Positions 1-64,000 of a DNA stretch of 64,000 nucleotides are shown here, piece after piece. Made by a program: the position numbers and the translations under genes. Source of the stretch: Escherichia phage vB_EcoM_SP13. Positions within the stretch are counted from its first letter, which is position 1, and every line of letters starts with the position of its first letter. Under the pieces are notes generated by a model. The model had not been told where the DNA came from. It did not search any database and saw only the letters and a program-made list of their open reading frames with translations. The DNA lies in sequence record OP352608, one strand, 5' to 3'.

Positions 1-155
1 TAATTATTTTACGCGAAAGAATAGGCGCGTGCCACACAGCGAGTCCCAACGGCCTTCACCATCCCATACCGACCCAACGCCAGCGGTGATGACACCAGCA
101 GAATTGGCGGCATTGGCCCAGGCGAGTCGTTTCAGCTTCCAACTACACCAACGAT

Positions 156-389
156 TCACAGTTCATCTCCAGATTGCAGAACAAGTCCCGCATAGAGGAT
201 TGCCAAGGCCAAAGGTGCACCACCACCAGCCTCTCTATTCTCTTTGATTTGAAGAGTATCCTTAAGGAATTGCAGCTGAACGTTGAATTCACTTTCAATT
301 CCAAGCACTCTAGCCAATTCTTTTACAGAATCTGCATATGCCTTGTCTAGCACTTCTTTTGGTACTGTTAAGGTTAATTCATTTGCCAT
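156..389 (-). CDS. hypothetical small protein
   Basis: ORF in track; internal ATG at 389 preceded by GGAG; overlaps upstream gene by 11 nt; no recognisable motif. Confidence 0.3.
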   Translation of the reverse strand: MANELTLTVPKEVLDKAYADSVKELARVLGIESEFNVQLQFLKDTLQIKENREAGGGAPLALAILYAGLVLQSGDEL

Positions 390-600
390 TTTCTTTCCAC
401 TCCACAAATGTGTTGCCGCTTGTTTCTCTGTTTAGCAGGTATCTGCCGCGCATCCCATGAAGGCTGAACTCAACCGTCGATGGATTAGATTTTGAAAGCC
501 ATATAGGCTGCCCGTCGAATGGACCGCCTACGCATGTATATTTCGCTTTTGGCTCACTCCTTTTGGGCCGTTTTGCCCGCTCTTTGATTGATAGTCTCAT
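379..600 (-). CDS. hypothetical protein
   Basis: 73-aa ORF, basic N-terminus; ATGA overlap with upstream gene at 600. Confidence 0.3.
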   Translation of the reverse strand: MRLSIKERAKRPKRSEPKAKYTCVGGPFDGQPIWLSKSNPSTVEFSLHGMRGRYLLNRETSGNTFVEWKENGK

Positions 601-815
601 CAGTCTTCACCTTGAGATTCCAGACAAGTAAGGACAAGCCAAGTCATCGGAAGAATCAAAACCAGAGAAATGAGGGACCAGATAGACCAGCACAGGATGA
701 CAGACTTGAATGTGTGAACGTCGCCAAACGCAGCAGTAAAACAGAATCCCATTACAAATGCAATAGCGGTGGAATGGTTGTCTATGGCTTTGATGGCACG
801 GTCGATGAGTTTCAT
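600..815 (-). CDS. small membrane protein (two predicted hydrophobic helices)
   Basis: 71-aa ORF with two long hydrophobic stretches; first gene of a leftward three-gene set. Confidence 0.35.
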   Translation of the reverse strand: MKLIDRAIKAIDNHSTAIAFVMGFCFTAAFGDVHTFKSVILCWSIWSLISLVLILPMTWLVLTCLESQGED

Positions 816-889
816 ATTACCTCCGGTTTTGAGTTAATATGATTATAACGCAGAGTCTCAGAAAGGCAAACTTTTTGTGAATTTTAATC

Positions 890-920
890 AAAAAAAATGG
901 CCAGAAAAAAATCTGGCCGA
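890..920 (-). terminator. stem-loop (GGCCAGA / TCTGGCC) with T-tract on minus strand
   Basis: 7-bp inverted repeat 899-905 / 912-918 flanked by A-run on plus strand (T-run on minus). Confidence 0.3.
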
Positions 921-994
921 AAGATCACCCTTTATCCACTACTAAGCTGGAATCATAATTTTACTTGATATAGCTTGTACAAGCAAACTATAAT

Positions 995-2455
995 ATGAAT
1001 AAAATATTAACACATAATTGGAAATTCATGTACCAGTTGAATCCTGCTTTAAAAGAAGTCTGGAAGACAAAAGCGCGATACAAAGTAATATACGGCGGTC
1101 GTGCATCTTCCAAATCGCACGATGCCGCTGGTTTTGCTATTTATTTGGCGGCAAACTTCAAATTAAAATTCCTTTGCGTTCGACAATTCCAGAACAAAAT
1201 TTCTGAATCTGTATATACTCTATTAAAAGACAAAATAGAGATTTCTGATTTCAAAGATGAGTTCAATTTATTAAAGAACTCTATTGAACATAAAAGAACT
1301 AAATCTGAATTTCTATTTTACGGTATCGCACGTAACGTTGATGAAATTAAATCAACAGAAGGTGTTGACGTCCTTTGGCTGGAAGAAGCGCACGCGCTTA
1401 CTGAAGAACAGTGGGACATTATTGAGCCGACAATCCGTAAAGAAGGGTCCGAAATATGGATCATCTTTAACCCCGATGAAGAGGCCGATTTTGTCTACCA
1501 AAACTTTGTTATGCGACCGCCGAAGAATGCCATTGTTAAAAAGATAAACTGGCAAGACAATCCATTTTTGTCGCAAACGATGCTGGACGTTATTGCAGGC
1601 ATGTACGAGCGCGACCCGAAAAAGGCAGAGCACGTTTATGGCGGCGTGCCGAAGACTGGCGGCGATAAATCTGTAATCAACCGCGCATTCGTTAAGGCCG
1701 CGCTTAATCTCCACAAACACCCTACGCTGGGATGGAGTTTGTCAGGGTCTAACCGTATAGGCTTTGACGTAGCGGACGATGGCGACGACCTTAACGCCAC
1801 TGCATTCGTTACAGGAAACGTATTGCGCGGCATCAAGACATGGGAAGGTCTGGAAGATGAATTGTTAAAATCGGCAAGCGGAGTTTGGAAAGATGCGCTT
1901 ACATTTGGCGCTTCTATAACTTATGACGCCATCGGTGTCGGCGCTTTTGCTGGTTCAAAATTTGATGAACTGAACGAGTATGCAATACATGAAAATCCAT
2001 CATTTCCAAGAATCGAATTTAATGCGTTCAATGCGCAAGGGTCTGTTGATGATCCTGATGACGTTTTTCTTGAATTACCACACGTTGAAATACTCAATAA
2101 AGACCATTTCGCAAACATAAAAGCGCAAAAGTGGACTGAAATTGCAGAGAGATTCAGAAAGACATACGAATATGCAACTGGGCAAGCCGTATATCCGACT
2201 GATGAGTTGATTTCAATCGACACCGATGGCATACCAGAACTTGGAATTCCAGCTTGGACTACTGAAGAGATTGAGACGTTTCTTTTTGAGATGTCAGCGC
2301 CGCGCAAAGATACGTCTGTTCTTGGCAAGTTCAAAGTTGAATCTAAAAAGGATATGGCAAAGCGTGGAGTCAAATCACCTAACAAAGCGGACGCGGCAAT
2401 CATGGCATTAATGAAACCAATCGTTGCAGCATCCGGCTTCTTCTCTAACCTTTAA
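995..2455 (+). CDS. terL: terminase large subunit
   Basis: N-terminal Walker A-like YGGRASSKS after LNPALKE, typical of phage large terminases; 486 aa; sits ahead of portal. Start could instead be ATG 1028 because a TTGATA-N18-TATAAT box abuts ATG 995. Confidence 0.8.
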   Translation: MNKILTHNWKFMYQLNPALKEVWKTKARYKVIYGGRASSKSHDAAGFAIYLAANFKLKFLCVRQFQNKISESVYTLLKDKIEISDFKDEFNLLKNSIEHKRTKSEFLFYGIARNVDEIKSTEGVDVLWLEEAHALTEEQWDIIEPTIRKEGSEIWIIFNPDEEADFVYQNFVMRPPKNAIVKKINWQDNPFLSQTMLDVIAGMYERDPKKAEHVYGGVPKTGGDKSVINRAFVKAALNLHKHPTLGWSLSGSNRIGFDVADDGDDLNATAFVTGNVLRGIKTWEGLEDELLKSASGVWKDALTFGASITYDAIGVGAFAGSKFDELNEYAIHENPSFPRIEFNAFNAQGSVDDPDDVFLELPHVEILNKDHFANIKAQKWTEIAERFRKTYEYATGQAVYPTDELISIDTDGIPELGIPAWTTEEIETFLFEMSAPRKDTSVLGKFKVESKKDMAKRGVKSPNKADAAIMALMKPIVAASGFFSNL

Positions 2456-2458
2456 CAA

Positions 2459-2698
2459 TCAAAGCATTCCGTGCTGAAGGTCTAGTTTTCTTGCAGCAAA
2501 TGACCTGGCACGGAATCGCTTACCCGCCCTTACTGCCTGCCGAATCTTCTTTTGCATACACTTACGGTCAAAATCGTTGCGGTCAACGGCTTCGAGTAAA
2601 TCCCGACGCAAAGCACCTAGTGTCGCCTTTTCGGATAATTCTACGCCCAGCGCGGCTGCAACGTCTTTCAAAACATCGAGTTCGGTTAACGTTCTCAT
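2459..2698 (-). CDS. hypothetical protein (basic, 79 aa)
   Basis: ORF convergent with terL; 4-bp ATGA overlap with upstream minus-strand gene. Confidence 0.4.
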   Translation of the reverse strand: MRTLTELDVLKDVAAALGVELSEKATLGALRRDLLEAVDRNDFDRKCMQKKIRQAVRAGKRFRARSFAARKLDLQHGML

Positions 2699-3111
2699 TT
2701 GATAATCCCCTTGATGTCTGATTCTGCCATAAAGATTGGAGTGCCGCCGCCAGGAACAATCGAGCGCGTTACTTTGTCGAACATATCGTTTTCTTCAACT
2801 TGAATACGATAAAATTTATTCTTGGATGAAGATGGGCACAATTCCATAAATTTACCAATGCCGCGAACGCATTCATCTTCAAAGTATACTGTTTCACCTT
2901 GAATGGATTCGATGTTTTCAACCGGATACACCTTGCGACCTAAAAGCCATTCATCCATGGTCGCCTGCAACACGCTTCTCGCATCCAAAATCCAAGGGTC
3001 AACTGTGGCACCTTCATATCGCGCAGCAGTGGCTTTTGCCAGCTCTTCATATTCGCATACGTTTACTACTTCGCCTTGATGAAGGACGACAAATACAATT
3101 GTTGTGCTCAT
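2695..3111 (-). CDS. hypothetical protein (138 aa)
   Basis: ORF with perfect AAGGAG Shine-Dalgarno 6 nt before ATG at 3111; opposite strand to flanking terL and portal. Confidence 0.5.
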   Translation of the reverse strand: MSTTIVFVVLHQGEVVNVCEYEELAKATAARYEGATVDPWILDARSVLQATMDEWLLGRKVYPVENIESIQGETVYFEDECVRGIGKFMELCPSSSKNKFYRIQVEENDMFDKVTRSIVPGGGTPIFMAESDIKGIIK

Positions 3112-3206
3112 TTCAATCTCCTTTCGTTTGGTTAACTAAAATATAACTCAAAATGATACAAAAGCAAAATATTTTATGAACTATTTATGATTACTATACA
3201 TATCAT

Positions 3207-3235
3207 TTGCTTACAAACACATGAATATTTATAAT
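3207..3235 (+). promoter_or_regulatory. sigma70-like promoter TTGCTT-N17-TATAAT
   Basis: -35 at 3207-3212, -10 at 3230-3235, in AT-rich gap upstream of portal. Confidence 0.45.
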
Positions 3236-3273
3236 ATAGATTGATTCCCTTTCACTGTCAGGTGGCGTTAACA

Positions 3274-5649
3274 ATGAAAATTCTTGGCATAAAACTCTGG
3301 GAGAAGACGCGACCAGAAGCCGAACCAGCGGAGATGCCGCCAGGCGACCCATTGGCACCGTTTGAACGCCTTGAAAGGCGCGGCAGCGGTCAACGCTGGG
3401 AAAAGACTGAAAGCAATCGACCGACCTTTAAAACGGTTGATGACTTCCCTTTATATGAGCCTGATATTAACGGGGACGGTGTTGCAATCATCAAAGGTCG
3501 CTCAGTAGATTCAGCAACCGTATCCAAAAAAGTTATGGATAATGCCTTAAAGAACATCAGTTCAGAAGGGCAGGTGAATCCATACACAGTGCCTATTCAG
3601 TTGCAAAACTGGTACTTATCGCAATCATTTATCGGATATCAAGCTTGCGCCATCATCGCGCAGCACTGGCTAGTGAACAAGGCTTGTTCCATGGTAGGCC
3701 GCGATGCGGTCCGTAAAGGCTGGGAAGTCAAATCCAGTTCTGAGTCGGAATTGTCAGTACAGGCCAGCGAACGCTTAAAGCAAATTGATAAAGAATTTAA
3801 CATCAAAGAGCACTTAGTTGAAGCCGAACGATTCAAGAATATTTTTGGCATCCGCGTCATCATATTTGATGTGCGCAGTGATGACCCAGAATATTATAGC
3901 AAACCTTTTAACATCGATGGTGTGACAAAAGGGTCTTATAAGGGAATCATTCAGGTTGACCCTTATTGGATGATGCCATTCTTGACGTCTGAAAACACTG
4001 CAGACCCTGCGTCACAGCATTTCTATGATCCAGAATACTGGGTGATCAGCGGACAGCGTTATCATCGCAGCCACCTAATCATCTTGCGCAACGATGAGCC
4101 AGCTGATATTCTCAAGCCGACTTATATCTACGGCGGCATTCCTCTGACTCAGCAGATTTATGAACGTATCTATGCCGCTGAACGTACCGCTAACGAAGCG
4201 CCATTGCTGGCGATGTCTAAGCGTACAACCACGCTTCGGACCGACGTTGACAAGGCGATTGCCAATGAGCGGTCGTTTGCCGAACGTCTGATGATGTGGA
4301 TTAAGTACCGCGACAACTATGCAGTCAAAGTGCTTGGTCAGAAAGAAGAGATGGACCAGTTCGACATCAACTTGTCAGACTTCGACAGCATCATCATGAA
4401 CCAGTACCAGCTGGTGGCCGCAATCGCAAAAGTTCCGTCGACAAAACTGTTAGGGACGTCACCTAAAGGCTTTAACGCCACTGGTGAGTTCGAAATGGTC
4501 AGCTATCACGAAGAATTGGAGACTTGTCAACAGCACGATTTGACGAAGATTCTTGACCGCCACTATAAAATCCTTTTGAAGTCTGAAGGCGTGGAAGTCG
4601 ACGTTAAAGTGGCATGGGAGCCAGTTGGTTCACTTACTGCTACTCAGCTTGCAGAGATTAACGACAAACGAGCGAATACTGGCAAGACTCTCATTGATGC
4701 TGGCGTAATCTCCCCTGATGAAGAGCGCGACCGCATCAAGGACGACAAAAACAGCGGCTACAACCGTTTGCCGGAAGATGCAGCAGAAGAAACCCCAGGG
4801 ATGTCTCCAGAGAATATGGCACTGCTTGGCAAGTCTGCTGGTGAAGTTCTGCAAGGCAAGGCCGATATTGAACAGGCCAAAGCTGATGTTGTCAAGATGG
4901 GCGGCCAGTTCTATAGCGAGACTGGTATTATGCCGGAAGGTGCCGCGCGTGGTGAGTTGGCGGAAAACCCTGACAGGGCACCAGTTGAGATTAACATGGA
5001 TGATACCGATGACGAATCAAGCCATCACGTTGATGTCCTAACGCAACTGAAAGAAGGTCTGGAGGGTATTGCTGACTATTACCTTAAAGAAGGTCAGGAC
5101 GTGGATTTTGACCCTCAAAAAGATGCAAGGTCGGTGCAACCGTCTACGCTTCCAAGCGTAAAAGGAAATGTCGTGAACTTGCGACACAATGTAGGGAAGA
5201 TGGATGCTGCATCGCTGCCTAAGATGAAGTTGCACGGGATGATTCTTGGTATTGAGAATCCTCGCAACAGCATTCGCAGGGGTAACAGCCTTGATGGTGA
5301 ATGGGCAGTTAAGATGCCGCACCATTACGGATTTATCAAAGGCACCAAGGGCGCTGATGGTGATGAAGTCGACTGCTTTGTTGGACCAAACATGAAGTCG
5401 CCTAAAGTATTCATCATTAACCAAAATGATAATTATTCTGGCGAATTTGATGAACACAAGTGTATGCTTGGATTTGATTCAGCAGAAGAAGCGAAAGAAG
5501 CTTATCAGGCGTCATTTGGTAACGGTTGGAACGGATTTGACTCAATCCACGAATTGGATGTAAACTCATTCAAGGAGTGGTTGAAGGGTGATTGCTCTCA
5601 AGCATATGGAGCACTCAACAATCCTACTAATTCACCGAAGCAAGGTTGA
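3274..5649 (+). CDS. portal protein (putative) with C-terminal inorganic-pyrophosphatase-like domain
   Basis: Large ORF directly after terL; AGGTGG RBS 8 nt before ATG 3274; C-terminus carries YGFIKGTKGADGDEVDC, which fits the family I PPase signature D-[SGDN]-D-[PE]-[LIVMF]-D-[LIVMGAC]. Confidence 0.55.
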   Translation: MKILGIKLWEKTRPEAEPAEMPPGDPLAPFERLERRGSGQRWEKTESNRPTFKTVDDFPLYEPDINGDGVAIIKGRSVDSATVSKKVMDNALKNISSEGQVNPYTVPIQLQNWYLSQSFIGYQACAIIAQHWLVNKACSMVGRDAVRKGWEVKSSSESELSVQASERLKQIDKEFNIKEHLVEAERFKNIFGIRVIIFDVRSDDPEYYSKPFNIDGVTKGSYKGIIQVDPYWMMPFLTSENTADPASQHFYDPEYWVISGQRYHRSHLIILRNDEPADILKPTYIYGGIPLTQQIYERIYAAERTANEAPLLAMSKRTTTLRTDVDKAIANERSFAERLMMWIKYRDNYAVKVLGQKEEMDQFDINLSDFDSIIMNQYQLVAAIAKVPSTKLLGTSPKGFNATGEFEMVSYHEELETCQQHDLTKILDRHYKILLKSEGVEVDVKVAWEPVGSLTATQLAEINDKRANTGKTLIDAGVISPDEERDRIKDDKNSGYNRLPEDAAEETPGMSPENMALLGKSAGEVLQGKADIEQAKADVVKMGGQFYSETGIMPEGAARGELAENPDRAPVEINMDDTDDESSHHVDVLTQLKEGLEGIADYYLKEGQDVDFDPQKDARSVQPSTLPSVKGNVVNLRHNVGKMDAASLPKMKLHGMILGIENPRNSIRRGNSLDGEWAVKMPHHYGFIKGTKGADGDEVDCFVGPNMKSPKVFIINQNDNYSGEFDEHKCMLGFDSAEEAKEAYQASFGNGWNGFDSIHELDVNSFKEWLKGDCSQAYGALNNPTNSPKQG

Positions 5650-5650
5650 T

Positions 5651-6502
5651 ATGGCTTTTAAAGCTTCGAAAAAACGTGAACGCCGCTCACCCGATAGAAT
5701 CGGGCGCGGCAGTCCGATAATCCCATCCAACGCAATCGCGATGGCCTATCGTCGTGAGATGAAAGGTCTTTGCTATGCGATGATTGACGACTATCAAGAA
5801 GGAATTGCTGAGTGGCTTGAAAAGAAGCAGGTGAAAAAATTCTTTGCGCAAGACTCTGCTGATTCAACTTTTCAAACCTTGATGAAGCGACTGCAACTGA
5901 AATGGGCAAAAGCTTTCGCCCGTGTCGGGTCAAAGATTGCCGCAGATTTCATCAAGTCAGTTGAAAAGGGTGCCACTTCTGCTACATTTGCAAGTCTTAA
6001 ATCTGCAGGAATAGAAGCGCCAAAAGCCACATATAATAAATTCGTTGAGAACACTCTTAAAACAAGCGAGACGTTCAACACGACTTTAGTGACTAAGGTT
6101 GGCGAGGATATTCACAACAGGGTGTACGAAGCGGTGATGCTTTCGCTGACTTCGCCAGACCCAGCGCAACAAGGCACGTCCGGTATTCAGGCGGCATTAA
6201 GGAATGTAAAACACTTCTCTGCAAAGCGCGTAGACCTTATTGCAAAAGACCAAACGAGCAAACTTTATTGCGTATTAAGTGATGAAAGGATGCGACAGAA
6301 TGGAGTCGAGGAATTTGAGTGGGCGCATTCAGGAGCAGGCAAAGAGCCGCGAATATCGCATGAGCATGTCGATGGAATGAGATTCAAGCTTGATGACAAA
6401 CGCTTATGGGAAGTAGGTGGAGAACTTAAGTTCAAAAAGGGTGACATCGGTCCTCCTGGATGGGCGATACACTGCAAGTGCAGGAAAATACCAATTATCT
6501 GA
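5651..6502 (+). CDS. head morphogenesis protein (MuF/SPP1 gp7-like, putative)
   Basis: Position immediately after portal, size about 280 aa; assignment mainly by synteny. Confidence 0.45.
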   Translation: MAFKASKKRERRSPDRIGRGSPIIPSNAIAMAYRREMKGLCYAMIDDYQEGIAEWLEKKQVKKFFAQDSADSTFQTLMKRLQLKWAKAFARVGSKIAADFIKSVEKGATSATFASLKSAGIEAPKATYNKFVENTLKTSETFNTTLVTKVGEDIHNRVYEAVMLSLTSPDPAQQGTSGIQAALRNVKHFSAKRVDLIAKDQTSKLYCVLSDERMRQNGVEEFEWAHSGAGKEPRISHEHVDGMRFKLDDKRLWEVGGELKFKKGDIGPPGWAIHCKCRKIPII

Positions 6503-6509
6503 GGTCATT

Positions 6510-7430
6510 ATGACGATACCAATCAACACATTCCCTCTATCTGGACAAACTCCAGTCTTGCCTGCGGTGTATGCTAATGGCTTGGCAATTGTCTCAGAAT
6601 TCACTTCTGATAAAAACTTGATTGTTCCACTGAGCCCGCCGCTTTCATCAGGGTATAACTCAGTAGGCCAGTTCTTTATGATTGGCAATGATGGCGATTC
6701 GACCAGCAAGCCTAATCTGACATTGTCTGTACCTAAGATGAACATCACCGACGTTCAAACTGGCTTGACTGCATCAACAATCACCATTGCTTTTGGAGAA
6801 GCAGTGATTATAGGAATGGAGTCTGGAGGGTCCAAGAATGCTGTCGCCGTTAAGGTAGTCAAATCCAGCGACAACCAATACACTTTACCAGCTGCGACGG
6901 CTTCCGTTCTCGGCGGCGTCAAAATAGGAAGCGGAATAAGCGTCGCAGGTGACGGTACAATTAGCGTAACTCAATACTCATTGCCGATTGCGTCAGCATC
7001 TACTTTAGGCGGCGTAAAGGTCGGTACAACTCTATCAATTGATGGTTCCGGTGTGCTTAACGCAGCAGCAAGCACCGTCCAGAATGCCACGAACAGTGTT
7101 AGCAATCCTCCAACCACTTTGGTTAATCTGGCAACCTTAAACCTTCCTGCAGGAAAGTGGCTTGTGACGGCAAGCCAATTGACCGTTGCAACTGCAGGCA
7201 TTCAAGCGAATACCGGAATCACTGTAAAATTATCAACAAGCAATTCAGATATTACGGATGATGCATTTACCATGTCAGCGGGTATTCGGGCTTCAGGACG
7301 TTTTGGCGGTAACGTCCCAACAAAAATGATTACTCTTGCCGCGCCTGGTAATGTGTATCTAAACTATCAGTGCACCGATGCGTTAACATCTACCGTTTAC
7401 GGACAGATCACCGCAATTAAGCTGAACTAA
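6510..7430 (+). CDS. structural protein with tandem fibre-like repeats
   Basis: GAGGT RBS; tandem repeat LPAATASVLGGVKIGSGISVAGDGTISV / LPIASASTLGGVKVGTTLSIDGSGVLN resembling phage tail-fibre repeats. Confidence 0.45.
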   Translation: MTIPINTFPLSGQTPVLPAVYANGLAIVSEFTSDKNLIVPLSPPLSSGYNSVGQFFMIGNDGDSTSKPNLTLSVPKMNITDVQTGLTASTITIAFGEAVIIGMESGGSKNAVAVKVVKSSDNQYTLPAATASVLGGVKIGSGISVAGDGTISVTQYSLPIASASTLGGVKVGTTLSIDGSGVLNAAASTVQNATNSVSNPPTTLVNLATLNLPAGKWLVTASQLTVATAGIQANTGITVKLSTSNSDITDDAFTMSAGIRASGRFGGNVPTKMITLAAPGNVYLNYQCTDALTSTVYGQITAIKLN

Positions 7431-7440
7431 AGAGGAAGTT

Positions 7441-7578
7441 ATGCAAAAGATTATTCAGTCACGTTATGTTAAAGTGCGAAATATTAATTGCAACTCTTTG
7501 CTTTCTTGGAAATGGGCTGTTTATGACTCGATGTTGATTGGCGTTTTAGTGGCAGGAGTGCTATTTAATATTCACTGA
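7441..7578 (+). CDS. small hydrophobic protein (45 aa)
   Basis: AGAGGA RBS 5 nt before ATG; C-terminal hydrophobic stretch MLIGVLVAGVLF; below the ORF-track size cutoff. Confidence 0.3.
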   Translation: MQKIIQSRYVKVRNINCNSLLSWKWAVYDSMLIGVLVAGVLFNIH

Positions 7579-7619
7579 ATTCATCGGCAAAGGATTGCCG
7601 CGAGTTTTATACGTATAAT

Positions 7620-7890
7620 GACGTATCATCCGTATCAAGTAAGTTGTTGTTTTCAAAAGAATCTTACGGATGATACGGATGATACGCGTTGCCGCCGTAC
7701 TATATAGGAATTCAAATAAATTAATTTAAAATTATATATCTAATTTAATTTTATTTTTTTATAAACTCTTATATATATGAAAAGTATCCGTATCATCCGT
7801 ATCATCCGTAGCACACCAGTGATAGCGCGGCTTATACACCGATACGGATAAAAATACGCCTCATTTTATCCGTATCATCCGTATCACACT
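7620..7890. repeat. palindromic 9-bp repeat element A (ATCCGTATC / GATACGGAT units around an AT-rich core)
   Basis: Units at 7622-7636, 7665-7686 (inverted), 7786-7810 (three tandem copies), 7841-7850 (inverted), 7867-7886; AT-rich core 7700-7785. Confidence 0.8.
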
Positions 7891-7943
7891 AATAAAGGCG
7901 CGGCTATATCGGTTGTTATACATATTCAAACCATAATTATTGT

Positions 7944-7972
7944 TTGCCTAAGTTTTTTTCATTAGATATAAT
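7944..7972 (+). promoter_or_regulatory. sigma70-like promoter TTGCCT-N17-TATAAT
   Basis: -35 at 7944-7949, -10 at 7967-7972, followed by GAGGGTGG RBS and ATG 8002. Confidence 0.5.
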
Positions 7973-8001
7973 ACACAATACTTATTTGAGGGTGGATGCG
8001 A

Positions 8002-9417
8002 ATGCAAACGGCACGCGAAATTGACAAAAATGGATTCTTGACGATTATGGGTTGTCCGATTTCGTCATTTGGCATTTTTGATTATTCTGCTGGTCAAGTT
8101 GGTCTTGATGGTGATCCGAATCGCATCGTAAAAGTCTATCGCCCTGAGTCAGCGGTGAAAGACCCCGAAGCGATAGATTCATTCAAAAATATCCCTTTCA
8201 TCGACAATCACGAAATGCTTTCTGGATTTGAAGGTGATGAGGATAACACAGCACCCGAAGAGTATGGCGTTGATGGCGTTCTGACTGGCAATGTTTATTA
8301 TGACAAGCCATGGATGCGCGGCGACCTTAAAGTGTTTAGCCGTCGTCTGAAGAAGGCCATTGATTCTGGAAAGGTTGACTTGTCTTTGGGCTATGACTGT
8401 GAATTCATCATACAGTCTGGAGAGTTTGACGGGCAGCCGTATGAAGTGGTGCAGACAACTCTTCGCGGCAACCACATTGCTCTCGTGGACGTTGGTCGAG
8501 TACCAGGTGCACGGGTGCTGGATGGTCGTTGCTTTGACCATCTTTGTTTGACGACTGTAACACCATCCAACGAGGATTTAGACATGCCAAAACCGTTAAA
8601 AGGTAAAGCGCGTGATAATGCTGTTGAACAGCTGAAATCACTGATCCCTGCGCTCGAACAATTTCTGAACGAAGAGAGTACTGAAGCTGCTCATCAGGAC
8701 GAAGTTGAAGTGAAAGCAGAAGAGAAGGACTCAACCGAAAATCGTGAAGAAGTAATGGTTGATCCAGAAGTCAAGGCAGAAGCAGAAGAAACCCCAGAAG
8801 GTGAAGAGAAGTTTGAAGTTGAAACTGAATCTCACGCTGGCGGCGAACTTCCGCAATTGATCAGCCAAATCGAAGCACTTATTGCAAAACTGAAAGGTGG
8901 CGCGGTAGGTGATGAAGAAGAAGTTGAAGCCGAAGTCAAAGACGAAGAAGAAGTTGAAGTCAAGGCTGAAGATGTATCACCTTGCGACAAAGCTGAAGAT
9001 GTGGTTAGCGGCCTGCAAAACAGCAACGTAAAGGGGGCTTCGGTCGAAAAAGATGACAAACCGACAAAAGCGGCGAAAGCGTCGCCAGGTCCAGCAAAAG
9101 GGGAACACTCAATGGCATCTGATTCAGCAGTTGCTGCTTTCTACGCTGATTCTGCTCGTAAGAATAGCCTCTACCAGCGCCTGTCTAAAGTTGTTGGTGC
9201 CTTTGATCATGCAACTATGGACTCCAAGTCCGTAGCGAAATATGGCGCTAAAAAGTTAGGCTTGAAGTGCGTTGATGGTGCTGAGTTTGACGTGGTGGAT
9301 AATTATCTGCGCGGCGTTGAGCACGGTCAGAAACAGCGTGTAGTCGCAAAACAAAAGGCCGCTGCGGATTCTGCAGCAACTGACGAAGCATTTGAAGCTT
9401 GGTTGAAAGGGGAATAA
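8002..9417 (+). CDS. prohead protease / scaffold fusion protein (putative)
   Basis: N-terminal about 190 aa resemble phage prohead protease-like domains (RGNHIALVDVGR), followed by a long acidic E/K-rich coiled-coil region typical of scaffolds; lies before the capsid gene. Confidence 0.5.
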   Translation: MQTAREIDKNGFLTIMGCPISSFGIFDYSAGQVGLDGDPNRIVKVYRPESAVKDPEAIDSFKNIPFIDNHEMLSGFEGDEDNTAPEEYGVDGVLTGNVYYDKPWMRGDLKVFSRRLKKAIDSGKVDLSLGYDCEFIIQSGEFDGQPYEVVQTTLRGNHIALVDVGRVPGARVLDGRCFDHLCLTTVTPSNEDLDMPKPLKGKARDNAVEQLKSLIPALEQFLNEESTEAAHQDEVEVKAEEKDSTENREEVMVDPEVKAEAEETPEGEEKFEVETESHAGGELPQLISQIEALIAKLKGGAVGDEEEVEAEVKDEEEVEVKAEDVSPCDKAEDVVSGLQNSNVKGASVEKDDKPTKAAKASPGPAKGEHSMASDSAVAAFYADSARKNSLYQRLSKVVGAFDHATMDSKSVAKYGAKKLGLKCVDGAEFDVVDNYLRGVEHGQKQRVVAKQKAAADSAATDEAFEAWLKGE

Positions 9418-9419
9418 AC

Positions 9420-10037
9420 ATGACTTTCCAAACTAGTGTAGGCCGTCAATATACAACTGGCTTTCCTGGCGACATCGTTCGCGACGGCCCACAGCGTGGG
9501 AAGCCAGGCCGAATCGTTAGCGCCAACGACGGTGCAAACGTAAACGCCATCAGCCGTGTGTTTGGTTTTAAGGCTGACGTGTCATTAATGGGTACTGGCC
9601 AGACCAAAACCTTGGGCGCGCAGGACTTTGAAGTTGAACTGGGCGGCACCAATTACTATGGCATCCTTGGCAACAGCAAGCGTTACGCTCTGTATGGCAA
9701 CTCTACTGGTCCTTTGGGTGCCAGCATGGTTCTGCCTCAATATAGCGAAGGCGAGTTCTACGATATGTGCACGGGCCTCGTAGTTGAAGTGTTCAACCCA
9801 AGCACCAGTCCGCAGACGCTGAACTACGGCGACCTGCTCGCTTATGTACCTAAAGGCATTTCCAGCGGTAACAACCCGAACAACTTGCCTATCGGTGCAA
9901 TTATCGCCTATACTGGCTCACTGCCAACTGGCATGGTTGCCATTCCAGGCGGTATCGTGATTGACCCGACTGCTATTGCCCTTTCCGGCCCAAGCGTCCA
10001 GTCTTCCACTTATACCATTGTACAATTGACTCGTTAA
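9420..10037 (+). CDS. hypothetical head protein (possible decoration protein)
   Basis: ORF between scaffold and major capsid gene; RBS present; no motif recognised. Confidence 0.35.
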   Translation: MTFQTSVGRQYTTGFPGDIVRDGPQRGKPGRIVSANDGANVNAISRVFGFKADVSLMGTGQTKTLGAQDFEVELGGTNYYGILGNSKRYALYGNSTGPLGASMVLPQYSEGEFYDMCTGLVVEVFNPSTSPQTLNYGDLLAYVPKGISSGNNPNNLPIGAIIAYTGSLPTGMVAIPGGIVIDPTAIALSGPSVQSSTYTIVQLTR

Positions 10038-10051
10038 TAGGCAGGTGAATA

Positions 10052-11191
10052 ATGACTCGCATTAGCCAAACACACTCTCGCCTCCCAGCGAGCAAGGTGC
10101 GCCCTTTTGATATGCAATCTGTTACCGACGCGGCTGTTTCCCAGCTTGCTCGTATCGGTATTGTGTTTGATTCCGCGATTGTGCGTGATCAGATTGAGCA
10201 CTTAAACCGTGCAGGCGCTTTCCGCGTAGGTGACGCCGCGTTCACTGCACCGCAGACTACTCCGTCAATCCCGACCCCGCTGCAGTTCCTGCAGCAGTGG
10301 CTGCCTGGCTTCGTCAAAATCATGACCGCTGCTCGTAAAATCGACGAGCTGGTTGGTATTGATACCGTTGGTCAGTGGGAAGATGCAGAAATCGTTCAGG
10401 GTATCGTTGAACCAGCTGGCACCGCAGTTGAATATGGTGATTTCACCTCTATTCCTCTGGCAAGCTGGAACGTAAACTTTGAACGTCGTTCTATCGTTCG
10501 TGGCGAAATGGGCATGGCAGTTGGTATGCTGGAAGAAGGCCGCGCGTCTGCTATGCGTCTGAACTCCGCAGAAACCAAGCGCCAGCAGGCTGCTGTATCT
10601 CTGGAAATCATGCGTAACGCAATCGGCTTCTATGGCTGGTACAACGGGAACAACCGCACATTCGGCTTCCTGAATGATCCAAACCTGCCAGCGGCGATGA
10701 CTTCCAACACCACTTCCGGCTGGGCTACTGCGACTTTCCAACAGGTAACTGCAGACATCCGTTTGATGGTTCGTCAAATTCGTGTGAACTCTCAGGACCA
10801 GATTGATCCAGAGAAAGTTGACATGACTCTGGCGCTGCCGACTAACTCTATCGATTGGCTGTCCAACACCACTGACTTCGGTATTTCTGTACGTGACTGG
10901 ATCACCCAGACCTATCCGAAGATGAAGATCAAATCTGCACCGGAACTCAACGGCGCACTTGGCAGTGACCCGACTTTCTTGAACGTGGCATACCTGTACG
11001 CTGATCACATCGATTCCTCAATCGATGGTTCAAGCGATGATGGTTCCGTATTCAGTCAGCTGGTTCAAACCAAGTTCATGACTCTGGGCGTTGAAAAGCG
11101 TGCTAAGAGCTACGTTGAAGACTACGCAAACGCAACAGCAGGCGTTCTGCTCAAGCGTCCGTTCGCAGTCGTCCGTATGACTGGCATTTAA
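10052..11191 (+). CDS. major capsid protein
   Basis: 379 aa, AGGTGA RBS, position after protease/scaffold; sequence resembles the DUF2184-type capsid family; followed by a stem-loop. Confidence 0.7.
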
Positions 11192-11216
11192 TTGCTGTGA
11201 TTACACAGTAAAACAC

Positions 11217-11246
11217 ATGGGGCGTGGTCGAAAGGCTTCGCCCCAT
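11217..11246 (+). terminator. stem-loop after capsid gene (ATGGGGCG / CGCCCCAT)
   Basis: 8-bp inverted repeat with 14-nt loop just after the capsid stop codon; no clear U-tract. Confidence 0.3.
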
Positions 11247-11306
11247 ATCAATAGACCTCAAGGGCTGTAGGGGCTTATCTGAGGCTTATATAAATAGGAC
11301 TACAAA

Positions 11307-11771
11307 ATGTCAAAATACATCGTTTCAACTATGTCTATGTCAGTTAACTACACTTTCTATACGGAAGTGAAAGAAAACCCGAATGCAAAAGCTGGTTCAG
11401 GCGCTCTTCCAAATATTCGCAAACAGATTCTAATCAAGGGCGGCGCTGGTCTTACTTCAGCAACTTCCGGCTTTGGTGAAATGGCAAAAGGCGCTGACGG
11501 TGCACCTTTGTGGACTCCTGAAGGAATCGTCACCGTTGTAAGCGATGCAGATTTTGAGCATCTGAAAGATCATCACGTGTTTAAGCAGCATCTTGAAAAA
11601 GGTTTGGTGAAAGTCGTAAATCACGACATTGTTGGCAATCACAAAGCCGTCGCTAAAGAAGTTCGCAGCATGTCAGACGACCCGTTTGCGCCTATGACGC
11701 GCGAAACTGCTGACAAGCGCATCAAGGTAAAATTGAGCGGCGACCAAGAAGATGATTTGTTCCGCGTTTAA
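11307..11771 (+). CDS. hypothetical structural protein
   Basis: 154-aa ORF after capsid gene. Confidence 0.4.
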   Translation: MSKYIVSTMSMSVNYTFYTEVKENPNAKAGSGALPNIRKQILIKGGAGLTSATSGFGEMAKGADGAPLWTPEGIVTVVSDADFEHLKDHHVFKQHLEKGLVKVVNHDIVGNHKAVAKEVRSMSDDPFAPMTRETADKRIKVKLSGDQEDDLFRV

Positions 11772-11785
11772 ATAAGGTGAATGCC

Positions 11786-12241
11786 ATGTCATTAGATTAC
11801 GAAAAGTTCAGAATTAAATTTCCACAGTTTGCTGATCAGGTTAAATTCCCTGACACAACACTTCAAGTATTCTATGACATGGCATGTGAATTTATTGAAT
11901 CACAAGACAGTCCTTGTCGTGTTTTAAATGGCAGTAAATTGGAGCTGGCATTGGAATATATGACGGCTCATCTTTTATGCATAGCCGCAGACCAACAAGT
12001 GTCTGTGTCTTCTGGTGACGGAGTTGAACAAGGCGGCTTCGTGACTGGCGCAACAATTGGTGACATCACAGTGAACAAAGTCGCGCCGCCTGCGAGTGAT
12101 GGCTGGGAATACTGGCTATCAAGCACTCCATATGGCATGGCGCTGTGGGCGCTTCTTCAAGCACTGGCCGTTGGCGGCTTGTCATTCGGCGGTCTTCCAG
12201 AGCGTGAAGGATTCCGTAAAATTGGTGGGGTATTCTGGTGA
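11786..12241 (+). CDS. hypothetical head-tail joining protein
   Basis: AAGGTGA RBS 5 nt before ATG 11786; synteny only. Confidence 0.4.
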   Translation: MSLDYEKFRIKFPQFADQVKFPDTTLQVFYDMACEFIESQDSPCRVLNGSKLELALEYMTAHLLCIAADQQVSVSSGDGVEQGGFVTGATIGDITVNKVAPPASDGWEYWLSSTPYGMALWALLQALAVGGLSFGGLPEREGFRKIGGVFW

Positions 12242-12624
12242 GGATTCCTGGCGTAAACTTATATCGAGTTGCGACAAAGGTTATCGGTCGCCAACCGATT
12301 CAATATTACATGTACAAGGGGCGCACCCTTGATAAGATGCGCAACTATGTCACTACATATGAAGAACCAATCACCTTACTTGCTTCGGTGCAGGCTGTAC
12401 TTCGAAACCAATACGTTGAGCTTGGTTTAGAGCTTCAAAAGAACTATGTCAAAATCTGGGTGGACAAAGACATTGTTGACCTTGACCGCGACGCTTCCGG
12501 CGACTATTTTGTGTTTGGTGGCAAAACATACAAGATGGAAGATGAAACGACATGGTTTGACCAAGATGGTTGGACGTCTTGCCTTGCCGTGGAAGTAAAA
12601 CAAAGCTTTCCAGTGTCTACTTGA
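12238..12624 (+). CDS. hypothetical head-tail protein
   Basis: GTG start overlapping previous stop; synteny. Confidence 0.35.
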   Translation: MRIPGVNLYRVATKVIGRQPIQYYMYKGRTLDKMRNYVTTYEEPITLLASVQAVLRNQYVELGLELQKNYVKIWVDKDIVDLDRDASGDYFVFGGKTYKMEDETTWFDQDGWTSCLAVEVKQSFPVST

Positions 12625-12631
12625 GGTGTAT

Positions 12632-13207
12632 ATGACAGATGTCGACCTGATTGACATGCTGGCAACGCGAATTGAAGAAGGTCTGGCGGCGTATAGTCGT
12701 GCAGACCTTTCTGCTGTTCCGGTCCAGAAAAAATACCAACCGACTCAACAGGGCATTCCGACTGGTGATCAGATTTGGTTTAACCTTTTATTCTCAGTCC
12801 CATTCGGTTGGTCAATGAGAAAGAATGAATTTGTCAATGATGAATCTCAATTCGTTAATGGCAAATTTAAAGATATTGAAGATCAGATATACGCAACACG
12901 TTTTCAAATTAGCGGCTTATTTCCAGAAGTTCCTGGCAATCCAGAAAAGCCTACGGCTAATGACGTTTTGACTTATTTAGCAAGATTCATAACCCACAAG
13001 GCTAATTTGAGGGATTGGTTTAAAAGGCATCAAGCTTCAGTATATAGAGTCGACATGAACAACAATGAAAAGTTCTATGACGACATGTCTCAGTTTGAAT
13101 CGTTTCCTTCTTTTGATTTGGTAATCCTTCACAGAAACGCAATTTCAATTGACACGCCTGCTGTTGCAAGAGCTGTTAATAACGATTTAGGCGATATTCC
13201 GGTGTGA
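12632..13207 (+). CDS. hypothetical head-tail protein
   Basis: ORF with GAGGTG upstream; synteny. Confidence 0.35.
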   Translation: MTDVDLIDMLATRIEEGLAAYSRADLSAVPVQKKYQPTQQGIPTGDQIWFNLLFSVPFGWSMRKNEFVNDESQFVNGKFKDIEDQIYATRFQISGLFPEVPGNPEKPTANDVLTYLARFITHKANLRDWFKRHQASVYRVDMNNNEKFYDDMSQFESFPSFDLVILHRNAISIDTPAVARAVNNDLGDIPV

Positions 13208-13208
13208 T

Positions 13209-13694
13209 ATGACAAAATCAAAAATGATAGAAAAACAGATAAAGGCGCTTCAATCGATGAAGGGTCTTACTGTTGAAGCAGGATGGTTTGATTCTACCAG
13301 ATACCCTTCAGAAACTGGTGGGGAAGGCATGTTGGTGTCAGAAGTCGCGCGACTGAATGAATTTGGTCACATAGCCGTTTTGAACTTTGGGCAAGGGCCA
13401 GTCAGGGTAGAAGTGCCACCCAGACCATTCATGAGATATGCCTATGAATTATTCGTTAGTGAGCGCAGTGAAATAGAGAATAAAATTGCTAAAAAGATTT
13501 TTTCCGGTAAAATAGACGCTAGACAGGCATTAGGTCAGATTGGGCTTGCGATGGAAGCAAAGATTGTCGAATCAATTAAAAACGGACCTTGGCAAAGAAA
13601 CGCCAGATATACCGTGCGTGTGAAAGGATTCGACAAACCTTTAATTCACAGCAGCCTTATGTGGCAATCTGTCAACAGCCAAGTCATTAAATAA
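13209..13694 (+). CDS. hypothetical tail protein
   Basis: ORF tightly packed before sheath gene. Confidence 0.35.
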   Translation: MTKSKMIEKQIKALQSMKGLTVEAGWFDSTRYPSETGGEGMLVSEVARLNEFGHIAVLNFGQGPVRVEVPPRPFMRYAYELFVSERSEIENKIAKKIFSGKIDARQALGQIGLAMEAKIVESIKNGPWQRNARYTVRVKGFDKPLIHSSLMWQSVNSQVIK

Positions 13695-13706
13695 GAGGAC
13701 ACCGAC

Positions 13707-15245
13707 GTGATCAGTCAATCTCGTTATATTAAAATTGTATCAGGGGTCGGAGCAGGCGCGGCTGTTGCAGTTCGCAAACTGTCGCTTCGCATCATGACTT
13801 CCAATACAGTTCTGCCGCCAGGCATTGTAGCAGAATTTTCAACTGCTGATGCCGTTGGATCATATTTCGGTTTTTCTTCCGAAGAATACAAGCGTGCAGC
13901 ACTGTATTTCGGATTCATCAGCAAGCAAATCAACTCGCCTGATTCAATCAGCTTTTCTCGCGTTGTATCCACGGCGATTCCTGCAATGGTTATCGGCGAC
14001 ACTGAGCCTAAAACGCTTGCTACTTTCCAGGCATTCACTGGCGCTATCTTAAGCATCACTTATGACGGCACAGACTACCTGACTGACGCCATCAACCTTT
14101 CAGCGGCAACAAGTCTTGCCAACGTAGCGGAACTTTTGGAAACGGCAATCAACACCAAGTTTGCAGCAGAAGGTGGCACGTCGGTGCCTGCACTTGCTGA
14201 TGCAGAAGTGTATTGGAATGCCAACACCCAGCAGTTCACTTTGGAAGCCGCTCCGTCGACCGCTGGTGCTGGAAACCTTTCGATTAACGTCACAGGTCAA
14301 CCGACAGACCCATCTCAGGCGCTTGGTTGGACGACTACTGGCACCGTTACGGTTGCTGGACAGGGTGTAGCAAGTCCGGTAGAAGCCATCGCGGCATCTG
14401 TGGAGATTTCCAACAACTTTGGCTCATTCCTTTTCGCTGGAGCAGACCGAACGCTGGAAGAAATCACAGCCGTTGCAGCTTGGACTCACTCGCAGAACAA
14501 CATGTACATGTATCTGTTCTCGACTGCATTCGCCAACATCGGCTCATACTATACCGCGTTGAAAGGTTACTCAGGCGTTGGTATGATGATCCGTGCAACT
14601 AACCTCGCGAATGATTACATCGACCAGGCGCCTGCTGAAATTCTTGCGGCGACAAACTATAACACTGTAAATGCAACTCAAAACTACATGTATTATCAGT
14701 TTGAAACGCGAAATGTAACCGTATCGACTGATTCACGCGCAGATACTGCTGATCAAAACCGTGCAAACTATATCGGTGCGACTCAGCAAGCTGGTCAAAC
14801 TCTCGCGTTCTTCCAGCGTGGTGTTCTGATGGGCGGGTCTACCGCAGCAGTTGACATGAACACTTATGCCAACGAGATGTGGCTTAAATCTGCTATCACT
14901 TCTCAGCTGTTCAGCATGTTCTTGAATCTTGGTCGCGTGCCTGCAAACGAAGAAGGCAAAGCGACTGTCCAAGCCATGATTCAAGTTGCTGTTGACAATG
15001 CGAAGGTTAACGGCACCATCTCTGTCGGTAAGGCGCTGACGGAAATTCAGAAACAGTACATCACGCAAACCTCCGGTGACAACACTGCTTGGCGGCAGGT
15101 TGAGACTATCGGTTATTGGTTGACTGTCGATTTTGACACTGAAACCACTTCCGATAACCGCACCGAATACTATGCAACATACACGCTAATCTACTCTAAA
15201 GATGATGCTGTGCGTCGCGTTGAAGGTCGTGACGTTCTTATTTAA
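13707..15245 (+). CDS. tail sheath protein (putative)
   Basis: 512-aa protein immediately upstream of tube gene; size and position typical of contractile sheath; GTG start. Confidence 0.55.
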   Translation: MISQSRYIKIVSGVGAGAAVAVRKLSLRIMTSNTVLPPGIVAEFSTADAVGSYFGFSSEEYKRAALYFGFISKQINSPDSISFSRVVSTAIPAMVIGDTEPKTLATFQAFTGAILSITYDGTDYLTDAINLSAATSLANVAELLETAINTKFAAEGGTSVPALADAEVYWNANTQQFTLEAAPSTAGAGNLSINVTGQPTDPSQALGWTTTGTVTVAGQGVASPVEAIAASVEISNNFGSFLFAGADRTLEEITAVAAWTHSQNNMYMYLFSTAFANIGSYYTALKGYSGVGMMIRATNLANDYIDQAPAEILAATNYNTVNATQNYMYYQFETRNVTVSTDSRADTADQNRANYIGATQQAGQTLAFFQRGVLMGGSTAAVDMNTYANEMWLKSAITSQLFSMFLNLGRVPANEEGKATVQAMIQVAVDNAKVNGTISVGKALTEIQKQYITQTSGDNTAWRQVETIGYWLTVDFDTETTSDNRTEYYATYTLIYSKDDAVRRVEGRDVLI

Positions 15246-15292
15246 ATAATTGCCGCCGTAAATGGCGGCCATCTCTCTGAGAGGAATCTGTA

Positions 15293-15760
15293 ATGATTAA
15301 CGTTTCCGGTTTTGGCGCTTCGATTCGTTTGGTAGCATCAAACACTTTTCCGAATGGTGTGACTCTTTCTGATTTTGCAGATGATGCTGATCCGATTGAC
15401 GCGCCGGACCTGCAAATCTCTGAGGCTGCAATGGGCCTTAACGGTGACTTAGTAGTATGGAACCGTGCAAACCCGCTTGAAGTAGGTGTGAACATCATCC
15501 CTACTTCTGAAAGTGATGTCAACTTGGACGTTCTTGCAGCTGCAAACCGCGTAGGCAAGCGTAAGAACTCTGCAAAAGACGTGATCACACTTGTGCTGAC
15601 TTATCCTTCTGGAATGGTTATCACGCTAAACAAAGGCACCTTGACAACTGGTTCAGTAATTCCTGGCATCCAGTCTCAAGGTCGTGTGAAAACACGTCAA
15701 TATCGCTTCAAGTTTGAGAACGTAGTCAAAACTGGCGTGAGCAACCAAGAGATTTTATAA
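15293..15760 (+). CDS. tail tube protein (putative)
   Basis: 155 aa directly after sheath; GAGAGGAA RBS; paralog of 16711-17208. Confidence 0.5.
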   Translation: MINVSGFGASIRLVASNTFPNGVTLSDFADDADPIDAPDLQISEAAMGLNGDLVVWNRANPLEVGVNIIPTSESDVNLDVLAAANRVGKRKNSAKDVITLVLTYPSGMVITLNKGTLTTGSVIPGIQSQGRVKTRQYRFKFENVVKTGVSNQEIL

Positions 15761-16089
15761 TGTATCAAATACCACTTGACAGCGTACCTAACCAGAATAT
15801 CAGCTTTAACGTTGACGGTGCATATTGGCAGTTGCACATTTTTGCCGCTATCGAGCACATGTGCGCCGACGTATACCGCAACGGTGAACTTTTGATTCAA
15901 GGGGTGCGCTGTTTTGGTGGTATCCCAATGGTGCCTTATAAGTATCTCATGATTGGGTACGGTAATTTCATTTTCGACAGCGTACCTGATTATGAAAGTT
16001 TTAACTCTGGCGGCTGTAATCTATATTACATGTCAGAATCTGAGTTGGCTGAATTCCAGGCAACTGCTGAAGCGGAGTTTGCAATTTGA
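15760..16089 (+). CDS. hypothetical tail protein
   Basis: ATG overlaps previous stop (TAATG). Confidence 0.35.
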   Translation: MYQIPLDSVPNQNISFNVDGAYWQLHIFAAIEHMCADVYRNGELLIQGVRCFGGIPMVPYKYLMIGYGNFIFDSVPDYESFNSGGCNLYYMSESELAEFQATAEAEFAI

Positions 16090-16442
16090 CAACTCTAACA
16101 ATTGAAGTTAACGAAAATAATGACCTTTTTCTGCCTGATGGAAGAAACTTAAATATTCTTTCAGGAGAAAAAGCGATGGTGCAAGTAATCAAGGCCGCGC
16201 ACCAGATGCGACTTGGTGAAGACTTGTACGATATAGAAAACGGTGTCGATTATTTGGGGACCGTTTTCAAGTCGCCCGTTGACGAAGACGGTGCGCGAAA
16301 GTCGATTGCAGATGCTATTCTGAAGAAAGCAGACGTTGCCGGAATCGACTCGTTGACTGTCACCATCCAAAACGGTATCCTTGGATTCACTGCAGAAGTG
16401 GTGACTATTTATGGCGAACGTATAAAGGTGAGTAATCAATAA
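16086..16442 (+). CDS. hypothetical tail protein
   Basis: TTG start in track; alternative ATG at 16176 with AGGAG RBS. Confidence 0.35.
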   Translation: MTTLTIEVNENNDLFLPDGRNLNILSGEKAMVQVIKAAHQMRLGEDLYDIENGVDYLGTVFKSPVDEDGARKSIADAILKKADVAGIDSLTVTIQNGILGFTAEVVTIYGERIKVSNQ

Positions 16443-16708
16443 TGGCACAAGTAATTCATTTTGCAAATGGCGTCATGAAATTTGGCGAAAAATTTGAAGA
16501 CGCATCAGAGCTGTTTAATAAGAAGGTTGATCCTGTTGCAGAAATCAAAGAGCAGGTCGAAGAAAAATCCGTTGAACAAAAACTAGATTTTGATTCCATG
16601 AGCGTTTCAGAATTGAAGTCTTATGCTAAAGAAAATGGCATTGACATCAAGGGTCTTTCTTATAAGGATGAAATTCTTGCTGCAGTTAAATCTGCATCTG
16701 CGGAGTAA
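16442..16708 (+). CDS. small protein with HeH/SAP-like motif
   Basis: SVSELKSYAKENGIDIKGLSYKDEILAAV resembles a helix-extension-helix DNA/RNA-binding motif. Confidence 0.35.
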   Translation: MAQVIHFANGVMKFGEKFEDASELFNKKVDPVAEIKEQVEEKSVEQKLDFDSMSVSELKSYAKENGIDIKGLSYKDEILAAVKSASAE

Positions 16709-16710
16709 AC

Positions 16711-17208
16711 ATGGTCAATATTAGTGGATTTGGCACAAGCATTAGAATTGTCGCTCTTCAATCTTTTCCTGTTGGGCTGAATATCAGTTCTTTGTCTGAT
16801 GACCAGGATTCGCTAATCATTGAGGAAGTTGAATCAGTAGGTTATCAACTTACTTACGACGGCGGCATTTGCATATACGACAAAGCCGCCGTCGTTCGCG
16901 TATCCATTGCGGTCATTCCAAACACTGAAGACGACATAAATCTTAAGCTTTTATTATCTGCCCGTAAAGGTGGATTCAAGTGGTTGCCAATTCAGGATGT
17001 GACATCGATGCTCATTACATATCCTGACGGTGGAAGGGTGGCATTCTCTAACGGAACGATAATCAGCGGTCCGCTTGGTGACTCCATAGAGCAATCAGGC
17101 CGTCGCAAGACAAACCGATACACATTTGTGTTTGCCAGCTACGGTGGCGCACAGAGCACGTCTCAAATTGCCAAGGGCGTGGTGCAGAGCATATTGGGGT
17201 CCATTTAA
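16711..17208 (+). CDS. tail tube protein paralog
   Basis: Clear similarity to 15293-15760 product (MINVSGFGASIRLVA vs MVNISGFGTSIRIVA; ITYPxG; RxKTxRY). Confidence 0.5.
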   Translation: MVNISGFGTSIRIVALQSFPVGLNISSLSDDQDSLIIEEVESVGYQLTYDGGICIYDKAAVVRVSIAVIPNTEDDINLKLLLSARKGGFKWLPIQDVTSMLITYPDGGRVAFSNGTIISGPLGDSIEQSGRRKTNRYTFVFASYGGAQSTSQIAKGVVQSILGSI

Positions 17209-17741
17209 TGGCTATCGATTTACTGTCATATAGTCTATCAAACAGAAGCTTCACGATAAAGAGCTTCAACCTTGGAGAAGTATCCACGCTTGGATGGGCC
17301 ATAGTCAACGTCAAAATAAGACTCCAAGCAAAGATATTCAAAAACCAAAGGGAAGACGGCAGCTATATTGTCGATGGCAGAGTAAAGATGCCGCGAATAC
17401 TCACTGTCACCGTGATAGCTCAGACGAAAAGCGCATCAGATGCAATAGCTAAGATGTTGCAAAACAGGTCGACTATATACACAATTAATTCCCGTGGTCT
17501 AATATTCGAACGTATGGTGCTGCAAAATAACAACTTCAGCCAGGACGCTGACAATATAACGTCTCAGCCCATACAATTGGTCTTCCATGAGATATTAACA
17601 CAGCAGGATGTGTCTATTCAAACAGCGCAGGCAGGCGACTCAACAGTAATAGAGCGCGGCATTGCATACATAAAAGAAACTTCTGCCAGCGTCACCGGCG
17701 TCGCTACAAAGGTGATGAATGGTATCAAGGGGATGTTCTGA
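17208..17741 (+). CDS. hypothetical tail protein
   Basis: ORF overlapping previous stop. Confidence 0.35.
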   Translation: MAIDLLSYSLSNRSFTIKSFNLGEVSTLGWAIVNVKIRLQAKIFKNQREDGSYIVDGRVKMPRILTVTVIAQTKSASDAIAKMLQNRSTIYTINSRGLIFERMVLQNNNFSQDADNITSQPIQLVFHEILTQQDVSIQTAQAGDSTVIERGIAYIKETSASVTGVATKVMNGIKGMF

Positions 17742-18301
17742 TGGACTTCGTTTCGATTCTGCTTTCTGGTCAATCTTTGACCATAACGAATGAGTCAACA
17801 GGTCTTCCTGTCTGGACAAGGCTTTCACCTGTTTCTGCAGAAATAACATCCCCAGCAGAAACAACTCAATTCCCTCTTGCTGGCACAGCCATGCAGGTTG
17901 TCGAAGTATCAAGCACGTCATCAGTAAGCAATTTACAGGCAGCAAAGGTTGTAATGCCAGCCCATATGGCGTTAAACGTAATTTGCAATGACCAGTCTAC
18001 AATTGAAAATATCATAAATTCATTTGATGATGACGAAGTCACATTTTCAATAACTTCTCGAAGCATCATTGCCAGTAAAATGTCGATGTCCGACGTTGAA
18101 ATAACCCAGTCAGAAGAAAACTTGAATGGAGTCTCAATAGTAATAACTTTCGAGCAAACGTCATTTAGCATTCAAGGAAGCTTCGACCCTAAACAATCTG
18201 CAGACGAATCATCAAATGGTGTTGCTATTAAAGAACCAGTCAGTTTGACTACAACTGTGAGTTCGTTATATAATAAAATAAAATCAACAGTAGGAATATA
18301 A
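17741..18301 (+). CDS. hypothetical tail protein
   Basis: ORF overlapping previous stop. Confidence 0.35.
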   Translation: MDFVSILLSGQSLTITNESTGLPVWTRLSPVSAEITSPAETTQFPLAGTAMQVVEVSSTSSVSNLQAAKVVMPAHMALNVICNDQSTIENIINSFDDDEVTFSITSRSIIASKMSMSDVEITQSEENLNGVSIVITFEQTSFSIQGSFDPKQSADESSNGVAIKEPVSLTTTVSSLYNKIKSTVGI

Positions 18302-18302
18302 A

Positions 18303-18719
18303 ATGAAGATCACCAACAAACAAACTGGTCGTACAGTAGAAATTAAAATCAGCAAAATGACTGCGATGGAAGGCTGGAATATTCAGCGTCGCTTTGTCGA
18401 ATTTGCAATGTCGAAAGACCCTGCGTTTCGTTCAGAGTATACGATGGAAGTGTTGAGCTTCGCAAAAGTCGAGCTTGATGTGGGTCAAGAAATCCCATTA
18501 AGCACTGGTGCACTAATTGACAACCATCTTGGTGACTGGGAAAACCTTAAAGAAGTCTTCGAAGCAGTCCTCATGGAGAACGGTATAAACCCAGATACTC
18601 ACGCCGAGCGTGAAGGCTACTGGGAACAAGCTGGCGGCGAAATGGCTGCAGCATTCATCGGCGAATCGATGCGATTAATCGCGCCATTCCTCAGCGGCGA
18701 GACTCCAAACAAGGGGTAA
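18303..18719 (+). CDS. tail assembly chaperone (putative)
   Basis: 138-aa acidic protein immediately upstream of tape measure gene. Confidence 0.4.
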   Translation: MKITNKQTGRTVEIKISKMTAMEGWNIQRRFVEFAMSKDPAFRSEYTMEVLSFAKVELDVGQEIPLSTGALIDNHLGDWENLKEVFEAVLMENGINPDTHAEREGYWEQAGGEMAAAFIGESMRLIAPFLSGETPNKG

Positions 18720-18722
18720 ACT

Positions 18723-20903
18723 GTGTCTGACTCATTAGAAAAATTTGTGCTTCAATATACGGTGGACTTGAAAGAGTCCATCAATCGTCTTGAGCAATTG
18801 CAAGATAAAGTTGATCAGACAAACAAAAAGGCGAAATCCGCTGGAAAAGATTTCTCTGGAGCATTCAAAGATGTTTTTGGCGAGCTAAAGCCGCTCACTG
18901 GTGAGCTAGGGTCAATCGACGGAATACTTGCGCGGCTGACATATCGTTTTGCCGCGCTTGTTCCTGTGGTAGCAGGATTGGCTGTCGTTGTCAAATCCAT
19001 CGTTGATGTTCGAAAAGAATACGAAGCGCAAAGAAAGCTTGGTTTTGAAGCCGGACTCTCTCCAATGGGTGTCGAACAACTACAACGACAGTTGAATGAA
19101 AGTTCAGGTGGCATCCTTGGCGCACAGGGGTCGCGCGATTTAATCAGCAAAGCTTCTAATTTGGCATTCAATGCATACACCAACCCTGATGTGATGAACA
19201 AGGACAACTTGTTGCTGAACAAGATGGGGACAAGTCCTTTCAATAGTAACGGCGGCATCAAAGACACGAATCAGCTGCTTGATGAAATTGGAACAAAGCT
19301 GAGAAGTGTTAATGAGCAAACCGCTCGTGCCATTGGTGCTCTGGCAGGATTCACGGCTGATGAAGTCCGCGCCCTTCGTGAGCGCAACCAGTCTGTGAAA
19401 GAAAGCACGCGCATAAGTGACGAAGAAACCGCGAAGCTGCAAAGACAGCAAGCTGCTCTTGAGACTATACGAAATAGTATGGGGCAAATTCAAGAAGATT
19501 GGCGGCGTATTGAACTGGTCATCGGTGAAAACGTTATGCCTGCATTCTCGACGCTTGTCAGCAAAACCGCCGATACAGTCGAAGGATTCCAGATGATGTT
19601 CCAAAGAATGTCCGATGGGTGGTCTGAATTCGTCGACAATTTCATCGCTGACTTGAAACATCCGTTCGACAAGCAGGCCGCTGTCAACGAGCGTCACGAG
19701 CGTGCCGTTGATAGATGGATCACGCAGATGGCAGACGGCGATGTGAAACGCCAGAGGAACCAGGAGCAAAACGCTGCTGAACAACGCTCTGCACAGGCTC
19801 TTTTTACTCGCGATATCAACCTGTTTTCAAGTGCCGTTTCAACCTTTGCTGGCGTGATTGATGAGCGTCAAGCTTGGGCGGCATGGGCAGGTGAAATCGG
19901 GCGCAGCGCAGGGCAATCCGCGATGCCTGGAACACCAGCATTGAATACTGGCGCGACCGTAGGGAATAATCTTGGGTCAGGGAATCCGACAGCATACGAC
20001 TCAATATATGAGGAAGCTTCAAAACGCTATGGTATACCTGTTGCGATGATGAAGGCCGTAACAGAAGTCGAATCTGGATTCAACCCCAATGCCGTAAGCG
20101 GAGCAGGTGCGACCGGACTGATGCAAATCATGCCTTCCAACTTCAAGGGTCTTGGTATCACAGACGGCAACGACCCTAGACAAAACATTATGGGCGGCGC
20201 TCAACTGTTGAAAGAGTATTTAAACGCTGCCAACGGCGATTGGAATCTTGCGCTGACGATGTATCACGGTGGCTACGACCGCAGCGGCTGGGGCAAGAAT
20301 ACACGCGCTTATCCTGGAAAGGTCATGGCAGCTCTCGACCGACAATCCAATGGTGAGTATGCCACGGCAGCGCCGCAAGGTGCACCAGTTACTCCAGTAC
20401 TTAGCGGTAGCGGAGCGGAAGCACCAAAGGGCCGTTATGCACCAGTACAAGGTCAATCGCGCCAAACGGTGCAATACAGGCAATTGCAAGAAGCCATTGC
20501 AGGATACCTGAACGTACCAGTTGAGCAGTTGATGCAGGGACAAGTCAACAAAGGTGATATTGACTTTGCTCAAACTTACCTTAAGCTTGGAACGCAAAGG
20601 GATTATATTAAAAACATGCAACTGGCTTCAACTCCAGGTGTAAGACCGAACATTCAAGCCGAAGCGATGAAAAACGCTCGTCTTGCTGCATTCCAACTTG
20701 AAGCATTCCAGAAATACGGCGGCGACCTTTCCGCGAATAGTCGACCTGGTGGGCGTGATATTACTATGGGTCAGAAAAACGTTGTCATCAACGTCAACGG
20801 CGCTCAAGACCCACGCAGCACGGCATTCGAAACGAAACGAGTGCTTGAACAAGATGATATCAACGACATAAACAACCTTACTGCTACACCTTTGAAGTGG
20901 TGA
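18723..20903 (+). CDS. tail tape measure protein with lytic transglycosylase (SLT) domain
   Basis: 726 aa, coiled-coil N-terminal half; C-terminal SLT motif EVESGFNPNAVSGAGATGLMQIMP; GTG start. Confidence 0.7.
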   Translation: MSDSLEKFVLQYTVDLKESINRLEQLQDKVDQTNKKAKSAGKDFSGAFKDVFGELKPLTGELGSIDGILARLTYRFAALVPVVAGLAVVVKSIVDVRKEYEAQRKLGFEAGLSPMGVEQLQRQLNESSGGILGAQGSRDLISKASNLAFNAYTNPDVMNKDNLLLNKMGTSPFNSNGGIKDTNQLLDEIGTKLRSVNEQTARAIGALAGFTADEVRALRERNQSVKESTRISDEETAKLQRQQAALETIRNSMGQIQEDWRRIELVIGENVMPAFSTLVSKTADTVEGFQMMFQRMSDGWSEFVDNFIADLKHPFDKQAAVNERHERAVDRWITQMADGDVKRQRNQEQNAAEQRSAQALFTRDINLFSSAVSTFAGVIDERQAWAAWAGEIGRSAGQSAMPGTPALNTGATVGNNLGSGNPTAYDSIYEEASKRYGIPVAMMKAVTEVESGFNPNAVSGAGATGLMQIMPSNFKGLGITDGNDPRQNIMGGAQLLKEYLNAANGDWNLALTMYHGGYDRSGWGKNTRAYPGKVMAALDRQSNGEYATAAPQGAPVTPVLSGSGAEAPKGRYAPVQGQSRQTVQYRQLQEAIAGYLNVPVEQLMQGQVNKGDIDFAQTYLKLGTQRDYIKNMQLASTPGVRPNIQAEAMKNARLAAFQLEAFQKYGGDLSANSRPGGRDITMGQKNVVINVNGAQDPRSTAFETKRVLEQDDINDINNLTATPLKW

Positions 20904-20907
20904 TAAT

Positions 20908-21780
20908 TTGAAAAAGAGAATCCTTAAAGTCACCTTATCTATGCCGGATGGCACAAGCCAAGTGCTTGATGAAGGATTGATGCTTAGATGCCGAATCAAA
21001 AAGGCAGCACTTTCCGTGCAAAATAAGGCCACAATCGAAGTCGCAGGATTGACAGGGTACTTGAGAGAGTACCTGCTTTCCAACTTCACCGCATTCAACA
21101 AACGTCTGCGTGATCAAGGTCAATTGGCGGCGAATTATGTCAACGTAACAATTGAAGCTGGATATAGAGAAGGCAACGTTGTTAGTAGCAACTTAGTCTA
21201 CAAGGGGCAAGTCACAACGGTCGAGATAACAGCGCCGCCGCCGAACATCGTCATACGCATCACTTGCTACACCAACCAGATAAACAGGACTAAGTTTATC
21301 ACTCAAGCTGCACCGTCAAACCCAACATTCAAAGAGTTTGTGGAGTGGTCGGCAAAGCAAATGGATATTGATACTGTTATATGCGATACTTCGATTAACA
21401 ATCAGCGCCTTGTTAACCCAGGCCGCACAACATATGTTGCAGCCGCCTTGTTGCTTGAGATTCAGAACTATCAAAGGAACTCTATTGCGGCATATATCGA
21501 TGATGATACGCTCATCGTCAAGGATAAAGACAAAATTCTGAATCCAGAACAGATAACGGTGATTGAGGAATTTGTCGGAATACCGATGTGGAACGAGTGG
21601 GGCGCTGACTTCACTTGCATGTATAACGCGGATTTGAAGCTTGCCCAAGGTGTGAAATTCAAATCAGTCTTAAACCCAAGCTTGAACGACACCACATTCG
21701 TCATCATGCAACTTGAATATGATTTAGCAAGTCGTGATGACATATTTACGGTGACGGGCGGCGTTGCACCATCGGCCTAA
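20908..21780 (+). CDS. hypothetical tail/baseplate protein
   Basis: TTG start right after tape measure; synteny. Confidence 0.35.
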   Translation: MKKRILKVTLSMPDGTSQVLDEGLMLRCRIKKAALSVQNKATIEVAGLTGYLREYLLSNFTAFNKRLRDQGQLAANYVNVTIEAGYREGNVVSSNLVYKGQVTTVEITAPPPNIVIRITCYTNQINRTKFITQAAPSNPTFKEFVEWSAKQMDIDTVICDTSINNQRLVNPGRTTYVAAALLLEIQNYQRNSIAAYIDDDTLIVKDKDKILNPEQITVIEEFVGIPMWNEWGADFTCMYNADLKLAQGVKFKSVLNPSLNDTTFVIMQLEYDLASRDDIFTVTGGVAPSA

Positions 21781-21782
21781 AT

Positions 21783-22304
21783 ATGAGAAAGAATAAAGTA
21801 ATTGATTTGTTTGGAGTTACTTATGAAATACATCAATTCAGCGCAATAGATGCGTTTGAAATGGTTGATGCGATAAGCATATTAACTCCACTTGAATTAT
21901 TAAGTGAATGTCATGTTATTAAATATGACGGAACTAAAGTCAGATTAAATTCTGAGAAGGCCATCAGTGAAGAAGTGAAAAGTGTGCCAAATCACTTGCC
22001 GCCCAACCTTGTATTGAAAGTTCTAATGGAAGCGGTAAAGAAGCACAATTTTGGATTCCTCAGTGATTGGAAAGGCACTAAGATTCCAAATAGATTCTTG
22101 GCTGACGTTCCGACCGTGGAGCCTAATTATCTTGAGCCGATGGTTGCAAGCCTAATAAACAATGGTCTTGCTTCGTTAAAAGAATTGGAAGAATATTATT
22201 CATTGCGTGATGCATTCGCTATGTTTGATGGACTAATAGCAAAATCACTTAATGAAGCCTACTCAAACGAAGCTGCCATTAAAGAATCAAAGTCAAATCG
22301 CTAA
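21783..22304 (+). CDS. hypothetical protein
   Basis: 173-aa ORF; followed by inverted repeat and promoter-like box. Confidence 0.35.
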   Translation: MRKNKVIDLFGVTYEIHQFSAIDAFEMVDAISILTPLELLSECHVIKYDGTKVRLNSEKAISEEVKSVPNHLPPNLVLKVLMEAVKKHNFGFLSDWKGTKIPNRFLADVPTVEPNYLEPMVASLINNGLASLKELEEYYSLRDAFAMFDGLIAKSLNEAYSNEAAIKESKSNR

Positions 22305-22308
22305 AATA

Positions 22309-22337
22309 TTGCTTATAGACTCCTTATAGATTATAAT
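22309..22337 (+). promoter_or_regulatory. sigma70-like promoter TTGCTT-N17-TATAAT inside tail module
   Basis: -35 at 22309-22314, -10 at 22332-22337; overlaps left arm of a 14-bp perfect inverted repeat (22315-22328 / 22350-22363). Confidence 0.4.
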
Positions 22338-22364
22338 TTGTTGATCAGATATAAGGAGTCTATG

Positions 22365-23090
22365 ATGGCAGAAAAGTTAACCCAACTTACAAGCCCCAAC
22401 CAAACTGACAAATCAAGTATGTTTGCCGCGCTGCAGGGAATGCTGGACCGTGGCAAGTATACCACTGACGGCATGATTCCTGCACAAGTAATATCTTATG
22501 ACCGCAAACAGAATTTAGCAGTCATAAAGCCTGTTATTCATTTCGTAAGTCTTGATGATAAACCAGTGGAGCGTCAACCCCTGGTGTCAATTCCTGTGTT
22601 GGCAATCGGCGGCGGCGGCTTTGTAATCAACTTTCCTCTGAAAGAGGGTGATTTGGGCTGGATATTCGCTGGCGACCGCGAGTTGTCGACATTCCTTGAA
22701 GAATTGAAGCCGACCGCGCCTACCAATGGTCGCGCGAAAACTTTCGCTGATGGACTGTTCATACCGGATGTATTTCGAAAATACACCATAAGCGGAGAGG
22801 ATGCAGGCTCAATGGTAATCCAGTCACTCAGCGGCGCTGTCCGCATTGCATTAAGTGATGACTCGATAAACATAACTGCATCCGCTGGAGTAAATGTGAA
22901 AACACCAATAACCACTATCGACCAACAATTGATAGTTAATGGAAAGGCAACGTTCAATGGTGGTATAGAAGGGAAAGAAGGAACGACGGCAACGCTTCCG
23001 ACTGGCACAACAATCGGCGGCATAAATGTATCCACTCACGGTCACATAGGTAACGGACCTGGAAACAGAACTGGGGATATGATAGAATGA
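22365..23090 (+). CDS. baseplate central spike / gp138-like protein (putative)
   Basis: AAGGAG RBS; N-terminal region resembles phage baseplate spike N-domains; C-terminal HGH motif. Confidence 0.4.
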   Translation: MAEKLTQLTSPNQTDKSSMFAALQGMLDRGKYTTDGMIPAQVISYDRKQNLAVIKPVIHFVSLDDKPVERQPLVSIPVLAIGGGGFVINFPLKEGDLGWIFAGDRELSTFLEELKPTAPTNGRAKTFADGLFIPDVFRKYTISGEDAGSMVIQSLSGAVRIALSDDSINITASAGVNVKTPITTIDQQLIVNGKATFNGGIEGKEGTTATLPTGTTIGGINVSTHGHIGNGPGNRTGDMIE

Positions 23091-24358
23091 GTGCACAATA
23101 TTCTTACATAGTAAGCACTGGTGTAATAACCATCGACACAGCCGATTTGCTGGCTGACGTTCAAAGTGAATGGATTGAGTCATTAGGGGTCGGGCTTGAC
23201 GTTGATGCATCGACACCGCAAGGCACCCTAATCGCGACAGAGACTTTGGCAAGAACTTCAGTCATGAAGAACAACGCCGAGCTGGGAAGTCTCATCAACC
23301 CTAATTATTCATATGGCGTATACCTTGATGCCATCGCGGCATTGCTTGGTATTGAGCGAACGAAAAACATCAGCACGATGTTGAAAGGAATTACCGCAGA
23401 AGGAACGCCGCTGTTGGAAATTCCTGCTGGAAGTTTGCTGACGGATTCAAACGGCACATACTGGTATGTTCTTGAAGACGTTCAAATCACTTCGACTGGC
23501 AAGACAAGCAACATGACTCTTGCATCAAAAGATTATGGCTCATTTACTGTTGCCCCTGATGAAGAGTTTACAGTGGTGCAAGGATATGACGTCATCGGAT
23601 GGTCAAGAACGTATTCAACATCAGCAACGACGACCGTACCAGGTACGCAATACATGGGCGACGGAGCGTTAAAGGCCGCTCGCGTAAAGCGCCTTTACCA
23701 GCAGGGAATTGCATCGCTTGGTGCTATTCGCGCTCGCGCCATGTCGGTCGACGGCGTGGAATCGGTGATGGTCGTGGAGAACGACACGGGATTGCCTGGA
23801 ACGGTGCGCGGCATCACCTTTTCAACGCCTAACGGTGTCTGGGTGTGCGCAAGCGGAACGTTCGATAAGCAAGTTTTTGCTGAGACTATTTTCAAGGCAA
23901 AGATGGGCGGCCAGCCGTGGGACTTTGGTGCTACCAACCAGGGTGATCCAGTCAACTCGCCTGATGGAATAGAAGTTGTCGACGAAGAATCGCAACTGTC
24001 TTATTTCGTAAAGTTCAACACTGCTGTCATATATGACTTGTATGTCGATATTACTGTTGTAAGAGGCACCGCAACCGCCGATGCCGAATCTATTATTGCC
24101 GCTGTGTTGAATTACGGTAATGGAAATTTTAACGGCGAGCAAGGATATGCAGTGGGCCAATCTCAATCTTCTTTTGAGATTGCTTCAGCAGTGTCTTGCG
24201 AGTATCCAGGTCTGTACATTAAAGATTGCAAAATTGCAGCAGTAAAAAGCGGACAGGCAGCGCCAAATTATCCATCCGATTACGGCAGCGAGTGGATTGC
24301 CAATCCTTGGGATAAGGCTAATACTATGCGCGGCTTCATCAACGTTAAATTTGTGTGA
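23087..24358 (+). CDS. baseplate J-like protein (putative)
   Basis: 423 aa, position after spike; resembles baseplate J / gp47 family by composition and synteny. Confidence 0.45.
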   Translation: MSAQYSYIVSTGVITIDTADLLADVQSEWIESLGVGLDVDASTPQGTLIATETLARTSVMKNNAELGSLINPNYSYGVYLDAIAALLGIERTKNISTMLKGITAEGTPLLEIPAGSLLTDSNGTYWYVLEDVQITSTGKTSNMTLASKDYGSFTVAPDEEFTVVQGYDVIGWSRTYSTSATTTVPGTQYMGDGALKAARVKRLYQQGIASLGAIRARAMSVDGVESVMVVENDTGLPGTVRGITFSTPNGVWVCASGTFDKQVFAETIFKAKMGGQPWDFGATNQGDPVNSPDGIEVVDEESQLSYFVKFNTAVIYDLYVDITVVRGTATADAESIIAAVLNYGNGNFNGEQGYAVGQSQSSFEIASAVSCEYPGLYIKDCKIAAVKSGQAAPNYPSDYGSEWIANPWDKANTMRGFINVKFV

Positions 24359-24364
24359 GGAACT

Positions 24365-27103
24365 ATGCAAAAGTTTGACACAAACCTGTTGCAAAACCTT
24401 AAGTGGATGCAGAACAATGCGCCAAACATTACATCTTTGGTGCAAAAGAAAAGTGACTGGTATGAAAGATACCAAGATCAGTTTTGGACTGACTGGTACA
24501 ATAACATTTTTAACATTGACACTTGTGATGCAATGGGCATTTATATTTGGTGCGACATTCTTTGCATACCAAGAGACTTTGTGGACTTAAGCAATTATGA
24601 GCACAACTGGGCGTTTGGACCGACGCGCGACAACTTTGAAGGTGCGGACAACATCGGCGGCAACTTCTTTGGTGCTGGCGGGAAGGTTGTAAAGAATATC
24701 GAAGAAGCGCGCATACTTCTTAAGCTTCGTTATCTGACGCTTACAAGTGATGGCCGCATCGAAAGTATCAATCGCATGCTTAAGTGGATTTTCAACCGTG
24801 GAGAGGCTTGGGATTACTCTTCATCACGCTACGCATATGTGACCGACAATACTCAAGGCGCAGTGTCTTCGTCTGAATCAACCAATGGCTCATTCCTTCT
24901 GTACGACTGGCAAGGGTCAACTGAGATTCAGCACGATTATAAGCAGATACTTTTAAGCCATGGCAACAACGCCGGACTGACCATCAGCGGAGTATCAGGC
25001 ACCGTGTCACGGATGGCGCATCCAGATTGGTACTCATGGGGGAATGGCTCCGGCACAGGTCTTGTCGGCGGCGACACCAGACAGTATGGCGGCCCTGATT
25101 ACTATGGACAGTTGTGTGGTGATTACCCAGGCGAGGCCATAGAGAATTTTGCCAACGCAGTAAGGGTAGTCAAGACTGCTTCAAGCGGTGAGCCTGTGTA
25201 TTCTTTGGCAGATAATCCAAGCGCCCAATCCATTGCGCTTCCTTCGCAGGCTGGCGTTAACGTTTGTTATAGCTTCTACATAAAGGTGCTTTCTGAAAAT
25301 GTCGCTTCTGTTTCGGTTACAGAGAATAGTGATGCATCTAGTAATGGAAAGTTGTTTGACCCAGTCACTGGGCAGTTCAACTTGGACCCGTATTTGAGCT
25401 ATTTCATCACAGGCAAATTCGATGGAGTAAGAAGGGAATCAAGCCGTGGTGGCATCAAAGCAATCGGCGGCGATTGGTATCGAATCTGGATTGTAGAGCA
25501 GACGGCAACCGCTGCGTCTGGAGTAAGTACCAGCTTTTCAATAGAGTTGAAGGCGACTGCCGCTGGATCAACTCAAACTCGTGAATTGCCTGAAGGGTCT
25601 GATGCACTTCTTTTTGGATACTCGATTTGCGTCTGCGACCCTGTTCAGAATCCAAATGGACCTGAGCCTTATTTTTATGGAACGCAAAACCCTCCTTCTG
25701 ACGGAACAGCAATACTGTCTGTAACGGCGGGAACGCTCAACAACATCTCCTGTGCAAACGGACCGCTGACGACAAGAAACGGTGTGGTTGGCGAGTCATT
25801 CATGCAACCTGGCTCATCACTTGCATACTCTGGCTCAATCGGCGGCTACCCGTACCCAGGGAACGCCACATTGATTGCAGAGACTGACGGCATCAGACGC
25901 TCATGGAACGTTAGCAGGCTTGATGGAGTACCGCCGCCGCCGACCGCTGACTATTACATGGAATACGTCATCGGACCTTATTTCGCCAACAACCTGTCAG
26001 ACAACTTTAAGACGCTAGTTGGCGACAGGGATGAAGGATTCTTGCCAGCAAATGCCGGAATACGCTGGCAGCTTTACCAAGAAGTCGCAGACTTATCTGA
26101 TATTGATTTGACTGTCAGCAACATAACAGACACGCGAGTAGGATTTGAAACGGAAGGTGTTGCTTGGATTAACACTGACGGTATCATCAGAGTTGGCGGC
26201 ATTAACGAGTGGCCGCTGAACAACTTCAACGGTGTGATACGCCAGCTTGAATCTTTGAAAGGTGTAAACCAGGTCATCGACGGCGCGCTTGTCAACGACT
26301 ATTCAATCTCAAAAGCATCAAGAGATGACTTTGGTCGTGAAATCCCACGTGCCGCAATCACTAACTACTGGAGATACACACAGCCCAATGACGGCACATC
26401 TTTTGGCAATATCATTGAGGATGGCGCAAACACGGTCACAGCGACGCCAATCAGCGGTGTACCCAACCAGTTCCCATCATTCAAGCTTTCCGCTACAATA
26501 GGGACTGTGCCAGCGTCCGGTTATGCACGCGCTGTACTTGCTACTAAATACACTGGCACCCTGACTGGTCCTTTATCATTCATTGCGGTAGTCAAAAACA
26601 ACACGGTTAACGGTCAAAAACTTTTTGTAACTGTACCGGATGGGATGGGTGGCTATATCCCTAAATTCTACAACATAGGCGCAGGTGATTTGCAACGTAT
26701 CGAAATTGACCTTGCCGCTGAGATTGTTGAAGGCGCTACCTGGGATGGATCAACAGGCGGCATCAGCATCGGTTTGATATCAGGGAAAGACTTGCCGACC
26801 GAAGTTGGTACGACTCTTGAACTTGATATTTTAAGCTTGATGCTTGTGTCTGGTAATACGATGAATGCGCTTGCAATTTCAACAAGCGAAGATTTCGCAA
26901 AGAAGACTGCGACTTCTATATACATCAAAAACCCAGGATCACTTGCCACTGGAGTTCAATTGATTGCTTCTAATGGTGATGTTGTAGCAACAGTAAACTT
27001 TCCGAGAAGTGCTGCTGGTGGTTATGTTTCAAGCATGAACATAACTGACTTAACTGGTGATTGGGCATCAACCCTTTTATCAAAAATTAAATACATCGTG
27101 TAG
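24365..27103 (+). CDS. baseplate wedge / tail fibre-associated protein
   Basis: 912-aa protein between baseplate J and tail fibre genes. Confidence 0.4.
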   Translation: MQKFDTNLLQNLKWMQNNAPNITSLVQKKSDWYERYQDQFWTDWYNNIFNIDTCDAMGIYIWCDILCIPRDFVDLSNYEHNWAFGPTRDNFEGADNIGGNFFGAGGKVVKNIEEARILLKLRYLTLTSDGRIESINRMLKWIFNRGEAWDYSSSRYAYVTDNTQGAVSSSESTNGSFLLYDWQGSTEIQHDYKQILLSHGNNAGLTISGVSGTVSRMAHPDWYSWGNGSGTGLVGGDTRQYGGPDYYGQLCGDYPGEAIENFANAVRVVKTASSGEPVYSLADNPSAQSIALPSQAGVNVCYSFYIKVLSENVASVSVTENSDASSNGKLFDPVTGQFNLDPYLSYFITGKFDGVRRESSRGGIKAIGGDWYRIWIVEQTATAASGVSTSFSIELKATAAGSTQTRELPEGSDALLFGYSICVCDPVQNPNGPEPYFYGTQNPPSDGTAILSVTAGTLNNISCANGPLTTRNGVVGESFMQPGSSLAYSGSIGGYPYPGNATLIAETDGIRRSWNVSRLDGVPPPPTADYYMEYVIGPYFANNLSDNFKTLVGDRDEGFLPANAGIRWQLYQEVADLSDIDLTVSNITDTRVGFETEGVAWINTDGIIRVGGINEWPLNNFNGVIRQLESLKGVNQVIDGALVNDYSISKASRDDFGREIPRAAITNYWRYTQPNDGTSFGNIIEDGANTVTATPISGVPNQFPSFKLSATIGTVPASGYARAVLATKYTGTLTGPLSFIAVVKNNTVNGQKLFVTVPDGMGGYIPKFYNIGAGDLQRIEIDLAAEIVEGATWDGSTGGISIGLISGKDLPTEVGTTLELDILSLMLVSGNTMNALAISTSEDFAKKTATSIYIKNPGSLATGVQLIASNGDVVATVNFPRSAAGGYVSSMNITDLTGDWASTLLSKIKYIV

Positions 27104-27113
27104 AGGAACGGCA

Positions 27114-28898
27114 ATGCCAACACTTATTAACAGACCTTTCGCGCAAAGCGGTGATGTATCCGTGGTGCCGGATGCAAGTCCAAGCGGTTATGTGAACTTC
27201 CAGCGCGGCTACACCCCTGACTATGCACTTGCGCTGGAAGCCGGAAACGTCGCCGCGAAAGCAGTTGAACGTGAGTCGATGAACTGGTTGCTGAATCTGA
27301 TCACCGACAACCTTATGTTCATCCAGGACCACGGCGCTCAACAGTATTTCTCGTCTGACTTGAAGCCAGATGGATACCCGAAAAATGCCATCGTTGTCAG
27401 CAACTCTGGCACCCCTTCAGCGCCTGAATGGCGCATTTTCCAGAGTGTGGTAGACGGCAACACCAGCGCAGTCCCAGCTAACGGCGAAACGGAATCTTGG
27501 CAGGAATTGACGCTGCCTAGCGAAGCGAGAAAATATATTCCTATGCCTGCTGGCGGCGATGCGCAAAACCCGTATTTTGTTCGCGGACTGATTTCAAACT
27601 TTGTGGACTTTGATAATATCACGACTTCCACAACTATTGTCATTCAATCTGATGCCGTTGCCGCTCTCTGCTCTAACATCCCGAACGCGGTTGGTGCGAC
27701 GAAGGTTGCAGGTCGTCTCCAGGTTTGCGCTTGGCAGGTTGATGCGCAGACTTTCGCCCTGCAACAATACACGTCAATGAACGGATATGTTTTCACCCGC
27801 TCTTATACTTCTGGTGCTTGGAGTGCTTGGATTCAAAATGCAACTGTTCAAGACGTGCAAATCGGCACGCCGAATCTTGCATCAGGTAAAGGCGCACAAG
27901 ATATAATCCTTACCGTTCCGGCAGGTTATGCATGGCCGCCGTCAGCAGGTAGTCGCCTGACAATTGTCAATGATGTAACGACTACCGGACCTGTTACCGT
28001 GACCATTGGTGCAAACAAAGTTGCAGTCCTTGGATTCGACGGCGGCGAGCTGCCAGCAGGGTCCATCGTCGGTCTTCTTCCTTTTACTATTATTTATGAC
28101 GGCACCGTTTGGCGTCTTCTTCAAGCATTCGGCGCGGCGCAAATCGGTGTCGATGCTAGTGAGCCGCAACAGTTTGTTACAAAGCGCCAACTCGATGCTT
28201 TGGCTGCGAAATTGATAACTATGGGTGATGTATTCGAAGTCGGTGAGACTCGATTCTTGACTAATGGCACTAACCCAAATACTAAACTGGGCGCTTATGG
28301 ACAGGTTTGGACCAGATTGCCTGACAACATGGTCATCAGGACATCTGGCACAGCAAGAAACGGCCTTGCCACTGGCGGCGCGGACTCTGTTACTCTTACC
28401 GCCGCCATGCTTCCTCTGCACAATCACAGCGTGAACATAACTACGCGACAGAGCGGTCCATGGTCCAATACCACTGGAGGCGCAGGCAACCATAACCACA
28501 CAGGCGATACCAGTCAAAACGGCGCTCACGTGCACGGAATGGATGCTGCTGGTAATCATCATCACGACAGTGGCTGGGGTGAGGCTTATGCAGACCAGGC
28601 TAGATACGGGGTGTATGATGGCACGCACAATAACCTTGGAAGTGCAAGGTCTGATTATGACAACTACAAATACAACACCTCGACTAACGGTAGCCACGTC
28701 CACAATATTCAATCTTCTGGGTCACACACCCATGGGTTGAATATAAATTTCGCTGGCAATCACAGCCATAGCTATACCCTTCCCGCTCACACTCACGATG
28801 TGGTCGGTAACACTGGCAATGCAGGGCAGTCCGTCCCAACGGCTGTTTCAACTCTGCCGCGATATGTCGTCTTGAACGGCTGGTACAGAAGCGCATAA
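27114..28898 (+). CDS. tail fibre protein with HxH repeats
   Basis: GAGGAA RBS; C-terminal region has many HxH motifs (NHNHTG, AHVHG, NHHHD, SHVHN, SHTHG, NHSHS, AHTHD) as in metal-binding fibre tips. Confidence 0.55.
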   Translation: MPTLINRPFAQSGDVSVVPDASPSGYVNFQRGYTPDYALALEAGNVAAKAVERESMNWLLNLITDNLMFIQDHGAQQYFSSDLKPDGYPKNAIVVSNSGTPSAPEWRIFQSVVDGNTSAVPANGETESWQELTLPSEARKYIPMPAGGDAQNPYFVRGLISNFVDFDNITTSTTIVIQSDAVAALCSNIPNAVGATKVAGRLQVCAWQVDAQTFALQQYTSMNGYVFTRSYTSGAWSAWIQNATVQDVQIGTPNLASGKGAQDIILTVPAGYAWPPSAGSRLTIVNDVTTTGPVTVTIGANKVAVLGFDGGELPAGSIVGLLPFTIIYDGTVWRLLQAFGAAQIGVDASEPQQFVTKRQLDALAAKLITMGDVFEVGETRFLTNGTNPNTKLGAYGQVWTRLPDNMVIRTSGTARNGLATGGADSVTLTAAMLPLHNHSVNITTRQSGPWSNTTGGAGNHNHTGDTSQNGAHVHGMDAAGNHHHDSGWGEAYADQARYGVYDGTHNNLGSARSDYDNYKYNTSTNGSHVHNIQSSGSHTHGLNINFAGNHSHSYTLPAHTHDVVGNTGNAGQSVPTAVSTLPRYVVLNGWYRSA

Positions 28899-28906
28899 GG
28901 TGATTT

Positions 28907-29551
28907 ATGATTAATGCAAACGTAATATCTAAAGGGACCGGATGCAGCATGGATGTTGCTGAAAAATGGGTCGACCCCTTCAAGCAGGCTTGTGAGCACT
29001 ACGGAATCAAAAGCAAGAATGCCATCGCGGCGTTGCTTGCAAACGTAGGAGTAGAAACAGGCAGTATGAAGACTTTTGTGGAGAACTTGAATTACTCCGC
29101 TCAAGGTCTTGCGAATACATGGCCTAGCCGTTACAGCGCCAGCGGTCGTTTCGGTGGCGCACCAAACTCCTTGGCATTGTCTATTGCCCGTAAACCAATG
29201 GAAATCGCCAATAATACATATGCAAACCGAATGGGCAATGGTTCGGTAGCATCTGGCGACGGTTGGAAGTACCGTGGCCGTGGTGCCATTCAGCTGACTG
29301 GAAAGGCTAACTATGCAGAGTATTCAAAGCAATCAGGGTATGATGCATTGAATAACCCTGACATTTTGACTGAGCCGAAACACATCGCTGACAGCGCGGC
29401 ATGGTTCTTCAAGAACAGCGGTTGCATCCCACTTGCTGATGCTGGCGCATTTGATTCGACTGTGAAGCGGATTAACGGGGCCGCGCCGAATACGGCTAAC
29501 CATGGAGATTTGCGACGGAAGCGTTACAAGGATGCACTAGCAGTTATGTAA
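28907..29551 (+). CDS. endolysin, glycoside hydrolase family 19-like
   Basis: YRGRGAIQLTGKANY motif characteristic of GH19 phage lysins; last gene of virion module. Confidence 0.6.
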   Translation: MINANVISKGTGCSMDVAEKWVDPFKQACEHYGIKSKNAIAALLANVGVETGSMKTFVENLNYSAQGLANTWPSRYSASGRFGGAPNSLALSIARKPMEIANNTYANRMGNGSVASGDGWKYRGRGAIQLTGKANYAEYSKQSGYDALNNPDILTEPKHIADSAAWFFKNSGCIPLADAGAFDSTVKRINGAAPNTANHGDLRRKRYKDALAVM

Positions 29552-29552
29552 G

Positions 29553-29580
29553 AAAAAGGCCCATATGGGCCTTTGTTTAT
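29553..29580. terminator. bidirectional rho-independent terminator
   Basis: Palindrome GGCCCATATGGGCC (29558-29571) flanked by A-run and T-run, between convergent genes. Confidence 0.65.
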
Positions 29581-29789
29581 TTTACGGCTTCAACCTGGAC
29601 GGGCGGCGCGGAACTTGTATCAATGTCTGGCAAGTCGAAGTAATACCCCGCCATGCCAATCACGCCAACAATCGCGGCCCGTGCCACCTTGTTGCTGATT
29701 GACTCCCCAATAAGCTTTACCAACAGGGACAAGATTTGAGACGTCAAAGCCTTTTTCAGCCTTTTGTTTTCTTCCAAATCTTTCTGCAT
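29577..29789 (-). CDS. small membrane protein (70 aa)
   Basis: GGGTGG RBS 5 nt before ATG 29789; C-terminal hydrophobic segment AAIVGVIGMAGYYF. Confidence 0.4.
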   Translation of the reverse strand: MQKDLEENKRLKKALTSQILSLLVKLIGESISNKVARAAIVGVIGMAGYYFDLPDIDTSSAPPVQVEAVK

Positions 29790-29803
29790 AACTACCACCC
29801 ATG

Positions 29804-30346
29804 TCAACGCACTTCCTGTGTCTTAACATTACCTGAAGCATCTCTTAAGGGCAGTGGATAGTAGGCCATTTGGTAGTCTGATACGCCTTCAACATGATAA
29901 AACACGATTACGTCTTTGCTGTTGATGAGCATGTTAACGACATCTGATTTATCTTCTGGAGTGAGTATGAGTGCGCCGCCTGTCCTGCTGTCTACTGCAA
30001 CAGGGTATGTCTTATCGACAAGGCCGCTGTCCAATGTATTATACCTGACAACGATTTCAGGGGCATCAACTTTTGCAATTGACATTCCGAACACAAACGA
30101 CACGACTTGGCGACCGCGATCATTCATTACGCACATCTTTTCCTTATCAAACCTTTCCTTTATCACATCATATTTGTTCCAACAAAATTCGAACGATTGG
30201 CCGTTGTTAAAATATCTCGTTAATACTTTTGCATTGCTGTTTGGCGGCGTAAACATACTTTCAGCCGCTGCACTTTTGGTGAAGAACAAAACTGTCAGCA
30301 TAGCCATGATGATGATCAAAACAATCTTTAAGTTTTTCGATTTCAT
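29804..30346 (-). CDS. secreted protein of unknown function
   Basis: N-terminal signal-peptide-like sequence MKSKNLKIVLIIIMAMLTVLFFTKSAAAE; own TTTACT-N16-TATACT promoter upstream. Confidence 0.5.
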   Translation of the reverse strand: MKSKNLKIVLIIIMAMLTVLFFTKSAAAESMFTPPNSNAKVLTRYFNNGQSFEFCWNKYDVIKERFDKEKMCVMNDRGRQVVSFVFGMSIAKVDAPEIVVRYNTLDSGLVDKTYPVAVDSRTGGALILTPEDKSDVVNMLINSKDVIVFYHVEGVSDYQMAYYPLPLRDASGNVKTQEVR

Positions 30347-30423
30347 TATAATTCACCTTTTGATTACGAATATTAATAGTATAGGCCGAAGGTTTTGAAA
30401 GTAAATAAGGCGAAAGGTAAATA

Positions 30424-30448
30424 AAAGAAAAGCCGGAGATTTCCGGCT
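30424..30448. terminator. rho-independent terminator (AGCCGGA / TCCGGCT)
   Basis: 7-bp stem, 4-nt loop, flanked by A-run and T-run. Confidence 0.55.
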
Positions 30449-30522
30449 TTATGTATACACTGTATATTAAATTCTATAAAACGACGAGATAGATTATCCG
30501 CACCAATTATTTATCTAGTGTC

Positions 30523-31500
30523 TTAGAAATACTCCATATCGGTAATATCACGGAAGCATTTATACAAAGCAGAGCGCGGCACGTCAACGATGCCAAAGTT
30601 AAAGAATTTATACGTAAGGTATTTATCGCGATAGTTTTCGCGATTCTCCCAAAGCATTTTACGCTCTGCCATAGGCATTGAACCAGCGGAGACGCGGAAA
30701 GGAATCATTTCACCTTTCTCATCCACATATTTTGGATTGACGACTACGAATGAGCCAAGGTATCCTTTCGCAACTAAACCTTCAGCCTCTTTTGAACGCT
30801 TGGTGCGACCCAATTCGTCAATGAATGCTTCGTTGTTGTTCTCCATCATCTCAACGAAGTCTATGATCAATCCTTCTTCATCGGTCCACGGCTTGTCCTT
30901 CCACACATCACGTGACTTCGGCGTCGCGCGGCCATGCTTGTATTTGCCCGTCCAAGACTTGCCATACAAGCCTTCATATCCAAGCTGGTCCGCTTCGATT
31001 TGCATCGCCGCGTACTGTTCCATATTTTCGATGTTTCGATATTCGAGAGCGCGAAGGAATGGGCGTCGACCATGGTTGATGAGATGTTGATTAACTTCAG
31101 CAACTCTAGCTCGATAGTTCGCATAACGCTTTTCAAAAGGCAAATCAGGGTCGCTGAAGTCATCAAACACCCACCATGTAAAGTTAGTGATTGCATCAGT
31201 ATTCATGCACGCAGTATAGGCCTGTTGCATGACGTTCTTGTCATTTGGATTGCCGTCGATTAGCTCTCCATCAAGTCCGTGAATTAGTTCACCCAAAAAG
31301 AGGAATTCTTTTTTGATTTGAACGTTTCTCAGCGCCATGCCGGACGTGCCCATTGGCAAGTTGTCATACGCCATTGCGCGTATTCCATCGACCTTGAATG
31401 ACAATCCGCAAGGCAGCGGCACGTCTTCGCCGCGCTCGATTATTTGCTTACGCTGGCAACCCTTCATTGGTTTTAATGCTTTGATTTCTCCTGCCATCAC
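30523..31500 (-). CDS. ATP-dependent DNA ligase
   Basis: Adenylation motif I FKVDGIR near N-terminus; 325 aa consistent with minimal phage ligases; AAGGAG RBS. Confidence 0.6.
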   Translation of the reverse strand: MMAGEIKALKPMKGCQRKQIIERGEDVPLPCGLSFKVDGIRAMAYDNLPMGTSGMALRNVQIKKEFLFLGELIHGLDGELIDGNPNDKNVMQQAYTACMNTDAITNFTWWVFDDFSDPDLPFEKRYANYRARVAEVNQHLINHGRRPFLRALEYRNIENMEQYAAMQIEADQLGYEGLYGKSWTGKYKHGRATPKSRDVWKDKPWTDEEGLIIDFVEMMENNNEAFIDELGRTKRSKEAEGLVAKGYLGSFVVVNPKYVDEKGEMIPFRVSAGSMPMAERKMLWENRENYRDKYLTYKFFNFGIVDVPRSALYKCFRDITDMEYF

Positions 31501-32090
31501 TCAAACTCCTTATTCATCACTTGTTCCAGCGCATAGGCGTAAGCCTGATCAGTAGATTTGATGAACGTTCCGTTGTACATGACACCTTTGCGGTCCTTGA
31601 TGTCTTCGTAGGCCGCTTGCGCACAGTCGGATAAGCGAAGGCCATAATCATGAGCTACGCCGGAAAGGTAATCGACTGCGGCCATGATGGTGACGTCAAT
31701 ATCCATGGTCTGATTCTTAGCAATAGCATCACCAAGCCGTCCAAGGGTCTTTGCCAGGCGAAGGATGAATGAATGAGGGTGAGCGCCTTTATCAGCACAA
31801 CCGCCGCCATTAATGTTTTCGATTTCAGTACCGTTTTGCGCCGCCAGGATGGTCAACACAACAAGACAATCGCCAATGTCGTCCTTGATTGCAGCTTGCA
31901 AGTCACAGATGGCCTGCTCTGTATATCCAATTTCAGGGTCGAAGAACACAAGGTCATGGAGTTGATCAACGTGGTCGGTTAACTCCCCAAACTCGCTGAT
32001 AAGCTTCGGGTATTGGTCCTTAAGGTCGCAACCTTGGATGATGTTACGGTCAGAAGCCCACTGGCGAATGTTTGCATAAATCTGTTTCAT
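31497..32090 (-). CDS. MazG-like nucleotide pyrophosphohydrolase
   Basis: EFGEL ... DIGDCLVVLTILA motif pattern typical of all-alpha NTP pyrophosphatases. Confidence 0.5.
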   Translation of the reverse strand: MKQIYANIRQWASDRNIIQGCDLKDQYPKLISEFGELTDHVDQLHDLVFFDPEIGYTEQAICDLQAAIKDDIGDCLVVLTILAAQNGTEIENINGGGCADKGAHPHSFILRLAKTLGRLGDAIAKNQTMDIDVTIMAAVDYLSGVAHDYGLRLSDCAQAAYEDIKDRKGVMYNGTFIKSTDQAYAYALEQVMNKEFE

Positions 32091-32606
32091 TTATTTTTCC
32101 TTTGATGCATTGAATTGATCGATTTTTATTTTAGCCTGATTATAAGTATCAATCAAGCTATTAACTTTCTCTTTTAATCGATTTGTTTCTGCGGCGAACT
32201 GAACAAGAAATCTGACATCCTCTTCTGATAGTCCACAGTTTCCTTCTGGGATAGAGAGGCGTCCAGTGGTCGCAGAGTCGGGCACACTCCTGAGTAACTC
32301 ACGGGAGCAGCTGAGTTGCTCGCGCAACTTGACATTCCCAGACTTGTAACGAGCAATAGTGTCATCAGCAACCAGTTGCGCTTCCTGGCGACCCTTCTCA
32401 TATGCCGATGCCGATTCAACCTGTAAAGTTGCAATTTGCTCTTCGAGTGCATTTATCTTGTCCTTACGCTCATTAAGCGATGTCAGATATTGATTATCCT
32501 TGGCCAGTGATGCGTTGGTTTGCTGCAGGTCTTCAACGTATGATCCAGCGGCAAACGCGCCAACAAGGGCCAGAATCTTCAGGAGCGGTACAATTCTTTC
32601 TATCAT
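32091..32606 (-). CDS. Rz-like i-spanin (putative)
   Basis: N-terminal hydrophobic anchor followed by long coiled-coil-like region; contains an embedded out-of-frame lipoprotein-like ORF. Confidence 0.4.
   Translation of the reverse strand: MIERIVPLLKILALVGAFAAGSYVEDLQQTNASLAKDNQYLTSLNERKDKINALEEQIATLQVESASAYEKGRQEAQLVADDTIARYKSGNVKLREQLSCSRELLRSVPDSATTGRLSIPEGNCGLSEEDVRFLVQFAAETNRLKEKVNSLIDTYNQAKIKIDQFNASKEK
32174..32365 (-). CDS. Rz1-like o-spanin embedded in alternative frame (putative)
   Basis: 63 aa from internal Met: MTLLLVTSLGMSSC (signal plus lipobox-like Cys), Pro-containing mature part; entirely inside 32091-32606 in another frame. Confidence 0.35.
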   Translation of the reverse strand: MTLLLVTSLGMSSCASNSAAPVSYSGVCPTLRPLDASLSQKETVDYQKRMSDFLFSSPQKQID

Positions 32607-32663
32607 GATGCACCAGATAAATAAAAGGCCGCCAATCGGCAGCCTTGTTGATTTGATTGTCGA

Positions 32664-33524
32664 TTAAAACTCTTCTGCGTCGGTCGGAGTTTCATTGACA
32701 GGGCCAGCGGCACCGCTTGCTTCTTCCTGCTTGCTGCGGTCAATGTTAACGTTGCCGCCAACTACGTCGTTGTGGAATGCCTTGGCGACTTCGTACAGAC
32801 CTTTGTCCTGCACCAGACCTTCCAGCTCAAACTTCAGAACTGACCATGTATTGCCGTCTTTGGACTGGGATGCAGTGCCCATGCGAACGATGTTCATAAA
32901 GGTCGGCGGCGTTTTCAGACCCTGCGGAGTCTGAACTTTCTTCTGCTGCAGAGCTGTCATCAGCATGCGAGACGGCTTGATCATGGAAGAAGTCAGAGAC
33001 AGCATTGCGCTACCAAATTCACCAGTTTCTTCGTTCAACAGAATTACGAAGTGGTTACGTGTATCTGCGTAGTAAGGCGATTTCTTCTCGTGCACCTTGC
33101 CGTTTTCGTCCGGCACAAACACTTTACCGTTGATCTCAACAGCGCGCCCTGCCGCGACTTCTGCATCAACGTGCTCTTTGGTGAATTCACCTTTAAAGCC
33201 TTTATCGTCGGACTCGCGACCGCCCCAAAGGATGAAGGTGCGTTTGAATGCACAAGGGATGATCTGCACGCCTTTCTTGCCGTCATACAACTCACCAGTG
33301 ACGGTGTTGTAAAGCATGCCAGCTTTTGCGCCAGGAACGTGTTTCGGATCATCTTCGTCGACCATAGGTGACATCTTCTGCAGGACGACGATAAAAGGAA
33401 TGGCATACGCATCGGCATCGGCACCTTCAAAACCAGCGCCAAAATCGGTCATGTCGACAAAATCGGCCATAGCGGACATCTGGGTGTTTTTCACTGCAAC
33501 TTCGGTGGTTTCTTTCTTAGACAT
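32664..33524 (-). CDS. single-stranded DNA-binding protein-like (putative)
   Basis: Acidic C-terminal tail ending in aromatic residue (ETPTDAEEF) as in phage SSBs; sits in replication module. Confidence 0.4.
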   Translation of the reverse strand: MSKKETTEVAVKNTQMSAMADFVDMTDFGAGFEGADADAYAIPFIVVLQKMSPMVDEDDPKHVPGAKAGMLYNTVTGELYDGKKGVQIIPCAFKRTFILWGGRESDDKGFKGEFTKEHVDAEVAAGRAVEINGKVFVPDENGKVHEKKSPYYADTRNHFVILLNEETGEFGSAMLSLTSSMIKPSRMLMTALQQKKVQTPQGLKTPPTFMNIVRMGTASQSKDGNTWSVLKFELEGLVQDKGLYEVAKAFHNDVVGGNVNIDRSKQEEASGAAGPVNETPTDAEEF

Positions 33525-33583
33525 TTGATATTTTCCTATAGTATCAAGTTTCGTGGCAACCTGATTTCAAGATAAAGGTTAAA

Positions 33584-34141
33584 TTACTTTTTGCTTTTAG
33601 GCAAGGTTATTTTAGCTTCTTTGTATTCAAAAACGCTAATATCTTCACTAACTGGATTGCCTGCTTCCAGCTGTTCTTTTACAAATGACTTCAGTGTAGC
33701 AGAATGAACGCCTTGTTTCAATGTGGCTTCAACGCCATCTTCACGCAGCGCGGCAACAATCTCTTGCGCCTGTTCGATTTCTTCGCGACCGAACTCAGCC
33801 GTGACGCTGGACTTGATCAAGCCGCCGTAACCGTTGTTGACAAGCCAATCGAAAACTTTTAATTCGTTTTCTTTCTTGATTGAAGCATTCACCTTGGACT
33901 CGACCTTGATTTTGGTCTTGTCCTCAAGCTTGATTTCAGACACACCAAGCTCATCCATTACGCCAGGAAGCAAAACAGTTTTGATTTCACTGATGCGCTG
34001 CTTTTGCATATCAGCTTCATCTTCAAGCTCTGTCAAAGCTTCTTGACGTTCTGCAAGTTCAGATACTAAGCGCGCAAGGCGCTCTTGAATGCTCTCAGGA
34101 GCGACCTGCGGCAAATCATCTTCCCAATTAATATTGCTCAT
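33584..34141 (-). CDS. hypothetical protein (coiled-coil N-terminus)
   Basis: 185-aa ORF in replication module. Confidence 0.4.
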   Translation of the reverse strand: MSNINWEDDLPQVAPESIQERLARLVSELAERQEALTELEDEADMQKQRISEIKTVLLPGVMDELGVSEIKLEDKTKIKVESKVNASIKKENELKVFDWLVNNGYGGLIKSSVTAEFGREEIEQAQEIVAALREDGVEATLKQGVHSATLKSFVKEQLEAGNPVSEDISVFEYKEAKITLPKSKK

Positions 34142-34401
34142 ATTTTACCTTCTTGCATTAGCCCTTCAACACGGGTCATTTGATAACGTTCAGGTTTCCA
34201 AGCCGCCAAAGCCTTCTCAGCGCCTTTTAAGGTTTTATATGCCTTGATGCCAGGCACAATAACGGTATTCACCCCAGCGCCGTTGCCATAATCAAACTCT
34301 TTAACAACGCGGAACATCCCGTCAATTTCTTTGACCAAAAGACGTTTGAAAGCGATTGCGCCAGTAGCTTCATTTTTGTAACGTTCAAGGATGCGTACCA
34401 T
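34138..34401 (-). CDS. hypothetical protein
   Basis: 87-aa ORF overlapping neighbour by 4 bp. Confidence 0.4.
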   Translation of the reverse strand: MVRILERYKNEATGAIAFKRLLVKEIDGMFRVVKEFDYGNGAGVNTVIVPGIKAYKTLKGAEKALAAWKPERYQMTRVEGLMQEGKI

Positions 34402-34475
34402 TTTGTGTTCCTCTGTTTCGTTTCGATGAAGTAATTATGACTCATCTTCCATGACAAGTCAAATTATTTTTGATA

Positions 34476-35999
34476 TTAATTCATCTTTTTGCCGTCGAGG
34501 ATGTGATCAGCAAGCATAGATTTCATGCTCAGTGAACGCTGAATTTCTTCATCGATGGTATCAACACCAATAAAATCAACATACAACACACTTGATTTGG
34601 TGCCGATGCGGTGATTTCGGTCTTCGGATTGCTTGCGCAGCTCGTTGTCATAGTTGCAAGAATAATAGATTGCCAAGTCGGCGGCGGTAAGCGTGATTCC
34701 GATGCCTGCCGCTGCAGCGTGGCAAACCAAAACTTGTGTTCCACCGTTCTCGACTGTGTTTTTCTGGAAGTCATCAATCAAGAACTCTCGCTGCTCTTTC
34801 GACGTTTCACCGTTGTATACACCAGTGACCACGCCTTCAGACTCAAGCCAATCCTTAATCTGGTTCATCTCTTCCTTAAAGATGGCCCACACAATGAATT
34901 TGCGCTCTGGGTCGTCTTCCAGCACCCCTTCCACATAGTCCTTAAAGGCCGTGAATCGTGGGTTGTCTTCCATGTAGACCATCTCATCATACACCTTAAC
35001 AAAGCCTGATGTCACCTGCTTCATCTTGGTGCGAGATGCGATCATCTCAAACTTAACGTTTTCTTCTTCGCCTTTGTACTCCATCAGATAGTTGTACTCA
35101 TTCTTGAGTTCATCATATACATCGCGCTGCTTAGGCGACAACTCGAAGTCGATAAACTTGTACACCTTCTCTGGAAGGTCCGGCAAGTATTCCGCTTTTG
35201 TCGCGCGGAAATAGTGCGGTTCCATCAGCCGGATAAGCTTGTCAAGGTTCTTGTACATCGGTCGGCCAAACTGGTCTTTGCGAGGCACTTGCGGAATGCC
35301 ATAACCGTTGCCGCCGATTTTCTTGAGAATGGCCTGCATCTCTGGGTCGTGCGCTTCAAGCAGGACTGTAAATTCAGAGTTGAATGCACGGAACGATTTG
35401 GTGCCAAGCAAGCCAGCTTCAAGGAAGTGATATTGCATGTAAATATCAGCAGGCGAGCGCGGCAGCGGCGTACCGGAAAGGATTCGACGGGCCTTTGCCA
35501 GCCGTCCCAATTCCACAACCTTGATGGAGCGTTTGGCTGTGTTATTTTTGATACGCGTCGATTCATCAATGATCATCAAACAGCGGTATTTCTTCAAGAC
35601 CGACTCAATGTGTTGATAACCGACTGGTGTGTTGACGGTATCAATGTTGAATGAGAAGATGCGCGCAGGCACTTCGCCTTCAGGGTAGTGATCAGCAAAC
35701 ATCTTCTCCCAAATCGCCTTGCCCTTTTTAGTCTTCATCTTGTCATTGCCGCGCCAGTAATGCCCAATCCACTTGATGGAAAGGTGTTCTGGTGCTTCAC
35801 GACGAATCCAGTTTGAGTGCACACCGTTAGGAGCGATGACAACCATGGCATCAAATGCGCCAGCGGCGAAGTGTTTTTCAAACTCTGCCAAAGCAGTCCA
35901 GGTTTTGCCAAGACCCTGCTCCATAAAATAAGCAAAGTATTTTCTGCGGCCTGCTTTATCAAGCGCCAATAATTGGTGGCGCATTCCTTGTGTTTTCAT
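34476..35999 (-). CDS. SNF2-family helicase
   Basis: Walker A GLGKT, DExx box MIIDESTRIKN, helicase C-terminal motifs. Confidence 0.7.
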   Translation of the reverse strand: MKTQGMRHQLLALDKAGRRKYFAYFMEQGLGKTWTALAEFEKHFAAGAFDAMVVIAPNGVHSNWIRREAPEHLSIKWIGHYWRGNDKMKTKKGKAIWEKMFADHYPEGEVPARIFSFNIDTVNTPVGYQHIESVLKKYRCLMIIDESTRIKNNTAKRSIKVVELGRLAKARRILSGTPLPRSPADIYMQYHFLEAGLLGTKSFRAFNSEFTVLLEAHDPEMQAILKKIGGNGYGIPQVPRKDQFGRPMYKNLDKLIRLMEPHYFRATKAEYLPDLPEKVYKFIDFELSPKQRDVYDELKNEYNYLMEYKGEEENVKFEMIASRTKMKQVTSGFVKVYDEMVYMEDNPRFTAFKDYVEGVLEDDPERKFIVWAIFKEEMNQIKDWLESEGVVTGVYNGETSKEQREFLIDDFQKNTVENGGTQVLVCHAAAAGIGITLTAADLAIYYSCNYDNELRKQSEDRNHRIGTKSSVLYVDFIGVDTIDEEIQRSLSMKSMLADHILDGKKMN

Positions 36000-36418
36000 G
36001 ACAATTCCTCTAAATACTTGATGATGTGATGAATAGTTCCCTTCACGATTATCTCACGTTGAACGTCTGCAGTATTATAACGCTTTAATTCAATAGAAGG
36101 GTGGACTAAATAAAACATCTTCTCAGAATCAACCTTAAGCAGAACAAATGATGGGTATTTCCAATCATTCCACGAAGAAAGAAAGCTGCATTGGCCTTTC
36201 TCAAATGCATTTCTGAAAGGTGCAGTGGTGGCCCTTGCAGGCCACGATTCAAAGAACTTCATTTCAAGCCAAAAGCCGCGCCCTTTCCGGTTGGTGCCGA
36301 TTACGTCCGGCACGCCATCACCAGTCATCGACTCGATTCGTTGAAGCTTCAATACCGATTCTGAATGCTTCTTCAAAGGCACGAATATGTATTTCTGCTC
36401 ACGGTTATTTGTTGCCAT
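35996..36418 (-). CDS. VRR-NUC domain nuclease
   Basis: GDGVPDVIG ... FWLEMK pattern of PD-(D/E)xK VRR-NUC nucleases; adjacent to SNF2 helicase as is common. Confidence 0.55.
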   Translation of the reverse strand: MATNNREQKYIFVPLKKHSESVLKLQRIESMTGDGVPDVIGTNRKGRGFWLEMKFFESWPARATTAPFRNAFEKGQCSFLSSWNDWKYPSFVLLKVDSEKMFYLVHPSIELKRYNTADVQREIIVKGTIHHIIKYLEELS

Positions 36419-39302
36419 CTGGATACACCTGTTTGATCACGTCAACGATGAACATGTCAATGCCTTCAAGCTTACGACCTTTCATCAGGAAGAATGCGCC
36501 GTTCCCGACGTTTTCAGCGATGTACTTCCCGTACTTCTGGAATTTCTCTGGACGAATCCTGAAGCGCATTGGCGAGTCGGTCGAGTCATCCTTGCACATA
36601 AGGTCGATGAACTGAGTCTCAAGCTTGTTCCCGTACTGGTCAAACTCTGCGTAGCGGCCATCAGCTTGAAGACCCTTTTTAAGCTTGCCGTGCTTTGTAT
36701 AGATGCCGCGCTCAAGTCGTTTACGGATGCGTGTTGCTTCGTTCTCGTCCGCAAGCACTTTCTTTGTCAACTTGCCGATTACTATTGCGCGCTCGTCATC
36801 ACCGACTTCCTTCATCTGGCGTATTGAAGCGCCGGACGTCACGCCAATCAGATAAGGGTCATTATATGCCCATCCGAACTTTGTGTGCATCTCTGTCAGG
36901 TCGCCATATTTAACTTCAGCATTGGCCAATGCATCCTTCTGCTTTTGCGTTAAGGTTCCGGCTTCACGCGCTTCGATATATTTCATCGCCTTCACCATGC
37001 CGTACCCTTTCGCGTTCATGATGCCGCCGATTAGCTTTCCGTTCGCGATGGTCCAGTTCATTGAAGAGTGATCAGGGTCGATTGGCACATAATCCACGCC
37101 TTCCTTCGCAAGTTCACGTAATATCGCAATCGTCTGGTCTTCGTCCTTAGCAGCGCGTAAGCAGGCTGCGGCAAATTCCAACGGGTAGTGTCGCTTAAGC
37201 CACAAGGTCCAGTAGGTCACGACCGCGTATGACACGGAGTGTGACTTGTTAAAGCCCCATGACCCGAACGTGGCCATCGCTTGCCAAAGCTTTCTTGCAT
37301 CCGCTTCCGGTACGCCATTATTTATTGCGCCTGCAACAAAGTCCTCTCCAAGCTTGTTAAAGTATTCTTCACCCTTACGGCCTGACATTGCCTTACGTAC
37401 AGCGGATGTTTTCGCCCAGTCGAATGAACCAATCTCTTTAACCACGGCCATGATTTGCTCTTGGTAAAGAAACACGCCGTAAGTCTCTTTTAGGTACGGC
37501 TCAATCTGCGGCACGTCGTACTCAATCGGCGCACGCCCTGCCGCGCGTTCAATGTATTTCTGGGCCATACCGGATGACAACGGGCCAGGTCGACCCAAAG
37601 CCGTCAGGTTGTCGATTTTGTTAAAGTTATCGACGTGCACAAAGTTTGTTACTGAGCGTACAGCGTCGCCTTCAAACTGGAAGATGCCTGACATCTTGTT
37701 TTCGTTAAGAATGTCAAGGACGCTTTGATCATCAAGCTTGATGCCGTAGAGCGTTTCAGCATCAATAACGCCTGTATCAGAAATAATTCCGAGAGTACGA
37801 AGGCCCAACGCATCAAGCTTCAAAAGGTTAAGGTATTCGCTGTCAGGCTTATCAATTTGTGCAATCCCTTCTGCAGTTACAGTACAGTAATCAGAGATTG
37901 GGTCATTACACACAATGATTCCCGCTGCGTGAACACCTGTGTGGGACGGGTGAATCTCAAGGTCGCCCATGCAACGCGCGGCATCAGGATATTTGGCCAC
38001 GAACTCTTGACCCGTGGTTGTTGTTGCAAAGGTATCCTCCAGGCCGTGACCATAACGGGCGTCACCGGATGAGTATTCAAGCAGTGCGTTTTTAATGTTG
38101 GCCGTTTCGTGGTATCCAATGTTGAACTTCTTACCAACCTGCGCCATTACTGAGTTGGCCTTAAGCGTGTTGATGTTGCCAAGCTTTGCAACGTTCATTT
38201 CGCCGTATTTCTCTTTAAGGTAATCAAACACCATGTAGCGTTTGGTATCTTCAAAGTCGATGTCGATGTCAGGAAGGTCGGCGCGGCTTACGTCGATGAA
38301 TCGGGCAAACAGCAGCTTATACGGGATTGGGTCCACTTCCGTGATGCCAAGGCAATAGCAAACAAGTGAACCAGCCGATGAGCCGCGAGCAGGACCGACG
38401 AGCATTTTTGTTTTTGCGAATCGTACAAGGTCCGCTACTACCAGAAAGTATGAGTCGAAATCTTTCAGCTGAATCTGGTGAATTTCTTCGTTGAAGCGGT
38501 CCTCATATTCCTGAGTCCATTCTTTGATGTGACCTGCTTTGAGACGGTACTCCATCCCCTCACGCGCAAGCTTTACCATATCACCAGCAAGGTGAATAAT
38601 CGGTGCCTTGCGTAATTTCAGGTCAAGTCCGACTATGCCGTTTGCTATGTCAACAGCATTGGCCGTTGCCTGATTCAGCTCATCTTCCGTCAAGATGCCT
38701 TTAAGCTGTTTGCGCAAGTCTTCCGCGTCAACGATGCAGTGCGGCTTGACCGTGTCGCGCACTTCCCAAGCATAAGCAAAGTCAACGTGCTCAGGTGAAG
38801 GCATGTGGTTGTATCCGGTTAAAACCAGCGGCCTTCCGTTGCTGCGGTGAGCCAACACCTGGCGCTTAGCCAAAAGGAACGATGATGGGTTGACGTCTAT
38901 ATAATCGTAGTCCTCTGGCCGCAGCAACTCCACGGCACCGCCACAGAATTTAACGACGCCATCGAGCGCACCGAACTCTGCACGGGTAAGCCCGCCGCGC
39001 TGCGTTGAAAGTGTTGTAGCGTTGTAAAAAGATTTTAAGTCAAGGGCCAATATCCAAGCCTTCGGTTTGAATCCCTTTTTCGGGTCCGCATCAGGGTCGA
39101 TGATTGGAATCTCCATCCCAAACATAGGCTTAATATCATTTTTCTGGCATTCCTTTTCCCAGCGAACGTGACCCCATGTATTGTTATCAACTAATGCCGC
39201 GACTTCGCAGCCCAACTCTTTGAGCCGTGCTATAATTTCAGGATGCCGTCCATAAACTTCTTTGAACGTGTAACCGCTGCGAACTCTCAATTGTGGAAAC
39301 AT
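36405..39302 (-). CDS. dnaE: DNA polymerase III alpha subunit-like replicative polymerase
   Basis: 965 aa; N-terminal PHP-like region and ADLPDIDIDFE motif characteristic of Pol III alpha. Confidence 0.7.
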   Translation of the reverse strand: MFPQLRVRSGYTFKEVYGRHPEIIARLKELGCEVAALVDNNTWGHVRWEKECQKNDIKPMFGMEIPIIDPDADPKKGFKPKAWILALDLKSFYNATTLSTQRGGLTRAEFGALDGVVKFCGGAVELLRPEDYDYIDVNPSSFLLAKRQVLAHRSNGRPLVLTGYNHMPSPEHVDFAYAWEVRDTVKPHCIVDAEDLRKQLKGILTEDELNQATANAVDIANGIVGLDLKLRKAPIIHLAGDMVKLAREGMEYRLKAGHIKEWTQEYEDRFNEEIHQIQLKDFDSYFLVVADLVRFAKTKMLVGPARGSSAGSLVCYCLGITEVDPIPYKLLFARFIDVSRADLPDIDIDFEDTKRYMVFDYLKEKYGEMNVAKLGNINTLKANSVMAQVGKKFNIGYHETANIKNALLEYSSGDARYGHGLEDTFATTTTGQEFVAKYPDAARCMGDLEIHPSHTGVHAAGIIVCNDPISDYCTVTAEGIAQIDKPDSEYLNLLKLDALGLRTLGIISDTGVIDAETLYGIKLDDQSVLDILNENKMSGIFQFEGDAVRSVTNFVHVDNFNKIDNLTALGRPGPLSSGMAQKYIERAAGRAPIEYDVPQIEPYLKETYGVFLYQEQIMAVVKEIGSFDWAKTSAVRKAMSGRKGEEYFNKLGEDFVAGAINNGVPEADARKLWQAMATFGSWGFNKSHSVSYAVVTYWTLWLKRHYPLEFAAACLRAAKDEDQTIAILRELAKEGVDYVPIDPDHSSMNWTIANGKLIGGIMNAKGYGMVKAMKYIEAREAGTLTQKQKDALANAEVKYGDLTEMHTKFGWAYNDPYLIGVTSGASIRQMKEVGDDERAIVIGKLTKKVLADENEATRIRKRLERGIYTKHGKLKKGLQADGRYAEFDQYGNKLETQFIDLMCKDDSTDSPMRFRIRPEKFQKYGKYIAENVGNGAFFLMKGRKLEGIDMFIVDVIKQVYPDGNK

Positions 39303-39844
39303 TATTTACTCCAGATGTCATATACGCCAATTTGTTGGCAGACTTTGTGCAGTAATATTACGTCGTCTAATGCACGGTGCTTCTGTTCATATTTTCCGAA
39401 ATATAATTCATACAACTCTTGAAGCTTAACTCTTCGGCCAAAAATAGGCAAGGTTTGCTCAACTGTACATATGTTTATTTCTGGAAAATTAACATCATCA
39501 AGCGTAAGTCCTTCGCGCTGTAGTGCATAATCAAGAATGTTTTTATCGAACGCATGGTTGTGCGCGATAGTTGCATCAGTCTTCTTGAAGATTTCTTTTA
39601 GCTGCGGGACGAAATTGATGAACGGTGGATTGCACTCAAGGTCTTCATTTGTTAATCCGGTAATCTTTGTGATGATTTCTTCGATCACAATTTCAGGATT
39701 AATTATGAATTCAAAAGTTTCAAGAATCTCTTTGCCGTCTGTCAACAGACCTGCAAATTCAATAGGGCGCGGCTGCATCCCAAGCGGCGCTTTCGGGTGC
39801 ACTGTCAATCCGGTTGTTTCGAAGTCATAAGGGAGAAATAACAC
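39302..39844 (-). CDS. DnaQ-like 3'-5' exonuclease
   Basis: DEDDh motifs: DFETTG, HNHAFD, HRALDD. Confidence 0.7.
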   Translation of the reverse strand: MLFLPYDFETTGLTVHPKAPLGMQPRPIEFAGLLTDGKEILETFEFIINPEIVIEEIITKITGLTNEDLECNPPFINFVPQLKEIFKKTDATIAHNHAFDKNILDYALQREGLTLDDVNFPEINICTVEQTLPIFGRRVKLQELYELYFGKYEQKHRALDDVILLHKVCQQIGVYDIWSK

Positions 39845-39898
39845 ATTAGCCTCCTACAAAAAGGCCGCCCATTAGGACGGCCACAGATTCACGATTCG

Positions 39899-40450
39899 TT
39901 ATACAGTGTACGGAGTACCGTCTTGATTCAAGCGCACGATAAACTTCAAATCAACGCCGATGATTTCACGCGTATCAAAGATCACATAGTTGTAACGACG
40001 TTGACCAGCAATGTTCGGGTTGGTATGAGAGTCAGTTACAACTTCCTGTGCAACCTGAATACCTTCTTCTTTAAAGAACTTACGCCATTCAGCAAGTTCA
40101 GCGGCAGTCACGTGCATGCCAAGGTGGCTGACCTGATTGTCATGCGCATCGATATATTCGATGTTTTCGTTAATCCAGTTGCAGCCCATTGTGTAGTCAA
40201 GGATTTCAAGCTCAAGAGGCTTACCAGCGCCGCCATCAGTACCGTTGCCAGCCTGATAGTTGAAGCGCAAGTCAGCTTCATTGGTGCAATCGTCGCGACG
40301 ACCTTTAAAGTCATCAGCTTCAAATACGCGACCAGTAGCAACAACATGATCATGGAACCATTCTGTCAGGCCGATTTTAGCCAAGAAATCCTGTGCGCGC
40401 TGAGCATCTGGAATTGACAGGGCGATTTGTTCAATTTTAAAATGTGGCAT
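39899..40450 (-). CDS. VOC (glyoxalase/bleomycin-resistance-like) family protein
   Basis: Two beta-alpha-beta-like modules (KIEQIALSIPDAQRAQDFL; HLGMHVTAAELAEWRKFF) reminiscent of VOC fold; motif-level only. Confidence 0.35.
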   Translation of the reverse strand: MPHFKIEQIALSIPDAQRAQDFLAKIGLTEWFHDHVVATGRVFEADDFKGRRDDCTNEADLRFNYQAGNGTDGGAGKPLELEILDYTMGCNWINENIEYIDAHDNQVSHLGMHVTAAELAEWRKFFKEEGIQVAQEVVTDSHTNPNIAGQRRYNYVIFDTREIIGVDLKFIVRLNQDGTPYTV

Positions 40451-40546
40451 TTTGTTTCCTTAATTAAATATTATTGATTAATTACTGCGTTGTCTTCGTC
40501 CTGTTTCTTTTCAGGAGCGGGTGTGACAACTTCAAGTGTTCGTGAT

Positions 40547-41230
40547 TTATTTACCAAATGGAATATCAGTGCCAGACATAAAGCGCCATGCGCCCGTAAT
40601 TAAGATATGGCGAATGAAGTCAGCAATTACTTGCGGCTCAGTCTCCAATCCATTCATCAGTGCCTTTTTCTGGTATTCAGCGGCGTATTCAGGAGTCCAG
40701 CCGCGAGTCGCGCAAACGGCATCTTCAATCTGTTTAGACATGCCAGTGCCGCGCAACTTGTTAGGACTAATAGAGAATACCGTGATGCCGTACTTAGGCG
40801 TAAGTTCGTGAGCCATCTGCTTGCTGATCATAAGCGCAGCGGCCTTGGATGCATTATAACACAAGCTGGACGTCATAGGAATATGCGCAGCATTTGAAAC
40901 GATGTTGATCACAAAACCTTTGTTTTCGATAAGACCTTTCAGCGCGGCCTGAGTCGTGTTAACGAAAGAGAATGCATTGGTGTGCATAACGCGGTTAAAC
41001 TCTTCATAGTTTACATCTTCAAACCAATTGTTAGAGTTGACACCAGCACAGTTGATCAAGCCTTCAACATCATATGGGCTTAAAATTTCTTTCATCTGTT
41101 TAGCATCGCGGACGTCATATCCGTATGCTGAATCGATGCCAAGCACGTTATGACCGTAAGCGCCAAGGGTGTCAAAAATAGATTTACCAAGACCGGAATT
41201 GGAACCTGTTACAACAATTACTTTTTTCAT
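40547..41230 (-). CDS. short-chain dehydrogenase/reductase (SDR)
   Basis: Cofactor motif VTGSNSGLGK, NCAG, catalytic YNASK. Confidence 0.65.
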   Translation of the reverse strand: MKKVIVVTGSNSGLGKSIFDTLGAYGHNVLGIDSAYGYDVRDAKQMKEILSPYDVEGLINCAGVNSNNWFEDVNYEEFNRVMHTNAFSFVNTTQAALKGLIENKGFVINIVSNAAHIPMTSSLCYNASKAAALMISKQMAHELTPKYGITVFSISPNKLRGTGMSKQIEDAVCATRGWTPEYAAEYQKKALMNGLETEPQVIADFIRHILITGAWRFMSGTDIPFGK

Positions 41231-41295
41231 TTATTTATCCTTTTTGGACTTCGTTTCGATGAGGTAAATATAACTCATCGAAACGAACAAGTAAA

Positions 41296-42168
41296 CTATT
41301 TATTGAAATTAATATTATGGGTGTTTACAAGACGTTCACACATGGCGCTATAAACACCATCGTCGTGTATTGAGTCTTCGTGCTTCAGGCCGCTGATTGC
41401 GAAGCGTGTAAGCTTGACAATCTTAAGCTCGAACAGATGCCACATGTGGTAGTCTTCCGGCGTTTTCAACGTTACGCCATTAGGGAAAAGCACCTGCATA
41501 ACCTGACCTACCATCACAGCGTTATCGCCATAGACAGCGTTGCGCTCACGGAAGGTCGCTGCCATTGCATCAAGAATATCGGCGGCAGTTGCCGGAGATT
41601 GTTCAACTTCCACAGCCTTAGTCTCTTCTTGCCCTGTTGCGCTTGGATCAATTGCTAATTGTTGCACCACTTCACCTGCTTTGCAAAGATTAAATGTAAA
41701 AGCGATTTTATTTTGAGCAACGGAGTTATAATACAATGCTTCATCTTGCATCCGCGCGAGTACGTCTTGTCGGTCGTCGAATACATTGATGATTCGATAA
41801 TCGCCGTGCCGCAAAGCGTGCGATAGCCATGCAGATTTCATAATAGTTGATGGACGTTTGTCGCCATAGTCTCTCATCTTGATTGTAAATTCATCAAAAG
41901 GGAAAACATTGTCCAGACGTTCAAAAGTCACTTGTCTGTATTTTTCTGGCCTTGCAGTCCAATATTCAACCGCCTCACCGCGAAGAGATGCCGACTCTAC
42001 TGCTGATGCAATGTGAGGATAGAACTGATCATAACCAATACCGCTGTGATAGTCATCATAGTCTGACAACGGACCTGCCACCTTGATGCGGTCTAAGCGC
42101 CAACGGTCATCAAACAGAGTTCCGTCAAGGTCGAATACGTTTAAGATTTGGTTATTTTTGATACTCAT
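41296..42168 (-). CDS. HAD-superfamily phosphatase with C-terminal domain of unknown function
   Basis: N-terminal HAD motif I FDLDGTLFDD; about 120-aa C-terminal extension not recognised. Confidence 0.5.
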   Translation of the reverse strand: MSIKNNQILNVFDLDGTLFDDRWRLDRIKVAGPLSDYDDYHSGIGYDQFYPHIASAVESASLRGEAVEYWTARPEKYRQVTFERLDNVFPFDEFTIKMRDYGDKRPSTIMKSAWLSHALRHGDYRIINVFDDRQDVLARMQDEALYYNSVAQNKIAFTFNLCKAGEVVQQLAIDPSATGQEETKAVEVEQSPATAADILDAMAATFRERNAVYGDNAVMVGQVMQVLFPNGVTLKTPEDYHMWHLFELKIVKLTRFAISGLKHEDSIHDDGVYSAMCERLVNTHNINFNK

Positions 42169-42968
42169 CCTTTTGATACTCCATCTTTGGCAACCGGATT
42201 ATTGGTGATTGGCATCGCATCCCAAAACTGGATGCGCAACTCTTCTTGCTGTGCAGTGGTATCCATCCAATCACGATACCAAGGGCAATGGGCCTTGCCA
42301 TGGCGAGGGAATGCGCACTTGCCCATACCGATGCATTGCGGCTGTAGTAAAGGATTAGCCCACGGGTGCACCTTGAGGACTTCCGCTACCATCGCACGGA
42401 AAACTTCCTGATACTCGCCTTGAGTACGCGTGCACAAGCGGTTAGAGGCCATTTGTTGTAGAGTGCGCAAGTTGAACTTTGCCATGATATGCGTTTGCAT
42501 ATTAGAAGGCAACACGGCACGTGCATCTTGAATCTCTGCGCCAGCCGCGCGAAGTTCTTGGTATAGGGCGTCAATGGTTGCCATTGCATCATCCCATTTC
42601 TCTGCCAGTTCAGCAGCCTTCTCGTCATGACGAGTCCATCCCTTTGGATCATCCTCTGGGTAAGTGAATTTGGCAGGACGAATCGCATCAAACGCTGACG
42701 ACTCCTGAGCGCGGCTTGTTCGTTCTTGATATGCACCTGTTCGTGTGCGCACCATCTGATGAGTCATATTCTTTGATACATCAGTGATGTCAAAGATATA
42801 GTCAACAAAGTCGAAAGGTGACTTTATGGTGTCAAGCATGTAGCGCCAGTGCTCTTGCTTCTCTGATTCTGTCATCTCAGAGACTGGCTTACCAGCCATG
42901 CGCGTATTCTTTGTTTCCAGCAGAAGGTCAAGTGCATCTTGGGTGTATCGAATTAATTCAACTTTCAT
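42165..42968 (-). CDS. thyX: flavin-dependent thymidylate synthase ThyX-like
   Basis: ThyX-like blocks: VRTRTGAYQERTSR (RHR-x8-S motif with His replaced by Thr), ARAVLPSNMQTHIMAKFNLRTL; extra Cys/His-rich C-terminal 50 aa. Confidence 0.6.
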   Translation of the reverse strand: MKVELIRYTQDALDLLLETKNTRMAGKPVSEMTESEKQEHWRYMLDTIKSPFDFVDYIFDITDVSKNMTHQMVRTRTGAYQERTSRAQESSAFDAIRPAKFTYPEDDPKGWTRHDEKAAELAEKWDDAMATIDALYQELRAAGAEIQDARAVLPSNMQTHIMAKFNLRTLQQMASNRLCTRTQGEYQEVFRAMVAEVLKVHPWANPLLQPQCIGMGKCAFPRHGKAHCPWYRDWMDTTAQQEELRIQFWDAMPITNNPVAKDGVSKG

Positions 42969-42981
42969 TTTAATTATCCTA

Positions 42982-43428
42982 TTAACGGTAGTTAACTAGT
43001 TGCTGATCACCAGAGAAGGTGCAATGATAAACGAATTGTGCGTTATAAAGCAACTGAAAACTTTTCTTTGGTTCATTATTAGAACTCATTGATGTAAAGA
43101 TTTCTGCACCAGAACGGTTTTCACCAATCAGGTTGATAAAGCCGCCAGTTGAACGAGGCTGAACGAAAGTGAAACGTTGCATCCACGGAGTGCGGTTGGC
43201 ACCTTTCCCTGTGAATCCTTGAATCTGAATATTCAGGCCTTCTTGCTCGTTCACACCGATGTAAGTGGTAATTGTTGCGCCAGTCGTTGCTGCAGTCTTG
43301 CCGTCCATCGCTTCGCAATCGTAAACAGCGATTGAATCGGAAGTACGGACAGCGGCTTCAGTCGCTTCCATATACATGGTTCCGAGAATAGCAGTTGCGG
43401 CAAGCGCGATTCCAGTGATTCGTTTCAT
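42982..43428 (-). CDS. secreted protein of unknown function
   Basis: Signal-peptide-like N-terminus MKRITGIALAATAILGTMYMEATEA. Confidence 0.45.
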   Translation of the reverse strand: MKRITGIALAATAILGTMYMEATEAAVRTSDSIAVYDCEAMDGKTAATTGATITTYIGVNEQEGLNIQIQGFTGKGANRTPWMQRFTFVQPRSTGGFINLIGENRSGAEIFTSMSSNNEPKKSFQLLYNAQFVYHCTFSGDQQLVNYR

Positions 43429-43493
43429 TTTCGTTTCCTCTATGAGTTCTGCTTCAATGATTAAAGTATACGCCCATTGAAGCAGAAAGCAAA

Positions 43494-44489
43494 TTATTTA
43501 TTAGCAATATAAGCAAATTTTTGATAGTTATTTGCTTTGATGAGTTTTTCAACTTCAACAAGGTCATGAGCAACGTCATCAAGCAAAATGTTTCGCCAAG
43601 TAGCAAAGCGACCGACACTAAATACGTTCAAATCCATGGTCAGCTGTAGGAGTAGAGCGTGTCGCAAGTCTTTCGGAATGTCGACAATCTTGCCATACTT
43701 CTGGTCGACCTTTTCAACTTCTTCGAGATCGATGTCACTCCATGATAGGCCAAAGGCTGTCAATACTTCGTCAACTTCTGCACGCAACTTAATGTCACGG
43801 TAACGAGTAATGCCGCCAGCGGCTTCAACTGCGGCTTCACTTACGCTAACCAAAGGAATTGTTTCAATGATCAGTGTGTCACCAGTGATTGATGCGCGGT
43901 AAGTTCTGACGGAGTAGTCAGGAAAGTAAATGGTTTGATACAGTGCACACTTGCGCTTAATCTTAAAGCGGTAAACACGAATGTTTGCCTTATCGAATGA
44001 GAAATCAATCTTTTGATCAATCCCAGCAAGCTTCATCATGACTGGCAGCGGCGACGTGTTGATGATTGGCGTCTCGCTATAGCCGCAAAGAGTATCAACA
44101 GGAGTATTAAAGAATATGCGGTCACCCAGTTTGTCGACAAGCTGATCATAAAAGTCATCAGGCGCAATATAACGCGTTGCAGTTTTAAGCTTCATGATTG
44201 AGCGGCTACCGAATTGATTAGTGACCTTCATGGAATACATATTGGCAAGGTTGATTGGGCAATGGTCGTGGTAGTAGTTGCCGCGAAAATACACAGCCTT
44301 GTCAACTGTCACGGCCTTAAAAGGGATTCCGGTAATACGGCTTACTTCTTCGCCGCGAAATCGTAGCAAAGCCTTGTGCTGTGGCGCTCGTTCCCCTGCT
44401 TCGTACACAATGGAGTTCGGGAAGTGACACGCGGTAATAAGTCCTGCCAAACCGCCGCCGATAATCATTACAGGTTGTTTCATGTTCAT
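43494..44489 (-). CDS. FAD/NAD(P)-binding oxidoreductase
   Basis: N-terminal Rossmann dinucleotide-binding motif VMIIGGGLAGL; 331 aa; function unknown. Confidence 0.5.
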   Translation of the reverse strand: MNMKQPVMIIGGGLAGLITACHFPNSIVYEAGERAPQHKALLRFRGEEVSRITGIPFKAVTVDKAVYFRGNYYHDHCPINLANMYSMKVTNQFGSRSIMKLKTATRYIAPDDFYDQLVDKLGDRIFFNTPVDTLCGYSETPIINTSPLPVMMKLAGIDQKIDFSFDKANIRVYRFKIKRKCALYQTIYFPDYSVRTYRASITGDTLIIETIPLVSVSEAAVEAAGGITRYRDIKLRAEVDEVLTAFGLSWSDIDLEEVEKVDQKYGKIVDIPKDLRHALLLQLTMDLNVFSVGRFATWRNILLDDVAHDLVEVEKLIKANNYQKFAYIANK

Positions 44490-44622
44490 TTGTCCTTTGT
44501 GGGTGATATGAGAAGTATAATAGCTAAATTATTTTACAGCAACAAGTCATTTCTATTTAGTACAGACGAAAAAGACCCACAACAAGTGTGGGTCAATTAC
44601 CGCTATATAACCGTCCTACAGG

Positions 44623-45462
44623 TTATTCCGCTTGATCACCGTCTTCGGCATTGTCGTTGGATTCAACATCGACAAACTCGATGTGGCCCATCTCTTCCAG
44701 CTTGCTCAGGTAGGAGCGAACGGAAGCGCCAAACAGTTGATCTTTAACTTTTTCGCCCAGCTCATCGATAGACTGCGCCACGCCAACTTCGCCTTCTTTG
44801 ATCGCCGCCAGAACGCGTCCACGGGTGGAATGCTCTTGCGGCTGGCTCAGGCCATTGCCGGTGTAGATGAAGTGAGTGGCTTTTGCACGACGCTGACCGT
44901 TTGCCTTTTTAGCAGCCTTGCGCTCTGCGATGGCTTTGCGACGTTCTTCAGCTTCTTTCTTACGCTGTTCTTTCTGCTGTTCTGCAGCTTCTTTAGCCGC
45001 AATCTTAGCAGCTTCACGCTCTGCCTTGCGTTTCGCTTTAGCTTCTTCTTTGGCCTTCTCTTTTTCGGCCTTCGCTGCAGCACGGGCTTGATCACGCTCT
45101 GCTTTCTTGGCCGCAGCCTGCTCAGCTTTCAGGCGCTTGGCTTCTTCTTTAGCCTTTGCCTTTTCGATTTCTTTTGCTGCTTTAGCGGCTTCACGCTCTG
45201 CTTTCTTAGCAGCAGCCTTTTCTGCACGCTCTTTAGCTTTCTTAGCTGCTTCTTCAGCACGCTTCTGCGCCTTCTCATCAGCAGCCTGCTTGCGTTTCAG
45301 CGCAGCTTCTTCACGCTTGGCTTGTTTTTCCTGCTCACGCTTCTGGCGCTTCTCTTCGGCTTCTTTCTTTTTAGCCAGGCGTTTTTCTTCAGCCACGCGA
45401 CGACGTTCTGCTGCGGCTGCTTGTTTTTCTTCTTTAGATAATACTTTGATTGCTTCGGCCAT
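44623..45462 (-). CDS. highly charged K/A/E-rich protein with globular C-terminal domain
   Basis: About 190 aa of KAE-rich low-complexity repeats (AKKAKERAEKAAAKKAERE...) then a 70-aa non-repetitive C-terminus; AAGGA RBS before ATG 45462. Confidence 0.5.
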   Translation of the reverse strand: MAEAIKVLSKEEKQAAAAERRRVAEEKRLAKKKEAEEKRQKREQEKQAKREEAALKRKQAADEKAQKRAEEAAKKAKERAEKAAAKKAEREAAKAAKEIEKAKAKEEAKRLKAEQAAAKKAERDQARAAAKAEKEKAKEEAKAKRKAEREAAKIAAKEAAEQQKEQRKKEAEERRKAIAERKAAKKANGQRRAKATHFIYTGNGLSQPQEHSTRGRVLAAIKEGEVGVAQSIDELGEKVKDQLFGASVRSYLSKLEEMGHIEFVDVESNDNAEDGDQAE

Positions 45463-45621
45463 ATTCACAGTCCTTAAATAAATTAGTTTATTTTATATTC
45501 CCCGTTTGGGATAACTTAATTATGCCTTCAGTTGCCGCCAGTAGCAACTAAAAACTATGGCGGCAATGCCACTTTAATTAAACTGATTTTCAGTTTTATT
45601 TTTCGTAAATTTACGTCAACA

Positions 45622-46806
45622 TTAACGCGCTTTCAAATCACGGTACACGGTCAGATTCTTCTTAGCACGGGTGATAGCGGTGTACATCATCTTGGAGTAC
45701 GGAACGCCGCGCAAGATTTCTTCCAGCACGCACACATTATCCCACTCGCTGCCTTGCGATTTGTGCACCGTGATGACATAGCCATAGTCCATCCCGCCAA
45801 CAGCGCGTTGCGCTTCTTTGCGCACTTCCTGATCAGTAGAGAAGGAAAGAGGATTGATCTTCACCTTTATATCTTTACCATCAGTTAATGAACGCAAGTT
45901 GACATACATTATTTCATTCGACTCATCTTCATCCCTTTCAAAGTCCGGCACTGGCTCATAGCTAATAACAATCCCTTGCTCGCCATTACAGAATCCTGGA
46001 CCGTGTTGGTTGAATGTGCAAATAACCTTCTCGCCGATTCCTGGCATTGGCGTTATACGTCCGCTCACTTGCCGTAATAATGAATTCCATTTATCTTTGG
46101 TGCTATTATAGGAGCAAATAATTTGATCATCTTCGCCCATGAATTTCTTCAATGCAGTAACGCGCGGCGATTCTGCCAATACTTTGACGTCATCGTATTC
46201 ACGCGGGGGAAGGCGGTTGCCTTGGCGCACGAAGAAGGAGGCGCGGATTATATTGGACTCTTTCCCTTGCCGCATGATTTCGGTTAACAGCACGTCAACG
46301 GCATCTTCAGTAAAGTAGGCGGCGGCTTTTACCGGAGGGACTTGTCCAATGTCGCCTAATGCCAGGACAGGGATGCGGTGATCAAGAAGGCGCTCTGTGT
46401 CCCACTCGCCAACCATCGACGCTTCATCGAGTACAACAAGGTGCGGCCTTTCATCCAGCTTTGACTTTCTCGAAAAGATTGGCTCATTGTCGTCATTTAC
46501 GCCGCGCACGTTATAGATGAACTGGTGAAGGGTCTTAGCGCCACGACAGCCTTTTTGCTTTAATCGGCTTGCAGCCTTTCCGGTCGGCGCAATATAGATA
46601 GCTCCATACTCACCGACACAACGGCGCACAATCTCGCGAGCAATAGAGGTTTTACCAGTCCCTGCATAGCCAGCGATGAAAAACACGCGCTTCGTCGTTT
46701 TACCGTCCTGCAATCGCTTGTACCATGCAACGGCTTTCTCGATGGCGTCGATTTGTTGCGCGTTAAACTGAATCACTGGCTCATCATTAAATTCTGGAAT
46801 GTTCAT
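45622..46806 (-). CDS. Dda/RecD-like SF1 DNA helicase
   Basis: Walker A AGYAGTGKT, Walker B VVLDEASMV, C-terminal VITVHKSQGSEWDNV and TAITRAK motifs. Confidence 0.7.
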   Translation of the reverse strand: MNIPEFNDEPVIQFNAQQIDAIEKAVAWYKRLQDGKTTKRVFFIAGYAGTGKTSIAREIVRRCVGEYGAIYIAPTGKAASRLKQKGCRGAKTLHQFIYNVRGVNDDNEPIFSRKSKLDERPHLVVLDEASMVGEWDTERLLDHRIPVLALGDIGQVPPVKAAAYFTEDAVDVLLTEIMRQGKESNIIRASFFVRQGNRLPPREYDDVKVLAESPRVTALKKFMGEDDQIICSYNSTKDKWNSLLRQVSGRITPMPGIGEKVICTFNQHGPGFCNGEQGIVISYEPVPDFERDEDESNEIMYVNLRSLTDGKDIKVKINPLSFSTDQEVRKEAQRAVGGMDYGYVITVHKSQGSEWDNVCVLEEILRGVPYSKMMYTAITRAKKNLTVYRDLKAR

Positions 46807-47132
46807 TATAACTCCACTACGCTTTCAAGGTCCAGATATACTGGAATAAAATGGCAATCTTCTTTTCGTTCAAACATCTCACCATCAACATGGCTGAAGA
46901 AAACAGTTGTGTTTGGTATCTTCCATCCTTTCTCGTCGCGCACTAAGTACGCCATGGATTCAACAGGGATGTACAGCGATACCGGATTTGCGGCAAAAAT
47001 AAATTTGATTCTGTCTGGTTGGCCCAGAAATCGCATGATTGTTAGGCTTGAATTCAATCTTGTATTAAGGAAGGACTCAACGATTCCGACGTGTGTTGCA
47101 CGTTCGCGTTGCTTCGTCTCTTTTTCGTTCAT
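46806..47132 (-). CDS. hypothetical protein
   Basis: 108-aa ORF, first gene of leftward module. Confidence 0.4.
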   Translation of the reverse strand: MNEKETKQRERATHVGIVESFLNTRLNSSLTIMRFLGQPDRIKFIFAANPVSLYIPVESMAYLVRDEKGWKIPNTTVFFSHVDGEMFERKEDCHFIPVYLDLESVVEL

Positions 47133-47235
47133 TTCAGGCGACCTTTGTTAGTGCGGAAATATTTTCTGATAGTATAATTGCAGATATAGTATAAAGCAAA
47201 GTAAATCGAAATTGTGAACTAAATGGTAAATATTG

Positions 47236-47263
47236 TTGACTTTGTATCACTCAATATTATACT
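47236..47263 (+). promoter_or_regulatory. sigma70-like promoter TTGACT-N16-TATACT in divergent control region
   Basis: -35 at 47236-47241, -10 at 47258-47263; in 160-bp AT-rich gap between divergent modules. Confidence 0.5.
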
Positions 47264-47292
47264 GCAGGTATTGATCACCAAAGGAAAGAAAG

Positions 47293-48375
47293 ATGGCTAG
47301 TTTAAGAGAAGAAGCAAAAATAATTGAAGAGTTTTTAACAGAACTCCAGAGAGGCATCCCAGAAGATGAGCGCGTCATGACGGTGTTTGCTCCTGAAGCA
47401 ACGGTGCAGACTGACGAGCGCGGAAAGAAGATTAACAGCAGCTTCTGGCCTAAGCCTTGGAAGTTGGGCAAGCCGCTCATGCAGCACCAAAACGGCTATG
47501 CTTGCATCAGTTCAATGCGTAAGTCTCCCAACCCAAAGACGGGTGAGATGCGATACTGGCGTACAGAGTCGGCCTTTGGTCACGGTATGGCGATGATGGT
47601 CGACGACATCGGTCACGGTAAAGGGTCCAAAGGCGATTTAGATTTGGAATTCTTTTTTGAGCGACTGAAGCCGACTGTCATCGTCGAGACTTCACCGAAC
47701 AACCACCAGCTTTGGTACTTCTTTAAAGAACCGATTGACCATCTTATTCAGTTCAAAGCGTTCCTTGGGTCTTTCGTTAACATGGTACTCAAGAAGGGCG
47801 GCGACAACACGATTAAAGACGTAACGCGCGTGGGCCGTGTTCCTGGGTGCATCAATAACAAGCGTGTGACTCACGACGGCCCCTATAAATATGTCGATGA
47901 GAACGGCGACCCGTTCCGCTGCCGACTTGTCCATGCAGACTACTCCTTGCGCTACACCATCGAAGACATTTGTCACGCATTTGGCTTTCACGTCGTCATG
48001 CCGCAAAAGCGTGAGATTCAAATTGACGTCGATGAATACAAGTATGATGCCGTTTGGTATAAAATAGCCCAGCAGATTCTGGCGCGCAACAAGATGGGTG
48101 AAGGGTCTGATGGCGACGTCATCGAGAATATGTCAGGCAAGTGCCGCATAATCTGTCCTTGGGGTGAAGAGCACACCAACGGCGACCCGTATGGCGCGTA
48201 CTTTCGCGGCCCTATCCCTGGTGCAGAACATGAATTTGTGTTCGGTTGCGCCCACGACTGTCACCGGAAAGGGGAAGGCAAGAAAGGTTGGACTGCTTTT
48301 GTTGAAGCAATCGTCATGCCTTATATTGAGAATCAACTTGACATGATAAATCGTCGTGCAGGTGGCATAAAATAG
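47293..48375 (+). CDS. DNA primase (archaeo-eukaryotic primase / Prim-Pol-like) with zinc-binding C-terminus
   Basis: hhhDD motif MAMMVDDIGHG, His motif region, C-terminal CPWGEEH ... CAHDCH cysteine/histidine cluster. Confidence 0.5.
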   Translation: MASLREEAKIIEEFLTELQRGIPEDERVMTVFAPEATVQTDERGKKINSSFWPKPWKLGKPLMQHQNGYACISSMRKSPNPKTGEMRYWRTESAFGHGMAMMVDDIGHGKGSKGDLDLEFFFERLKPTVIVETSPNNHQLWYFFKEPIDHLIQFKAFLGSFVNMVLKKGGDNTIKDVTRVGRVPGCINNKRVTHDGPYKYVDENGDPFRCRLVHADYSLRYTIEDICHAFGFHVVMPQKREIQIDVDEYKYDAVWYKIAQQILARNKMGEGSDGDVIENMSGKCRIICPWGEEHTNGDPYGAYFRGPIPGAEHEFVFGCAHDCHRKGEGKKGWTAFVEAIVMPYIENQLDMINRRAGGIK

Positions 48376-48376
48376 T

Positions 48377-48404
48377 TTGCTTTTATTTTCATAGCAACTA
48401 TAAT
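48377..48404 (+). promoter_or_regulatory. sigma70-like promoter TTGCTT-N16-TATAAT
   Basis: -35 at 48377-48382, -10 at 48399-48404. Confidence 0.4.
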
Positions 48405-48433
48405 CATTTTATGAACTGAAGCAGAGGTGATTT

Positions 48434-48580
48434 ATGCAAAGCGAAGAATTGAACATCGAGGTTGAAGGACTGTTAAAGTCGTTAGAACCTAAACCAGTAG
48501 AGCTTCCGACCCTTCAAGGCGTCATGGCTCACCATCAATCGGCTGCGGCCCAACACTACTCTGAATTTGTTAAGGAATAA
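48434..48580 (+). CDS. small hypothetical protein (48 aa)
   Basis: GAGGTGA RBS before ATG; below track cutoff. Confidence 0.3.
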   Translation: MQSEELNIEVEGLLKSLEPKPVELPTLQGVMAHHQSAAAQHYSEFVKE

Positions 48581-48582
48581 AA

Positions 48583-48873
48583 ATGAACGAACCAAAAATG
48601 ATGACCGTTGAAGAAGCACAAAAGCTTCGTGTTGAAAACGAGCTTAAGCTTGTCAACCAGATTCTTCCTTTGTTTGCAGGCTACGCAGTGGAGGAAGTTG
48701 TTGGGGCAATCCTTAACGTATCCACGCATGTCGCTATGAATCTTCAGGCCGAGCGATTCAACACACTGCTGACTATTAAAGACCTTACCGTCAGCGCAAC
48801 GTTCACTGTTGAGCCAGTCAATTTTGACGAAGCTTCAGCCGCGATTCAACAGCAAAGAGATCAAGAGGTGTAG
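48583..48873 (+). CDS. hypothetical protein
   Basis: 96-aa ORF. Confidence 0.4.
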   Translation: MNEPKMMTVEEAQKLRVENELKLVNQILPLFAGYAVEEVVGAILNVSTHVAMNLQAERFNTLLTIKDLTVSATFTVEPVNFDEASAAIQQQRDQEV

Positions 48874-48874
48874 C

Positions 48875-49138
48875 ATGGGCGCTTTCCGTAACGAGTTCAC
48901 CTGGAACGTTACCAGCAATCTCTCGACTTGTCCTAACTGTGCAAGCGATGTTATCAAGGTGCGGCAGCATCGCAACGCGGAGGAAGGTGCCTGGGAAGAT
49001 GGCGACCTTGTAGAGTGCCAGTGCTGCTCTCATGAAGGTGTTGTTGAGCTTCAAGCTGGTGAAGGTTGCCCACCAGCAGAGCGCACAGCACGCGTTGAAT
49101 GGGATGCAACAGACTCCATTGGTGATCCTCAACAGTAA
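48875..49138 (+). CDS. zinc-ribbon protein (putative)
   Basis: CPNC ... CQCC cysteine pairs. Confidence 0.4.
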   Translation: MGAFRNEFTWNVTSNLSTCPNCASDVIKVRQHRNAEEGAWEDGDLVECQCCSHEGVVELQAGEGCPPAERTARVEWDATDSIGDPQQ

Positions 49139-49257
49139 ATTTAGGTATAGATACTTATGAAAGCCGTAAAGAAATACACATTAATCATTTCCCTTGTCAT
49201 CATCCTGGGGCTATTATATGTATTGGATATGGCATATTATTTGGCAGGGGTGAGTGG

Positions 49258-49548
49258 ATGAATATTGTAATTCTTTATGGTGAAAATATCAGCGATGACG
49301 ACATCGAAGTTGCCGTTGATGTTTACGGTATCGATGAGGTGAAACGTGTTGAAGAAATTAGTGGCGCAAATCTCAATGAGATTGTCAAAGAAGCTTGCTG
49401 CCCTTCGGAAGAGATTCTGGTGGTTACTAACGATGACCTGTCTTCTATGGATCATTTGCGCCGCATCTTCACCGATTGCCAATACCTTCATGCTGTTCAA
49501 TCAGTAAACAAATTGAGAAAGGCATACGCCAACCAATTTCCTTGCTGA
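49258..49548 (+). CDS. hypothetical protein
   Basis: 96-aa ORF. Confidence 0.35.
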   Translation: MNIVILYGENISDDDIEVAVDVYGIDEVKRVEEISGANLNEIVKEACCPSEEILVVTNDDLSSMDHLRRIFTDCQYLHAVQSVNKLRKAYANQFPC

Positions 49549-49598
49549 TAGTTCACCAGTTATATTGCTTTAAATTGAGTTTTACTATATTAATATAC

Positions 49599-49618
49599 AA
49601 CGCCAGATTTCTGGCGTT
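49599..49618 (+). terminator. rho-independent terminator / 5' leader hairpin (AACGCCAGA TTTC TGGCGTT)
   Basis: Perfect 8-bp stem followed by TATTT; lies just downstream of a TTGCTT-N17-TATATT box (49565-49593). Confidence 0.5.
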
Positions 49619-49684
49619 TATTTACCGCACCCTGAAAGGATATATCCATGCAACAATATAACAAAGCCGTATCAGGAGGATTAA

Positions 49685-51355
49685 ATGTCAATTAATAATG
49701 ACAATCTTCCAGAGGATACAGGTGATGAATTTGGTGCAATCTTTGACGAAATTCAAGATGCAGGCGTTTCGGAAGAAATGCAGGCAGCAGAGCAGCAAGG
49801 CACCAGAGCTAAAATCAGCCTTCAACATAAAGCCGTTGAAAAAGATTCAGAGCGCATGGAATGCTACGGTGAAGAAGACTTGGTTGAAAGAGCACGCTTG
49901 CTCGCCTCACTTCAGGTAATCAAGTTCCCTCACTACAAGCCGACCAAAGATGACTTCGTTCTACAGGCAGACCGGACGAGTGACATGAACCGTTATGCGG
50001 TTTTCGACGCGTTGTTTGATAAGGGAAGTGGCGTTGTTCCATTCCCTCACAAAGATACTTTTCGTGGGCGCTTAGTCGACCATCGCGGCGAAACATTCAC
50101 CGACCGTACTTTGGAAGTCACAGAGATAGTTGCCGCTGTCGACGCAGCAGGATTGTCCAACCCAAACTCACGTCAGGTCGCTCAATCCTATAAGGAATGG
50201 GCCATGCGTTATCAGCGCGACGACCTGATGGACTTCTTCTACAAGAAGCTGCCTGAATGGGACGGTACTGCGCGCATCGAGAAATACCTTATCGAGCTAT
50301 TCCGACCGTTCGATACAGAGTTAAACCGACAAATCGGTGTGTATTTTTGGCTATCGCTCTACAACCGCCTGACCAACCCTGGCTGTCAAGCGCCAATTTC
50401 TATCGCGCTCATCGGCGGCCAGAACGCAGGGAAGAGTTATTTTAGCAAGCTGCTTTGCGAAGCTATTATGAACGACCGCCACGCAACACCGATTCCGTTG
50501 AACTTAGCCGCGCAAAACTTCAACCCGTTCTTGCGAGCTATTACGGGTCGCTCAATTATCGCGAACGTTGGCGAGATGACAGGCTTTAAAAAGGCCGACA
50601 TCGAAAACATGAAAGCATTCCTGACTAAGACGGAAGATGACCTGGACTTCAAATTTGAAGATACGCAGGTTAAACCACGCCAGTGGATTGCGATAATGGA
50701 CGGCAACGAATACGCAGGTATGCAGCGTGATGACACGGGCAACCGTCGTGTGTATCCTATCTTTGTTGGCCAACTCGCCGACAAGGACGGGCAACCGAAC
50801 TGGTCGAAAGACTTCCAAGCTGACCTTTCCACTTTGAAAGAAGACGTTTGGCAATTGATGGCTGAGTGCGCTGCTTGGATGGAGAAGCACGGCGAAGCAG
50901 GTTACAACGCGTTTGTTGGTGAAACATCTCGCATGCTCACTGAGTTTAGTAAGAACGAAATGGAACGTGCACGCGGCGTTATTCGTGATGAGATGGTTGA
51001 CAACGACCTTGTTGAAGTCGTCATTACCGCGCCTTATGACCGACATCACAGCGGACGCTGGCACATAACCAGTGGTGCTATTGCTATGGGATTCAGAGCG
51101 AAGTGCGGCAAGTCGCCTTTCTCTCGTACCCTTGCGCCGCACATGTCGAAGCTTGGTTTTGAGCCTGCAACCTATCGCAACCAGCGCGGTTACTTTACGC
51201 CGCTGATTAAGAATGAAGCAGGAGAATACATTTCTGATTTGATGACCATCTTAGCGTATCTTATCCGCGATGAGTCTGACCCTGAAGATATTGAATTCTT
51301 GAAGAAGGTTATTGAGCGTAAACGTTCTTTGGGAAGAGATAAGGATGAATTCTGA
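49685..51355 (+). CDS. VirE/P4-type primase-helicase family NTPase
   Basis: Walker A IGGQNAGKSYF and downstream NTPase motifs in C-terminal half; 556 aa. Confidence 0.5.
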   Translation: MSINNDNLPEDTGDEFGAIFDEIQDAGVSEEMQAAEQQGTRAKISLQHKAVEKDSERMECYGEEDLVERARLLASLQVIKFPHYKPTKDDFVLQADRTSDMNRYAVFDALFDKGSGVVPFPHKDTFRGRLVDHRGETFTDRTLEVTEIVAAVDAAGLSNPNSRQVAQSYKEWAMRYQRDDLMDFFYKKLPEWDGTARIEKYLIELFRPFDTELNRQIGVYFWLSLYNRLTNPGCQAPISIALIGGQNAGKSYFSKLLCEAIMNDRHATPIPLNLAAQNFNPFLRAITGRSIIANVGEMTGFKKADIENMKAFLTKTEDDLDFKFEDTQVKPRQWIAIMDGNEYAGMQRDDTGNRRVYPIFVGQLADKDGQPNWSKDFQADLSTLKEDVWQLMAECAAWMEKHGEAGYNAFVGETSRMLTEFSKNEMERARGVIRDEMVDNDLVEVVITAPYDRHHSGRWHITSGAIAMGFRAKCGKSPFSRTLAPHMSKLGFEPATYRNQRGYFTPLIKNEAGEYISDLMTILAYLIRDESDPEDIEFLKKVIERKRSLGRDKDEF

Positions 51356-52002
51356 TGAATAAAGCAATCAACATCGCTAAATTCTTTCAACATCTTGGTG
51401 AACTGAACAAAGAAAGTGACGTTCACGGCGAAGAAATGAACCGGATGATTTCAACCGTGTTGCGTGGCTTTGGTTATGATAAGGACTCCATCACTTGCAA
51501 GCGTACAAAACTTGTCGATGAGTCTTATCTTTACTACGTAGAGCTGCGCATTGGTAAAGATGTAATGATTATTGACCCTAAACTGGAAGGGGCGCACTGT
51601 TTTGGCGCTCATCCTCGTGCGAGTGAATTCAAGGGTCGCGGTCGCAACCGAATCCAGAAGCTTGATGACGCAGGCGACTTGAACATTGCCATGTTCCTCA
51701 AAGAGTTCCTTGCGCTACCGAAGGTTGCATCATCCACTGGCCGTGATGACCCTTGCAAGATTGGATTCAGAACTAAAGATTTGCGCAATGCGCTACGCAA
51801 GAAGGGATTTGTGCCTTCTTATGACAACGTCGCCGCGCTGATGGCTTCAATGGAGGAAGCTGAAGCGATGGACAAGGTGCGCGGCTATTTCCTGAATACA
51901 GGCTTCACCATGTATGAATGGCACACGAAGGGATTGACTGTCGCCGACTTCATCTATTCATTAGAGCAGAAGTATGTACGCAATATGCAGGCCACAGGAT
52001 AA
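51355..52002 (+). CDS. hypothetical protein
   Basis: 215-aa ORF overlapping previous stop. Confidence 0.4.
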   Translation: MNKAINIAKFFQHLGELNKESDVHGEEMNRMISTVLRGFGYDKDSITCKRTKLVDESYLYYVELRIGKDVMIIDPKLEGAHCFGAHPRASEFKGRGRNRIQKLDDAGDLNIAMFLKEFLALPKVASSTGRDDPCKIGFRTKDLRNALRKKGFVPSYDNVAALMASMEEAEAMDKVRGYFLNTGFTMYEWHTKGLTVADFIYSLEQKYVRNMQATG

Positions 52003-52041
52003 TTATCATCAAAATATTTGCTTTTCTGACGAGGTGATATT

Positions 52042-52266
52042 ATGATTAATTTAGACAGGATTGAGTTAGCACTTAGTACCTTAATCAAATATTACCAGTT
52101 TGCTTTTAAGGCTAGTTTGTTTGGCTTGTTCAATCCTCATCAAGCAGCAAAGGCGAGAAGCAATGCCAACCGCCTGCGCTGCACTGGTATAGTTATCCAC
52201 GACCGGATATTGACAGAGGGTAGATTCAGCCATGAATACACAGGGGAGAATAACAAATCAACGTAG
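52042..52266 (+). CDS. hypothetical early protein
   Basis: GAGGTGA RBS. Confidence 0.35.
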   Translation: MINLDRIELALSTLIKYYQFAFKASLFGLFNPHQAAKARSNANRLRCTGIVIHDRILTEGRFSHEYTGENNKST

Positions 52267-52437
52267 GGCTTTACAAGTCCTCATCCACTACCTGTCACGC
52301 CTTTATCCAACGGCGCACGAGCAGAATCCAGCGACTGGTAATCTGTTTAAGCGCCGTAACCTTTCGTTAAAAACATTCGCTTTAATCCAATATGACCGCT
52401 ACCTGGACGGGCGCTACTGCGGCCCGAAGGATTCTCT

Positions 52438-52716
52438 ATGATTACTACATACAAAGTATTCTTTGTCAAGTGCACATCATCTATTGATGACCAATTTACT
52501 GCTGGCAAGAATTATCCCGTGATTTCTGAGTCAAAGCTAGATATAATCTTGAACGATCATGAAATCTATGAGCCGATGCCAGCGACTGCGTTTGATGTTA
52601 TCGGTCACGTTCGGATCAAGACGAATGTTGAGACGATGCATGACCCGTTGTTCAAGAAGCAAATCAAGAATGCCATGCAAGACTTTTGCGCGGCCATGTT
52701 TAAATATTATAAGTGA
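52438..52716 (+). CDS. hypothetical early protein
   Basis: 92-aa ORF. Confidence 0.35.
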   Translation: MITTYKVFFVKCTSSIDDQFTAGKNYPVISESKLDIILNDHEIYEPMPATAFDVIGHVRIKTNVETMHDPLFKKQIKNAMQDFCAAMFKYYK

Positions 52717-52723
52717 GTTGAAG

Positions 52724-52945
52724 ATGAGCAAGAAAACCCTTAAGGCTGGCGACCGTATCCGTTGGATGTCAGGACAGAATATGCGCGCAGGCACCATCCT
52801 TGAGCTGGACCAGTACCTTACCGATTCACGCGGTCGCAATCATTACCGCGTTCGAATCGATACAGTAAAAGAAGATGACAAGTCACTGGTTGGTGAAGTC
52901 GTCATCGTAACTCCACGTCAAATCAAGGCGGCTTGTGAAGCGTGA
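52724..52945 (+). CDS. hypothetical small protein
   Basis: 73 aa from ATG 52724. Confidence 0.3.
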   Translation: MSKKTLKAGDRIRWMSGQNMRAGTILELDQYLTDSRGRNHYRVRIDTVKEDDKSLVGEVVIVTPRQIKAACEA

Positions 52946-53099
52946 ATAAATATCAATTTAACGATAATAAAATCAGTAAGGCAGACGCAATCAAGCAGCT
53001 TCGTCGCGTACTTGAAGCCAGCGGTCACACGAAAGAGCGTGCACGCGTCCTGGCCAAAGAGCATTATAAACGTTTTGTGTCACAAATCAGAGGTTAATT

Positions 53100-53582
53100 A
53101 TGATCATCCATCGCCCTTTAATGTTAAGTAAAACAGAAGCAGCAATTATTTTAGCGGCAGCAAGTCAATGTAACGTTCCAATTCCATTAAGGATGAAAAT
53201 AAATAAATTCATCGACAGCGAGTTTGCAGATGTTGAGTCATTCGATATTTTACCGCCAACCAAAAGGCATGTTGAAAGACTTGTACATCACCAATCACGT
53301 TGCGCAAAAGTTCCTATTCAAACTTATGTTGATAAAAAGCCGCGCCTTAAACCTGTTCCGGCTGATAAGATAGAAGTTGGTGACGTTATTGTTTGCGTAT
53401 ATTACGGCAGTCAGATTTTCAATGCTGTTGTAGTAAGGCGATACAGCATGAACGGTTGCCAATACATGGAAGTGACGAACGCAAAGAAAGAACCTGGCAG
53501 CTTGAACGTGGCTTACGCATTAAGGGAATTCAGCAGTCCTTCTTGCACTCTTTATAAGGTACTCGACCATGGCTCATGTTAA
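53100..53582 (+). CDS. hypothetical early protein
   Basis: 160-aa ORF. Confidence 0.4.
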   Translation: MIIHRPLMLSKTEAAIILAAASQCNVPIPLRMKINKFIDSEFADVESFDILPPTKRHVERLVHHQSRCAKVPIQTYVDKKPRLKPVPADKIEVGDVIVCVYYGSQIFNAVVVRRYSMNGCQYMEVTNAKKEPGSLNVAYALREFSSPSCTLYKVLDHGSC

Positions 53583-53916
53583 AGACGAAGTGTTGTTTGG
53601 CGCAGAGATTAAGAAACGTGTCAGAGAAATGGCAGGAGAAGAAAGAGTGAAGTCGCTGCGAAAAGGTTTTGATCACATCAATGGTGTATCCGGCACGAAG
53701 GAGATGGGCGTGTTGGTAAAAGACATTCGCATTGGCGATGTCATGGTCATCGACCGACAAGCACGAGTCGTTATCCAGGTGCAACCGAACGATGATGAAG
53801 GATGTGTCCTATTGAAGCTGAAGAAGCTTTCATCCAGCCCAGCAAAAGCCGTCATCAAGAAGGTCTGGCCCGAAGGATTACGCAAACTCATTCGTCGACC
53901 CGTGGAGAATGTATAA
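53569..53916 (+). CDS. hypothetical early protein
   Basis: 115-aa ORF. Confidence 0.4.
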   Translation: MAHVKDEVLFGAEIKKRVREMAGEERVKSLRKGFDHINGVSGTKEMGVLVKDIRIGDVMVIDRQARVVIQVQPNDDEGCVLLKLKKLSSSPAKAVIKKVWPEGLRKLIRRPVENV

Positions 53917-54152
53917 TGGAAGATTATATCAATGCGATGTACATGGCATTCTATGTCGTGCAACTTCCCAATGGCGCGGTATTTTATGGCGAGTATACCT
54001 TTGACGTTCAATATGACGTTTCAGAGCGTACAGTGTTAACAAGGGAGTTGATTGCGGACCTTAAGGACGACATAAAACGCGTCGCGCGGCAGCAGTTCAA
54101 TTTGGATGACACCGTCATCGTTCGAATTACCGGAATAACAGAGGTGCAGTGA
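53916..54152 (+). CDS. hypothetical small protein
   Basis: 78 aa, ATG overlapping previous stop. Confidence 0.35.
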   Translation: MEDYINAMYMAFYVVQLPNGAVFYGEYTFDVQYDVSERTVLTRELIADLKDDIKRVARQQFNLDDTVIVRITGITEVQ

Positions 54153-54481
54153 TGACCCGTGATCAGATACTCGCCGCGCATGAGCGTGAGAAGGTGAAAG
54201 AGATTTGTAAAAGGCACGCATTATTTGCTGACTCTTATGTGTTCTTAAAGTCTTGCATCAAACAAAACGCAAGGATGGATAACACTGTATTGACATTCAA
54301 CCTTTTGTCTAACGGAGCAAAGCTTGATGCAATATGCGGGTGCAGAATTGCCAGCATGACGTTTGAACGAGGTGCTCACAAAGACTCTTTCTTCTATCAA
54401 TTCTCCCACCGGACGGGTGATACAAAGATAACAAGGACAAGGCACGAGATAGAGATTGACCTACTCCACTATGTAAAATGA
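54149..54481 (+). CDS. hypothetical early protein
   Basis: 110-aa ORF. Confidence 0.4.
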   Translation: MMTRDQILAAHEREKVKEICKRHALFADSYVFLKSCIKQNARMDNTVLTFNLLSNGAKLDAICGCRIASMTFERGAHKDSFFYQFSHRTGDTKITRTRHEIEIDLLHYVK

Positions 54482-54497
54482 ATGTCAAAGGTGATTT

Positions 54498-54692
54498 ATG
54501 AGTGTTAAACTAGACATACAGAAAACTCTTGATAAGGCCGCTGCAATAAAGAACTTCATGGATTGTTATGCCAGTTGCACGCTTTATGGAAGCGTGCCAA
54601 ACGGCGACGTAAGGCCGGAAAGCATGCTTGAGTGGCTTGTTGAACATCGTTACATCATCGACATAGTTGATGAATACATAAAGCAGAAATGA
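54498..54692 (+). CDS. hypothetical small protein
   Basis: 64-aa ORF with RBS. Confidence 0.35.
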   Translation: MSVKLDIQKTLDKAAAIKNFMDCYASCTLYGSVPNGDVRPESMLEWLVEHRYIIDIVDEYIKQK

Positions 54693-54716
54693 ATATCAAA
54701 AAGGTGAGCTAAATGC

Positions 54717-54745
54717 TTGCCTTTTCTTTTATCAATACTTATACT
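54717..54745 (+). promoter_or_regulatory. sigma70-like promoter TTGCCT-N17-TATACT within conserved 50-bp element
   Basis: Element CAAAAAGGTGAGCTAAATGCTTGCCTTTT... is repeated at 55949. Confidence 0.45.
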
Positions 54746-54776
54746 CTTTTCATCAAGACGAAAAGTGAGGTGAATT

Positions 54777-55094
54777 ATGATTTACTTAGGCATCGACAAG
54801 GAACAAGACGAGCGGTTAGGAAGCGTGTTAAACGTAGACTTGAACACAGCTGTACACATCAAGCCTTGGCCAGATGGCCACCCCGACGTAGTTGTACCCG
54901 TTGCGCCTTGGACGCGTTACGTTGCCATTGACAATAACGGCCTTGTTCATTGTTATTCAGAAAGGCCAACGTATTTCGAGATGTACCGCGAATGGCTCAT
55001 GACTGGATGGGCAAAGGTGCGCTGTTGCGGCGAAGTCGGTCTGGATGGCTGGAGCTTCGAGGCTAGTGAATCGTGTGTCGAGGTGCAATTATGA
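54777..55094 (+). CDS. hypothetical early protein
   Basis: GTGAGGTGA RBS. Confidence 0.4.
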   Translation: MIYLGIDKEQDERLGSVLNVDLNTAVHIKPWPDGHPDVVVPVAPWTRYVAIDNNGLVHCYSERPTYFEMYREWLMTGWAKVRCCGEVGLDGWSFEASESCVEVQL

Positions 55095-55309
55095 ATGGCG
55101 CGCTGGGTAAGTTGTCTTTCAACAAGCGTAATGAGCTGCGCATGGTGTCGCGCTTTCAGTTTGTATTGAACGCAATGTCGAATATTGCCATCACGATGCT
55201 TCGCGCTGATTGCCCTGCTGAAAAGCGTGAGACTTTATTTGAACGTCACAACCAATTACGAAAGGCTGCTTATAAGCTGCAGCAATATGCTATGGAGTAT
55301 GCAAAATGA
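55091..55309 (+). CDS. hypothetical small protein
   Basis: GAGGTG RBS 5 nt before ATG 55091. Confidence 0.35.
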   Translation: MNGALGKLSFNKRNELRMVSRFQFVLNAMSNIAITMLRADCPAEKRETLFERHNQLRKAAYKLQQYAMEYAK

Positions 55310-55689
55310 GAATGAAGCGTTGCCCTTACTGCCACGATGTGATGCACCTTCCACACGAAGAGTTTGTGCAGCACATGACTAACTGTGATAAGAATCCTAA
55401 TAGCGAAAGCCAGCTTGAAGAAAGAATGTTCTTGGTGTCATTCAAAGCTTCTGCTTATGAAGTGCAACGTTCTTACGGCGCACCAAGTACGATTTACTGT
55501 CCAACAACATTGAGAAGTGATATCGACTCAATTCAGCTTGCTGCCTGGATTAACGTTAAGGAAGGAATCACGCCGCACTTTATTGCGCGCATCCAATCTC
55601 AGATTCTACAAATGAAGCGCGAATACAACCGTGACATCACTGAAGTGAAGGTGTTGTCCATCACGCCAATGAATAAGGAGTTGCCGTGA
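55306..55689 (+). CDS. zinc-finger-like protein (putative)
   Basis: CPYCH ... H ... H ... C near N-terminus. Confidence 0.35.
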   Translation: MRMKRCPYCHDVMHLPHEEFVQHMTNCDKNPNSESQLEERMFLVSFKASAYEVQRSYGAPSTIYCPTTLRSDIDSIQLAAWINVKEGITPHFIARIQSQILQMKREYNRDITEVKVLSITPMNKELP

Positions 55690-55946
55690 ACAAGGGTCCG
55701 ATGACTAAGTTAGCCGTTGCCGCGCGGAAGCTTCGACAAGCCGTTAATGGGTCGCGCCCCGTGGTGTTAACACTCGACGACGCAAAGGCACTGGTAGAGC
55801 TACTCGACGAGCACAACCGACGCAAGAATCTGGAGAACACATTACGCTGGCGCGTTACTCCGAAAGGGCGGGAGAGTGAAAAGAAAGCTTACTTGCGACG
55901 CAAACTAAGGTCGGTCGGCCTCCACGAAGAGGCGAAGAATATTTAA
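55686..55946 (+). CDS. hypothetical basic protein
   Basis: 86-aa ORF. Confidence 0.35.
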   Translation: MNKGPMTKLAVAARKLRQAVNGSRPVVLTLDDAKALVELLDEHNRRKNLENTLRWRVTPKGRESEKKAYLRRKLRSVGLHEEAKNI

Positions 55947-55968
55947 TTCAAAAAGGTGATCTAAATGC

Positions 55969-55996
55969 TTGCCTTTTTATTTGCCTGTATTATACT
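55969..55996 (+). promoter_or_regulatory. sigma70-like promoter TTGCCT-N16-TATACT (second copy of conserved element)
   Basis: Same upstream AAAAAGGTGAxCTAAATGCTTGCCTTTT sequence as at 54697. Confidence 0.45.
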
Positions 55997-56024
55997 TAGT
56001 TCATCAAGCAAAGGAGATTTGATT

Positions 56025-56327
56025 ATGAGTTACGACGAAAGGTTTGGCAGAAGTGGATTATTTCACGATGCTGTATGTAAGGACAGCCAAGATGTTGTCT
56101 GCGTATTCAACGTTGATTCTTACGGCGTGCTCAAACCGTTTAAAATCGGTGAGACATACGAATTGTTTCACGGATGGTTGACGCGTCGCAACAACCTTCC
56201 TGATATGGAAGTCTGGTGGATAGAATATAAGGGCCAGGCCCATCGCTGCAAGGTTGTAGAGGTGCGCGGCGTGAACTACTATCAATCTGTTATCAGCGGC
56301 TTTGTTTTTAAAGAGGGTGAGCTATGA
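56025..56327 (+). CDS. hypothetical early protein
   Basis: AAAGGAG RBS before ATG 56025. Confidence 0.4.
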   Translation: MSYDERFGRSGLFHDAVCKDSQDVVCVFNVDSYGVLKPFKIGETYELFHGWLTRRNNLPDMEVWWIEYKGQAHRCKVVEVRGVNYYQSVISGFVFKEGEL

Positions 56328-56629
56328 GTACCGAAGCAATGAAGAAAAAGATTTTGAACGCTTTGCAAGAAGCCGTGAACTGTGGTGCAATTAAAGAGTT
56401 CAAGGAGACGCAAGAAGGCGGTGAGCCAGTATTCTTCTTTAAGAATAAAAAGGACGGTGTAGCGGCAATCATGCTATTAAAGAATAGTGATGATACATTT
56501 ATTCTTTGCGTCGGCGGTTACGACCTTGTCACTGATGATGCATTCATCACTTGTGTCGACGGCCTTAATCCTATGTTGACATTTGAGCGTCGCGCCATCC
56601 GTGTTGCAACGTTTGGAGGGAATTTATGA
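56324..56629 (+). CDS. hypothetical early protein
   Basis: 101-aa ORF. Confidence 0.4.
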   Translation: MSTEAMKKKILNALQEAVNCGAIKEFKETQEGGEPVFFFKNKKDGVAAIMLLKNSDDTFILCVGGYDLVTDDAFITCVDGLNPMLTFERRAIRVATFGGNL

Positions 56630-56811
56630 GTACCGAAGTCCATAACGCTTCAGCAATGGTAAGCTTTTACCGTAACAAAGGCGTGTCACTCGTTAAAACG
56701 CCGCAAGGCATGATGTTCTTTGGCACGCGATTCCTTAAGGCTTCGGAGCGTGAAACGCTGTCCAAGTTTGACCAGAAAACATTGCACGCAGTTTGGAGAA
56801 GACAACAATGA
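56626..56811 (+). CDS. hypothetical small protein
   Basis: 61-aa ORF. Confidence 0.3.
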   Translation: MSTEVHNASAMVSFYRNKGVSLVKTPQGMMFFGTRFLKASERETLSKFDQKTLHAVWRRQQ

Positions 56812-57101
56812 GATTAAGCCTAGCTCAGATTCAGACATTATATCGCATGGAAGACGGCACATCATACATGTTGCGCGGCGACCGCAAGAAGGCTTATGAG
56901 AAACGGCCTTCATTGTTTCACGACGTTAACGCGCCATCAATCCCTGTCTTATTCCGGCTGGGCCTTGTTGACTGGAAAGTGCCAGGAGAGAAAGACCCAA
57001 CTCGATATTCACCGGTTGTGATGACAAAGAAAGGTCGTGCAGCATTAAAAGAAATTAAAGAGCATATGGCTGGAGAAAAATACTATGACATCAAATCTTA
57101 A
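56808..57101 (+). CDS. hypothetical early protein
   Basis: ATG 56808 with GGAG upstream. Confidence 0.35.
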   Translation: MRLSLAQIQTLYRMEDGTSYMLRGDRKKAYEKRPSLFHDVNAPSIPVLFRLGLVDWKVPGEKDPTRYSPVVMTKKGRAALKEIKEHMAGEKYYDIKS

Positions 57102-57265
57102 GGCCCGTTTGTTATTCATCAAGCCGCATGTGCCATATAAGATTAGTAAGCGCACCTGGCTTAACATTTACAACCGCAGCGGCGACCGTTGTCTGTACAA
57201 GGCGAAGCGACGCAAGAAGGTATATTCTTACACAACATCTATCAAATAAATAGGAGAAGACAACA

Positions 57266-57769
57266 ATGAAAATAGAACAACTCGAAGCAGTATTGGAAAT
57301 GGCCGTAAAAGCTGGCGCAATCAGAAGCTATCGCCGCGAGAAGTCGGAAAACGATATGGTGTTTTGTCGCAACTTCTATATCGTCGGCAACCTTAATGAC
57401 CACTACACCATCGAGTGGTATACTAACATGATGACGCTTAAGTCGCGCACCATGGAGCTTTGGTGTGATGACATCTGCTTATCCAACACCCATCCATCCT
57501 ACGACGTTGCATTGGCATTCTATTACGGAAGCCGTCAACCTGTCGCCCACATCGGTGAGAAGCATGAGCATCTTAAGGCGCGACCAGAGGAATCAATGGA
57601 AGGTTGGATTGAATGGGCTGGCGGCAAGAATCCGGTGCCTGGTAAGAAGGTCATGTTGATGTGGAGGAATGAAGGGAAGTCTTCTTATTCATCCAATTCA
57701 GAAGGATGGCTATGGCAGCACAACGGAAGCGTTTATGACATCATTGCTTATCGCGTCGTGGAGGAATAA
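57266..57769 (+). CDS. hypothetical protein with C-terminal DIIAYRVV domain
   Basis: AGGAGAAG RBS; C-terminal domain shared with 58651-59076 product. Confidence 0.45.
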   Translation: MKIEQLEAVLEMAVKAGAIRSYRREKSENDMVFCRNFYIVGNLNDHYTIEWYTNMMTLKSRTMELWCDDICLSNTHPSYDVALAFYYGSRQPVAHIGEKHEHLKARPEESMEGWIEWAGGKNPVPGKKVMLMWRNEGKSSYSSNSEGWLWQHNGSVYDIIAYRVVEE

Positions 57770-58110
57770 TGGAAGAGCAAGAAGGCCGTGAGCTAACATT
57801 TGACGAGCAGATGCAAGAGCTTCAGCGCACATCGCCGCTGCGCGGTAAGGTTGTTGACATTGAGGCGAGCGAATCCAATCTCACCCAGTGGCGACTCAAG
57901 TGCACCAGCACAAGCAAGGATATGTTAAGCTTCAAAGTCGGTCAAACCTATTTGCTTTATGAGGCAAAAGGACTTATTATTGATGGAAGGCAAATCGTCT
58001 TCACGGTAGTCAGCGGAATGCGTTGGTTCGTGAAGCGTGATGTCGAGGGCCGTGATATGTTTGTCGCAGGCTTTCCAGAAACAAGATTCCAATTGGAGAA
58101 GGTTAAATGA
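57769..58110 (+). CDS. hypothetical early protein
   Basis: 113-aa ORF. Confidence 0.4.
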   Translation: MEEQEGRELTFDEQMQELQRTSPLRGKVVDIEASESNLTQWRLKCTSTSKDMLSFKVGQTYLLYEAKGLIIDGRQIVFTVVSGMRWFVKRDVEGRDMFVAGFPETRFQLEKVK

Positions 58111-58436
58111 AATTGAAATGGTACGTGGACCCTGAGCCGACAGGCCAATACAGGTCATTCCAACGTCGCGGCTGGCCGATTTGTTACAGCGGCAATCCCG
58201 ATAAAGAAGATTGCGAGATGCTCGCCGCGATAGTAAGTCTTAACCATGACGGCTATGAAGGCCACTACGCGAGAGCAACCAACCTTCGGCTCAAGGTGCG
58301 CATCCATTTCAAGGTCGCAGGCGAGGACCGCACCGGACTCTCCAAAGAAGAGTTCAGCAGCATTGCCGAAGCAAAGGCATGGCTAAAGGCATTCTACAAG
58401 GCCAATCCTAAATTTTATCCAACTAAGGGTGCATAA
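58107..58436 (+). CDS. hypothetical early protein
   Basis: 109-aa ORF. Confidence 0.4.
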   Translation: MKLKWYVDPEPTGQYRSFQRRGWPICYSGNPDKEDCEMLAAIVSLNHDGYEGHYARATNLRLKVRIHFKVAGEDRTGLSKEEFSSIAEAKAWLKAFYKANPKFYPTKGA

Positions 58437-58654
58437 TGACCGATAAACAATACGCAGTCGGGCAACGTGACATCGAGCAACTCGACGAGGGCGGTTATTA
58501 TACACGCCACATCTATGCTATGACTCAAGAAGGACTTTACAGCAAGTCGGACATCGCCGCTGAACTGGCCCATCGCGACTTGCAAATTGATCTTCTCAAG
58601 ATAGAAGTGCAGAACTTACGAAACACCCTGTTAAACACCTGGAGCTTAAAATGA
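58436..58654 (+). CDS. hypothetical small protein
   Basis: 72-aa ORF. Confidence 0.35.
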   Translation: MTDKQYAVGQRDIEQLDEGGYYTRHIYAMTQEGLYSKSDIAAELAHRDLQIDLLKIEVQNLRNTLLNTWSLK

Positions 58655-59076
58655 TACAGCGTTACGACCTGACATATGATGTGGCATCGGACGATTTCGC
58701 CGTCACTCCCGTTCCAGAAAGTCATGAAGGACGTTTTGTTGCATATGAGGACTATGAATCACTGCTCAAGCTTAATGAGTCGCTAACAAAAGAGATTGAG
58801 CAATACCACGAGCGCATCAAAGTCGCTGAAGATGTTATCAAGCTTTTTAGCGAGGCTGTTGAGAAATACAAGGAGCGCAACGTACCGATTAAGGAGGAAG
58901 CGTGGACCGTGTGGCTTGGTGGTGAGAATCCTGCACCTGGCGAGATTGTTGAATACAAGCTGCGCAATGGAGGTGATAAAGTATTGTCGAGACTTTCTGA
59001 CCATCTTCACTGGGGTCATATAGGAGCACTCAAAGGCAGCGACATCATTGCTTATCGGGTCGTTAAGGAGGGGTGA
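58651..59076 (+). CDS. hypothetical protein with C-terminal DIIAYRVV domain (paralog)
   Basis: C-terminal W-GG-NP-PG ... DIIAYRVV pattern shared with 57266-57769 product. Confidence 0.45.
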   Translation: MIQRYDLTYDVASDDFAVTPVPESHEGRFVAYEDYESLLKLNESLTKEIEQYHERIKVAEDVIKLFSEAVEKYKERNVPIKEEAWTVWLGGENPAPGEIVEYKLRNGGDKVLSRLSDHLHWGHIGALKGSDIIAYRVVKEG

Positions 59077-59609
59077 TGGGTAACGATGCAGGATGGGGCA
59101 AGCCGCGATACTCAAAACTTGCCCACTACTTTGACGACGGCGAGCAAATCAGCTTGTGCGGTAAATTCAACAAAGGCAATACAGAGTTGACCGATGCTCA
59201 AGAAATGGAATCAAGTCTGACAATTGGTGATTGCTCTAAGTGCAGAAAGGCATTATATGAGTTATTGACTCTAAGGGGATTGAAAGCGGCAAAATCAAGG
59301 GATGAATGGGTCATCAACGTCTGTGAAGGGAATCCAGAATTGATGGATGAATTGCTGAAAACAGATGCCGTTAATGCCATTTTCAAAAGGCATTATAAAA
59401 CTTGTATGCGTTACAAGATGAATGATGATATTATTTTTATGGTATTATCTTATTCAAGGAGCACAATGGACGTCAAAAAGCTTCGACAATATCGCCACAA
59501 GGTCATGTGTGAATTGCGCCGTTTAGGAGTTATTGTGGATAATAATGTCATTAAAACGGAGTTAAAGAAGCGTGATAAAAGGAATGGTGACTGGAAGGTC
59601 AGCGGATAA
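59073..59609 (+). CDS. hypothetical Cys-rich protein
   Basis: 178-aa ORF with several Cys pairs (CGKF, CSKCRK). Confidence 0.4.
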   Translation: MMGNDAGWGKPRYSKLAHYFDDGEQISLCGKFNKGNTELTDAQEMESSLTIGDCSKCRKALYELLTLRGLKAAKSRDEWVINVCEGNPELMDELLKTDAVNAIFKRHYKTCMRYKMNDDIIFMVLSYSRSTMDVKKLRQYRHKVMCELRRLGVIVDNNVIKTELKKRDKRNGDWKVSG

Positions 59610-59612
59610 ATA

Positions 59613-59637
59613 AACACTGTTTACGTGTTTTGAAGAA
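59613..59637 (+). terminator. stem-loop after last early gene (AAACAC / GTGTTT)
   Basis: 6-bp inverted repeat followed by TT. Confidence 0.3.
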
Positions 59638-59869
59638 TGGAATGTGTGCAATGGGTCGCTTTATGCGGCCTTTTGTCGTTTGGGTCATGTTTTGCTATGG
59701 AATAATTATGAGGTTGTGTTTTATTTATTAATTGTGCGGAAATATTTAGAAATATATATAAACAGGATTGTTAATATTTTAATAGTTTATGGCTATTGGT
59801 CCGTGGTGTTTGTTAGATTCTATCTATGGATTGGATTTTCTTGGGTCGTGAAACGTGGTTTTGAACACA

Positions 59870-60240
59870 TTTGATACGCCTAAAATACGGTTAAAAATTA
59901 AGCGTATCATGGCTGCAGGCCGCGCCGTTCCTGGATTCCTCTTTTCCAAATTGGTACACCCTTACGTCATGATACGTCATGGTTTTTTATCCGTATCAGT
60001 GTACAACCCTTGCCGCGCCTGGCTTGTACATTAATCTTACGGATGATACGGATAAAACTGAGCATCGTTATATATAGAATTCGAAAAATTAATTAACTCC
60101 AATTTTAAAAACATTTATATTAATTTTTTTCATATCCTCATACTTATGTTAATTTATATATTTAACGTATCATCCGTAAGATATAAGTAAAAACAAAGAC
60201 TTGCGGCAATACGGATGATACGTCATGATACGCTTCAACC
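59870..60240. repeat. palindromic 9-bp repeat element B (homolog of element A)
   Basis: Units at 59965-59980, 59990-59998, 60038-60054 (inverted), 60167-60179, 60211-60234; AT-rich core 60065-60165 resembles 7700-7785. Confidence 0.8.
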
Positions 60241-60461
60241 AGCCAGCAGCGGCTAAGTCGTTGATTTGCATAACAAGCGGCAAAAGGGATGGATTTCTTT
60301 TATACGTATCAAACAGTACACCACGCACCACGGTCCGTTATCCATTCAGCAATATGATTTGTGTACGTTTATAGCCATAATGAACATCAATCTGCACTTG
60401 AATATAATGTCCATCCATTGTATAATTCACACTATTAATTTGCACTATGGGATTTTGCACT

Positions 60462-60935
60462 ATGAGTCAAGATTATGTAGCGATGCCTGAAGACTTTGAA
60501 GACCCGCGATTCGCAGAGCACAATCAGGCTTTATTCGATGAGTTCATTGACCTTGTTATTCAGGGTCATGACATGCGCGCAGCTTTTGCACTAGTATTTG
60601 GAATGGAAGTTGCAACGGATAACTACACTGGCCAGCGAATCCTTTGCACGCAACGCAATCCATACTACAAGATGCGCTTCAAAAAGCGTATGGAAGAGAT
60701 GCCACTCAAGGATTTGTGGAGCGTAAAAGGTGCAATTCACAATTTGGTTAAGCTTGTTCGTGATCCAGAAGTCGCGGCGTCAGCCAAGCTTAATGCTATT
60801 CGTGAACTGAATATCATCTACGGCATCACGATGATTGATGAAAACGGCAATAGTAAAATGGGCCGTTCCATGGACGATTTCTACAAGGATTTTGGAGAGG
60901 CGGCCAAAGAAGGTGAGCAATTCTCCCGCCACTAG
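60462..60935 (+). CDS. terminase small subunit-like protein (tentative)
   Basis: 157 aa; C-terminal AKLNAIRELNIIYG region resembles small-terminase/DNA-binding folds; motif copies overlap its start codon; far from terL in this window. Confidence 0.3.
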   Translation: MSQDYVAMPEDFEDPRFAEHNQALFDEFIDLVIQGHDMRAAFALVFGMEVATDNYTGQRILCTQRNPYYKMRFKKRMEEMPLKDLWSVKGAIHNLVKLVRDPEVAASAKLNAIRELNIIYGITMIDENGNSKMGRSMDDFYKDFGEAAKEGEQFSRH

Positions 60936-60954
60936 CCAATTTGCACTATAAAAC

Positions 60955-60988
60955 GGCCCTAGAACACATTTTCTCCAATTCTAGGGCC
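60955..60988 (+). terminator. stem-loop (GGCCCTAGAA / TTCTAGGGCC)
   Basis: 10-bp perfect inverted repeat with 14-nt loop just after the 60935 stop; no U-tract. Confidence 0.35.
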
Positions 60989-61049
60989 ATCGGTAATACG
61001 ACGGGGAAGGTTACAAACATAAACGCGTTAGAAAGTGTATTATTATAAG

Positions 61050-61313
61050 TCATCTTTTAGTCACCTTACGTAACAATTTACGACCTTCAACCGTCCAATC
61101 GAACGACTCCACCAGCAGATTCGCACTATAACCTAAGACGATGCGTCCCTTCTCGTTATCGACCCGCCAACAAGTCTCGAATAGCATTCGATTTGCACTA
61201 TTAACTATTGCCGCAACTCGCGTAGGATAAGCGCAATTTGAACTATGGTCGTAAAGGGATAAGGTGCGACCACTTCCGATGGACAACGTAGCGATGAGAA
61301 TGAGCGTATTCAT
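61050..61313 (-). CDS. hypothetical protein
   Basis: 87-aa ORF; motif copies fall inside it. Confidence 0.3.
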   Translation of the reverse strand: MNTLILIATLSIGSGRTLSLYDHSSNCAYPTRVAAIVNSANRMLFETCWRVDNEKGRIVLGYSANLLVESFDWTVEGRKLLRKVTKR

Positions 61314-61363
61314 AAGCCACCAATTTGCACTATGAAAAGCGACCCCGAAGGGCCGCCATTCGA

Positions 61364-61990
61364 TTAGATAATCTGGAAGGTATAGGATTTGTTGCCGAAC
61401 TCAAAGTTCAAGCGCCCAGCTTCCTTAAGCTTCATGCGGAAGCGAATGTGCTTGCTATCCGGCAAGCCCAGCACGGCGAACGCTACGCGGACCGATTTGA
61501 ACTCGCCTACACCCTCGACCATAACGCCGTTACGGGTGAGACGCTTTTGCGCCACTTCCTTATTATCCCAACTTTTTGCAATACCTTCGCTATTCGAACG
61601 GCGATGGGAAGGAGTTCCATTTTGCACTACGCAATTTGCACTATCGTTTAGACCGCTCTTAACGAAGGCTTCATACTCTTCGTCGGTCATCGCGTCGAGT
61701 TCTTCCTGGGTCGGCTCGGCCTTTTTAACGACCGCACGCGCCTTATGCGTTTTTACATCGCTGGACACTTCCTCGCGCGACTTCGCTTCGGGGATGGGCG
61801 ATTCGTTGGACGGCTCATCGAGCGCGTTTAAGGACTCGATTAACGCGATTACGCGAGTCTCGGCGGTACGGCGGTCCGCAAATTTCTTAATCGGCTTCGA
61901 ACCGGAATTTGCATTATAAAATGCAACGAGGTCGGCGGTCTTAGTTGCGATAACGTCGCCGCTAGTCGAGAAACGATTTAAGCTAACCAT
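61364..61990 (-). CDS. hypothetical protein
   Basis: 208-aa ORF spanning the visible composition change. Confidence 0.4.
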   Translation of the reverse strand: MVSLNRFSTSGDVIATKTADLVAFYNANSGSKPIKKFADRRTAETRVIALIESLNALDEPSNESPIPEAKSREEVSSDVKTHKARAVVKKAEPTQEELDAMTDEEYEAFVKSGLNDSANCVVQNGTPSHRRSNSEGIAKSWDNKEVAQKRLTRNGVMVEGVGEFKSVRVAFAVLGLPDSKHIRFRMKLKEAGRLNFEFGNKSYTFQII

Positions 61991-62070
61991 AATGAACTCC
62001 TATTTGTTAGGGCGCTAGGCGCGAAAGAATTTTATTAAAGCGCCGCGCACGACGCTCTAAAAATCCTCTC

Positions 62071-62355
62071 TTACGCTTCGACGAGGGAGAAGGTCTCAAA
62101 TTCTTCTTCGCCCATAACGAGTAAGATGTTACCGATTTCGACCGCTTCGAAGAAGTATCCGTTAACGTTTACTTCGAAGGCTTCGCGGTCCGATTCCGGT
62201 AACGCCGCGTAAAGTTTAAAAGCCTCGGCGACCGTTACCCCACCCGCCTCGATGGTCTGGTCTACGTTCGCGGCGTAGACTTCGGATAAAATTTGTTTTA
62301 CGCCGTAGTTCTCGACGATAGCGTTACGGATGGAAGAAACGTTAAGAATAGCCAT
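62071..62355 (-). CDS. small acidic protein, paralog family member
   Basis: Similar to 62990-63280 product (MAILNVSSIRNAIVEN vs MITLSAIRAARVETSEN; VNVNGYFFEAVEIG vs VTINGFVYTITEIG); preceded on minus strand by conserved promoter-hairpin-RBS cassette. Confidence 0.5.
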   Translation of the reverse strand: MAILNVSSIRNAIVENYGVKQILSEVYAANVDQTIEAGGVTVAEAFKLYAALPESDREAFEVNVNGYFFEAVEIGNILLVMGEEEFETFSLVEA

Positions 62356-62423
62356 TTTAAACTCCTAGTTGGGAGAGGCGTTAACGACCTATTCGCTAAC
62401 TCATCCCGTCCCGATATGAGTAC

Positions 62424-62451
62424 ATTATAATATAGTGTAGAAAAAAGTAAA
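62424..62451 (-). promoter_or_regulatory. promoter TTTACT-N16-TATAAT (minus-strand copy of cassette)
   Basis: Minus -35 at 62446-62451 and -10 at 62424-62429; same cassette as 62894-62922. Confidence 0.5.
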
Positions 62452-62495
62452 GCACTTTTTCGATAAAAATGCGATAAATTATTTTATCTTTTTTC

Positions 62496-62523
62496 TTTAC
62501 TTCTTCGTACACTCGCGTATACT
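62496..62523 (+). promoter_or_regulatory. promoter TTTACT-N16-TATACT (cassette copy)
   Basis: -35 at 62496-62501, -10 at 62518-62523; followed by GGGAG RBS and ATG 62580. Confidence 0.5.
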
Positions 62524-62579
62524 TGTTTATATCGAGACGGGCGATGGCCCTTCCTTCTACTAGCATCGGGAGCTTTATT

Positions 62580-62882
62580 ATGACTACTTTAATCTCTTCC
62601 ATCCTTACTTACGACGAAGACCGTTTAACCGTTCGCTCTCTTATCGCCGCCGTTAACGCCGAACTAGAATCTAGCGCCATTAAGGTCCGCGCGGTTGCCT
62701 TCGTCGGTCTTTCCTTCGACGATATCAAGTACGCCGAACGTAGCGCCATCCGCTTCGCGAAGACCGACGACGAAGCCGTTACCCTTATCGAGACGGTTAC
62801 TCCGCGCGGCGAAACGTTAATTATCGTCGAGTATATCGACGTAGAAGGCGATAAGGCTTATAAATATTTTATCGCAAAATAA
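62580..62882 (+). CDS. hypothetical small protein
   Basis: GGGAG RBS 7 nt before ATG 62580. Confidence 0.45.
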   Translation: MTTLISSILTYDEDRLTVRSLIAAVNAELESSAIKVRAVAFVGLSFDDIKYAERSAIRFAKTDDEAVTLIETVTPRGETLIIVEYIDVEGDKAYKYFIAK

Positions 62883-62893
62883 CGAAAAAGTGC

Positions 62894-62922
62894 TTTACTT
62901 CTTAGTACACTAAGACTATAAT
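62894..62922 (+). promoter_or_regulatory. promoter TTTACT-N17-TATAAT followed by 5' UTR hairpin
   Basis: -35 at 62894-62899, -10 at 62917-62922; hairpin GGTAGCGA / TCGCTACC at 62945-62965; AGGAG RBS; ATG 62990. Confidence 0.55.
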
Positions 62923-62989
62923 GTTTTATATCGAGAGGGGATGAGGTAGCGAATAGGTCGCTACCCTCCCGACTAACTAGGAGAATATT

Positions 62990-63280
62990 ATGATCACTTT
63001 ATCCGCTATCCGTGCCGCTCGCGTCGAAACTTCCGAAAACTCTAACGTATTTGGCGAAACCTTAGAGAGCGTTTATCTCTCTAACGTTGACGCGATTATC
63101 GAGTCTATTTATGAGCCGATCAACTTCCTCGACCTTTACAAGTATCGCGATGAGGACATCGTGTCCTACCGCGTAACGATTAACGGCTTCGTTTATACGA
63201 TTACCGAAATCGGCGGCGAATATCTCGCTGTACCGCAACTCGGCGGCGAAGTAACTTACTTTAAAATCGTAAGCCTTTAA
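62990..63280 (+). CDS. small protein, paralog family member
   Basis: Paralog of 62071-62355 product; strong promoter and RBS. Confidence 0.5.
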   Translation: MITLSAIRAARVETSENSNVFGETLESVYLSNVDAIIESIYEPINFLDLYKYRDEDIVSYRVTINGFVYTITEIGGEYLAVPQLGGEVTYFKIVSL

Positions 63281-63291
63281 GGAGAAGAAAA

Positions 63292-63501
63292 ATGATTAAT
63301 ATGAATAACTCTCTTAACGCGCGCGCCCATCGCACCGCCGTCATCGATATGTTCCGTGAGCTTAAGGACTTATGCGATAATATGAACGCGATGTTATCCA
63401 TCGGCGGCTGGGGATACGAAGAAGAAGTTAAATATGCGGTTATGCGTCGCCGTCGCGATAACGTCCTTGGGCAAATTAAACGCGCCGGATTATTCCTTTA
63501 A
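63292..63501 (+). CDS. hypothetical small protein
   Basis: AAGGAGAAG RBS before ATG. Confidence 0.45.
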   Translation: MINMNNSLNARAHRTAVIDMFRELKDLCDNMNAMLSIGGWGYEEEVKYAVMRRRRDNVLGQIKRAGLFL

Positions 63502-63669
63502 TTATAATCAACCACCGTTACTAATAGGCCGCGCTTAGTCGCGGCTTTTCTTCGTCCCTATCTCGGTGCGCTCCTACGCGAAAACTCCTTTATCCTTCCC
63601 TTCGTCGTCGCATAATCTTCGTCGATATGCGCCTTAGTTCGCATAACAGGTATTACGTTAAATGGAGAA

Positions 63670-63940
63670 CATCGCGTAAGTCCTTGTTTTATATAGACAC
63701 CTATATCGGACCGTTAGGGCGGGTCGCGTAAGTCGTTGTTTTATAAAGGCGCAAAACTTTCCCTTCGTTCCGAACTAAAACGAGGAATATGCCGACCCTT
63801 CGTCCGAAAATAGTACGCATGCGAAATTACATGCATCTAGAATAATCCCCACAGATATTATCCTACACGCAATCATTCGCTTTCGAATCATTATGCTTCA
63901 TATTATTATGCGTCGAATCATTCGCTTTCGAATTGTAACG
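63670..63940. repeat. direct repeats in 3' non-coding region
   Basis: CGCGTAAGTC(C/G)TTGTTTTATA twice (about 63673 and 63725); AATCATTCGCTTTCGAAT twice (about 63870 and 63917). Confidence 0.6.
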
Positions 63941-64000
63941 CTGGAAACTGTAACGGCGATTGATTATTGCGTTCGTGTGGTTTTTATGGCATGGGTCTTT

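Follow-up and report, generated by a model that had tools for sequence, protein, structure and literature searches.

What is the group of small genes that closes this stretch of Escherichia phage vB_EcoM_SP13 DNA (sequence record OP352608), and why does its composition depart from that of the sequence before it? The window, i.e., the whole stretch of 64,000 nucleotides that was analysed, is 100% identical to Escherichia phage F13, of the genus Wifcevirus. An initial annotation had described a compositionally distinct segment from about 61650 onward, possibly a separately acquired or separately regulated family of host-takeover or anti-defence genes near a genome end. Here, we report that the segment is purged of one dinucleotide, CA/TG, and that it belongs to the direct terminal repeat (DTR), and we weigh what may have removed this dinucleotide.

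Dinucleotide composition and codon usage

Dinucleotide o/e values were strand-symmetrised, and z values were calculated against 289 chunks of equal size. CpA/TpG o/e is 0.40 in 61650-63950 vs 1.18 elsewhere in the window (z = -13.8; 113 CA/TG observed, 285 expected), CpG is 2.06 vs 1.09 (z = 12.1), and TpA is 1.20 vs 0.66 (z = 8.0); the other dinucleotides and the G+C content of the segment do not shift. The dinucleotide-signature distance of the segment is 0.231; the other chunks average 0.047 and do not exceed 0.128. Sliding-window statistics thus confirm the compositional shift from about 61650 and make it stronger than had been described. The CG richness first seen by eye is real, but the signature is in fact a CA/TG purge, which had been left unnamed.

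The core of the purged block is 61650-63810, where CpA/TpG o/e is ~0.2-0.5, CpG ~2, and TpA ~1.2. A shoulder begins at ~60950, full strength is reached from ~61650, inside the ORF at 61364-61990, and the purge ends at ~63810, ~190 bp short of the point at which window and DTR both terminate. It is equal on both strands and is seen in coding and non-coding DNA and in each of the three codon phases. All eight trinucleotide classes that contain CA/TG are down 2- to 8-fold in four lineages, CAG/CTG, CAA/TTG, and TCA/TGA being the most depleted. The substitutes are almost purely single-transition derivatives of CA/TG, so that the total of pyrimidine-purine steps is nearly preserved, and the CA/TG that are left in the block sit in promoters and start codons.

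Codon usage follows the same pattern. CGC makes up 0.62 of the Arg codons in the block vs 0.40, and TTA 0.39 of the Leu codons vs 0.10, as the initial annotation had claimed for both; its third codon, TCG, rises only marginally (0.15 vs 0.11). The codons CTG, TTG, TCA, ACA, and CCA do not occur in the block, nor do the rare E. coli codons AGA, AGG, CGA, CGG, and ATA in its genes, and its proteins contain about four times less Gln, His, Cys, and Trp. Such a skew in codons and amino acids would suit a codon-usage or RNA-level effect, e.g., selection for translation or for escape from an mRNA endonuclease. We find this already disfavoured explanation hardly credible, since CA and TG are both low on the sense strand in genes of either orientation, the depletion is found also at the 3-1 codon junction (CA/TG 0.32/0.42 in the block vs 1.17/1.27) and in non-coding DNA, and the codons removed include the E. 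coli favourites CTG and CAG.

Position in the direct terminal repeat

The DTR spans 60102-64000 (~3.9 kb), and 60102 is the physical left end of the genome. This position pairs with the first base of both the Mansfield and the WFC record, and 64000 aligns with Mansfield 3673, the DTR end predicted for Mansfield by PhageTerm; the WFC record contains both DTR copies, with the DTR at 1-3784. The suggestion of a location near a genome end is hereby borne out, as the mapping to Mansfield and WFC places the segment inside the terminal repeat. The purged block makes up the right three-quarters of the DTR, from the side of the small-terminase gene to the right repeat boundary, and in the right-hand repeat copy it lies directly at the physical end of the genome.

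The left part of the DTR (60102-60950) is normal in composition. It includes a small-terminase-like gene on the plus strand (60447-60935; phrog_4783, E = 1.9e-75) with CA at 1.30 and TG at 1.19, whose Mansfield orthologue is a terminase small subunit by HHpred. An array of the motif TTTGCACTA extends over 60439-61916 on the plus strand, with eight exact copies (60439-61643) and four copies with one mismatch, all in one orientation; exact copies are found nowhere else in the 64 kb. The 9-mer array is present at the matching relative position in Pantoea phage PA1 (seven copies) and in IMG/VR contig 2974626280. The right end of the DTR (63548-64000) is non-coding and carries two pairs of direct repeats (63672-63696/63724-63748 and 63855-63897/63900-63942); CG is 2.04 there, and CA/TG is 0.5-0.65 as far as ~63810. 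The window contains no tRNA genes.

Promoter cassettes and genes of the block

Three cassettes precede genes of the block. Cassette 1 (62353-62465, minus strand) consists of AAAGTGC, a -35 element TTTACT (62451-62446), a -10 element TATAAT (62429-62424), a stem-loop in the 5'-UTR, AGGAG, and ATG. Cassette 3 (62880-62992, plus strand) has the same order, with TTTACT at 62894-62899, a spacer of 17 nt, and TATAAT at 62917-62922; the core of its stem-loop is GGTAGCGA (62945-62952) and TCGCTACC (62958-62965), and the RNA fold has -21.3 kcal/mol (z = -2.7). The two are 77-88% alike. Cassette 2 (62480-62582, plus strand; TTTACT at 62496-62501, 16 nt, TATACT at 62518-62523) is degenerate: only the core CTTTACTT...TACACT...TATA.T...TATATCGAGA is retained, and the three-copy alignment shows neither AAAGTGC nor the conserved hairpin in it. 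The cassette had been counted as occurring three times with one copy inverted; the three copies do align and copy 1 is on the minus strand, but the hairpin that was part of the description is missing from the second copy. A Shine-Dalgarno sequence (AGGAG/GGAG before ATG) is present in three of three cassettes and the 5' RNA stem-loop in two.

The predicted sigma-70-type promoter, AAAGTGCTTTACTT followed after 16-17 nt by TATAATGT, matches the sigma-70 consensus at 10 of 12 positions and is conserved across genera. The stem-loop after the promoter shows compensatory and wobble changes in Wifcevirus; a search of 59500-64000 with the covariance models of Rfam 15 gave no match to the 5'-UTR hairpin at E<=1. 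When IMG/VR was scanned with a 14-nt promoter core, the matches were mostly due to chance, and they were then used as a negative control for composition. A hairpin resembling an intrinsic terminator (63526-63547, plus strand) closes the rightward operon. Judging by the sequence, the cassettes appear to drive small acidic ORFans and a conserved putative DNA-binding protein. The idea of separate regulation is supported: the small genes stand behind their own predicted near-consensus sigma-70-type promoters, with hairpin and strong ribosome-binding site.

Leftmost in the purge shoulder is an 87-aa ORF (61050-61313, minus strand; CA 0.70, TG 0.89, CG 1.70) that is annotated in relatives. It is followed by orf208 (61364-61990, minus strand), a conserved, putatively early protein of 208 aa of which only the 5' half (61651-61990) is fully purged; it is probably a two-domain DNA-binding-like protein. 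Three genes encode acidic ORFans, i.e., orf94 (62071-62355, minus strand, 94 aa), orf100 (62580-62882, plus strand, 100 aa), which shows the strongest purge (CA 0.24, TG 0.12, CG 2.37), and orf96 (62990-63280, plus strand, 96 aa). The initial annotation took orf94 and orf96 for clear paralogues; paralogues they are, but at 28% identity and a pairwise E of 1e-5 the relation is not a clear one. Sequence comparison detects no relation of orf100, the gene behind cassette 2, to either of them. Last comes orf69 (63292-63501, plus strand, 69 aa; phrog_10377, "transcriptional regulator"), which is found in some Wifcevirus genomes only and has relatives in Klebsiella Webervirus phages.

Gene content of the block differs between isolates, e.g., orf94 is missing from Ro157lw and vB_Eco4M-7. 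The orf94/orf96 family does not extend beyond these phages: when 5.8 billion proteins were searched by word index, orf96 homologues came from Wifcevirus only, and a full HMMER profile search of 1.84 billion representatives added two small relatives, so that the family amounts to just four small clusters. Among the HMMER matches, proteins with bacterial Ig-like (Big_13) repeats were rejected as spurious. The AlphaFold2 model of orf96 is of low confidence (pLDDT 52.6). Sequence searches of Pfam, PHROGs, NCBIfam, PADLOC, and PDB gave no function for the small block proteins, and PADLOC and Pfam gave no match to anti-defence families, including Ocr and Ard.

Relatives, polymorphism, and the origin of the composition

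The atypical composition could be that of a foreign donor from which the block was acquired horizontally, and it is in favour of such an island that gene content varies among isolates and that orf69 has relatives in Webervirus. The distribution of the purge speaks otherwise. All 31 matching records contain the block, and three other lineages have a purged block of ~2 kb as well, with different genes and diverged sequence, namely Pantoea phage PA1, a Serratia Myosmarvirus-like contig, and IMG/VR 2974626280, in which a DTR of 3603 bp extends ~100 bp beyond the block; none is present in the Pseudomonas and high-GC relatives that were examined. The purge also grades into the 5' half of orf208, a core gene common to Pbunavirus, and the one orf69 homologue examined in Webervirus, that of Sin4, has a normal composition (CA/TG ~1.1). 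Neither an integrase nor a transposase was found among the block genes in Pfam and PHROG-type searches, and we observed no patchy distribution of the block and no matching donor composition. In these comparisons, the composition tracks location rather than ancestry.

Polymorphism among 11 Wifcevirus genomes gives the same indication. Transitions that create CA/TG in the block are 39 singletons to 19 shared (58 events), which differs from neutral transitions (40:51, p = 0.007) and from CA/TG-creating transitions outside the block (58:115, p = 1e-5); the neutral classes do not differ (p = 0.46). As new CA/TG are mostly singletons, selection on the DNA itself is indicated, not a foreign origin, and this selection is ongoing. 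Separate acquisition, as initially suggested and by now disfavoured, is accordingly very unlikely.

A local mutational process has to be considered as well, such as RIP-like C-to-T deamination at CpA in duplicated DNA, or a glycosylase that aberrantly repairs TpG/CpA to CpG, acting during resection, annealing, or duplication of the repeat. In fungal RIP, duplicated DNA loses CpA/TpG and gains TpA. The Wifcevirus block, too, lies in a repeat and is CpA/TpG-poor and TpA-rich; however, in RIP G+C falls and CpG is not doubled, whereas here G+C is constant, CpG is doubled, and only part of the repeat is affected. A RIP-like signature was rejected on these grounds, the left quarter of the repeat being untouched. 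For thymine-DNA glycosylases, a repair bias from TpG/CpA to CpG has been described (PMC4041421). Such a process would agree with replacements that each lie exactly one transition away from CA/TG and with the near constancy of the step total, and rapid reversion could produce the singleton excess. Because CpG and TpA both rise at constant G+C, it would need two opposite types of transition. Moreover, the residual CA/TG sites are not hypermutable (0.11 vs 0.093 transitions per site), new CA/TG do appear yet remain rare, and those surviving are located in promoters and start codons. We consider a mutational origin improbable.

A constraint from transcription or replication might act in two ways, by removal of spurious promoter elements (-35 TTG/TTGA, extended -10 TG), which would let nothing but the built-in promoters fire on either strand, or by the keeping of a desert of primase starts, which would leave long 3' tails for the annealing of terminal repeats into concatemers. 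The E. coli primase DnaG starts at CTG. CAG/CTG, CAA/TTG, and TCA/TGA are the trinucleotides depleted most, the cassette -35 element TTTACT is TTGACA without exactly its TG and CA, and the block abuts the genome end in the right repeat copy. On the other hand, every CA/TG class is down, beyond CTG or TTG, and promoter avoidance leaves the depletion on both strands of the non-coding DNA after the terminator unexplained; the Pseudomonas relatives examined share the replication and packaging genes and yet are without the block. This explanation is, in our estimate, also a weak candidate.

Restriction sites and proposed early exposure of the repeat

Published restriction phenotypes give some guidance as to a possible agent. 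EcoP1I is the sole restriction system reported to restrict phage Bas99, which formed no plaques on EcoP1I with 4.4e9 pfu on the vector control (PMC11990801). The site counts published for Bas99 (5, 3, 38, 8, 92, 89) were recovered exactly with the motif set used here. The phage is resistant in the case of CACAG, which the genome contains 92 times and the DTR not once, and sensitive in the case of AGACC, the EcoP1I site, with 89 copies genome-wide and six in the DTR. EcoRI, to which the phage is resistant, has 38 sites in the genome and none in the DTR, where EcoRV, EcoAI-like, EcoCFT_I, and EcoCFT_II sites are likewise absent and one EcoKI site is present. The DTR site patterns of Bas98 and Bas100 are like that of Bas99, and the F13 block holds one EcoRV and one EcoKI site. 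Sensitivity of Bas99 thus follows the sites in the DTR, chiefly in one contrast, CACAG vs AGACC. That motifs in the first-injected region determine restriction sensitivity has a precedent in Murciavirus (PMC12455610), where, as in the logic of T7 Ocr, sensitivity tracks the motif in the early region and not its genome-wide count. What is lost there is individual specific motifs; in Wifcevirus it is a whole dinucleotide over 2-3 kb, which alters codon and amino-acid usage and shrinks the motif space little.

The CA/TG purge may explain the resistance of Wifcevirus to most of the restriction enzymes tested, with the exception of EcoP1I. Generic avoidance of restriction through a smaller k-mer repertoire was rejected as insufficient, as the effect is small: 85% of 5-mers are present in the block vs 93%, and 21% of bipartite 3+4 motifs vs 23%. 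General palindrome avoidance equals that of the background (0.73 vs 0.74), and the purge raises CG- and TA-centred palindromes, e.g., TCGA. Since the repertoire barely shrinks and such palindromes rise, the purge is not a generic device, and an agent biased to CA/TG is needed.

The explanation that we prefer, being not quite half persuaded of it, is that the block is an early-gene host-takeover/anti-defence module of the DTR and that selection has purged CA/TG from DNA that is exposed early. Host RNA polymerase would read the block genes straight after DNA entry, and the small acidic proteins and the two-domain DNA-binding-like protein would subdue the host and/or counter defences by which the remaining genome would otherwise be cut. 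The repeat itself would be exposed before the block products exist, so it would have to survive by sequence alone, which would mean that one or more agents acting on DNA, with short CA/TG-containing recognition sequences, had their targets eliminated by selection. Enterobacterial type III and other restriction enzymes would be the most concrete candidates; sites without CA/TG, such as AGACC, would persist in the repeat and expose the phage to attack. The early guess of a host-takeover or anti-defence role fits the published phenotypes when these are read in this manner. Please note that several observations are against our explanation: 60102-60950 is normal in composition though it would be exposed equally early, the F13 block retains an EcoRV and an EcoKI site, the searches linked no block protein to a known anti-defence family, the restriction correlation depends mainly on a single contrast, and the near-pure replacement by transitions could stem from a mutational process.

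A wider claim, which we regard as rather doubtful, is that purging a whole dinucleotide from first-exposed DNA is a new passive, sequence-encoded form of defence evasion or self-immunity. If this is true, an unrecognised activity directed at CA/TG in DNA would be widespread, whether in Enterobacterales or encoded by the phage, the puzzling EcoP1I-only sensitivity of Wifcevirus would follow from the same logic, and similar composition islands may mark the leading regions of other phages, so that first-exposed DNA could be recognised from sequence alone. Two to three kilobases with one dinucleotide selected away on both strands would be an unusually clean footprint of a DNA-level agent, the identity of which might bring to light a novel activity in defence or takeover. 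No description of CA/TG-purged islands in phages was found in the literature searched. Wifcevirus is of therapeutic and biotechnological interest, and the 3-kb module in the terminal repeat is where protection may be sought, the simple rule on offer being that restriction sites within the repeat decide sensitivity.

Comparison with T5 and SPO1

The agent could also be the phage's own. An early nuclease or nickase with a CA/TG specificity of 2-3 nt would degrade host DNA, and the block, entering first as in T5, would survive because its sites are missing, with the rest of the genome entering or being protected later. Frequent cutters of Chlorella viruses are a precedent for this. The depletion of all eight trinucleotide classes is in line with a very short recognition sequence, and the location in the DTR beside a repeat array resembles the first-step-transfer DNA of T5 with its injection stop signal, the T5 DTR having its own dinucleotide signature too. 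No nuclease domain was detected in any block protein, however, and orf208 resembles a DNA binder in which no catalytic domain was found; the remaining genome is normal in CA/TG and has no known protection. We judge self-immunity of this kind to be unlikely.

With or without such a nuclease, two known early regions resemble the block. The host-takeover module of the Bacillus phage SPO1 groups small genes within the terminal redundancy, as in Wifcevirus, and each gene or short operon there has a strong promoter of host type and a strong ribosome-binding site to itself. The three Wifcevirus cassettes have this layout of promoter, AGGAG/GGAG, and ATG. SPO1 differs in host and in promoters, there is no homology, and its repeat is without a compositional shift.

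The pre-early region of T5 (Tequintavirus) likewise holds early genes inside a long DTR, with host-type promoters in both directions. Homologues of T5 A1, A2, and dmp were not found for the block proteins via Pfam, PHROG-function, NCBIfam, and PDB. The injection stop signal and the TTTGCACTA array are both repeats next to early genes, an analogy of position. The T5 repeat is 10.2 kb long vs 3.9 kb in Wifcevirus, and each has a dinucleotide signature unlike the remainder of its own genome; that of T5 consists of raised CG and GC and lowered AG and GA, and, unlike in Wifcevirus, CA/TG is undepleted.

Position and order of the terminal repeat

In sequence, the window belongs to a Wifcevirus myophage: over 61350-64000 it is 100% identical to Escherichia phage F13 (OP745617) and matches 30 further records at 80-97%, almost all of them Escherichia/Shigella phages plus three Pantoea phages, and the remainder of it likewise matches that genus. 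In phage Mansfield the direct terminal repeat (DTR) is predicted by PhageTerm at 1-3673, and the deposit of phage WFC includes both repeat copies (DTR 1-3784). By BLAST, base 1 of Mansfield and base 1 of WFC both correspond to window 60102, and Mansfield 3673 to window 64000; because these repeat ends map to 60102 and 64000, the flagged segment, i.e., the window beyond about 61650, lies inside the DTR (60102-64000). The initial annotation's guess of early genes close to an end of the genome is largely borne out. The DTR runs from an AT-rich leader through a small-terminase-like gene (60447-60935) and an array of TTTGCACTA motifs to the flagged segment, which extends as far as the right repeat boundary.

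Several perfect or near-perfect inverted repeats (59977-60228) lie around the physical left end at 60102, e.g., 60165-60178 with 60210-60223 and 59985-59998 with 60044-60057. The non-coding right end carries two direct-repeat pairs, 63672-63748 (25 nt, 92%) and 63855-63942 (43 nt, 74%), which may mark where the repeat end is cut or serve as binding sites.

Size and limits of the CA/TG purge

The 3' segment is compositionally distinct, as had been noticed by eye, with G+C unchanged across the window. The strand-symmetrised odds ratios in 61650-63950 and in the first 60 kb are 0.40 vs 1.18 for CA/TG, 2.06 vs 1.09 for CG, and 1.20 vs 0.66 for TA, the remaining seven dinucleotide classes being essentially the same. 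Relative to 289 chunks of equal size, the z-scores are -13.8 (CA/TG), +12.1 (CG), and +8.0 (TA), and the signature distance is 0.231, the maximum among other chunks being 0.128. CA/TG occurs 113 times where 285 are expected, the total of pyrimidine-purine steps is nearly kept (0.246 vs 0.253), and the enriched trinucleotides (CTA/TAG, TAA/TTA, CGA/TCG) are exactly those one transition away from the depleted set (CAG/CTG, CAA/TTG, TCA/TGA, GCA/TGC). From the odds ratios, the CpA/TpG purge is therefore the feature and the CG/TA richness its mirror image; the CG richness noted initially is real, but is not a gain of its own. The purge has a shoulder from about 60950, takes full effect from about 61650, within the 208-aa ORF (61364-61990, minus), and ends at about 63810; the F13 sequence directly beyond the window end looks normal once more, and WFC has the same composition profile as the window.

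A small AT-rich islet at 30351-30700 (CA/TG 0.52, CG 2.04) sits at a gene-orientation switch. Its minus strand has a promoter-like TTTACT-16 nt-TATACT (30405-30378), and at about 30432-30452 there is a bidirectional hairpin resembling a terminator.

The purge acts on the DNA itself. CA and TG are each depleted in the sense strand of genes in both orientations, in the non-coding 63502-63950, and, within genes, at codon positions 1-2, at 2-3, and across junction 3-1; at that junction, observed/expected CA/TG is 0.32/0.42 in block genes (block: the purged stretch, core 61650-63810) vs 1.17/1.27 in long reference ORFs. Block genes never use CTG, TTG, TCA, ACA, or CCA, and they encode Gln, His, Cys, and Trp at about one quarter of the frequency seen in the reference ORFs. 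Also absent from them are AGA, AGG, CGA, CGG, and ATA, codons that are rare in E. coli, as expected of highly expressed genes under an added "no CA/TG" rule. The CA/TG left in the block clusters in AAAGTG, TAATGT, and ATG contexts, i.e., promoters and start codons.

Maintenance of the block

Homologous loci were retrieved and then composition-profiled. The 208-aa ORF, which spans the left purge edge, belongs to the core genes; homologues of it are present in 355 phage records, Pbunavirus among them. An equivalent block of about 2 kb is found in Pantoea phage PA1 (Kylevirus), IMG/VR contig 2974626280, and a Serratia Myosmarvirus-like contig (minimum CA/TG observed/expected 0.10-0.21, CG about 2); the profiled homologous loci of Pbunavirus and other high-GC relatives have no purged block. 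Contig 2974626280 has two repeat copies, and by coordinates its block stops about 100 bp short of the end of a 3603-bp DTR. Gene content of the block differs from lineage to lineage and varies among isolates; the Serratia block holds a second 208-aa paralogue and other small acidic ORFs. The two Serratia paralogues (8001-8633 and 11902-12408 of the fetched locus L018) lie one outside and one inside the purged block, the inner one being the counterpart of gene 001 of Serratia phage MyoSmar. More than 300 Klebsiella-phage (Webervirus) records contain homologues of the 69-aa gene (63292-63501, plus) at 40-46% identity; the one examined, in Webervirus Sin4, lies in DNA whose CA/TG value is about 1.1.

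Within Wifcevirus, singleton and shared transitions were compared in an alignment of 11 genomes. CA/TG-creating transitions in the block comprise 39 singletons and 19 shared, vs 40:51 for neutral transitions in the block (Fisher p=0.007) and 58:115 for CA/TG-creating transitions outside it (p=1e-5). In the same 11 genomes, neutral classes show no difference between the block and the control (p=0.46), and the CA/TG sites left in the block are not hypermutable. This excess of rare CA/TG-creating changes is, on alignment evidence, the mark of purifying selection against newly arising CA/TG. The suggestion of a separately acquired segment is not supported, given the core gene at the left edge, the block in diverged relatives, and this apparent selection.

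As a negative control, 120 mostly unrelated viral loci were profiled; their lowest 1-kb CA/TG value has a median of 0.95, and values at or below 0.5 are limited to known relatives and a single unrelated contig, which is AT-rich. In the unrelated AT-rich IMG/VR viral contig L134, retrieved because it happened to match the promoter 14-mer, a 2-kb stretch (1-2000; CA/TG 0.33-0.54, CG 1.47, TA 1.33) spans a gene resembling a P-loop helicase; other phage groups may therefore also have CA/TG-poor islands.

Cassettes, promoter, and block proteins

A cassette present three times, one copy inverted, had been proposed. The three copies (62353-62465, minus; 62480-62582, plus; 62880-62992, plus) do align with one another, but the second keeps only the promoter core, with TATACT, and has no hairpin. 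Cassettes 1 and 3 share the order AAAGTGC, -35 TTTACT, a 16-17 nt spacer with TACACT, -10 TATAAT, TATATCGAGA, stem-loop, AGGAG, and ATG; the -35 TTTACT is TTGACA minus just its TG and CA. The promoter, AAAGTGCTTTACTT, 16-17 nt, TATAATGT, is kept in all Wifcevirus genomes examined, PA1, and contig 2974626280, and in each of them one predicted copy precedes the 208-aa homologue. In Ro157lw, vB_Eco4M-7, and ECML-117, Wifcevirus genomes without the 94-aa ORF, cassette 1 is directly 5' of that homologue. The promoter core GTGCTTTACT also occurs in Pseudomonas Pbunavirus genomes (Ab27, L007; L053; L112), which suggests an early-promoter type kept across hosts, though the purged block is absent there.

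The stem-loop core (62945-62952/62958-62965) folds at -21.3 kcal/mol (z=-2.7) and has no Rfam match. Across copies and isolates, one pair shows a G-C to U-A double change and another a G-C, G.U, A-U series, with a disruptive change in one isolate; the pair changes favour a 5' stem-loop in the RNA, which probably acts as a stabiliser, rather than a DNA operator. The GenBank record of F13 has a 303-bp tandem duplication relative to the window (L002, the fetched F13 locus, 7650-7952 = F13 9450-9752; between window 62981/62982), comprising the 3' part of the 100-aa ORF and cassette 3, which reflects either an artefact of assembly or a genuine duplication of the cassette.

The acidic 94-aa (62071-62355, minus) and 96-aa (62990-63280, plus) proteins, initially called clear paralogues, are indeed paralogous (E=1e-5), but distantly so (28% identity); the family is tiny and limited to these phages. 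The 100-aa protein (62580-62882, plus) has no detectable relation to them.

Restriction phenotypes and the possible purpose of the purge

For the enzymes tested on the Bas phages, we used what we take to be their recognition sequences, including CACAG, AGACC, and GAG(N7)GTCA, checked against the published Bas99 site counts. The full Bas99 counts (EcoKI 5, GAG(N7)GTCA 3, EcoRI 38, EcoRV 8, CACAG 92, AGACC 89) equal the published S2 table exactly, and CACAG is one of only five 5-mers with exactly 92 occurrences in Bas99. The Bas99 DTR has no CACAG, EcoRI, EcoRV, or EcoAI-like site, one EcoKI site, and six AGACC sites, the last present in both orientations in the purged block; Bas98 and Bas100 show this pattern too. 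EcoP1_I is the exception among restriction systems, as the only one reported to restrict these phages, even though EcoCFT_II has similar site numbers, and the raw data for Bas99 give zero plaques on EcoP1I vs 4.4e9 pfu on the vector control (PMC11990801). From DTR counts and phenotypes, the sole restricting system is therefore the sole one with several repeat sites. In Autographiviridae, type I sensitivity is decided by motifs in the first-injected region (PMC12455610); early-region motifs govern sensitivity there, as repeat sites track it in the Bas phages. The parallel suggests that the repeat would be exposed before a broad protective function takes effect, a function probably encoded in the block.

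We favour a reading in which the purge would be target avoidance in early-exposed DNA. Generic motif-space reduction is too small an effect to account for it (random 5-mers present 85% vs 93%, bipartite motifs 21% vs 23%). In the block, CG- and TA-centred palindromes are increased, GATC is avoided more than in the genome (0.17 vs 0.44), and CTAG avoidance, 0.19 genome-wide, is relaxed to 0.77. The depletion therefore points to a reader of CA/TG itself or of many short CA/TG-containing sites. One candidate is enterobacterial restriction classes, e.g., type III sites CAGCAG and CACAG; a second is an early nuclease encoded by the phage that recognises 2-3 nt and acts alongside T5-like staged entry. 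A third is a need to avoid spurious promoters or start sites for primase, and a fourth is a mutational process, either RIP-like or driven by a glycosylase. None of the four explains the normal composition of the left repeat quarter.

As a gene module, the block would rank as a new member of the T5 pre-early/SPO1 host-takeover kind. The T5 terminal repeat (first-step-transfer DNA; L035, the fetched T5 locus, 1-10219 vs 10220-20000) also has its own dinucleotide signature, switching at the repeat boundary (CG 1.34 vs 0.74, GC 1.58 vs 1.09, AG and GA about 0.78 vs about 1.05), but, unlike the block, is not depleted in CA/TG. Both the selected dinucleotide purge and the way it fits the restriction phenotypes seem to be new, since the literature searched gave no description of the purge.

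The TTTGCACTA array and Chi

TTTGCACTA occurs in eight exact and four near copies on one strand only (60439-61916, plus), confined to the left part of the DTR and overlapping the small-terminase gene as well as ORFs of either strand. PA1 (locus L005, 8648-9310) and IMG/VR 2974626280 (locus L015) carry this 9-mer array at the equivalent relative place; terminase/packaging sites, or binding sites of the adjacent DNA-binding-like protein, are candidate roles. Beside the array in PA1 (L005 8321-9812) and 2974626280 (L015 5481-9744), Chi (GCTGGTGG) is clustered in six copies of one orientation, the one in which RecBCD would recognise it after entry at the left end of the genome. A single Chi of this kind, CCACCAGC (61109-61116), is present in the window, fused to a TTCGCACTA motif.
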